29,147 nucleotides of DNA from a virus. Its lineage: Duplodnaviria; Caudoviricetes. Within the stretch, counting starts at the first letter, position 1. Every line of letters begins with the position of its first letter. Location of the stretch: the IMG/VR virus record IMGVR_UViG_3300032250_000078, positions 1 through 29,147 of that record; one strand, written 5' to 3'. Made by a program: the position numbers and the translations under genes. Positions 1 through 29,147 of the stretch are shown here, in pieces. The notes under the pieces are model-generated. The model searched no databases. It was not told the DNA's origin and saw nothing but the letters and a program-made list of their open reading frames with translations.

Positions 1-123
1 AATTGGAGATGCATTGGCACTACCAGTAAGAACAACTTTTCCTGTAGTAGATGGGATGTCAATACCATTTTTTCTAACCCAAATATCAGCAATCATGTTA
101 CCACTACCACCTGTCTTTTCAAG
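1..123. repeat. Terminal direct repeat, left copy (circular-assembly overlap)
   Basis: 1-123 is identical to 29025-29147 and lies inside a coding region whose frame continues across the join; implies a circular or circularly permuted 29,024-bp genome. Confidence 0.97.
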
Positions 124-1641
124 CTGTAATGAAAATTGAATATTGTAAATACCTGTATTTGCTAAAGTTACTCTTGTAGGATTTGAACTACCATCATTAA
201 CTACAGTTACACCATTGGTTAAATCTGTTGTGTTGAATTTTACAGGATAAGCCGTATTTGCAGAAACTGCTGTTTGTGTTGTGTTGTCTTGGAATGCTCC
301 ATAATAACCAGTTGGAGTAGCACCACCACCTGGAGTAAAAGGAGCCCAATTTCCATCTTTGTATGCATAATATTGACCATCATTTGGTGACTGACTAACT
401 AAGGTATCATTTACGCCATTATTAGGAGGCAAATAATGTATATCAGTATTTCCATTTGGTATAGGTTCTAATTTTGTTCCATCAGAGCCATTGCTAGAAA
501 ATCTTAAAAAATCAGAATTTAATTGTAATTGTGAGTTAACTCCAATCATTTGAAAATTAGGCTTAGATGTTGCTGAATTAAATCCAATTTTATAACTAGG
601 ATTAGTACTTGTATTATTATAACCAAAAATAGTAGGAGGATAAGTATTTAATGAGTCAATAAAATCTAAAGAACCTTGAAATGAATTTGAATATTTTAAG
701 GGATAAACTATATTGCTAAAATAATCAGTAAATCCAAGTTTTGTTATTTGTGAAACACCATCATCAACAATTAAAGTATTTGTTGTAGTTCCAACTGGTG
801 ACACATCTGTAACCTGCTGAAGATTTGGTGTAGTACCGCTTGAAGGTATAGCTGCAGCTTTCAGTTTTCCAGTAGTTGCTTCAAATATTGCCATACTGTC
901 TGAAACTCCAGCTAATCTTGGTATATAAATATCTGCACTATCATAAATAAATTTATGAGTAAATGGAGCGTCTTGCCCTAATGCTCCACTACCATCAGTA
1001 TCTATATATGCATACCTTGTACCTTTATTATAAAAAGAAAAAGATTTTGATGCGTCTACTAATCCTGTAGTACCGCTACCGACGTTTAAACGCATTCCGT
1101 TAAAGCTTCCTAATATAGTTGCTCTTCCTCCATTTAGTGCTAGAGCATGTTGTGTACCTATAGCTGAGCCACTACCTAGAGTTAAAGTATTACCAGAGTA
1201 AATCATATCAGAAGTAGCACCAGTTAACACTCCGCTTGCATTTGCATACGGTACAATAGTAGGAGTGTATGTTGGTAGTGTTGGTCTTAATGTTATTGTA
1301 GTATTTGTACTACCTTTAAAAACCCTAATAGTGCTATCGTTTACAGAGATAACATTATTTACAAATCTATTAGTAGTATCTATGCTAGTTCCACTTATCT
1401 CACTCCATCCTGCAGCTCTTGTCCATTTGTATAACTTGTTGTTACAAGTGTCCATCGCAATTGCGCCATTTTTAGCACTAGAATTGCGTAGCGTTGGAAT
1501 GCCACAGAATGATGGGATATGTAGCGTAGAATCGCATAGAATGCGCTTAAATTGGTATCCTGCTGCAGTCATTGGCGTATACTGAGCATAAGAAATACTA
1601 ACGATAAAAGTTAGTACTAAAAGTGTTATTATTTTTTTCAT
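1..1641 (-). CDS. Tail fibre / receptor-binding protein, N-terminal part (832 aa in total, continues at 29024->28167); has a Sec signal peptide
   Basis: Manual translation from ATG 1641 (TAA-T-ATG after the upstream gene) is open to base 1 and in frame with ORF 28167..29120. Starts MKKIITLLVLTFIVSISYA|QYTP; has a fibre shoulder motif GAIAMDTCNNKLYKW...W, a T/S/G/N-rich shaft and the start of a BclA/C1q-like domain (YYGAFQDNTTQ...TGIYNIQFSLQ). Lies between tail-tip and lysis genes. Confidence 0.88.
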   Translation of the reverse strand, partial: MKKIITLLVLTFIVSISYAQYTPMTAAGYQFKRILCDSTLHIPSFCGIPTLRNSSAKNGAIAMDTCNNKLYKWTRAAGWSEISGTSIDTTNRFVNNVISVNDSTIRVFKGSTNTTITLRPTLPTYTPTIVPYANASGVLTGATSDMIYSGNTLTLGSGSAIGTQHALALNGGRATILGSFNGMRLNVGSGTTGLVDASKSFSFYNKGTRYAYIDTDGSGALGQDAPFTHKFIYDSADIYIPRLAGVSDSMAIFEATTGKLKAAAIPSSGTTPNLQQVTDVSPVGTTTNTLIVDDGVSQITKLGFTDYFSNIVYPLKYSNSFQGSLDFIDSLNTYPPTIFGYNNTSTNPSYKIGFNSATSKPNFQMIGVNSQLQLNSDFLRFSSNGSDGTKLEPIPNGNTDIHYLPPNNGVNDTLVSQSPNDGQYYAYKDGNWAPFTPGGGATPTGYYGAFQDNTTQTAVSANTAYPVKFNTTDLTNGVTVVNDGSSNPTRVTLANTGIYNIQFSLQLEKTGGSGNMIADIWVRKNGIDIPSTTGKVVLTGSANASPI

Positions 1642-1642
1642 A

Positions 1643-2080
1643 TTATACATCACCATAAGTTATAGTTATAGATCCAGTTCCTCTAAAGTTACAAGTAAAA
1701 GTCACCATATTGTCAAAAGAAGATGTCTCATTTACTGACTCAATGTAACCGGTTCCTGTCTTCTGCAAAAATGTTACTCCCTCAATGTCCTGCTCATACC
1801 ATGTCAATGTAATAGCCTGCTTAGTTGTAATAAAATCGTATATCTGACCAAGACCAACCTTATCAATTACATCTTTATAAATAAACACCAACCCCTCAAT
1901 ACTGCCACTCCATTCTAACGCACCTGGTATGTATGTCCTATAGCTGCCATTGCCAGTGATTGATGTCTCAATTAATTCATTTGCTATGTCAAAAGTAATG
2001 GACCTAGCGCAAGCTAATGGCACGTCTACTGCAGCAACATTAATAAATAAAACAACATCACTTCCGCTTACTTTTCCCAT
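1643..2080 (-). CDS. Second tail-tube-fold protein (TP901-1 major tail protein-like), possibly distal tail ring
   Basis: Motifs GSDVVLF...ACARSITFDIANELIETS...EWSGSIEG...GTGYIESVNETSSFDNMVTFTCNFRGTG are typical of TP901-1-family tail tube proteins. Confidence 0.75.
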   Translation of the reverse strand: MGKVSGSDVVLFINVAAVDVPLACARSITFDIANELIETSITGNGSYRTYIPGALEWSGSIEGLVFIYKDVIDKVGLGQIYDFITTKQAITLTWYEQDIEGVTFLQKTGTGYIESVNETSSFDNMVTFTCNFRGTGSITITYGDV

Positions 2081-2082
2081 AA

Positions 2083-4356
2083 TTAAGACTTTTCGTAAAG
2101 ATAATTAAATTCGTAGAGTCTAATAGCTGCCCATGCTAAATAATCAGACTCTATTCCGATTTCAGATGCACCAACAAAGTCACCAGTTGGACTATCAATA
2201 ATTTCTATTAAGCTTAAATCTGCAAATCCAGTCTTGTAATCTATTGTCATCTTACCTGGAGCATACCTAAAGAAATTAAAATTTTGGTCATCAATAAATA
2301 CTGCAAGTATTGTCAACATCACATCTTCTTGATTAATGTAAAGATATCTACCCTCATATTTACTACGCATTTTATAAGTAGAAAACAAAGCTTCTTGTGT
2401 AGTTCCTTGTCCTAATCTTGGATAAATAATAGATGATGAAGGATATGTCCATCTTACTGTTAAATCTCTTAATAAATTAGTATAAGATTCTAAATAAAGC
2501 GCACCATTTATGCTAGTTCTTGGACTGTCATCAAGATAAATTTCCTTATCAATATTGTTCTTTATTTCTAATGATTGTGAGTCTGTATGTGTATGTCCAA
2601 TTATTCTATTTGATTTATTAATAAAATAATTTATTGTGAAAGATAAATCCTTATAAAATGTTTCATCTAATGAACTTGAAGCTTGATCTAAATAAACATT
2701 TATTATGCCACTCACTGGTACTTCATTAGAAACTATATTAACATCATGATAAATATTAGCATTATCTCCACCAGGTATTGAATAAGTAAAACCTCCTGAT
2801 ATTGTCCAACTGCCGTTATTATTTAATTTATAAACAGTAGTACCATCATCTAAAGTAATAATAAAAACATTATTAACTGGACCTGGTTCAGAATTGCTTG
2901 TCCTATATTTAAAACTTAATTCAATACCATCTCCTTTTGAAATTGGTATGTCACAACTTTTTGCAGATTGAGGCGCACTTCCAGTATTTCCACTTATTGC
3001 TAATTCTCTACTTTCTTCTTGATTATATGTTTCTGATGTTACATCATTATCAAAAGTTATTCTAATAAATCTTTCAGGTATTGGTGAGAATGGTCCATCA
3101 TACCAGCTATTTAATCCATAATCTCTTATTGTTTTAGTTCCAACATTAAATTCTCTTATCAACTCACCTAAATTATCACCATTAGAATTGCACAATAAAT
3201 TAGCAGGCTGCTGATAATTAAAAGTCTCTCTTACAAATTGATTTGCGCGATTTATAGACTTTAAAACACCGACCTCCATATCATTACCACTCTTAAATAT
3301 CCATACATCACTATTAGTACTTGTTGCTGTATAAATAAAATCATTTGAGTAAGTATGATACTGAAGTGTAGCACCACTATTTGTAGTGTATCTATACAAC
3401 TCATCCCATCTCATTAAATTATATGTGCCATGAGCTTGAAATAATGATAGGTTAAATCTGCTGTTAATTTGCTCTAAAATATCATAGCAATTCATCCAAT
3501 TATTTGTTTCTGAAAATGTTTCAGCTTGGACAAATGTATCTTCAAGAAGTCTTTCATTAGTTCCACCTACAGGATATATCTTGCTATAAATATTTAAGCC
3601 AGTATCAATAAAAATTGACTTTAAGCAAAGCTTATAAATATCTATCAATGGAATATAACCAGTTAAGGGATATGGAATGGTTGTTATGATATCTGTAGTA
3701 TAAGCTGCAGTAATAGTTAAATTATTAGAATTTGTCTGTACAATATAAAGACCACTAAAAACATTTATCTGTATAACTGTAAATGTGCCAGCTAATCCTC
3801 CTGAAGTTATTGTAAAAGTAGTACCAGGTAAAAGTCCTGCAAATATTGGATCTGTTGATTGTATAGTGCTTGAAAAACTAGGTATGTAACTTTCTACAGT
3901 TACACCGGTTGTAGTTAGTGGCACTCCAGTAATGACAGCCGCCTCATCTAGTGTAACATCCTTAAGCAATCCTAAGCCATCAGTAAAAGTAAGTTGTATC
4001 TCATGAGTAAAATCAACTTGTAACTCTTGTGAGTCATCCTGCAGTAGATATCCTCTGAATAACTTTTCATCAGTCTCCAATCTTATCAATTCACAATACC
4101 AGCCATAATCATCTTCAGAATAAAAGTTTGTTAATGCTAAGTCATCAACTGAATTGACTAATATGCTAACTTTTAAAGTAGAGCCTTTTATTGGAGCCTT
4201 TGGATCATCTTCTTGCCATTCATGTATAGCAGGATTTCCGCTAAGTAAAATAGTTTCCGATGCGCCAACAAAATCCTTCTTAAAGATATTTAACCTATAA
4301 GAAAGTAATGGCTGAAATGAATCAAAATCAGATGTATATAATAAGCCAAAAGTCAT
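2083..4356 (-). CDS. Tail tip / baseplate hub protein (757 aa)
   Basis: Directly downstream of the tape measure; beta-rich and acidic; FTDGLGLLKD and NCYDILEQINSRFNLSLFQ resemble hub segments of Bacteroidota siphoviruses. Confidence 0.65.
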   Translation of the reverse strand: MTFGLLYTSDFDSFQPLLSYRLNIFKKDFVGASETILLSGNPAIHEWQEDDPKAPIKGSTLKVSILVNSVDDLALTNFYSEDDYGWYCELIRLETDEKLFRGYLLQDDSQELQVDFTHEIQLTFTDGLGLLKDVTLDEAAVITGVPLTTTGVTVESYIPSFSSTIQSTDPIFAGLLPGTTFTITSGGLAGTFTVIQINVFSGLYIVQTNSNNLTITAAYTTDIITTIPYPLTGYIPLIDIYKLCLKSIFIDTGLNIYSKIYPVGGTNERLLEDTFVQAETFSETNNWMNCYDILEQINSRFNLSLFQAHGTYNLMRWDELYRYTTNSGATLQYHTYSNDFIYTATSTNSDVWIFKSGNDMEVGVLKSINRANQFVRETFNYQQPANLLCNSNGDNLGELIREFNVGTKTIRDYGLNSWYDGPFSPIPERFIRITFDNDVTSETYNQEESRELAISGNTGSAPQSAKSCDIPISKGDGIELSFKYRTSNSEPGPVNNVFIITLDDGTTVYKLNNNGSWTISGGFTYSIPGGDNANIYHDVNIVSNEVPVSGIINVYLDQASSSLDETFYKDLSFTINYFINKSNRIIGHTHTDSQSLEIKNNIDKEIYLDDSPRTSINGALYLESYTNLLRDLTVRWTYPSSSIIYPRLGQGTTQEALFSTYKMRSKYEGRYLYINQEDVMLTILAVFIDDQNFNFFRYAPGKMTIDYKTGFADLSLIEIIDSPTGDFVGASEIGIESDYLAWAAIRLYEFNYLYEKS

Positions 4357-5912
4357 TAAGTTGTGCGTTTATAAGTTTGACCGTATTTCTTATTACTAAA
4401 GAAGATATCTTGACCTCTAAGCATTCCAAACACCTCTATTGCTCCGCCAATTCCTCCCATCATTTGCGATGTCTGTGCTGCAGGTATTACCTGAGAACCA
4501 CGAGGCAAATTTATCATCTCTGGTCCTCTCTCACCAACTAAAGCCATACCACCTGGAGCGTTTCTTGTACCGACTGCAAATCCTGGAGTCCTTGTTGCGT
4601 TTCTTATTAAAGTACCTATTGCTATCAAAGCTACAGCTCCTGCAATTGCCAAGACTGGATTTGCAAGAACAAACTTCTTTATTGCCTCAACATTAATAGC
4701 AAAACTTATCATTAATTTACCAAATGCAACCATTGCTGCTCCTACTTCTTGGAATATACCTACAAAGAAATCCCCTATAGTTGCTTGACCAGATAAAGCA
4801 TTTCCTAAAGTTTCTCCAAAGCCTACAGCTATGTTTTGAGCTGCGTTTTCAAATACTGCATTAAGTTGGTCTAACTGATCCTGAGAGATTTCAAAGTTCT
4901 TAGCTGGCAAAAACTCAATAGGAACTTCTATAATTGATGGAACTGTTATCTTACTTAGTTCCTTTTCAATCTCTTCTCTAATCTTCTTGCTAGATACTTC
5001 TATTCTATCAACCTTAATAGGTTTAAACTTTAAATCACGATCAAAGGCTGGCTGCGCTCTTCTTCTTTCTTCTGCTGCTCTTCTTTCTTCTATTGCAGCT
5101 AGTCTATTAGCTGCAGCTTGCTCTTCTCTAGCTTGAGTCAATCTTGCTACTTCATCAATAGCTTTGGATAGTACATCTCTACTTGTTTTTAAAGCATCTT
5201 GGTAATCCTTTTCAGATTGACCTTGTTCCTGAGTTAGATTAAGATTATTTTGTCTAGCTTTATCTAAGGCCTCTATTGCAGCTTGTAAATCCTCAGAAAT
5301 TGTAATAAATTTGGCCTGCCTAGTTAAGACATCTTGAGTACCCTTGTCATCAAAACGAGCCTTAATATTTATATCGTTTAGTCTTGCAGCTGACTCTCCT
5401 ACTGCAATAAAATTCTTTAACTCTTCAGTAACAGCCTTTAAGGATTCTTTTGTATTTTCTAATTGATCACTAAACTCTTCACTACTTTTTTTCGCTTTAT
5501 CACTACCTCTACTCCACATACTAAGGCCAATCTGTGCAAATGTAATGGCTGATGTAATTGCGGCAAATGCAATGCCTAAGCCACCGCCCCCAGCTAAGCC
5601 ACCAACTAAAGACTTCAAAGCACCACCAACAGAACCACTCTCAGCTTTTAATCTGCTAAATGATTCAATTAATGGATTAATGTTATTGGCAATACCAATA
5701 AATCCAAAAGGAGCATCTTGTAAAACTCTTGATAAATTTGTAATGGATTGTGAAGCTTGTGTTGATCCTGTCTTTAATTCAGTATTTAAAGCTTTGCCTG
5801 CTTTTACTGCCGCTTCTGATGTCTGTGTTAATGTTTTGGATGTACTATCTAACGCCTTATTCACCTGGTCAAATCCGACCGCTGACGCTACTATCTTTAT
5901 TTCTTCAGCCAT
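4356..5912 (-). CDS. Tape measure protein (518 aa)
   Basis: Ala/Gly-rich helical protein with hydrophobic segments, N-terminal QDAPFGFIGIANNI and C-terminal GFAVG...ALVGERGPE motif; follows the tail chaperones. Confidence 0.9.
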   Translation of the reverse strand: MAEEIKIVASAVGFDQVNKALDSTSKTLTQTSEAAVKAGKALNTELKTGSTQASQSITNLSRVLQDAPFGFIGIANNINPLIESFSRLKAESGSVGGALKSLVGGLAGGGGLGIAFAAITSAITFAQIGLSMWSRGSDKAKKSSEEFSDQLENTKESLKAVTEELKNFIAVGESAARLNDINIKARFDDKGTQDVLTRQAKFITISEDLQAAIEALDKARQNNLNLTQEQGQSEKDYQDALKTSRDVLSKAIDEVARLTQAREEQAAANRLAAIEERRAAEERRRAQPAFDRDLKFKPIKVDRIEVSSKKIREEIEKELSKITVPSIIEVPIEFLPAKNFEISQDQLDQLNAVFENAAQNIAVGFGETLGNALSGQATIGDFFVGIFQEVGAAMVAFGKLMISFAINVEAIKKFVLANPVLAIAGAVALIAIGTLIRNATRTPGFAVGTRNAPGGMALVGERGPEMINLPRGSQVIPAAQTSQMMGGIGGAIEVFGMLRGQDIFFSNKKYGQTYKRTT

Positions 5913-6242
5913 CCGTTTTCATTTTTATATTGTGACGCTTCAAAATTGCCTCATATCTATCTTTTGTCATTGGTTCTATTTTTTTTGCCTCTTTATCATC
6001 TCCAGGCATTGGCCAAAACTTATCTATAGAACCAACTGCTTTACTTCCTGCCATACTCTCTGCTATGCGAAATGAAGCAAACCGAATGACTTTCGCCTGT
6101 TCAGTTTGCTTCTCATAATATCCATCAACAGCTGCGTAGAACTCAATGGGAAGAGATGTGTAGTACTGGTATGCTGACCATCCAAGCTTACCTAAAGCGA
6201 ACTTGAGATTGTCGTAGCACTGTTCTCTAACACTTTTTTTTT
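5905..6242 (-). CDS. Tail assembly chaperone gpT portion (-1 frameshift extension; gpGT about 216 aa)
   Basis: The -1 frame after the A9 run is open for 109 codons (SVREQCYDNLKFALGKLGWSAYQYYTSLPIEFYAAVDG...FWPMPGD...) to TGA 5905, overlapping the tape-measure start. Confidence 0.85.
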
Positions 6243-6554
6243 CTCATCTACAATCTCCTCTCCAGTTTTTACCAAAGTCTTCCAAACTTGTGTTGATGTC
6301 AACACCTCAGTAACTTTTGCAATTGCCTCAGCCTTATTTTCCATTACATCAACCCAATCGCAAACATTTTCAAAAGTGTAGCCTACTTCTTCTCTCTTCA
6401 CATAACTGTTGCCCATTAGTCCGCCATAAATCATGGCATACAAAAAGCCTGAGCTTGTGCTGTTGTCATTGTGCGTACTGATAATCTCAATCGCAAGCTG
6501 ATTAAACTTTAATCCCCTAAGCTTTCCGCCTAGTTCTAATTGTAGATAACTCAT
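6192..6554 (-). CDS. Tail assembly chaperone gpG
   Basis: Between major tail protein and tape measure; ends shortly after EKKK encoded by a slippery A run. Confidence 0.85.
   Translation of the reverse strand: MSYLQLELGGKLRGLKFNQLAIEIISTHNDNSTSSGFLYAMIYGGLMGNSYVKREEVGYTFENVCDWVDVMENKAEAIAKVTEVLTSTQVWKTLVKTGEEIVDEKKKVLENSATTISSSL
6234..6242 (-). other. Programmed -1 ribosomal frameshift site (GAG AAA AAA AAA GTG)
   Basis: A9 run at the canonical G/GT position with an open -1 frame downstream. Confidence 0.8.
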
Positions 6555-6571
6555 ATGTTGTGGTTGTTTGT

Positions 6572-7003
6572 TTAAGCTTGGATTGTAATCGTAGGTTCTC
6601 CAAACGGATTTATTGCTCCGGTAAATGTTCCGATAGAATCGAATTGATATGTGCTGCTCAATTCAGATAAGAACCCTGTACCTTCTTCAATCTCATCACC
6701 TGTTACTGGAGACTCTGGAGCAATCTTATATCCTATAGTTGTTTTAGCTAACAACAATATACGAAGAGATGTACCACTAATCTTACCAGATTCTGGATCT
6801 TGTAAGTGCTGACCTTCGAATCCGTTAGACAATTCAACTGTACCAGGTGACTTATCTGGTCCACAAGCTGATGACGCATCTACTACAGATACTGTCGCTG
6901 ATTTAGTTACATTTGTAAGACATACAACTGTATCGTAGTCTGTTCCACCGGTTGGATCAATGAATAATAACATCGTACCACCTGCTACTTTGTGTTCTGC
7001 CAT
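6572..7003 (-). CDS. Major tail tube protein
   Basis: Between tail terminator and chaperone; VVCLT...VVDASSACG...EGTGFLSELS...TFTGAI pattern of tail tube proteins. Confidence 0.85.
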   Translation of the reverse strand: MAEHKVAGGTMLLFIDPTGGTDYDTVVCLTNVTKSATVSVVDASSACGPDKSPGTVELSNGFEGQHLQDPESGKISGTSLRILLLAKTTIGYKIAPESPVTGDEIEEGTGFLSELSSTYQFDSIGTFTGAINPFGEPTITIQA

Positions 7004-7022
7004 TTTATTTGATTTTTATATG

Positions 7023-7448
7023 TTATGAAATTACGAAAATATCTTGTTTAAATATCAATATTCGTGAAATAAATATCTTACCGCCAAGCTCACCAAATCT
7101 CTCTGTCCTATCTGTCTGAACCATTAAATTCATCATTTGCAAATCAAATGAGGATAAGTCAAGCACAGACGTACTTGTTGGCTTAATTGCCTCTAAAATG
7201 CTTCCTACAGCTAAATTAAGATTCTTACTATTATTGTACTTGTACTCCCATGAATGTACAGACACCTGTATTGTAGTCTGTACATCTGATGAGTTATCTG
7301 TTGACTGCTCAATAGAGATGGCATCAGATATAACCGCATAAATCTTATGTTTTACATCATCCGGTTCTTCGCCTTCATAAACAGGAATATCCAAGTCATC
7401 AATGACCTCATAATATGCTTGTAATAGTGCGCTGTTTACATCTCTCAT
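7023..7448 (-). CDS. Tail terminator / tail completion protein
   Basis: Synteny and size; IPVYEG...YAVISD...TIQVSVHS pattern. Confidence 0.7.
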   Translation of the reverse strand: MRDVNSALLQAYYEVIDDLDIPVYEGEEPDDVKHKIYAVISDAISIEQSTDNSSDVQTTIQVSVHSWEYKYNNSKNLNLAVGSILEAIKPTSTSVLDLSSFDLQMMNLMVQTDRTERFGELGGKIFISRILIFKQDIFVIS

Positions 7449-7972
7449 GAATAAATATCTTTAATGTCTTTAATTAATTGTGGCGTATTTTTTACTACTG
7501 ATGGATAAAGAAAAGGCCTTTGTTTAATTCCATCTCTTAATATTTTTAATGCTGCAACATAAGCATATTTAGGATTTAATTTACCTGTTCTTTCCCCCCA
7601 TGCCATAAGTGATTTTACAAATTCTGCAAATGTACCTCCTGCTGGTCCTTTAAATGTTGCCGCATAAGTTGCCCAATCTTGGGGAAGTGATGAAACATAA
7701 GAAGCAGCAAACTTTCTTGTTCCAAACTCTATGTAAGCCGCATATTTTGCAGTTGCAACCACACTTGAATTACCACTACCGTATAATGGACTAATTGATC
7801 TAAGCAAAGCACCTTCATCTTTACTATTGGCACTCACTAAGCTTTTAGCATCTGCAGCAGTTCTGTCCGCCCAATCATTTAATGCACTCTGCACATCAGC
7901 CTGACCTTCCTTTGACAATTGGTCAAACTTCTTTACTAATGCACCTATCCCTTTAGTTTCAATCTTTATCAT
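7445..7972 (-). CDS. HK97 gp10-like neck/tail completion protein
   Basis: GALLRSI, YAAYIEFGT and RPFLYPS motifs. Confidence 0.85.
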   Translation of the reverse strand: MIKIETKGIGALVKKFDQLSKEGQADVQSALNDWADRTAADAKSLVSANSKDEGALLRSISPLYGSGNSSVVATAKYAAYIEFGTRKFAASYVSSLPQDWATYAATFKGPAGGTFAEFVKSLMAWGERTGKLNPKYAYVAALKILRDGIKQRPFLYPSVVKNTPQLIKDIKDIYS

Positions 7973-8433
7973 AACGCTGCAGGATAATAAAGTAATTCTA
8001 TAAATGATTGAGCTAGTCTATCATTAGCAAAAGCAAAAGTATTATTTTGCACTTGTATCTGAATAGTATCATCATCAATCTTCTGCACTCTATAATAGTT
8101 GACATTATTATCAACTGATATAAAGTACACTCTTGCAAGTCTAGGCAAATCTCCAGTAAAAGCTCCTACTAATGTTCCTTGATAAGTACCAACACCGTTA
8201 TAACTCCAAACTATATTACCTATCGTATTCTCCCACACATAATCTACAGTTGGAGCAGATGTACCAGTCTGCGTCATATTAACTCTATAAATATAACCAG
8301 GATTGACAAAATTTGACAAGTCACCAACTGTCATGCTGCCCTCATTAAATGCTGGCCTTAGTCCAGGTATAATATCTCCAGACTCTAATGCACCTAGATT
8401 AGGCAATTGGTTATATGGTATTCTTAATGCCAT
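7969..8433 (-). CDS. Putative neck/collar fibre or decoration protein
   Basis: Inserted in the neck module; N-terminus resembles fibre-anchor motifs (NQLPNLGALESGDIIP...TVGDL); beta-rich remainder (TQTGTSAPT...ENTIGNIVWSYNGVGTY). Confidence 0.45.
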   Translation of the reverse strand: MALRIPYNQLPNLGALESGDIIPGLRPAFNEGSMTVGDLSNFVNPGYIYRVNMTQTGTSAPTVDYVWENTIGNIVWSYNGVGTYQGTLVGAFTGDLPRLARVYFISVDNNVNYYRVQKIDDDTIQIQVQNNTFAFANDRLAQSFIELLYYPAAL

Positions 8434-9014
8434 TAGTAAAATAGTATTGTTGCGACCTCGCCATCTTCAAATGGTATGCCCCATGTCATCTCTCCAGTAA
8501 TATCATCATAAAGAACTTCCTTACCTACCGGAACTCCACTTGTACGAATCACATATTGAATGCCATCTTTAAAAGCATTAAACACATGACGGCCTATAAA
8601 TCCGCCATAAGTGAAAGTAGTCTCACCACCTATGCCAGTGTAATTATACACCTGTATTGTATTTAAGTCCATTGGAGCATCTGAGTTAATTGATTCATCT
8701 AATTTAGTTGCCTGTATGTATTCAAAATCTTTCCTTCCTTCCTTTCTTATCTGTACGCTGTTTATTTTATAGAACTCATTTTCATAAGCTATGACATCAT
8801 TGCTTCGTGTAGGCCTCTCTATCTCATACCTCATTATAAAAGTCTGATCATATGTCCACTGCCTTTGCTGATACTCATTTCTTGGCAATCCTTGTCTATC
8901 CATAACCTCTGCCCACTTTGTCCAGTTGCCAGTCTCAATAGGAATAAGACCGCCAAATTCATTCTTAGCAGTAGTGTACCGATATATAGTAATGCGTCTA
9001 TTTAATTTAAACAC
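8433..9014 (-). CDS. Head closure protein (SPP1 gp16-like) with ~80-aa C-terminal extension
   Basis: KLNRRITI...NEFGG...WTKWAEV...FIMRY...YKINSV core plus extra YTGIGGETTFT...FEDGEVATILFY domain. Confidence 0.8.
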   Translation of the reverse strand: MFKLNRRITIYRYTTAKNEFGGLIPIETGNWTKWAEVMDRQGLPRNEYQQRQWTYDQTFIMRYEIERPTRSNDVIAYENEFYKINSVQIRKEGRKDFEYIQATKLDESINSDAPMDLNTIQVYNYTGIGGETTFTYGGFIGRHVFNAFKDGIQYVIRTSGVPVGKEVLYDDITGEMTWGIPFEDGEVATILFY

Positions 9015-9546
9015 GTCTGTAAGGATTTAGTAGATTCTTAGCAATTGGACTTATATCATCAACAGCAGTACTTCTGTTATCATACAGATAGTAAATCTGA
9101 TTTAGAAGTGCTGTTTTTAGGATATTAGGTAACTCACTATAACCAGTGCTATAATCAATAGTAATATTTTTAACTCTTGGTGTCTGGAGTCTCTTGAATG
9201 AGTTGCCAATAATAGTGTAAGAAGTATCAAGCACAAGAATATCACCAGCTTCATCAGTAACTTGGTTAATCGCAATAAGAGGTCCGTAAGGTATGTAAAT
9301 ATCTCCATTGATATTATTTAGGATAGCAACGGCATCATGAACCACAAAGCCAACACCTGTGTAAGCCTCACACATCTGACGCGCTGCAGTGATTAATGAT
9401 ATTATTAAGTCATCATCAGTACCTATATCAATCTTACAGAAATCTTTAGCCTCTACAAGTGTAACCGGTTCCGTTATGTCATCTTCAGTAAATTCAATAT
9501 CTAGCACCGAATTGTATCCTACTCCTTCCCAATTGTATAAAATCAT
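9007..9546 (-). CDS. Head-tail connector (gp6-like); start revised to ATG 9546
   Basis: EPVTLVEAKDFCKID...DDDLIISLITAARQMCEAYTG...LYDNR...LLNPYR; the longer start at 9594 lies upstream of/within the terminator. Confidence 0.88.
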   Translation of the reverse strand: MILYNWEGVGYNSVLDIEFTEDDITEPVTLVEAKDFCKIDIGTDDDLIISLITAARQMCEAYTGVGFVVHDAVAILNNINGDIYIPYGPLIAINQVTDEAGDILVLDTSYTIIGNSFKRLQTPRVKNITIDYSTGYSELPNILKTALLNQIYYLYDNRSTAVDDISPIAKNLLNPYRRV

Positions 9547-9559
9547 ACTTTTATATTTT

Positions 9560-9591
9560 AAAAAAGCCCCTCCCAAATGAGAGAGGCTTTT
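9560..9591 (-). terminator. Intrinsic terminator after major capsid gene
   Basis: Minus strand AAAAGCCTCTCTCA-TT-TGGGAGGGGC-TTTTTT: GC-rich hairpin followed by a U tract. Confidence 0.85.
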
Positions 9592-9621
9592 CATTATCTA
9601 CAATAAACACCCACAACATTA

Positions 9622-10824
9622 TTATACGTTACCGAAATCAGCAAACAATGCAGACGCAGGCATCATCAAGTTCACATCTTCTAAACACTCAATTCTAGCA
9701 GTGATTAAATTCTTAGTGAAGTTGTCTTGGTCTTCCATTGAGAACTCTACAGTAATAGCTTCTGTCTCAACACGCTCAAGGTAATCTCTATCGATGATAA
9801 GAATCTTATCATCAGTTACCCATGAAGCTGGGATGATTGGAGTACCACTGATAGCTACATTACCATTGCTCATAGACAAGATACCACCCGATCCTTGATA
9901 GTAACCGTTAGTGTATAACAACTTGTTTAAACGAGCTAATTGATTATGGCTTACCAAAGCATAAGAAGCATTAAAGTTAGCTGACATTTGAGCAGCAATT
10001 GCATCAACGATAAACTTAACATCATCAGTCTCAGCAGATGCAGTTGAGCCAGTTGCAGCAGTACTAACTGTACTGAAGAAAGTAGCATTTTCAACTTTGT
10101 AGAAATCTCTTAACAACAATCTTGGTAAAGTTGTCTGCATGAATGGTAATTGCTTAGCCATCTGCTTAGAGAATCTTGCGAAACCTGCGATGTAATCTTC
10201 AACGATTTTGATTTCTGATAAATCGTAATCGATTTGACCTTTAGAAGCTCCTTCAGTCTGAACTGCGATAGCACCCTCAGAACCAGTCTCACGATATTGT
10301 ACATACAAACCAGTTCCACTGATTGCAGTAGGCATTAAATCACGGAAGTTAATCTTCTGAGATGGTAACAAAGCTTGTGTAGCTGCATAAGTTGCAACAC
10401 CATCACCAGTTAAGTTATTACCCAAAGTCATATTTCCAACAGCCTTCAATTCCATTCTGAATGGCTTGCCCTTCTTTACGTTCTGGATTTGGTCGAAGTT
10501 CTCTTCCAATCCTTCGCTAAACAATTGACCAAAAGACTTATTCTCCATCTTAGATGAAGTTGAAGACTTTACTCTTGTCTGTAACAAATCAAAGCCCTTC
10601 AAGATTGCAGCTTGCTCAGCTTTCAACTTGTTGAACTCATCAGTCATAGCTTTAACAGCCTCAGCTGAATCACTACCGTTACCAAATGCGTTGATTTTTT
10701 CATCAACCGCTGTTACTACTGATTTCAATTGATCAGCAATCTCAGACTTAGTTTTCTCAGATATTGAAGTTTCTAGCGTTGACTTCAATCCCTCTAATTC
10801 CGCCATTAATTCTTTCTTTTCCAT
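9622..10824 (-). CDS. Major capsid protein (HK97 fold, N-terminal coiled-coil delta domain)
   Basis: Coiled-coil N-terminus; EGASKGQID...IAGFARFSKQM...DNFTKNLITARIE motifs; follows the prohead protease. Confidence 0.95.
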   Translation of the reverse strand: MEKKELMAELEGLKSTLETSISEKTKSEIADQLKSVVTAVDEKINAFGNGSDSAEAVKAMTDEFNKLKAEQAAILKGFDLLQTRVKSSTSSKMENKSFGQLFSEGLEENFDQIQNVKKGKPFRMELKAVGNMTLGNNLTGDGVATYAATQALLPSQKINFRDLMPTAISGTGLYVQYRETGSEGAIAVQTEGASKGQIDYDLSEIKIVEDYIAGFARFSKQMAKQLPFMQTTLPRLLLRDFYKVENATFFSTVSTAATGSTASAETDDVKFIVDAIAAQMSANFNASYALVSHNQLARLNKLLYTNGYYQGSGGILSMSNGNVAISGTPIIPASWVTDDKILIIDRDYLERVETEAITVEFSMEDQDNFTKNLITARIECLEDVNLMMPASALFADFGNV

Positions 10825-10841
10825 ATTGGATAAATTTTGTT

Positions 10842-11579
10842 TTATTTAAGATTATTGTTAAACTGCCTAATTATATCCGCAACACTTTCTTCTGGCTGAA
10901 TGGCTTTCACCGGTTCAGTAGTACTCTTCATATCTAGGATTAATTGAGCTAATTGTTTTGAATGTAATAGCAACATCTGAATAGTGTCATCTGTTGCCGC
11001 TGTATTCCTGCAGAACTTCTCAATAGCCTCATGTTTGGCTATCAATAAATCTACATCATTAAGTGACTTAAGTGATGTGATTGGAGTCAATGGATTTGCT
11101 CCCCATGCAGTAAGTGATGAACCCTCGTATAGCTTTATCTCAGTAATCTCAAACTGCCCAGCAGCTGGATTCTTAAGATAGTTTTCATAGGATTGGATTT
11201 GGTTTCTCTTGATAATCTTAAAGCCTATAGAATGCTCTGTAATAAGTCCGCTCTCTACCATCTTAATAAAATCCTCACCAGCCTCATGACTTCCTATCTG
11301 TGACTCATACGCTAGGCCATAGCTATCTTCAGTTAACGAAGTAAGCACGCCTAATGGCAATGATGGATCATGATTAAGAAGATGCTTGATTCTTGGTAGT
11401 GCAGACTGTGGACCTTGCTCTCTAATAGTCTTAGTAAATGCACCTGGTCTGATGATATCACCATCACCATCCACATTATTAAACTTAGAGAAATAACCGG
11501 TTATGATTCCCTGCTTAGGATTCATATCCATTATCTCTGCTGAGAGTACATCATCTTTATAATTTAGGATATTGTTCAC
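10842..11579 (-). CDS. HK97-family prohead protease
   Basis: GYFSKFNNVDGDGDIIRPGAF...LLNH...SIGF...EIKLYEGS...AN motifs. Confidence 0.95.
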   Translation of the reverse strand: MNNILNYKDDVLSAEIMDMNPKQGIITGYFSKFNNVDGDGDIIRPGAFTKTIREQGPQSALPRIKHLLNHDPSLPLGVLTSLTEDSYGLAYESQIGSHEAGEDFIKMVESGLITEHSIGFKIIKRNQIQSYENYLKNPAAGQFEITEIKLYEGSSLTAWGANPLTPITSLKSLNDVDLLIAKHEAIEKFCRNTAATDDTIQMLLLHSKQLAQLILDMKSTTEPVKAIQPEESVADIIRQFNNNLK

Positions 11580-11584
11580 TTGTA

Positions 11585-11615
11585 TAAAGTTAATTTATTT
11601 TAGATTAATTACAAA
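11585..11615 (-). promoter_or_regulatory. Bacteroidota-type promoter for protease-capsid transcript
   Basis: TTTG (11615-11612), 19-nt spacer, TAACTTTA (11592-11585; one mismatch to TAnnTTTG), 5 nt before the GTG start. Confidence 0.6.
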
Positions 11616-11618
11616 AAT

Positions 11619-12407
11619 TTATCTTCTTATGATTCTGCCCTGTCTATCTCGCTTAGCCTGGAACGCAACAACACATCTGCAATTAACTACCTGAGACGCT
11701 GGAACCGCTAAACCATTAGGCTGATTCCTAACTCCAGGCTGCATCATCTGTATGTCTCCAAGCTTCTGCGACTTTAGATTAAATGGTTCATTGATGTCTA
11801 TTGTTGTGCCATCTATGGTCTTATGGTTTGCCCATAAGTTATGTCTTGTCCTCTTGTCCTTCACACTGATCCATATCTTCTCCATCACGTTACCAGATGT
11901 CTGAGCGTATACCATAGCCGCACCATTGGCAGCAGTGACCGTCTCTGTCCTAGCTATCCTTCTCGCTCTCATCGCCCCTAGTTCTGTACTGCTTGTTAAC
12001 TGTCTCACTATATCATCAAATGAGGCACCCGTTAACGCAGCATCTGATAAAACATTCTGTATAACCTGCTTTGTGAATGCTGTAATGTCTTCAGCATCAT
12101 TAAGCAAATCTATTCCGTAATACTGACGCATCAGCTCCACTATCTGCTCATTGAAACTCATCTGTCCTGTAGCCTTTGTCATTGATACCCTTGCCACTCT
12201 TGCCCACCTGGTACCAACAGTCTTATACAAATCAACTAGCACCGTATAGATGGGAAATGATGGAATGCTCATGATATCCTGAGTCTTTATAAATGCAGCC
12301 ACTTGAATCTTTAACGCCTTCACAAACTTCTTCTCATAGTACTTCTCATACCGCTGCTGGAACTTATGCCACTCATAGTAGTATTTATTTTGCTCTTGCT
12401 GTGTCAT
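11619..12407 (-). CDS. Minor head protein (Mu gpF / SPP1 gp7 family)
   Basis: RARRIARTET...KIWISVKDKRTRH...H...DG...NCRC motifs. Confidence 0.9.
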   Translation of the reverse strand: MTQQEQNKYYYEWHKFQQRYEKYYEKKFVKALKIQVAAFIKTQDIMSIPSFPIYTVLVDLYKTVGTRWARVARVSMTKATGQMSFNEQIVELMRQYYGIDLLNDAEDITAFTKQVIQNVLSDAALTGASFDDIVRQLTSSTELGAMRARRIARTETVTAANGAAMVYAQTSGNVMEKIWISVKDKRTRHNLWANHKTIDGTTIDINEPFNLKSQKLGDIQMMQPGVRNQPNGLAVPASQVVNCRCVVAFQAKRDRQGRIIRR

Positions 12408-12564
12408 TTAATCTTTCGGATAATGTCTTTTTAACTTGCTCTATCTTCCAGTTGTTATGGTCTCTCTTTCTAGGACATGATGGATTCGGTAGCTGCTCTA
12501 AGATTATCATAGCTATCTTCTTCTCTATGATGTTAACTATCTCCTCAATAGATTTGCTCTCCAT
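12385..12564 (-). CDS. Small hypothetical protein (59 aa, MESKSIEEIVNIIEKKIAM...), not in ORF track
   Basis: ATG overlaps the portal stop (TAATG) and the ORF fills the gap to the minor head gene. Confidence 0.65.
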   Translation of the reverse strand: MESKSIEEIVNIIEKKIAMIILEQLPNPSCPRKRDHNNWKIEQVKKTLSERLNDTARAK

Positions 12565-13904
12565 TACTCTCCAGGCATTGTGACGTCAGGCACCGCCCCC
12601 AAGTCTGTTATTAATTGCTTACCTGAATCAATTATTATCTGGTCCATCATTGGTTCTGCCAACTCCTCAAAGCCCATCATATCTCTCTTCTCGTTTGGTG
12701 TAGTCCACCACATAGCATTAAGAGCATCAGCTTGCATCTTCATGTCTTCCTGTAGTGCAGGTATCTCTGATAGATCTATCTCTATCGTTCTTCTTACGCC
12801 ATCAAGAGCATACATTGGAATCACACCTTTGATGATGGCATCTCTCATTAAATAGATATTCGGTAATATCGAATTAGTATAGAGCATCTTCTCAGCTGAT
12901 GCAACATTGCTGTATGTACTGCTGTCTTGATTGTTTAATAGTATCTCAGGGAACTTGTAAGCATTGCAAAGCTTTGTGAAGTCTACACCTGACAAGCTGC
13001 TCACATCCATATCAGCTAAGCTTAATCCCAATGGCAGATATCCCATCTCTCCTGCTGCAAAATATGGCGCACCTTTGTTGGAAGAGTTACGCAGATAATT
13101 AGCAAAGTCATTTTTACGCTGGCCTAATGTCTCTATTGCAAAGTCACTCTTCTCATACACTATACCCGGAACCCCTCCGTTCTGCATCTGTGCTACTGAC
13201 GCATCCATCCCAGCATTTAACCTGGTAAGTCTCTTAGTTAGCACCTGCAATGGACTCAAGCCTCTCCACTGCTGGCCATTTGTTATTGATGGATTATAAT
13301 ACTTAACATGAATCACTTCCTCAGTTGATAGCGTACCATCAAAGCCCATGTCAAAGTATCTATAGCTTATTACATGCTGAGGAAATGTCTGACTAATATT
13401 TACAATGACATTGGCACCCTTCATAGGATGCAGGATAACCTTGCCAGCATTTGGACCTAACTCAATAACTTCCTTATACAAGAACAGCTCACCAGTCACA
13501 TAAAGAATAGTATAGAAACTTACTAAATCCTCATAGCTTAAACTTTTAATAAACTCATTGAATCTATCCTGCTCAGGTAGATCTATCATTGCCTTAGTCT
13601 GGTAATGCTTGCCAAGTAGTGATGTCTTAGAATACTTCTTCATTGACTTCATAGCCGAATCATCAACTATCTCATAACCATACATCGGAATCCTTGCAGC
13701 TGTCTGAGCTAGATAAGATATGATTGAGTAGACATCATCAACAGTAACATAAGTATTTACGTTCTCAACATCTAGCCATGATGGATAAATGCTTGTTGAT
13801 ATATTAACTGCTGTTGAAAGGTTTGTCCGTTGAAGTGCTTTGACTTGTTGTTGTAGATTCTTAACCGTCTTCGTCTGTCCGAAGAGTCTATCAATCATTC
13901 CCAT
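12564..13904 (-). CDS. Portal protein (HK97 family); likely start MGMIDRLFG at 13904
   Basis: EEVIHVKYYNP...RGLSPLQ...NGGVPGI...LCNAYKFP...TYSN...TPNEKR motifs. Confidence 0.95.
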   Translation of the reverse strand: MGMIDRLFGQTKTVKNLQQQVKALQRTNLSTAVNISTSIYPSWLDVENVNTYVTVDDVYSIISYLAQTAARIPMYGYEIVDDSAMKSMKKYSKTSLLGKHYQTKAMIDLPEQDRFNEFIKSLSYEDLVSFYTILYVTGELFLYKEVIELGPNAGKVILHPMKGANVIVNISQTFPQHVISYRYFDMGFDGTLSTEEVIHVKYYNPSITNGQQWRGLSPLQVLTKRLTRLNAGMDASVAQMQNGGVPGIVYEKSDFAIETLGQRKNDFANYLRNSSNKGAPYFAAGEMGYLPLGLSLADMDVSSLSGVDFTKLCNAYKFPEILLNNQDSSTYSNVASAEKMLYTNSILPNIYLMRDAIIKGVIPMYALDGVRRTIEIDLSEIPALQEDMKMQADALNAMWWTTPNEKRDMMGFEELAEPMMDQIIIDSGKQLITDLGAVPDVTMPGE

Positions 13905-15402
13905 ATGCAAACACCATTTTAGGTTTAAGTTCAAATATTTCTCTCATCATAAACATATCTAGTAAATCCGGTGAGTCACCATTAAGCTTCACCTTCATAT
14001 CATCCTTACCGATAATCCTTAGCTTGCCATCATTGTCAGCCTTGTCTCTTCTGATAGCCTTCCTTTCGTACATGAACCGCTGACGCATAGTCATCTGGTT
14101 ATCGTACATCTTATCTGACACCTTCTTGTTAATCTTCATCTGCCCATCACTAACCCTACCGCCTGAACGATAATAACACTGTGTCTTTAAATTAAAGTAG
14201 TTCTCCTTTATCAGCCTGCCTGATGCCTCATCCTTAACCGCCAATGGCGCAGCACCACCGTTAAATGGAACCGCACCTCTAATGAACCCATCGACATAAC
14301 TTCCCACACCATCTGCGTCATAACAAATATAACGATTTTCTACAGAATACTTTCGAGCCATGTTAGATATTAATTCGATTACCTGCTTACCATCACTCTT
14401 ATCCATAATCTCTATATCACACAGCTCCATACCTTCCCAGTAACCCACCACAAGCTTATTACTTCCCTTCATCGCAATGTCCGCAGTTATGTACTTACCT
14501 GTATTATTCACGCCCTTTAGATTCTCAAACAATCCCATAAACACATCATGCTCGTACACATCCATTGGACTGTTGGATATCTTCCATCTTCCCTCCAACA
14601 ACTGCCGCCTGGTGTCTTCGTCCTGACTAAGCAAATTACCTGGATAAGATGGATCATACTGCAAACCCTTTTTATTATCGTAAATGGAACCGGAGACAAA
14701 CGTAATGGACTTAATAAAGTCTTTAGCATCTAATCCTGATGAGTCCATCATTGGCTTAATGATATGCTCAGCTTTGTCGTAAACTTCTCCATAATTATCC
14801 CCCCAAATATAATTAGCACCGTACTTTATAAAGTATCTTAGTTTACCTCTGCGTTCCAATATTGGGAACCCATCCTCAGGATCTATCCACCAGCTGATAA
14901 GTTTATAAACCCATGACTCAGGATCAGGATTGCAGGTTGCCCTAACATATGGCTTGACACCACAGCCTGACCTGTTACGACTAAGCAAATAAAAGAACAT
15001 CGACTCAGTAAAGTGAGTAAGCTCATCAAAGCCTAAGAATGGTATCTGTGCGCCCTGCCAATCATACTTATTCTTCTCGAACTCCAAATGTCTAAATGAT
15101 ATCTTTGAGCCTACTGGGAACTTCCAGTCTAGGCTAGACTCTCTAGGTTCGCCATTGACAAGCGGATAAAGCTTGACCGATGTGTCCCATAGTCCGCCCT
15201 CATTCCTAATCTGTACACTGGTACGTCTAAATATAACACCACCAAATCCAGGTACAGTAATGTGACGTAGTGGATCAAGGAGCAGCGCAAATGTTTTACC
15301 CACAAACGCAGCTGCTCCTCCGATCACGATATCCGCTTTACTACTGAGCGCAATCTGTTGGTAACCTTCCTGAGGTTCAATGTATGTTATCTGTTTAGTC
15401 AA
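13891..15402 (-). CDS. terL: Terminase large subunit
   Basis: Q motif (PQEGYQ), Walker A GGAAAFVGKT, Walker B LGFDELTHF, RATCNP coupling motif, LLEGRW, nuclease ADIA...YDADGVG...SPDLLD. Confidence 0.95.
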   Translation of the reverse strand: MTKQITYIEPQEGYQQIALSSKADIVIGGAAAFVGKTFALLLDPLRHITVPGFGGVIFRRTSVQIRNEGGLWDTSVKLYPLVNGEPRESSLDWKFPVGSKISFRHLEFEKNKYDWQGAQIPFLGFDELTHFTESMFFYLLSRNRSGCGVKPYVRATCNPDPESWVYKLISWWIDPEDGFPILERRGKLRYFIKYGANYIWGDNYGEVYDKAEHIIKPMMDSSGLDAKDFIKSITFVSGSIYDNKKGLQYDPSYPGNLLSQDEDTRRQLLEGRWKISNSPMDVYEHDVFMGLFENLKGVNNTGKYITADIAMKGSNKLVVGYWEGMELCDIEIMDKSDGKQVIELISNMARKYSVENRYICYDADGVGSYVDGFIRGAVPFNGGAAPLAVKDEASGRLIKENYFNLKTQCYYRSGGRVSDGQMKINKKVSDKMYDNQMTMRQRFMYERKAIRRDKADNDGKLRIIGKDDMKVKLNGDSPDLLDMFMMREIFELKPKMVFAYGND

Positions 15403-15707
15403 TTAGCTGAAGGCAATTCATTATCTATGTCGAAGGTATCCCTGCCATTGTCAGGCAGTCTTATAATTTGTACGTGTTGTACATCCGCATCTATCTCTAT
15501 GTCAAACTTCTCTCTAGGTTTGCCTGCCGCATGTTCCCACACGAACTTTACCAGTGATGGTTCATTGGTTTGGATTAATGCTTTAAACCCCTCTAGAAGG
15601 GAACCATAATGCTCAGTAATAGCTTGGATGGCAATCGACTGAATGCCTAGCTCCTCTGCCCTAGATTTACGTCCTGCGCCTAATCTTGCGCCTCCTTTAC
15701 CTGCCAT
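15399..15707 (-). CDS. terS: Terminase small subunit; start revised to ATG 15707
   Basis: GGARLGAGRK N-terminal motif, HAAGKP; directly upstream of terL; a promoter lies downstream of the ORF-track start. Confidence 0.75.
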   Translation of the reverse strand: MAGKGGARLGAGRKSRAEELGIQSIAIQAITEHYGSLLEGFKALIQTNEPSLVKFVWEHAAGKPREKFDIEIDADVQHVQIIRLPDNGRDTFDIDNELPSAN

Positions 15708-15736
15708 TGATTTGAGTTGAATATTCGTTACTAAAC

Positions 15737-15769
15737 CAAAGTTAAACATTTTTTTATAACGTCCACAAA
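15737..15769 (-). promoter_or_regulatory. Bacteroidota sigma-A-type promoter for packaging/late operon
   Basis: TTTG (15769-15766), 21-nt spacer, TAACTTTG (15744-15737), matching the -33/-7 consensus. Confidence 0.75.
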
Positions 15770-15789
15770 TAACGCTCAAATCCTTTGTG

Positions 15790-15797
15790 TACCTTTG
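15790..15797 (+). promoter_or_regulatory. -7 element (TACCTTTG) for the sole plus-strand gene
   Basis: Exact TAnnTTTG 9 nt before ATG 15807; no properly spaced -33 seen. Confidence 0.6.
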
Positions 15798-15806
15798 TTA
15801 CAGCCT

Positions 15807-16739
15807 ATGAAAACACTTTTTACCTTACTCATGCTGAGTTTCAGCCTGTGCATATATGCACAATGTATTGATATCTATGGTTCTAAAGTTGACTGTCCAA
15901 CTGAAGAAGATAGCTTAGTACTTTACAATAATGCTATAAAAGTAGTCCAGTTCTATGACAGCAATACAGAATATACCCTAAGCAATAGCATAGAATTACA
16001 ATCCATCAAACAGAAACGCGAGATATTTGAGCAACTTAAAGAAGCTCGTAGGATGTTTAATATCATCAGAAGAGAGGTTGCCAATCTTAGTGAAGCTGAG
16101 AAAAAGTTTACTGCAGGTAAACCAAAGAAAGGATATAAGGACATAGGATATAGTGATTACTATGCTGAAGTTGATGAGTACCGGTTCTACCAGCGCGAGC
16201 TAGAGAATCAGATAATAAATGCCAATGCTCAGATTCCAATTTATGACAACCGGATAGCTCCAATTCTGTTAAATACATATCAGAACATAGACACATCATC
16301 CATCTATTTTGGTGACCTGGTACAAATACCGCTTTACGTTCCTGTAGTGGTTAAGCCATTTGCTTTGCTTACTGGACCTGAACTGATGCTCAGAAATAAG
16401 GTTCTGAAGATACCTGCTCCTAAAGTTTACCCAGTTAGATCAATGGTAAAAAGAGATACCACACCTGAGCCAAATTATACGCAAAAGAATATAAAGGAGC
16501 AAAAGAACCCATTATTATATCCATCTGCATATAAATTACCAGTGTATGCTTACAACCAATATGGTTCTGCATCAGTAATAGGCTTTATGATTGGCCATAA
16601 ATTTAAAAAGTTAACCCATGAGGAATATGCTCAATATGCTGTTGCTCCGTTTGCACGCACTATACTGGCAGATAATTTACTTTTGGATAAACTCCTCAAA
16701 ATAAAGTTTGGAGCGTATTACTTTGGATTGTTCCAGTGA
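15807..16739 (+). CDS. Exported protein of unknown function (moron-like, 310 aa) with Sec signal peptide
   Basis: MKTLFTLLMLSFSLCIYA|QCIDIYGSKVDCP; long ORF filling the gap between terS and the replication module, with its own -7 element. Confidence 0.8.
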   Translation: MKTLFTLLMLSFSLCIYAQCIDIYGSKVDCPTEEDSLVLYNNAIKVVQFYDSNTEYTLSNSIELQSIKQKREIFEQLKEARRMFNIIRREVANLSEAEKKFTAGKPKKGYKDIGYSDYYAEVDEYRFYQRELENQIINANAQIPIYDNRIAPILLNTYQNIDTSSIYFGDLVQIPLYVPVVVKPFALLTGPELMLRNKVLKIPAPKVYPVRSMVKRDTTPEPNYTQKNIKEQKNPLLYPSAYKLPVYAYNQYGSASVIGFMIGHKFKKLTHEEYAQYAVAPFARTILADNLLLDKLLKIKFGAYYFGLFQ

Positions 16740-16972
16740 TACTTTGGCTTCCTACCTATTTTTAGCTTATTTAAGACCTTTATTTCCTTTCCATTGCAGT
16801 ATATGCGTATTACTTCACTATCTGCCTTGTATCGGTCTATAAGTATCTCTAAAACTTCATTCTGGTCCTTCATTACTGATGTGCATCTGTACACCTCATA
16901 AGAATCTCTTTTTACTATGTAATGAAACTTTGGTTTACCATACCAATGTAGCTCACTAATCGATTTTTCCAT
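16718..16972 (-). CDS. Hypothetical protein (84 aa, basic)
   Basis: ORF on the main coding strand, converging on the plus-strand gene. Confidence 0.6.
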   Translation of the reverse strand: MEKSISELHWYGKPKFHYIVKRDSYEVYRCTSVMKDQNEVLEILIDRYKADSEVIRIYCNGKEIKVLNKLKIGRKPKYHWNNPK

Positions 16973-16974
16973 TT

Positions 16975-17152
16975 TTTGTCTATTTCTCTTTATATAATTA
17001 ATTAATTAAGATAAGTTCAATAAATTAATAAAAATAGGTTAGATACGTTAGTGATTTTGTAACTGATTGATACTCATAGCGTATTTCACTAACCTATTTT
17101 ATTAAAAATGCGTTAGTAGCTAATATAAATGCTCATTATTAGTTAGTGATTT
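16975..17152. other. Putative replication origin: AT-rich tract, inverted repeat and GTTAG repeats
   Basis: Mostly non-coding region after the primase-helicase; AAAATAGGTTAG (17031-17042)/CTAACCTATTTT (17089-17100) inverted repeat; GTTAGTGATTT twice; TAATTAATTAATTA tract. Confidence 0.5.
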
Positions 17153-19465
17153 ATCTATATTATTACTTTTTTTATTAATCTTAAACATCTTAATATTGTT
17201 ATGTTGCCAGTTTTTCTCCTCAAAAAACTCGTTTTCAAAGACCTCAGATGCTATTACTAACCCTTTTTTAAAACGCTTTAAAGAGTACTCTTTTTTGTCC
17301 AATTCATACTTCATCAAGAACCCTTTCCACTCATCAGTAATTGATTTAAAATTGCTTGATTCTAGATCATCATAATAGTCCAAGAAATCTTCTCCAAACT
17401 GTTGTTTTATCTGTTTGCGTTTAAGTTTAGCAGAATTATCTACTTGTACTATCCCAATCTCCATGTATTCCTTTACGCAGTAGAACATAAGATTGTAAAA
17501 CTTGGTCCATTCATCATTATCCCAGTCATCAAAAAAAGTATGTTCAAAAACTTTTAAGGGAGTATTCTTACTATTAAAGAAAGGAGCAAATTCAAGCACT
17601 CTTTGCCTTCTTCTACTATGCTCTGAGTTATTGCTAATGGTGTAATTGGTAGTAAATGCAATCTTAGGAGATTCAGAGAATTTAAGATGTAGCTCATCCT
17701 GGTTTTTCTTTTCTATGGTGATTCCTTCTGTAATTGTAGGGTAAAACTTCTCAAAGTCTACATTCTTTGGACAATCCTCAATAATTACGAGCTTAGTTCC
17801 TAGTGTCACACGCTGATAGGCAAATGTTTTATCAGGTTTAAATGTTTTACCATCAATAATGACTACAGGTATAAGCTTAGCAATGGCTTGAAAGAATAAA
17901 CCTTTACCGGTACCACCACCTTTACTCTCATCATCAGTTTCTTCTGCAAGTATTGGAGCATATGGCTTAGATGGATCTTTAAAGCTGTGCAAGATGTAAC
18001 CTATAAGAGTCATGGCGTACTGGACACGCTTTGCATCATCTCCAGATATCTTACATAAGAATTTAAAGAATACAGATGACAAAGGATCAAATTCAGTGTT
18101 AATCTTTATGTCTTTGTCTATAATCTGCGACTCCCATATGTATTCATCAATATCACCATAATTAATAGTGCTGATATTATCCTTTGTAATTACTACGATA
18201 TTATTATTAAATGGGAAGTAGCATTTATCTTGTGTATCATGTAAAATTTTTACATCAGCTTTATCAATATATTCAAAAAATGAATTAGAAAATATAGTAT
18301 TAGTATGCTTCATGATTTCTTCCATTACATCATAATGTTTTTCTTTTACTAATTTTTTCTTAACAAACTTTTTAATATCCTCAGCATGTACTTCTTTAAT
18401 TTTTTTATGATTAGTATTTACAAGCCTGTATGCACCACTTTTTGGATTGTGAAAGTATAACTGCACATAATTATCATGTAGCCATTCCTGAAGCTTGTAT
18501 TTGTTAATAATTATATTACCTTTTTGTGTTTTTATCCAAAACCATCCTTCAGTGTTTTTGTCTCCGTAAACATCAGATAATTGGTTACAAGCTTTCTTCC
18601 AATCTCCTTTACACTCCAGGTGAGTATAAACTGCAAAAGGATTATAACCTTTGTTTTGGAATGATGTAGATGTTGTATGTGGGTAAAAAATACGCTTGTC
18701 CTTAAAGATAACGGCAGATGTTACACTAGTTGTTTGACCAGGTCTAATTAAATAAAATCTTTCATTATCTTCACGCACCACTCGCCATCCATGCTTCTCC
18801 ATAAGTACAATTATGTCACCACGTTTATTATAATCATCCCATACGGTAAGTTTAGTACCATTTGTAGGCATAACCGGTTGCTTAATATTCTCAACAATCT
18901 GATTAAAACTTCTTGCTATGCTAAGCAATAAATCACGCTCTTCTAGCGTTATGATGGGAATGTCATTTGTGTCCAGTGGAGTGTACCCATCTGATGGAGG
19001 AGCAATGACATACCCTGCTTCGCCACGAGTCTCAATAAGTACAAACTGCTTGGCATTAGGATTGATAAACTTCTCATCATCAGTAGCTGGTCTTTCTGCG
19101 AGCTTCTGATTACCTTCTATGCTTTCGCATCTGTAGTAGATATGATAGCCATTTGACTTAGTGCGGATAATTTTTAAACGGCCATAAAGCTCAGGATGTG
19201 CGTCTAATATCTTCGCTTCATACTCTTCCCATTTAATGCCGTACTTACAGTCTACATCTATCACTTCTAGGTTACCACTAACGGCACCGCATATTACGGC
19301 AATGCCTTTGGCTTTTGGAGTGTTAAACATCTGCTCTAGTTCCTGATCTGTGGCAATGTTAGATTGGTACTTTTTCCATGCAAAGATGGATGTCTTAGAG
19401 TTGTCAGTTGAGATTACCGATAAGCCTTTTTTGGCGTAGCTTTTCGCTGATTGTAATAAATTCAT
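17120..19465 (-). CDS. Bifunctional primase-polymerase fused to C-terminal P-loop helicase
   Basis: Prim-Pol motifs GIAVICG...VIDVD...TKSNGYHIYY...IETRGEAGYVIAPPS; Walker A GGGTGKG, Walker B VIIED, FTTN motif C. Confidence 0.9.
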   Translation of the reverse strand: MNLLQSAKSYAKKGLSVISTDNSKTSIFAWKKYQSNIATDQELEQMFNTPKAKGIAVICGAVSGNLEVIDVDCKYGIKWEEYEAKILDAHPELYGRLKIIRTKSNGYHIYYRCESIEGNQKLAERPATDDEKFINPNAKQFVLIETRGEAGYVIAPPSDGYTPLDTNDIPIITLEERDLLLSIARSFNQIVENIKQPVMPTNGTKLTVWDDYNKRGDIIVLMEKHGWRVVREDNERFYLIRPGQTTSVTSAVIFKDKRIFYPHTTSTSFQNKGYNPFAVYTHLECKGDWKKACNQLSDVYGDKNTEGWFWIKTQKGNIIINKYKLQEWLHDNYVQLYFHNPKSGAYRLVNTNHKKIKEVHAEDIKKFVKKKLVKEKHYDVMEEIMKHTNTIFSNSFFEYIDKADVKILHDTQDKCYFPFNNNIVVITKDNISTINYGDIDEYIWESQIIDKDIKINTEFDPLSSVFFKFLCKISGDDAKRVQYAMTLIGYILHSFKDPSKPYAPILAEETDDESKGGGTGKGLFFQAIAKLIPVVIIDGKTFKPDKTFAYQRVTLGTKLVIIEDCPKNVDFEKFYPTITEGITIEKKNQDELHLKFSESPKIAFTTNYTISNNSEHSRRRQRVLEFAPFFNSKNTPLKVFEHTFFDDWDNDEWTKFYNLMFYCVKEYMEIGIVQVDNSAKLKRKQIKQQFGEDFLDYYDDLESSNFKSITDEWKGFLMKYELDKKEYSLKRFKKGLVIASEVFENEFFEEKNWQHNNIKMFKINKKSNNIDKSLTNNEHLY

Positions 19466-19715
19466 GTTGTAGTTCTTTGAGTGATTTTGTGATAAATACG
19501 AAGAATCCTGCTTCTGTTAGTTGTTTGTGACGGTAGTGCTGAAGTTCAGAGACAACTCCTTTTTCAGACTTTACTTCTATAAATATGGTAACGCCAAGCT
19601 TGTGGATTTGTAGGTCAGGCCATCCATTCTTGTTAGTCTGGATAATCTTGACAACAAGCCATCCTTCCTTTTCAAGCCAATGGATGATTTGGGATTGGAT
19701 TTGTGATTCACGCAT
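19404..19715 (-). CDS. VRR-NUC domain nuclease (Holliday-junction resolvase-like)
   Basis: ESQIQ...GWPDL...FIEVK...SELQ motifs. Confidence 0.9.
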   Translation of the reverse strand: MRESQIQSQIIHWLEKEGWLVVKIIQTNKNGWPDLQIHKLGVTIFIEVKSEKGVVSELQHYRHKQLTEAGFFVFITKSLKELQHEFITISEKLRQKRLIGNLN

Positions 19716-19734
19716 AGAATCACAATATTAAGAA

Positions 19735-19953
19735 TTATTTTGTGAGTAAACGCTCTTCACCTGGTATGAAGTTGGTACCAGTGCCACCGACCTTATTTAT
19801 AAAGTCTATTTCGACTTTGGCAGAATTGATAATGACTTGTGATACTTCAGCAATTGCTCTTGCTCTGTCTAGGTCCATTGGTTTTTCATCATCTTGTAAA
19901 GCTTCAAGGGTAGCAAATAAATGATTGCGGAGATCTTCAATTTTGTTTCTCAT
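19735..19953 (-). CDS. Small conserved phage protein commonly paired with the adjacent HNH gene
   Basis: DLRNHLFATLEAL...RARAIAEVSQVIINSAKVE pattern, recognised from memory of phage gene pairs. Confidence 0.7.
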   Translation of the reverse strand: MRNKIEDLRNHLFATLEALQDDEKPMDLDRARAIAEVSQVIINSAKVEIDFINKVGGTGTNFIPGEERLLTK

Positions 19954-20560
19954 GTAGTGTAGTTTTTAATTTGTTGTTTAATTTGATTAATTGTTGTAAT
20001 TCTAGTGGGTATTTAGTAACGGTATTGCGATGCATATTCTCACGCTTGGTTATCATCTGCAAATTATCAATATTTAAATTGTATTTATTTTTGTCTTTAA
20101 ATATAATGATATTGCCTTTAGGTATTGGACCATTGTTCTGCTCCCAGACAAGCCTGTGCTTAAGAACATATTTACCTTTGCTTATTCTGATGTAGATGTA
20201 ACCATCTTTAGGATCTAATCTTTCATGACCGTCATATTTCATATTATGAGGTTCATTCCCTTTCTTAAACATAGACACCTTGACCATCTCATACATTTCT
20301 TTGGACATTTTTTGTCCTTTATTATAAGTATTATGACCAGCCTTAAATCTTGATGCAGCTCCTAAAACTTTTAGCTTTTCAGCTTCACGCTCAAGAGATA
20401 TTTTTATAAATTCAGGTGACTTTCTTACTTTCAAATTGATGGCCGCCTGGTATACTGCTCGTGGTGATCTGTTGATGGCATCGGCAATGTCTTTGGTATA
20501 TCTGTCAGAGTAATTTAGCTTAACGTACTCTAGTTCTTCTTTAGTCCATTTTCTTCTCAT
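19937..20560 (-). CDS. HNH endonuclease-family protein with N-terminal HTH-like region
   Basis: WTKEE...IA..INRS N-terminus; FKKGNEPHN; KHRLVWEQNNGPIPKG...FKDKNKYN...NL...ENMHRN. Confidence 0.85.
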   Translation of the reverse strand: MRRKWTKEELEYVKLNYSDRYTKDIADAINRSPRAVYQAAINLKVRKSPEFIKISLEREAEKLKVLGAASRFKAGHNTYNKGQKMSKEMYEMVKVSMFKKGNEPHNMKYDGHERLDPKDGYIYIRISKGKYVLKHRLVWEQNNGPIPKGNIIIFKDKNKYNLNIDNLQMITKRENMHRNTVTKYPLELQQLIKLNNKLKTTLHEKQN

Positions 20561-21803
20561 CTTTCTTAAAATATGATAGTGTATAATTTTTTTTATTTGT
20601 AACTGCTTTGTAAATCCTATCTTCTATGCCACCTTCTGCAAACACCCAGTGTACTTCTGCTGTTCTAGTTCTGTCCTTGCTTTGAAGTCTTGCACGCACC
20701 TGAAAGTATGTGATGGCAGAGAAATCGATGTTGATGCAGATAAGAGCATCAGCACTGGACAAGTTAACGCCTTCCCGACCACTCACAAATTGAGATACAT
20801 AAATGCAAGTTATATCTGACTTATTAAAGACATCTGCATCATTAGTGATTAATAAACCATGCAAATTTGCGGCGACTTGTATCATTAATAACTCGTTGCG
20901 AAATTTGTAGTAAATGGCTATTTTGCGCCCTTTAAACTTGTTTAGAACCCATTTTACTTTGGTATCATCCAGTATTAGTCCATCGTTGATCTCTGTTCCC
21001 GAATCAAATAATATGGTTCCAGAGTATAGCTGATGCAATTTATTAAGAAGCTTGACCTCTGTGTCTGCCTCAATCACTTGGCCATCTTTACCGGTCACTA
21101 CCTTGTCAATTCGTAACCTATTTGCAATCTGATATACTTTATCAGACATCTTCACATGATGTACATTCTCATGTACAAGCTCAGTAAAGCCAGCCTCTTC
21201 TTGTGTGTATGGGATAAACAAATGATTGGTAATCTCTTCAATTTTCTGCTGATTTGCGTTACTATAATCGTTTATTTTCCGATTAAAGATATATTTTTCA
21301 GCAACTGTAACATAATCCTTTGCCCATTCATAAAATCTCTTAGCATTAAATGGCGAGTAGCTGCTCACCCAAAACTGGTGAAATAATTGAGAGTAAGACT
21401 CAGGTGATGGCGTACCAGATAGAAATATAATCGGCAGCTTGCAACATAGACTTTTTAACTGAGTAGTTCTGAGTGATGGAATAGGGAACTGCCCCAAGCT
21501 ATGAGCTTCATCAATTATATAAAGTTGTGGCCTTAAATCTTTGATCCTGTGTAGTGACTCAAAATTAATAAGGTACAATTGAAAGTCTTTAGCATAGTTC
21601 TGCAGGTAATCCTGTTCTACAGACTGCATGGCCTTTTTCTTTGTCACAAATATTACAATTTTTGCCCCATACTTCTTAACAGTCTCAAATGCAGTGATGG
21701 TCTTACCAGTGCGCACTTGCATATTCAAGTATGCAATTTTATGCTGTTTTAGCAACTCACAAGCTGCAGTTGATATATCTTCTTGGTATTGTCTTAAGTT
21801 CAT
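20541..21803 (-). CDS. SF2 (SNF2-like) helicase
   Basis: LRQYQ, TGKT, IIDEAH, LSGTP, GREGVNL motifs. Confidence 0.9.
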   Translation of the reverse strand: MNLRQYQEDISTAACELLKQHKIAYLNMQVRTGKTITAFETVKKYGAKIVIFVTKKKAMQSVEQDYLQNYAKDFQLYLINFESLHRIKDLRPQLYIIDEAHSLGQFPIPSLRTTQLKSLCCKLPIIFLSGTPSPESYSQLFHQFWVSSYSPFNAKRFYEWAKDYVTVAEKYIFNRKINDYSNANQQKIEEITNHLFIPYTQEEAGFTELVHENVHHVKMSDKVYQIANRLRIDKVVTGKDGQVIEADTEVKLLNKLHQLYSGTILFDSGTEINDGLILDDTKVKWVLNKFKGRKIAIYYKFRNELLMIQVAANLHGLLITNDADVFNKSDITCIYVSQFVSGREGVNLSSADALICINIDFSAITYFQVRARLQSKDRTRTAEVHWVFAEGGIEDRIYKAVTNKKNYTLSYFKKDEKKMD

Positions 21804-21852
21804 GAGTATAGTTTAAAAATGTTTAATTATTAGTACTATTGGTACCATAATT

Positions 21853-22044
21853 TTAATATTTTGAGTTTATGTAATCAATCATTCTGTCTCTGAGATTCAT
21901 CCTAATTTTTATATCAGGTATCTCATCGATTGCTTTTGATAAAGCATCAAATGCATCAAACCTATTCATTATAGGCCTGGCGTCAGGTTGTGGCTGACAA
22001 TTGGGATTTAAAGCATCACCCATAGCTTTGAATACATCTTCCAT
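21853..22044 (-). CDS. Hypothetical protein (63 aa)
   Basis: ORF with AAAAACTAC leader motif; fits the operon. Confidence 0.7.
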   Translation of the reverse strand: MEDVFKAMGDALNPNCQPQPDARPIMNRFDAFDALSKAIDEIPDIKIRMNLRDRMIDYINSKY

Positions 22045-22067
22045 GTTATGTAGTTTTTAATTGTTAG

Positions 22068-22158
22068 TATCCAGTAAGGGAGTCGAACCCTTATCCCTCA
22101 GAACTGAATCTGAGACGTTACCCTAGTCGATATTCATTGTCGATTACGCCAACTGGAT
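22068..22158 (-). tRNA. Atypical tRNA / tRNA-like RNA (27-nt D-loop, 6-nt anticodon loop; identity undetermined)
   Basis: Acceptor ATCCAGT/ACTGGAT, D stem GCGT/ACGT, anticodon stem TCAGA/TCTGA, T arm AAGGG-TTCGACT-CCCTT, discriminator A followed by CTA. Confidence 0.8.
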
Positions 22159-22195
22159 GACCTGGTGAATGATAGCAGATCTTACGGTATGCTTG

Positions 22196-22312
22196 TCATT
22201 TCTTTACCTCGTTTAATATTATTAATATCATAGATAGTATCAACAATATCACAGAAAATATACTGAGGATATCAAGAAACTTCTGTTTCTCTTTGTTTTT
22301 CATATGTCTCAT
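22196..22312 (-). CDS. Small single-pass membrane protein (~38 aa)
   Basis: Basic N-terminus plus hydrophobic ILSIFSVILLILSMILIIL; start chosen to limit overlap. Confidence 0.55.
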   Translation of the reverse strand: MRHMKNKEKQKFLDILSIFSVILLILSMILIILNEVKK

Positions 22313-22541
22313 GGAAGTAATGGTTTTGGTCTTTAAATTGCAGAACTGGTTCTTTGTGTCTATCCCAGACATTCTGCTCTCCGTCAACAAAAGCCTTAAT
22401 GATTTGACCTTTCTCTTGATCTAGCAGCTCGTCTGCATGCCGGATAAGTTTTAAAAGTTGACCATATCTGATGTCATTCTGGTACATATTGAGAAGTTCC
22501 TTTTTCATAATCTCAATGTGCTGTTGCATTGCAGTTTGCAT
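22272..22541 (-). CDS. Hypothetical protein (MQTAMQQ...EKGQIIKAF); start revised to 22541
   Basis: ATG preceded by the AAAACTAC motif shared with other early genes. Confidence 0.7.
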   Translation of the reverse strand: MQTAMQQHIEIMKKELLNMYQNDIRYGQLLKLIRHADELLDQEKGQIIKAFVDGEQNVWDRHKEPVLQFKDQNHYFHETYEKQRETEVS

Positions 22542-22634
22542 TATTGTAGTTTTAAAAGTATAGAATCTTGTTCTGTCATTGGTACCAATCTCCAACAAGT
22601 ACTATCATAATAAAAGGTAATAGTCTTTGGATAG

Positions 22635-22666
22635 TGCTTGCTACTGCAGGATAGCAGCAGCAAGCA
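22635..22666 (-). other. 13-bp RNA hairpin without U tract downstream of SSB gene
   Basis: UGCUUGCUGCUGC-UAUCCU-GCAGUAGCAAGCA; fully paired (one G-U) only on the minus strand. Confidence 0.7.
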
Positions 22667-22679
22667 TATAAATAGGATT

Positions 22680-23243
22680 TTAAAACGGTAAGTCATTGAT
22701 TCCGCCATTTAGTTGTGGAATGATGTCATTGTTCACCATTGACTCTAAAAACTCCATCATGTCGGAGTCATCCCATGTAGACTGGCCTTTTACTTTAATT
22801 TGCTTTAGTCCAGGACAGCCATTAGGATTGTCTTTAGTGTAAGCCCATTTGATAGCTACACCATTCTGATTAAGAAATAAAGTAGTGCGCTTCTTGCCGT
22901 CCACCTCTGTGGCCTTTGGCGTAAATGTTACATTCTCAGACAACTTAACATTAGGCAAAGCTTTTAAAAAGCTCGCAGCATAACCTGAGGAGTACTTAAA
23001 AGAAAGTATGGCTGTCTCGACACCATCATTGATGGTTACATTCCATTCCTTCCCATAATCGGACTCTCTGGTCACAATGTTGATTATTTTCCCCATCCAA
23101 CCGTTAAAGTGTTCTTCATTAACCACACGCCCATCTTTAGTGGTGCGCTGGATAGAAGATGTTGTTGGAGATTGTACACGTCTGCAAATCTTCCCATCAC
23201 TGATGGTTAGATAGATGGCAGTAGAATTGTTGATTGCTCCCAT
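22680..23243 (-). CDS. Putative single-stranded DNA-binding protein
   Basis: C-terminal NDLPF tip typical of SSBs; beta-rich; close to the exonuclease gene. Confidence 0.6.
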   Translation of the reverse strand: MGAINNSTAIYLTISDGKICRRVQSPTTSSIQRTTKDGRVVNEEHFNGWMGKIINIVTRESDYGKEWNVTINDGVETAILSFKYSSGYAASFLKALPNVKLSENVTFTPKATEVDGKKRTTLFLNQNGVAIKWAYTKDNPNGCPGLKQIKVKGQSTWDDSDMMEFLESMVNNDIIPQLNGGINDLPF

Positions 23244-23274
23244 TGTATTAATTACGACAGTAAGGTGTCAGCTT

Positions 23275-23532
23275 TTAATTTTTTATTTTTACATAAATAT
23301 TATACTGCATAACTTTTCTATAAGAAATCATACAATTTGCTATTATTGATTTTGTTAATGTAGGTTCATTATTTTTATCTAATAATAAATCAGGAAAATC
23401 TTCAAACCAATTATTTATAATAGATTCTATTATTTTATGATTATTAATATACTCTATAAGTTCTTGTGGAGCATTATTCATATCTTCTTTATCCTTAGCT
23501 ATATATGTTGATTTATTTTTATTTTTTTGCAT
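23275..23532 (-). CDS. Hypothetical protein, very AT-rich gene
   Basis: ORF fills the gap between nuclease and SSB genes. Confidence 0.6.
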   Translation of the reverse strand: MQKNKNKSTYIAKDKEDMNNAPQELIEYINNHKIIESIINNWFEDFPDLLLDKNNEPTLTKSIIANCMISYRKVMQYNIYVKIKN

Positions 23533-23536
23533 TGTA

Positions 23537-24289
23537 TTATAGTTTATGAGTGATTTGATATGATTTTAATTTAGGCTGCATTTGTCCGTTCTGCGCTAGC
23601 CATAACTTATGAGTACATTGAAACAACTCCCAGTCATTAGCCTCTTCCGCCTGGTCTCTTATTATCAGCTGCCATCCTGCGCCTTGTATTTGGTCTTTCT
23701 TGCCTGCTGTTCTAGTCTTAGCGTTAAGCCATAAAATAGCCACTTTATCGATTACATTGATTGAGCCGTATTGTTCTTGCATAAGCTTCTTATATGCTGC
23801 CAATTGGCACCAGTAATGGTCATAAACAGTATTACTGGTCTTTATATCCACCAAAATATTCTCTCCATTGATTTGGATTATTCTGTCAATGGTACCGGCA
23901 AAGCCTAAAGATGGACTAATCATGTTAAACTCAGAATGAATAACATCGAACTGGTGATTGTTTCTGAAGTCTACATAACGCTCAAACATAGTCCACTCGT
24001 TAAGCTTGTAGCCAATATTGCCTCCGTTATCTAATAAGTTAACTTCTTCACCTGCATCATAACGCTCAGTCAGGCTGTGTACTATTGATCCCCTTCTGCC
24101 AGCTTCGTCACGAATAGCATCAGCTTCATCTCCAACTTGTTTAAGCCATTGGAAAAAATGGGCATCTTTTGGGTAAGCATTAAGAATAGTGGTAACCGAT
24201 GGCACATTCTGTCCATCCTCTGTTGAGTAGAACCGGTTGTCTGTGAATGTAATTTGTCTAGTGTTGGTATCGATGAAATAATTTGACAT
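23537..24289 (-). CDS. PD-(D/E)XK exonuclease (phage Cas4-like)
   Basis: PSVTTIL, RGSIVH, E...FAGTIDRI...VDIKTS...QLAAY motifs. Confidence 0.9.
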   Translation of the reverse strand: MSNYFIDTNTRQITFTDNRFYSTEDGQNVPSVTTILNAYPKDAHFFQWLKQVGDEADAIRDEAGRRGSIVHSLTERYDAGEEVNLLDNGGNIGYKLNEWTMFERYVDFRNNHQFDVIHSEFNMISPSLGFAGTIDRIIQINGENILVDIKTSNTVYDHYWCQLAAYKKLMQEQYGSINVIDKVAILWLNAKTRTAGKKDQIQGAGWQLIIRDQAEEANDWELFQCTHKLWLAQNGQMQPKLKSYQITHKL

Positions 24290-24295
24290 AATTCA

Positions 24296-24484
24296 TTAAT
24301 TTTTTGTTGTTGTTGAATGGGATTTGATATGTGGTTCAGTTGTAGAATGGATTCGACTATAGAAGTCCATTTTTGCTTTTTCTTGTCTCTGTTTATGTTC
24401 TTCATCTTTAGAGATTTTGTTGCACTTGCTGTTATAGTACCAGTAAGCGCATAAGATTAACAATAGGATTATAAACTCAATCAT
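24296..24484 (-). CDS. Small N-terminally membrane-anchored protein
   Basis: MIEFIILLLILCAYWYY hydrophobic start; fits the operon. Confidence 0.6.
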   Translation of the reverse strand: MIEFIILLLILCAYWYYNSKCNKISKDEEHKQRQEKAKMDFYSRIHSTTEPHIKSHSTTTKN

Positions 24485-24528
24485 ATTTGAAAGTATTTCA
24501 TCAGTGATTGAATAGCGTTATTTGTAAT

Positions 24529-24834
24529 TTAATAGGCTTTATCAAAGTAAATGTGACCGATGCTGATATAGTCATACAAATCATCAGAGACTTCATCATA
24601 AGTCAGATAATCAAAGTACTCATCAAAGGTCATGTAATGTCCTTTAGATTGATATTGCCCTGTGCTGATGTCATGAGTCTCGAAGTAAAACTTATCAAGT
24701 CTTTTTAAGTACCTCTCAAACTTGTAATCTTGAATGACAATAGTGTTGGATTTGGTGTATCTGTTTTCAGATATCTCGACTATGATGAAGTCATCATCAC
24801 GCTTCCAGTTTAGAATTTCGAATAGTTTTTTCAT
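24529..24834 (-). CDS. Hypothetical acidic/aromatic early protein
   Basis: ORF with AAACTAC leader motif. Confidence 0.7.
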   Translation of the reverse strand: MKKLFEILNWKRDDDFIIVEISENRYTKSNTIVIQDYKFERYLKRLDKFYFETHDISTGQYQSKGHYMTFDEYFDYLTYDEVSDDLYDYISIGHIYFDKAY

Positions 24835-24979
24835 GTCTTTTAATGTAGTTTATTAGTTTTTGTTTTGTAATGTCAATACCGCCAATTCTATCAATACTTT
24901 GCTTTTCTAGATAAATCTGAATTGCAATTTTTCGTAGTTCAGGAGCAACTGGCTTTCTCCCTCGTTTTTCTGTTACCAT
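24797..24979 (-). CDS. Small putative DNA-binding protein
   Basis: KRGRKP basic motif followed by a beta/helix pattern; second gene of the early operon. Confidence 0.6.
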   Translation of the reverse strand: MVTEKRGRKPVAPELRKIAIQIYLEKQSIDRIGGIDITKQKLINYIKRHEKTIRNSKLEA

Positions 24980-25056
24980 TTAATAAAGTTTTCGATGAAT
25001 AATGCTATCAAGAAAATGATAGTTACAATGATTGTGTCTTGTGTTGATTTTTTCAT
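24973..25056 (-). CDS. 27-aa hydrophobic micropeptide MKKSTQDTIIVTIIFLIALFIENFIKW (first early gene)
   Basis: First ATG after the early promoter; AAAACTAC leader; stop overlaps the next start. Confidence 0.6.
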   Translation of the reverse strand: MKKSTQDTIIVTIIFLIALFIENFIKW

Positions 25057-25075
25057 TTTTAGTAGTTTTATAAAG

Positions 25076-25106
25076 CAAATCTATGGTGTCCTATTTTATT
25101 TACAAA
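25076..25106 (-). promoter_or_regulatory. Early promoter (Bacteroidota -33/-7 consensus)
   Basis: TTTG (25106-25103), 19-nt spacer, TAGATTTG (25083-25076), AT-rich upstream tract. Confidence 0.8.
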
Positions 25107-25134
25107 ATTTTTTTATAATTATTTAAAAAATAAG

Positions 25135-25143
25135 TTATCCACA
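25135..25143 (+). promoter_or_regulatory. Perfect DnaA box TTATCCACA
   Basis: Exact consensus 9-mer in the intergenic region; single copy, function unproven. Confidence 0.4.
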
Positions 25144-25144
25144 C

Positions 25145-25172
25145 AAAAAAGCCCGATGTGGAAACACCAGGC
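25145..25172 (-). terminator. Intrinsic terminator ending the late/lysis transcript
   Basis: GCCTGGTGT-TTCC-ACATCGGGC-TTTTTT; the two G-U pairs work only on the minus strand. Confidence 0.85.
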
Positions 25173-25211
25173 TAAAAACTACTGTATAAATCGTCGTACA
25201 CACAAAAAATT

Positions 25212-25778
25212 CTATACGAGACAAAGATAAAACCTTTTGCCATACAAAGCAATAAGCTCTGCTTTATCTGTGCCATTAATTATCTTCCTGGCATTTACCC
25301 AATCCTCACGCTGATCATTGAAGTACCTAGCTAAATTAACGCCAGTAAATAGGCCTTGAGTCATGCCCTTAACCAGTATATCTATAGATACATCCATTCT
25401 AAGTAAAAGCTCAGGATTATTAAGCAGGTCAAGCTTTAATAACTTGCCAAATTTCTCATAATTATCGTACCAGGTAAGCTGGACTAGTCCTCTGCCATAA
25501 TAAAGCTTGTCAGGAAATTGATAAGGCTTTAGATTTACTTTTATCTTCCTGCCGTATGGCTTGCGGATGCCTTGCCCTACTTCTTCAATTGGTTCAAATG
25601 ATCTGCTAGTCTCATGATATACTGTTGCCAAGATGTATGCTATCCATCTCTTATCGGTAATAAATTTATTACTTTCACAGTACTCCACAATAGCCAGCAT
25701 TCCCCTCAATTGATGAGGAGTAACCTTATTATAAAGGTTGTAACTTTTTAGCCTATTATGGAACGCTATTTCATTCAT
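25212..25778 (-). CDS. Endolysin, glycoside hydrolase family 19
   Basis: AYILATVYHET, YYGRGLVQLTWYDNY, ARKIINGTDKA motifs. Confidence 0.92.
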   Translation of the reverse strand: MNEIAFHNRLKSYNLYNKVTPHQLRGMLAIVEYCESNKFITDKRWIAYILATVYHETSRSFEPIEEVGQGIRKPYGRKIKVNLKPYQFPDKLYYGRGLVQLTWYDNYEKFGKLLKLDLLNNPELLLRMDVSIDILVKGMTQGLFTGVNLARYFNDQREDWVNARKIINGTDKAELIALYGKRFYLCLV

Positions 25779-26269
25779 CTTTTATTATAAGCAAATAAAA
25801 TATTGCCAATTATTGATATGCCGAGTAATATTAAAAGCCATTTTATCCAGTCTGCCTGCTTCTCATTTTTTCGTACTAAAATCTGTTGGCCTTCTACACT
25901 TTTCTTAAGGAGTATTTCGCAGCTGCTGTCTCTAATTATTTTAGTAATTGTTTTGGTTGTGGAAGGAATGGCCACAAACTTATCTTTGTAAACAATGTAT
26001 GTCTTAGGCCTTGATGGATTTGTCAAGTAAAGTGTGTCAATTACTTCTACCGGTTCTGCCTGCTCTGGACATTTAATCTCAATAAAATCATACTCCACTT
26101 TGACAGTGCTGTCAACATCAGTTTCCTTACATGGAAACTTATCACGCGCAAAGGCTGCGACTGTCTCAGGATAATTCTCATAAGCTTTATTGATGTCTTT
26201 GTTGGCCTTGTTAGATGTGTAGCAACTACTCATCATTGTTAGTAACGCTATCGTCAAAAGTCTCTTCAT
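25775..26269 (-). CDS. Unimolecular spanin candidate (lipoprotein with C-terminal TM helix)
   Basis: MKRLLTIALLTMMSS|C lipobox plus C-terminal WLLILLGISIIGNILFAY; adjacent to the endolysin. Confidence 0.75.
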   Translation of the reverse strand: MKRLLTIALLTMMSSCYTSNKANKDINKAYENYPETVAAFARDKFPCKETDVDSTVKVEYDFIEIKCPEQAEPVEVIDTLYLTNPSRPKTYIVYKDKFVAIPSTTKTITKIIRDSSCEILLKKSVEGQQILVRKNEKQADWIKWLLILLGISIIGNILFAYNKR

Positions 26270-26501
26270 AAATCTCATTAATGTAGTGTGATAAAATTCT
26301 AAGTGATTGTCTCTTTATTTTCTTTATCCGGTTCTCATCAGTTTTGCTTAAAATGGCTGTGTCAATACTATCGATGGCAGCCATAGCATTAACTGCAGAA
26401 GTGATGTAATCATGAGAAGTAGATAAAAGTATCTCGCCATCATATTCTACTTCTTCTTCTGCAGGAGTGACGGTATCTGGTATTATTACTTTTTCACTCA
26501 T
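26226..26501 (-). CDS. Hypothetical acidic protein (91 aa)
   Basis: ORF in the lysis region with its own TAACTTTA element. Confidence 0.7.
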   Translation of the reverse strand: MSEKVIIPDTVTPAEEEVEYDGEILLSTSHDYITSAVNAMAAIDSIDTAILSKTDENRIKKIKRQSLRILSHYINEIYEETFDDSVTNNDE

Positions 26502-26505
26502 GTCT

Positions 26506-26513
26506 TAAAGTTA
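26506..26513 (-). promoter_or_regulatory. TAACTTTA -7-like element
   Basis: Same 8-mer as at 11585 and 27947; 4 nt before ATG 26501. Confidence 0.5.
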
Positions 26514-26523
26514 CGAAATTTAA

Positions 26524-27513
26524 TCAATGAAGCTTGCCGTTCACTATTTGGTAATTTTTAACTGTATAGTCACCATTTGACTCAACTAAGATATGAGCAA
26601 AGCCATGCTGAGCATTGCTAACCATTGGCGAGTAATTAGGCTTTAGCTCACATAAACAGCCTGTACTCCAGCAACTTATTATCTTGCCGTCTAGGTCTAC
26701 TTCAGGATGATGTGACGCTCTATGCAGGTGACCTACAATTAAGCTTTGTTTTGCCCTTAAAAACGCTCCTCTTGATGGATTGACTGGCGTAAACACTCCT
26801 TTAAAGATATGATGTCCATGAGTGATGGATAACTTCCCTGCTTTTACTAAAGTCTTATCATCAATCATTTTTACTTTCACCTCATTAAGTTGCAATCTTT
26901 CCTCTAGCTGAAAGTATTCATCATCCCATATCTCTCGCACTTTCATTAGTAAAAACTTTTCCCACCGGATGCAATGATTACCTTTTAGCCAGTAGATGGC
27001 AGCATCAGGGAACGCAGCACGAAGAGAGACTAAGAATTGTTTTGTAGCGTCAAACTCTTGTTTAACGCTGCGCTTCTTTGGATCAGTCTCAAACCTACTT
27101 ACCTGGTGATTATCTATAAGGTCACCATTTATGAAAATTGTGTTTACATTATTTGCCTTGCCATAATCTAGCGCAATCGTTATTGCTTGGATATTGTGAT
27201 AAGGGATATGTAGGTCAGAGATAAGCAATATATTATCACAAGCTTTAGGTAAAATAAAAGCCTCACGCTTTTCTTCGTGAGACTCTGGTAGGTTATATGG
27301 ATTTAGCGGCTTTGGTTCTGTATGAAATTCTTTGTAGGAATTTTTCTTATTAGTTTTACCAAGATTACCAGTACAATATCTTATACTTTGTCTAGCATCC
27401 TCAACATCTTTAAATAATAAATTATTCTCAGCGTATATTATGCGAGCTAATTTTAAATTAGGATAGTCAGAATACTTCTTAAGGTACTCCCGACAGATAA
27501 TTGATTTTGTCAT
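26524..27513 (-). CDS. Calcineurin-like metallophosphoesterase
   Basis: ISDLHIPYH, NGDLID, KGNH, THGH, GHLHR motifs. Confidence 0.9.
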   Translation of the reverse strand: MTKSIICREYLKKYSDYPNLKLARIIYAENNLLFKDVEDARQSIRYCTGNLGKTNKKNSYKEFHTEPKPLNPYNLPESHEEKREAFILPKACDNILLISDLHIPYHNIQAITIALDYGKANNVNTIFINGDLIDNHQVSRFETDPKKRSVKQEFDATKQFLVSLRAAFPDAAIYWLKGNHCIRWEKFLLMKVREIWDDEYFQLEERLQLNEVKVKMIDDKTLVKAGKLSITHGHHIFKGVFTPVNPSRGAFLRAKQSLIVGHLHRASHHPEVDLDGKIISCWSTGCLCELKPNYSPMVSNAQHGFAHILVESNGDYTVKNYQIVNGKLH

Positions 27514-27520
27514 GGGGTAG

Positions 27521-27748
27521 TTAGGATGGATCCTTCTTCAAGAATTCATCATTTGAGTTGGTAAGTAAATTCTTAGTTATGTAAGCAAAGGCAGCAGATA
27601 AAGCTGCAATTGTAATAGCTTTCCAATCAAATTGAAGAGAACCAGACTGCACAGTTGAGTAAGCAGCAGTGATGACACCAGTTAATACAGCAATGACCAA
27701 ACCTTTGATAAAATCTGCTTTGTTAAGGGTAAATAATGAAGACTTCAT
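27521..27748 (-). CDS. Putative holin
   Basis: 75 aa, two hydrophobic segments, charged C-terminus, lysis region. Confidence 0.65.
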   Translation of the reverse strand: MKSSLFTLNKADFIKGLVIAVLTGVITAAYSTVQSGSLQFDWKAITIAALSAAFAYITKNLLTNSNDEFLKKDPS

Positions 27749-27749
27749 A

Positions 27750-27941
27750 TTATTTTATTTTTTTGGTTGCGTAATAATAGTACCTAACTGCGAAGATACC
27801 AGATAAGATAGCGACTATAGAACCTAGTAAGGTAGCTATAGGCTGAATATCAGAGGCAACCATGCAATAAGTAGCTGAGAAGATACTGATAATTGTGCTA
27901 GAGAAGCCTAAATAAGGATGATTATCTGGAGTATTTTCCAT
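27750..27941 (-). CDS. Putative holin/antiholin-like membrane protein; start revised to 27941
   Basis: Two hydrophobic segments and a basic C-terminus (KKIK); TAACTTTA element just upstream of MENTP. Confidence 0.55.
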   Translation of the reverse strand: MENTPDNHPYLGFSSTIISIFSATYCMVASDIQPIATLLGSIVAILSGIFAVRYYYYATKKIK

Positions 27942-27946
27942 GTTCT

Positions 27947-27954
27947 TAAAGTTA
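27947..27954 (-). promoter_or_regulatory. TAACTTTA -7-like element for lysis cassette
   Basis: Recurrent 8-mer, 5 nt before ATG 27941. Confidence 0.5.
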
Positions 27955-27990
27955 CTTAAATTTTGCATATTAACCAAAGTAATCCAACTA

Positions 27991-28167
27991 TCATGCCGAA
28001 TAAATCACATACTGGATATAATCAGGCAGTTCGCAATCAGCAATCTCAAATACTTCAGGCTTTTCAACTACTGATGGATGCTCCTCAAGTGGAGCAGTCC
28101 AATCATCAGTCTTTACAACTGTATAAGTATTTGTTCCTACGCTATTGATTTGTCTGATATGTTTCAT
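27991..28167 (-). CDS. Small acidic protein (58 aa, MKHIRQINSVGTNTYTVVKTDDW...), possible fibre chaperone; not in ORF track
   Basis: TAATG coupling to the fibre stop; fills the gap before the holins. Confidence 0.7.
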   Translation of the reverse strand: MKHIRQINSVGTNTYTVVKTDDWTAPLEEHPSVVEKPEVFEIADCELPDYIQYVIYSA

Positions 28168-29147
28168 TATTGTGCTTTGTATGTGATGTTAATCTTAAAT
28201 CCTCTAGCTGATACACCAGTACCAATGAAGCCAACCTCAAAGGCTGTATTAGCTGAGTTTCTTCTGATGTATGATATTGCTACGTTACTATTGATAGTTG
28301 CAGCTGTGTTGTGAGTTGATGCAGAACCAGTATAAAGATAGCCGCTGGCACCAGTCCAACCTGTAGGAACTGCTGGAGCAGGCATATCCGATGGAAGTGT
28401 AAAGAAATAACCAGTATTAGATGCACCAGCATTCGCATATAGAGCATTGAATTGCATATTAACAGTCTTACCGATTTGTTGCCAAGTATAATTAGCAGAA
28501 GTTAGTGTTGTAGGAGCAGTACCAGTCCAAGTAATTGTATTAGTCATATTTTGCTCTGCAACATCATAAAAAGCTTGAGCAGCTACATTAGCAGCAGAGG
28601 CTGTGTTGTTAGCCATTATTGTATTTGCTGAAATACTTTTGCGCTGAAATACTGATGTGTCTGATGCTCCTATTTTATTATTGAATGTAGTCCAATTAGA
28701 TGATGATAATGCACCTCTATTTGTAGCTGATGCAGTAGGTAAATTAAATGTATGGGAAGTACCTGTAGACACTATCTTAAAATCAGTACTATCTGTTCCC
28801 GTTACCATTGTCTGCGCTGCTCCTGTAAGGGAATTAATAGCAGTAATTCCCGTACCTGCCATGATACCACTTTGCTGAGTAACAGTTAATATAGAAGATG
28901 GTATTGCTGGATGCGGAGATGTAGCACCAGCAGCCACTATCTCAACATTCACATTACTAGTTGCCCACATTAACTGCACATAATCTCCAGCGGCTAAGTC
29001 AAGAACATAATTCCAAGCTGCTACAATTGGAGATGCATTGGCACTACCAGTAAGAACAACTTTTCCTGTAGTAGATGGGATGTCAATACCATTTTTTCTA
29101 ACCCAAATATCAGCAATCATGTTACCACTACCACCTGTCTTTTCAAG
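28167..29147 (-). CDS. Tail fibre / receptor-binding protein, C-terminal part
   Basis: Continuation of 1641->1; end of the BclA/C1q-like domain (IWVRKNG...LDLAAGDYVQL), linker, and an RBP-head-like terminal domain (YTWQQIGKTVN...FTLP). Confidence 0.88.
   Translation of the reverse strand, partial: LEKTGGSGNMIADIWVRKNGIDIPSTTGKVVLTGSANASPIVAAWNYVLDLAAGDYVQLMWATSNVNVEIVAAGATSPHPAIPSSILTVTQQSGIMAGTGITAINSLTGAAQTMVTGTDSTDFKIVSTGTSHTFNLPTASATNRGALSSSNWTTFNNKIGASDTSVFQRKSISANTIMANNTASAANVAAQAFYDVAEQNMTNTITWTGTAPTTLTSANYTWQQIGKTVNMQFNALYANAGASNTGYFFTLPSDMPAPAVPTGWTGASGYLYTGSASTHNTAATINSNVAISYIRRNSANTAFEVGFIGTGVSARGFKINITYKAQ
29025..29147. repeat. Terminal direct repeat, right copy
   Basis: Identical to 1-123. 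Confidence 0.97.

Follow-up and report, generated by a model that had tools for sequence, protein, structure and literature searches.

A siphophage tail fibre with a predicted Sec/SPI signal peptide and a putative passage through the host periplasm

Described fibre and secretion systems, and the phage genome

Tail fibres of tailed phages are normally made and folded in the cytoplasm and leaderless. An exported, disulfide-bonded receptor-binding protein is present in the particles of filamentous phages (i.e. pIII), and inoviruses assemble in the membrane and are extruded, whereas the phage analysed here is tailed, of HK97 type and built in the cytoplasm. A Gln at position +1 marks SPI cleavage in Bacteroidota (i.e. 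the Q-rule; PMC5837995), and O-glycosylation in these bacteria occurs at D-(S/T)-(A/L/V/I/M/T), a motif that is confined to non-cytoplasmic proteins according to a review (PMC12871550). Described Sec/SPI and O-glycosylation substrates resemble our fibre in their leader, Gln at +1 and D-(S/T)-hydrophobic motif (PMC5837995, PMC10653852, PMC12871550). The Q-rule and O-glycosylation have, however, been described for host proteins, and the available text of the review does not mention phages (PMC12871550). Q-rule proteins of P. gingivalis prophages also combine a leader with Gln at +1; their function is unknown and the accessible part of the source does not describe them as tail fibres (PMC10367356). 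The Bdellovibrio MAT fibres are phage-like mosaics with a signal peptide, a conserved domain behind it and variable adhesive tips (PMC10769870). MAT proteins differ, on a comparison by description, in being cellular surface adhesins with a conserved ~130-aa beta-rich domain, whereas our fibre gene lies in a phage tail operon; one MAT fibre (8ond) was among the weak fold matches of full models, and PDB sequence searches with A3 and A4 returned no MAT match. Signal-less Bacteroidota siphophage fibres (i.e. 11b gp45/gp46, phi12:1 gp59/gp60, those of L050-L053 and a group of 19 fibres) occupy the same slot and have a conserved start and a mosaic stalk, but they lack a leader, Gln at +1 and a sequon excess and use other N-terminal anchors; the head and 58-aa partner of our fibre are shared by the 19. 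A literature search with thin coverage of subscription journals found no paper describing an exported or glycosylated tailed-phage fibre.

The window (i.e. the whole stretch of 29,147 nt) is recorded as a complete circular virus genome. Its ends overlap by 123 bp (29025-29147 being identical to 1-123), giving a circle of 29,024 bp. On a contig of run X1 (29,054 bp, with another opening point), positions 27900-29147 were located at 13142-14389 and positions 1-4400 at 14267-18666 with zero differences; the presence of both segments undivided on this contig indicates that the junction is contiguous. Gene annotation identified a small HK97-type siphophage with a terminase, portal, Mu-F protein, protease, capsid, connectors, tube and tape measure, followed in the list of genes by a hub, second tube-fold protein, fibre, 58-aa gene, two holin-like genes, spanin-like lipoprotein and GH19 endolysin, and by a primase, helicase and nucleases (Table 1). 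No integrase was found among the ORFs annotated with PHROG and Pfam. A 314-aa frame without a Pfam or PHROG match (15795-16739, +) runs in the opposite direction, with the replication genes to one side and the candidate for the small terminase to the other.

The phage likely infects a member of the Bacteroidota. In 50,697 phage records, capsid matches were restricted to Cellulophaga phi10:1 and Flavobacterium 11b (four records), the best being to the cultured phi10:1 (34.5%). A Shine-Dalgarno core was present at 0 of 29 starts and the upstream regions were A-rich, a pattern that we take to be a Bacteroidota trait. The promoter motif TAnnTTTG occurred at a chance level (37 versus 37.3 expected) that carries no information on a separate promoter. 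Hub homologues were detected in 8 of 401 genomes sampled from, and only from, the family of a Chitinophagaceae bin. Two matches were obtained in a scan of genome contigs, both on phage-like contigs inside bins, so that the host is not fixed by the bin names.

Table 1. Coordinates of the fibre regions and neighbouring features in the 29,147-nt window
Feature	Position	Strand	Basis
Predicted Sec/SPI signal peptide, residues 1-19, cleavage after S-Y-A	1585..1641	-	sequence and 42 homologous leaders
Mature N-terminal domain, residues 20-84, from Gln20; first strict sequon at 37; Cys46/Cys66	1390..1584	-	67% mean identity
Variable stalk; six of eight strict sequons (residues 88, 102, 234, 248, 329, 412)	250..1389	-	mosaic among relatives; low model confidence
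C1q/TNF/BclA-like domain, part 1, residues 465-547, runs on over junction	1..249	-	fold match
C1q/TNF/BclA-like domain, rest, residues 548-581	28923..29024	-	fold match
C-terminal fibre-head beta-barrel, residues 695-832 and stop, sequon-free	28167..28583	-	pLDDT 83-96, fold matches
58-aa signal-less partner of head type	27991..28167	-	45/45 homologues directly behind a gene ending in the head family
Second tail-tube-fold protein (putative Dit or T5 p140-like ring)	1643..2080	-	PHROG 1407 E 3e-18; monocin tube E 1.9e-5
gp27-like baseplate hub with inserted CBM4/22-like domain (381-577)	2083..4356	-	Z 15.5 to Mu gp44, rmsd 3.8, 271 aligned
Tape-measure protein, 518 aa	4356..5912	-	PHROG tape-measure matches
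GH19 endolysin	25212..25778	-	PHROG/Pfam annotation
Putative spanin-like lipoprotein	25775..26278	-	lipobox-like leader and place beside endolysin
Repeat of 1-123	29025..29147	.	assembly overlap, circular contig

The fibre gene and its predicted leader

The gene follows those for the tape measure, hub and tube ring, as do siphophage tail fibre/RBP genes. With the circle closed, it encodes the 832-aa protein of the original prediction in a minus-strand frame running from 1641 through the junction to a stop at 28167, and an identical 832-aa protein is present in the database (P0001). The leader is composed as had been claimed, with two Lys, an uncharged hydrophobic core and S-Y-A followed by Gln20; in-frame ATGs at 1656 and 1650 may lengthen the n-region by a few residues.

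Leaders were called with a hand-written n/h/c heuristic and not with SignalP. Conservation in homologues, on which the original prediction depended, was borne out, as a leader plus Gln was found in 49 of 49 distinct fibre ORFs whose start could be called from DNA as compared to 1 of the 484 remaining ORFs of these loci. By the same heuristic, 91 of 111 database homologues of residues 1-110 exhibited a leader plus Gln; the 20 misses comprised 14 proteins beginning within the leader, four beginning at or after an inner Met, one internal-repeat match and one overlooked leader. A further 114 profile matches included 87 called as leader plus Gln, with misses that were mostly short gene calls and a few unrelated repeat proteins. 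All 42 distinct leaders had A/S/G at -1 and A/S/T/V at -3, and charged residues occupied 0 of 420 core positions. Mean pairwise identity was 29% for the leaders versus 67% for the following 58 residues (i.e. the mature start). Drift of the leader sequence around an uncharged core and small residues at -1 and -3 indicates selection on signal function and not on sequence.

These properties bear on two other accounts of the leader. Bacteroidota genomes encode many secreted fibre-like proteins, and the leader might have been left behind from a host gene that was captured, or be a hydrophobic start that arose by chance. Retention of leader properties during sequence drift contradicts such an origin, as does the ratio of 49/49 to 1/484, and hubs that are 25-71% identical span too wide a range for an exported fibre to have survived as a relic without use; we attach almost no probability to it. 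Alternatively, in a signal-anchor variant of the route favoured here, a leader left uncleaved until assembly could keep folded fibres tethered at the inner membrane until tails collect them as it fails. Such tethers are used by signal-anchor-release endolysins, but the canonical -3/-1 residues and Gln at +1 in all 42 leaders are the mark of SPI cleavage in Bacteroidota, and tethering appears very improbable.

A start at the downstream Met could yield two products, a leaderless form from the inner Met24, added to the tail inside the cytoplasm, and an exported form with a side role. The residues ahead of this Met are nearly invariant and the leader is present in all 49 members with DNA, whereas most members have an in-frame Met after the cleavage site and the four proteins noted above among the first 111 were called from or after it (their upstream DNA being unseen). 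Both forms would include the Cys pair and sequon excess, which would be sensible only after export. Additionally, the downstream Met is not required, being replaced by Gln in L127/P0150 and parted from the leader by an FN3 domain in L011, L136 and others. Synthesis of two products is considered improbable. The FN3 domain, which contains two Cys, is inserted between leader and anchor motif in the distant members L011, L136, L140 and L144. An insert in this place means that docking cannot need the anchor motif at a free N-terminus.

Other routes to the cell surface had been discounted for the fibre, and the results agreed. A lipobox was absent, with Gln at +1 and the first Cys at 36. A T9SS C-terminal domain was found in none of the members scanned (55/55 negative; NCBIfam, E<=0.01), the C-terminus being the head barrel. 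An autotransporter (YadA anchor) barrel was also absent, with no Pfam match on either gene part and a soluble head fold.

The fibres of relatives combine a conserved start with a mosaic stalk, range from about 400 to 1400 aa and in some cases bear pectate-lyase-like, BNR or FN3 domains. A C1q/TNF/BclA fold was recovered, as expected, at residues 465-581 (best Z 7.9, a moderate value; rmsd 2.8, 102 aligned), and this domain has 30-48% identity to domains in 13 phage records, including Limnohabitans and Acinetobacter phages. The RBP-like head was identified as a viral fibre-head barrel at residues 695-832, with an again moderate Z of 8.1 to reovirus sigmaC (rmsd 3.2, 127 aligned) and further matches to the Dettilon tailspike (Z 7.5) and the lactococcal bIL170 head (Z 7.0). 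Usable fold matches were obtained from VIA; Foldseek results for the full fibre and hub models were swamped by noise or CBM. Nothing in the fibre was named by PHROGs, Pfam, NCBIfam or PDB sequence searches. Behind the fibre, some relatives have a second leader-bearing gene, with a basic residue instead of Gln at +1 (L003:3337-4938, L005:7161-8759, L007:4459-6408, L182:5177-8374 and L217:5174-9403). These genes appear beta-helix enzyme-like by eye, gave no Pfam match in the three scanned and parallel the leader-bearing pectate lyases of phi10:1 and phi39:1.

Cysteine pair, sequon excess and exchange with signal-less fibres

The N-domain matched 526 proteins at E<=0.001 in the 50% library and gave no confident model of its own (pLDDT 40-81). 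A fibre shoulder had been claimed for this region; as an Mtd_N-like shoulder (PF18454) it had no Pfam match, and an Atlas feature match to an Mtd_N cluster (0.79) is a lead only. Three early Cys had also been proposed; these are present at 36, 46 and 66, with none elsewhere, but only 46 and 66 are conserved. Both were present in 185 of 221 N-domains, neither in 35 and a single one in 1, and co-occurrence of Cys46 and Cys66 is the pattern expected of a disulfide.

Potential O-glycosylation sites were counted as strict sequons (i.e. D-(S/T)-(A/I/L/V/M/T)). The fibre contains 8 sequons versus 3.6 expected (p 0.03), an excess that is weak for a single protein and strong for the family. Among 21 fibre representatives with <50% identity, 271 sequons in 220 distinct contexts were observed versus 78.8 expected, a 3.4-fold enrichment, and masking of repeats and the first 100 aa still left 191 versus 63.7. 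Ratios for control motifs in the fibres were 0.27 for E-S/T-x, 1.00 for N-S/T-x, 1.06 for the reversed motif and 0.45 for D-S/T followed by a nonpermissive residue. The third position favoured C, T, A, I, L, S and V and avoided K, R, E, D, P and aromatic residues, matching the published preference. Sites clustered in the anchor and stalk, and the head (i.e. the last 130 aa of the 21 representatives) had 2 versus 6.3 expected. Ratios of 0.80, 0.42 and 0.77 were obtained for the hub, tube ring and capsid, respectively, and the fibre ratio exceeded that of the hub in 31 of 31 phages. The spanin-like lipoprotein, whose expected place is the periplasm, served as an internal positive control, with 46 sequons versus 6.6 expected in 14 representatives (7.0-fold). 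Values for the tape measure (1.5, with control motifs also at 1.35-1.40) and the tube (1.45) indicate that a small excess is possible without export, and several prophage fibres had no excess (4 versus 4.0, 2 versus 4.5 and 2 versus 1.9).

The sequon excess and the Cys pair are, as read from sequence, two independent marks of periplasmic passage. Together with the conserved leader properties and Gln at +1, they strongly support the predicted export of the fibre by Sec/SPI. The leader-bearing fibre, as predicted, thereby departs from the textbook property of tail fibres, i.e. synthesis in the cytoplasm without a leader.

Replacement of the fibre was observed among relatives. On four contigs (three distinct proteins), the gene after the homologous hub and ring encodes a signal-less fibre, in which 3 sequons were counted versus 4.7 expected. 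Two of these four contigs were included in a hub tree, built by a quick search without bootstrap, and both nested beside the hub of our genome. Complete fibres with the head and 58-aa partner numbered 33, of which 14 had a leader plus Gln and 19 were signal-less. The 14 leader-bearing fibres contained 201 sequons versus 50.9 expected and the 19 signal-less fibres 57 versus 69.4, with ratios that did not overlap (p 1.4e-6). Occurrence of the same head and partner with and without a leader indicates that this is an ordinary fibre-tip module and that the sequon excess tracks the leader.

Seven prophage regions contained the hub. A leader-plus-Gln gene was located directly after the ring in two by rule and in two more by eye; in the other three, this gene was second in one, replaced by a signal-less fibre in one and missing in one. 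Fibres of unrelated tails, Mu-like contractile tails among them (L175, E 6e-13; L176, L177; L212), also have the N-domain, indicating that the domain does not serve solely to plug into this baseplate; it could be an export or trimerisation domain. The L175 region (L175:9824-12565, in the region of G083:C2) is a Mu-like contractile-tail prophage whose leader-plus-Gln fibre has the same N-domain and no sequon excess.

Tail-tip neighbours, cultured counterparts and a route to the virion

The product of the ring gene, whose stop abuts the fibre start, is homologous to phi10:1 gp089 (E 2e-12). Relatives exhibit varied insertions and extensions of this second tube-fold protein (141-388 aa), and a ~75-aa ring extension in one of them is the domain that is fused here to the head-closure protein (8433-9014, -). 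The hub is homologous to phi10:1 gp088 (E 6e-22); this link derives from profiles, as tblastn of the hub against cultured phages gave no match. Hub residues 381-577 matched CBM4-2 with a Z of 11.7, and a second small insertion is present at about 145-230. The 58-aa gene, without a Pfam or PHROG match, lies next to 19 of 23 head-positive fibres versus 0 of 15 head-negative ones, and its product is likely a tip ligand or chaperone. A locus search that used just the head returned one locus. A 154-aa neck gene (7969-8433, -), present in only some relatives, has a start like the anchors of signal-less fibres and a body like 11b gp37. It was rejected as a general adaptor because it is absent from 17 of 21 fibre-positive loci spanning capsid to tube, a count from overlapping loci with detection by BLAST only.

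Cultured Cellulophaga phages provided counterparts. In phi10:1 (KC821618), homologues of the capsid, hub and ring occur in the same order and are followed by gp091-094, all with a leader plus Gln and all with records annotated 'experimental MS/MS proteomics'. The same annotation applies to the leader-plus-Gln proteins gp25/gp26 of phi39:1 (KC821626), which has a remote hub homologue, and gp085-087 of phi18:3 (KC821620). The spanin-like genes of these three phages lack the MS/MS annotation, which argues against plain membrane debris. The Cellulophaga proteins thus share with our fibre a leader, Gln at +1 and a fibre or lyase layout, while the MS/MS virion annotation is theirs. In place of one long fibre, these phages have several small genes with leaders and one small gene without, and the proteins are counterparts by position and layout, with no detectable homology and no sequon excess. 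Profiles of the N-domain or head gave no homology to them, the weakest hint being head versus gp092 (E 0.055), and their sequon counts were 0-3 versus 1.4-4.2 expected. This sequon poverty suggests that export is the general feature, whereas heavy glycosylation belongs to certain lineages. The leaders go unmentioned in the Cellulophaga phage records. Phage 11b has the same tail tip with signal-less fibres, and no leader fibre was found among the translated genes of phi12:1 and phi46:1.

The original prediction named a non-virion, receptor-masking protein as its alternative. The fibre could indeed be exported and glycosylated yet never enter the particle, acting as a trimeric adhesin, free or on the cell surface, that hides receptors, prevents superinfection or is released as a decoy, with adsorption performed by the hub's own binding module. 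The CBM-like domain of the hub and an N-domain that is not tied to one baseplate fit this role. There are also precedents: Bdellovibrio MAT fibres are surface-displayed phage-like trimers with a conserved domain behind the signal peptide (PMC10769870), and Q-rule proteins of P. gingivalis phages were interpreted as outer-membrane modifiers (PMC10367356). The fibre has, however, no lipobox, barrel or T9SS tail, and occupies a late-operon slot in which its start abuts the tube-ring stop. Signal-less fibres interchange with it in nested relatives, its head and partner are shared with 19 signal-less fibres, and counterparts are annotated in the particles of three cultured phages. The absence of an integrase among annotated ORFs would leave no lysogen to protect, and the N-domain was present in only 4 of the 401 sampled family genomes, the three with context being prophage tail loci. 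An adhesin outside the virion is considered unlikely, though its probability is not negligible.

A virion fibre is supported indirectly by the slot, the mosaic architecture, the head and partner held in common with signal-less fibres and the MS/MS annotation of cultured counterparts. We consider it fairly probable that the protein is an exported, host-glycosylated and disulfide-bonded fibre that is added at lysis; a hub with its own carbohydrate-binding module counts against this, as the particle may not need the fibre to adsorb. The gene would be co-transcribed late with the tail genes, given that its start abuts the ring stop. Sec export would be followed by SPI cleavage exposing Gln20, which would become pyroglutamate, a modification that is stabilising in P. 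gingivalis (PMC10653852). The Cys46-Cys66 bond, O-glycosylation of the stalk and probably trimer formation would take place in the periplasm. Binding to the tail tip would then occur at or after lysis, by docking on finished, cytoplasm-built tails once the inner membrane and wall fail, most likely after the holin and endolysin act and before or as the spanins open the outer membrane. The signal-less 58-aa partner may meet the head at the moment of docking or act before export. T4 long fibres are completed separately and attach to fibreless particles (PMC3004832), indicating that late docking is feasible. The likely gain would be a stalk that resists proteases, is hydrated and resembles the host, topped by a binding head that stays bare, and the avoidance of binding too early within the cell.

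This locus contributes one head that occurs with and without a leader, signal-less fibres that replace ours in nested relatives, and a cultured relative whose tail tip is homologous. In the accepted view, the entire assembly of tailed-phage particles takes place in the cytoplasm, and a periplasmic fibre would add a post-lysis step. Whether many tailed Bacteroidota phages split assembly in this manner, with heads and tails made in the cytoplasm and a fibre clipped, disulfide-bonded and O-glycan-coated in the periplasm before joining at lysis, is in our estimation evenly balanced. The fibre family offers natural paired controls in the form of the same head with and without a leader. Export, if confirmed, would explain the annotation of such fibres as hypothetical secreted proteins, and the fibre gene would be switchable in this respect, the same head being swapped between exported and cytoplasmic versions. 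Infectivity would depend on host Sec, glutaminyl cyclase, Dsb and O-glycosylation. Host-made glycosylation would become part of virion biology, and the glycan coat on the fibres would constitute a non-genetic imprint of the previous host.

Follow-up and report, generated by a model that had tools for sequence, protein, structure and literature searches.

A candidate small RNA after a phage endolysin gene, with a seed complementary to leaders of the phage's own early genes

The window, that is, the whole stretch of DNA analysed here, is a complete phage record of 29,147 bases with a 123-nt terminal overlap. Its recognisable genes all lie on the minus strand, where an early block coding for an exonuclease, a helicase, an HNH nuclease and a primase precedes the genes for packaging, head and tail, and the late set ends with a gene for a GH19 endolysin (Table 1). 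Among the 48 ORFs scanned, no match to an integrase or repressor family was found. The leaders are A/C-rich and lack Shine-Dalgarno sequences, and the early promoter agrees with the consensus quoted in PMC7366714; from these two traits we infer a host in the Bacteroidota. In this phylum start regions are A-rich and unstructured, and an A-rich window upstream of the AUG tunes initiation in Flavobacterium (PMC6847099). An annotated collection of cultured phages held no close relative, the best matches being 49% for the exonuclease and 43% for the helicase. Queries with the region and with the hairpin described below against phages and plasmids gave chance-level matches only, and a search of a genome collection returned two loci, both unrelated to the element.

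Table 1. Features of the window that bear on the candidate small RNA and its predicted targets.
Feature	Position	Strand	Basis or remark
GH19 endolysin, last late gene	25212..25778	-	PHROG 181, E 3e-31; Pfam PF00182 above cut-off
Candidate internal host-sigma promoter, lysin 3' end	25222..25252	-	TTG (25252-25250), N20, TATCTTTG (25229-25222)
Predicted ~74-nt small RNA	25144..25217	-	Fold; 5' end inferred from fopS-10 promoter spacing
Seed GUAGUUUUUA	25173..25182	-	Predicted mostly unpaired, mean 0.67; adjoins terminator hairpin
Terminator hairpin, family loop UGU-UUCY-ACA	25151..25172	-	Fold z -3.95
U tract (U6) of intrinsic terminator	25145..25150	-	T run invariant in 9/9 aligned sequences
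Early promoter TTTG-N19-TAGATTTG	25076..25106	-	Sequence; box at corresponding position in most relatives
Predicted target site, leader of first early gene (start 25056), 9 bp	25061..25069	-	G-U counted; reachable in cis too in read-through RNA
Predicted target site, leader of start 24834, 7 bp	24845..24851	-	G-U counted
Predicted target site, leader of start 22541, 8 bp	22546..22553	-	G-U counted; extensions match seed in three relatives
Predicted target site, leader of start 22044, 10 bp	22050..22059	-	Exact complement of seed
Predicted weak site, helicase leader, 7 nt	21808..21814	-	6 Watson-Crick pairs + 1 G-U; not conserved
Predicted target site, leader of start 19953, 10 bp	19959..19968	-	Exact complement of seed
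Predicted target site, primase leader, 9 nt	19469..19477	-	8 Watson-Crick pairs + 1 G-U

Several further features of the window deserve description. The second early gene (24797-24979, minus strand) codes for a conserved 60-aa protein that shows an RGRKP motif as well as a strand-like segment and a GG turn. Searches of Pfam, PHROG and PDB with this protein were blank, but it has 174 homologues, and it is a candidate DNA-binding regulator with a weak CcdA-like lead. Between two early genes (~22063-22165, minus strand) lies a tRNA-like element whose 3' end adjoins the leader of start 22044. It was called neither by ARAGORN nor by Rfam, and its fold z is -1.3; the acceptor stem and T arm are kept in six relatives, and the anticodon stem covaries with a loop of variable size. 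Possibly it is a decoy tRNA or a processing signal. A long AT-rich inverted repeat directly after the primase stop (16990-17119, minus strand) is a possible replication origin. A gap of ~970 bases (15750-16717) separates the last early gene from the probable small terminase gene; its minus strand has short ORFs only, its plus strand a 314-codon ORF without a family, and it may hold the late promoter or the packaging site. The capsid gene (9622-10824, minus strand) is mosaic: it is 92-96% identical to its counterparts in clade C and 63% to that of the clade-mate G002, while the flanking genes follow G001/G002, which suggests a shared gene pool.

The terminator lies 39 nt past the endolysin stop on the same strand, and the endolysin mRNA has it in common with the candidate small RNA. 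A first-pass annotation had described a seed, a stem with a UUCC loop and a run of six U residues at this place, and both sequence and coordinates were as claimed. Of 10 lysin relatives with diverged flanks, 7 retain the word GTAGTTT in front of the hairpin. In the predicted fold of the RNA a weak 5' helix forms beside the terminator hairpin. An Rfam search of the whole window gave nothing at E <= 1, a search limited to 25080-25280 gave 16 matches, every one far below its cut-off, and ARAGORN found no gene in the window. Four other explanations for the stretch were rejected. A replication origin was discarded because the perfect DnaA box at 25136-25144 occurs only in L001, L002/L012 and L031; an antisense ORF beginning at the seed, because neither the window nor L001 has an ATG after it; a bidirectional terminator, because the plus strand lacks a U tract; and an invertible promoter, because no recombinase was found among the 48 ORFs scanned. 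The DnaA box (plus strand) adjoins an AT-rich stretch, and an 11-nt direct repeat (25140-25150 and 25199-25209) flanks the seed and hairpin.

The word TAAAAACTAC has three exact copies in the window: one each at 22059-22050 and 19968-19959 on the minus strand, and the seed, where it is inverted. All four coding-strand copies of AAAACTAC stand 12-13 nt upstream of early start codons, all five of AAACTAC fall within early leaders, and the seed is the sole opposite-strand copy of the motif. The same confinement to early leaders was seen in two relatives (5/5 and 3/3). For the shorter word AAAACTA there is no enrichment over the whole genome (11 copies against an expected 9.4), and the signal therefore resides in the position of the copies and not in their number. 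The 10-nt complements before starts 22044 and 19953, which had been noted earlier, are exact. Pairing over 7-9 nt with five further leaders had also been proposed; this holds if G-U pairs are counted. One comparison gave the primase and helicase leaders 6 Watson-Crick pairs each. The helicase, named as a target, has a weak site without conservation, which ranks 16 of 39 start regions and turns up in two of the six close relatives compared, counting the window. The primase site is kept in all four close relatives that have the gene, again with the window included. The complementary sites lie 5-17 nt upstream of the early AUGs.

When the 39 start regions were ranked by their seed duplexes, early genes took the first six places (rank test, p 5e-4), and when the whole predicted RNA was cofolded with each region, seven early regions ranked first (p 7e-4). 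Pairing with the seed is short and dominated by A-U pairs, at -7 to -10 kcal/mol. When the 42-nt linker was shuffled 20,000 times, a 10-mer complementary to two of 14 early leaders arose in 0.56% of the shuffles, an 8-mer for four early leaders in 1.4%, and a 7-mer for five in 3.0%.

The first-pass annotation had named covariation of seed and leader motif among related genomes as the decisive comparison. The loop pattern resolved 42 distinct lysin 3' ends at loci with sufficient upstream DNA, and 10 such loci remained unparsed. The parsed ends consist of the stop, a G/U-rich linker, a hairpin with a YRU-DUYY-AYR top and a U tract, and at several of them the linker-hairpin unit is duplicated in tandem. 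Whole records were taken for 22 relatives, and the covariation test comprised 20 genomes including the window, G012, G017 and G026 being excluded because no lysin terminator was listed for them. The 11 lineages were grouped by eye and start codons were called by script; leaders with more than 4 G in 25 nt were dropped, as were ORFs of less than 80 aa without a homologue. Each linker was then scored against each leader set by the longest perfect complement. Over the 11 lineages the own-versus-foreign residual was 0.76 for early leaders (permutation p 2e-5 to 4e-5) and 0.06 for late leaders (p 0.18). No lineage signal was obtained with coding windows (p 0.09-0.12), with the -55..-30 window (p 0.66) or with reversed or same-sense linkers. 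After genes less than 450 nt from the terminator had been dropped, the residual was 0.755 over 171 targets (p 4e-5), and with duplex energies instead of match length the p value was 0.0008-0.0013. Match enrichment was highest at -10..-1, where it was 3-fold, and matches of at least 9 nt were found in 33 of 205 early versus 10 of 366 late leaders. A parallel-complement control reached p 0.048, due to one CA-repeat lineage; with the repeat lineage removed, the antiparallel signal remained (p 1.6e-4), and with the four strongest lineages left out p was 0.018. As judged from these genome comparisons, the covariation of linker and leaders exceeds the controls run, and the expectation set beforehand was borne out.

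The words that serve as tags are specific to each lineage. CA repeats match over 12-13 nt in L044, the helicase leader over 13 nt in L035, and the adjacent leader over 13 nt in L094 and 15 nt in L018; in G015/G016 a CA tag stands before two late genes as well as before early genes. In the seed-bearing clade the exact core AAACTAC is found in 23 of 68 distinct early leaders, although orthologues among these are not independent, against 1/14, 3/113 and 2/90 in other groups. The leader of the 22541 orthologue matches the seed over 11 nt in L011, 14 nt in L006 and 10 nt in L051, an extension that the window lacks. Variants with one mismatch in the seed clade are wobble-compatible in 8 cases and pair-breaking in 2, which is weak evidence because transitions are common. 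In the sister clade L014/L057 the seed is replaced, 3 of 4 orthologous leaders lack CUAC, and one orthologous leader now matches the new linker over 9 nt. That relatives might keep the leader motif without the seed, which had been put forward as an argument against an antisense role, is partly the case: the 22044 orthologue of L014/L057 retains AAAACTAC although the seed is gone, while most of the other leaders lost the motif core. The residual of this lineage (B) is negative (-0.53) and that of lineage J is about zero. The linkers of G014-G016 carry the same seed word at the stop codon, yet they match 0-1 early leaders.

A second case, in the 3' UTR of the capsid gene, had been proposed alongside the lysin element. 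In the window this UTR (9547-9621, minus strand) is G/U-rich, but its hairpin differs and is without a UUCY loop; G/U-rich linkers are not confined to hairpins of the UUCY type. By plain match length it matches the leader of start 6554 and its orthologue over 9-12 nt in the window and G002 (9 nt in the window), and in 4 of 5 clade C genomes the capsid 3' UTR matches an early leader over 11-15 nt. These match lengths fit the proposal; capsid 3' UTRs of the other genomes compared gave nothing notable against their own leaders.

Whether the RNA comes from the late transcript is a separate matter. The lysin 3' end holds a candidate promoter that fits the consensus taken from PMC7366714, one of 21 coding-strand TAnnTTTG boxes in the window, where such boxes are common, and among the 5 of these with an upstream TTG. 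L048 and L002 keep the box, and in L003 and L004 it spans the stop codon; L006, L009, L058/L061 and the large clade C lack it. In the wider family of elements described below, a TAnnTTTG box lies 35-130 nt upstream in 22 of 106 elements, compared with 7.5 +- 2.8 for shuffled sequence and with 6 when a more distant window is taken. The fopS-10 promoter spacing that was used to place the 5' end derives from an oligonucleotide in supplementary file 4 of PMC11697453. We put about even odds on a ~74-nt primary transcript from this putative promoter, and a host-consensus promoter could yield the RNA from the start of infection. Derivation from the late mRNA, as first claimed, is therefore one possibility and not a finding; in other phages the unit is found behind early genes, tRNA and tmRNA as well.

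The hairpin belongs to a wider set. The exact 20-base pattern occurs in 109 viral stretches (83 distinct contexts), after lysins, early genes, other genes, tRNA and tmRNA, and an 18-base pattern occurs once per record in all 33 records checked. In G035, G036, G046 and G048 the hairpin is on the strand opposite the structural genes. Rfam searches of 20 of the 109 loci gave only tmRNA and tRNA above their cut-offs. In 115 non-redundant elements, a set selected by the hairpin pattern, stem pairs covary and, so far as that pattern allows variation, most loops read UUCU. Their linkers contain 43% T and 19% G, and TTTCAT, antisense to AUG-AAA, occurs in 30 of them versus 3.9 expected; linkers of 36 other terminators are balanced (T 0.34, A 0.33). 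Own-genome matching was also analysed for 21 additional groups with 26 records; all genes were pooled, and self-overlaps as well as loci inspected earlier were taken out. Own start regions matched better by the top three matches (p 0.002), by the share at 9 nt or more (p 0.0098) and by the mean (p 0.032); coding and parallel controls in these groups were not significant, and about half of the groups had no own-genome effect. A 22-nt match in G064 was discarded as a target, being the element's own opposite strand. G049 has three elements, and one of these is complementary over 9-11 nt to the AUG regions of three small genes close by. L163, L167, L310, L316 and G060:5076 share a linker word before the hairpin, TCATATGGCAAGCAATC or something close to it, which in some phages follows tmRNA or tRNA-like sequence; it may be a host sRNA seed carried by phages.

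The closest known counterparts are the FopS (RF04319) and GibS RNAs of B. thetaiotaomicron. These likewise join a single-stranded G/U-rich 5' part to an intrinsic terminator (PMC11697453, PMC7366714). They have a housekeeping-sigma promoter, for which the window offers a candidate motif, and pair at start regions, as is predicted here, in a phylum that does not use Shine-Dalgarno sequences; the 65-70 nt of FopS is similar to the ~74 nt predicted for the phage RNA. FopS-10 blocks translation by pairing beside the start codon, FopS-14 is a 3'UTR-derived member, and a FopS sequence has been noted in a phage (PMC11697453). Validated Bacteroides seeds are long, comprising the first 30-50 nt in GibS (PMC7366714). 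FopS is bound by the RRM protein RbpB, and its R1/R1' seed carries an anti-start-codon box. Unlike FopS, the window seed has no anti-AUG box (there is no TTCAT in the linker) and is replaced from lineage to lineage; the UUCY loop differs from the fopS-10 terminator, and the predicted targets are phage early genes, whereas those described for FopS are host glycan-uptake mRNAs. FopS is a validated RNA and the phage RNA a prediction from sequence. With the RF04319 covariance model (cut-off 56 bits) the window had no match at E <= 10, and none of five other records exceeded the cut-off, the best being the G064 element (15.3 bits, E 0.13); 1 of 14 control genomes did so. By this comparison the window element appears to work like FopS/GibS and is not a FopS member. 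The first-pass annotation knew of no description of a 3'-UTR antisense circuit for such phages; the architecture as such has a precedent in the phylum in FopS/GibS (PMC11697453). The hairpin family has no Rfam model. A literature search, with most subscription journals outside its scope, found no description of the UUCY-loop family and no lytic Bacteroidota phage RNA directed against its own early leaders.

Likeness to two other systems is looser. The c4 RNA of phages P1 and P7 also acts against the phage's own mRNAs, pairing near ribosome-binding sites via short variable sequences on a conserved scaffold. It differs by three stem-loops, excision by RNase P, seeds in loops and a role in lysogeny (PMC5320573); the seed proposed here is a linker before a single stable terminator hairpin, in a phage that gave no integrase or repressor family match, and there was no Rfam C4 match in the window or in 25080-25280. 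GcvB of enterobacteria resembles the candidate in that one sRNA silences many mRNAs by covering A/C-rich enhancing motifs upstream of the start (PMC3879156). The candidate, like 3'UTR-derived sRNAs in general, has its terminator in common with the upstream mRNA and a candidate start site in the coding 3' end. GcvB is Hfq-dependent, has a G/U-rich seed and is a host regulator of amino-acid uptake; the window had no Rfam match or sequence relation to it, and the likeness is one of mechanism only. Bacteroides has no obvious Hfq or ProQ (PMC7366714), and the usual chaperone route is therefore not expected.

Four other explanations have to be weighed against a trans-acting RNA. The element could be an ordinary terminator behind an unstructured G/U-rich linker, its complementarity following from A/C-rich leaders and from a repeat style that each lineage has on both strands. 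The T/G bias of the family linkers, the A-rich unstructured start regions of the phylum (PMC6847099), the CA-repeat leaders of G015/G016, which precede late and early genes alike, and the parallel-complement control all fit this explanation, and many foreign pairings reach 8 nt too. We nevertheless hold it to be unlikely: composition-keeping shuffles were beaten, the late leaders, coding windows and -55..-30 window carry no lineage signal, the other terminators have balanced linkers, and the antiparallel signal survives removal of the repeat lineage. We judge it a little less probable still that the RNA is FopS-like and acts mainly on host mRNAs, the match to phage leaders being a by-product of a copied host start-site style. 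In its favour are the abundance of TTTCAT, which resembles the FopS seed, the spread of the hairpin to tRNA and tmRNA genes, and the further groups in which an own-genome excess was not seen. Against it, the site in the seed-bearing clade stands before early genes only and before no late gene, and seeds and leaders have changed in step even though the capsid protein points to a common gene pool.

Action in cis only, in which read-through late RNA folds the seed onto the first early leader and early translation is not restarted, receives slightly less weight again. The minimum-energy fold of the read-through RNA does pair the seed with 25061-25069, and the adjacent leader is often the best match, as in L094 and L018. 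However, the lineage signal is unchanged when adjacent genes are dropped, and both perfect 10-nt sites are 3 and 5 kb away; occlusion in cis can in any case coexist with action in trans. It is very improbable that the motif is a protein-binding site in dsDNA (or mRNA), for instance for the 24797-24979 protein, with the inverted copy as one more site. Inverted copies do flank the terminator and the early promoter, the putative regulator is conserved and has a weak lead to CcdA (0.86), and the strand-like segment at its centre varies from clade to clade. But coding-strand copies keep a fixed distance from the AUG and only one is near a promoter box, other lineages replace the motif by unrelated words that are mirrored in the linker each time, and the one-mismatch variants, weakly, lean towards preserved pairing.

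Taken with the confinement of the tag to early leaders, the covariation makes it likely that the stretch acts as a small RNA. We give a probability of roughly 0.6 to the reading that the DNA from the endolysin stop to the early promoter encodes a trans-acting, anti-leader sRNA that lowers translation of the phage's own early genes. Such an RNA would arise at a host-sigma promoter within the lysin 3' end, as a primary transcript of ~74 nt, or would be the 3' portion of the late lysis mRNA, or both. The conserved UUCY-loop hairpin would stabilise it or dock a host protein, and the seed-plus-terminator RNA would pair in trans with the start regions of about six early genes. Bacteroidota ribosomes lack the Shine-Dalgarno handle that most sRNAs exploit; pairing would instead block initiation over the A-rich upstream window that they use in its place. 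As the RNA accumulated, it would become a dose-dependent brake on translation of the early genes and the primase. That this brake is a strictly late-triggered switch, one version of the model, is doubtful.

To our knowledge, how small lytic phages without a recognisable repressor turn down their early genes is largely an open question. If the proposed trans-acting RNA is real, the phage writes a private tag into its leaders and one 3'-end RNA controls the set, with seed and tag co-evolving. Only tentatively, the UUCY hairpin may be the constant handle of widespread, re-programmable anti-start-site RNAs in Bacteroidota phages, in which each lineage rewrites seed and early leaders together; the 3' ends of lysin and capsid genes would then make up a circuit of RNA alone that sets when early and replication genes are shut down. 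The lineage pairs are ready-made compensatory pairs for a reporter test, the conserved loop is a possible bait for the missing RNA chaperone of the Bacteroidota, and the element would offer a compact scaffold for gene silencing in this phylum.
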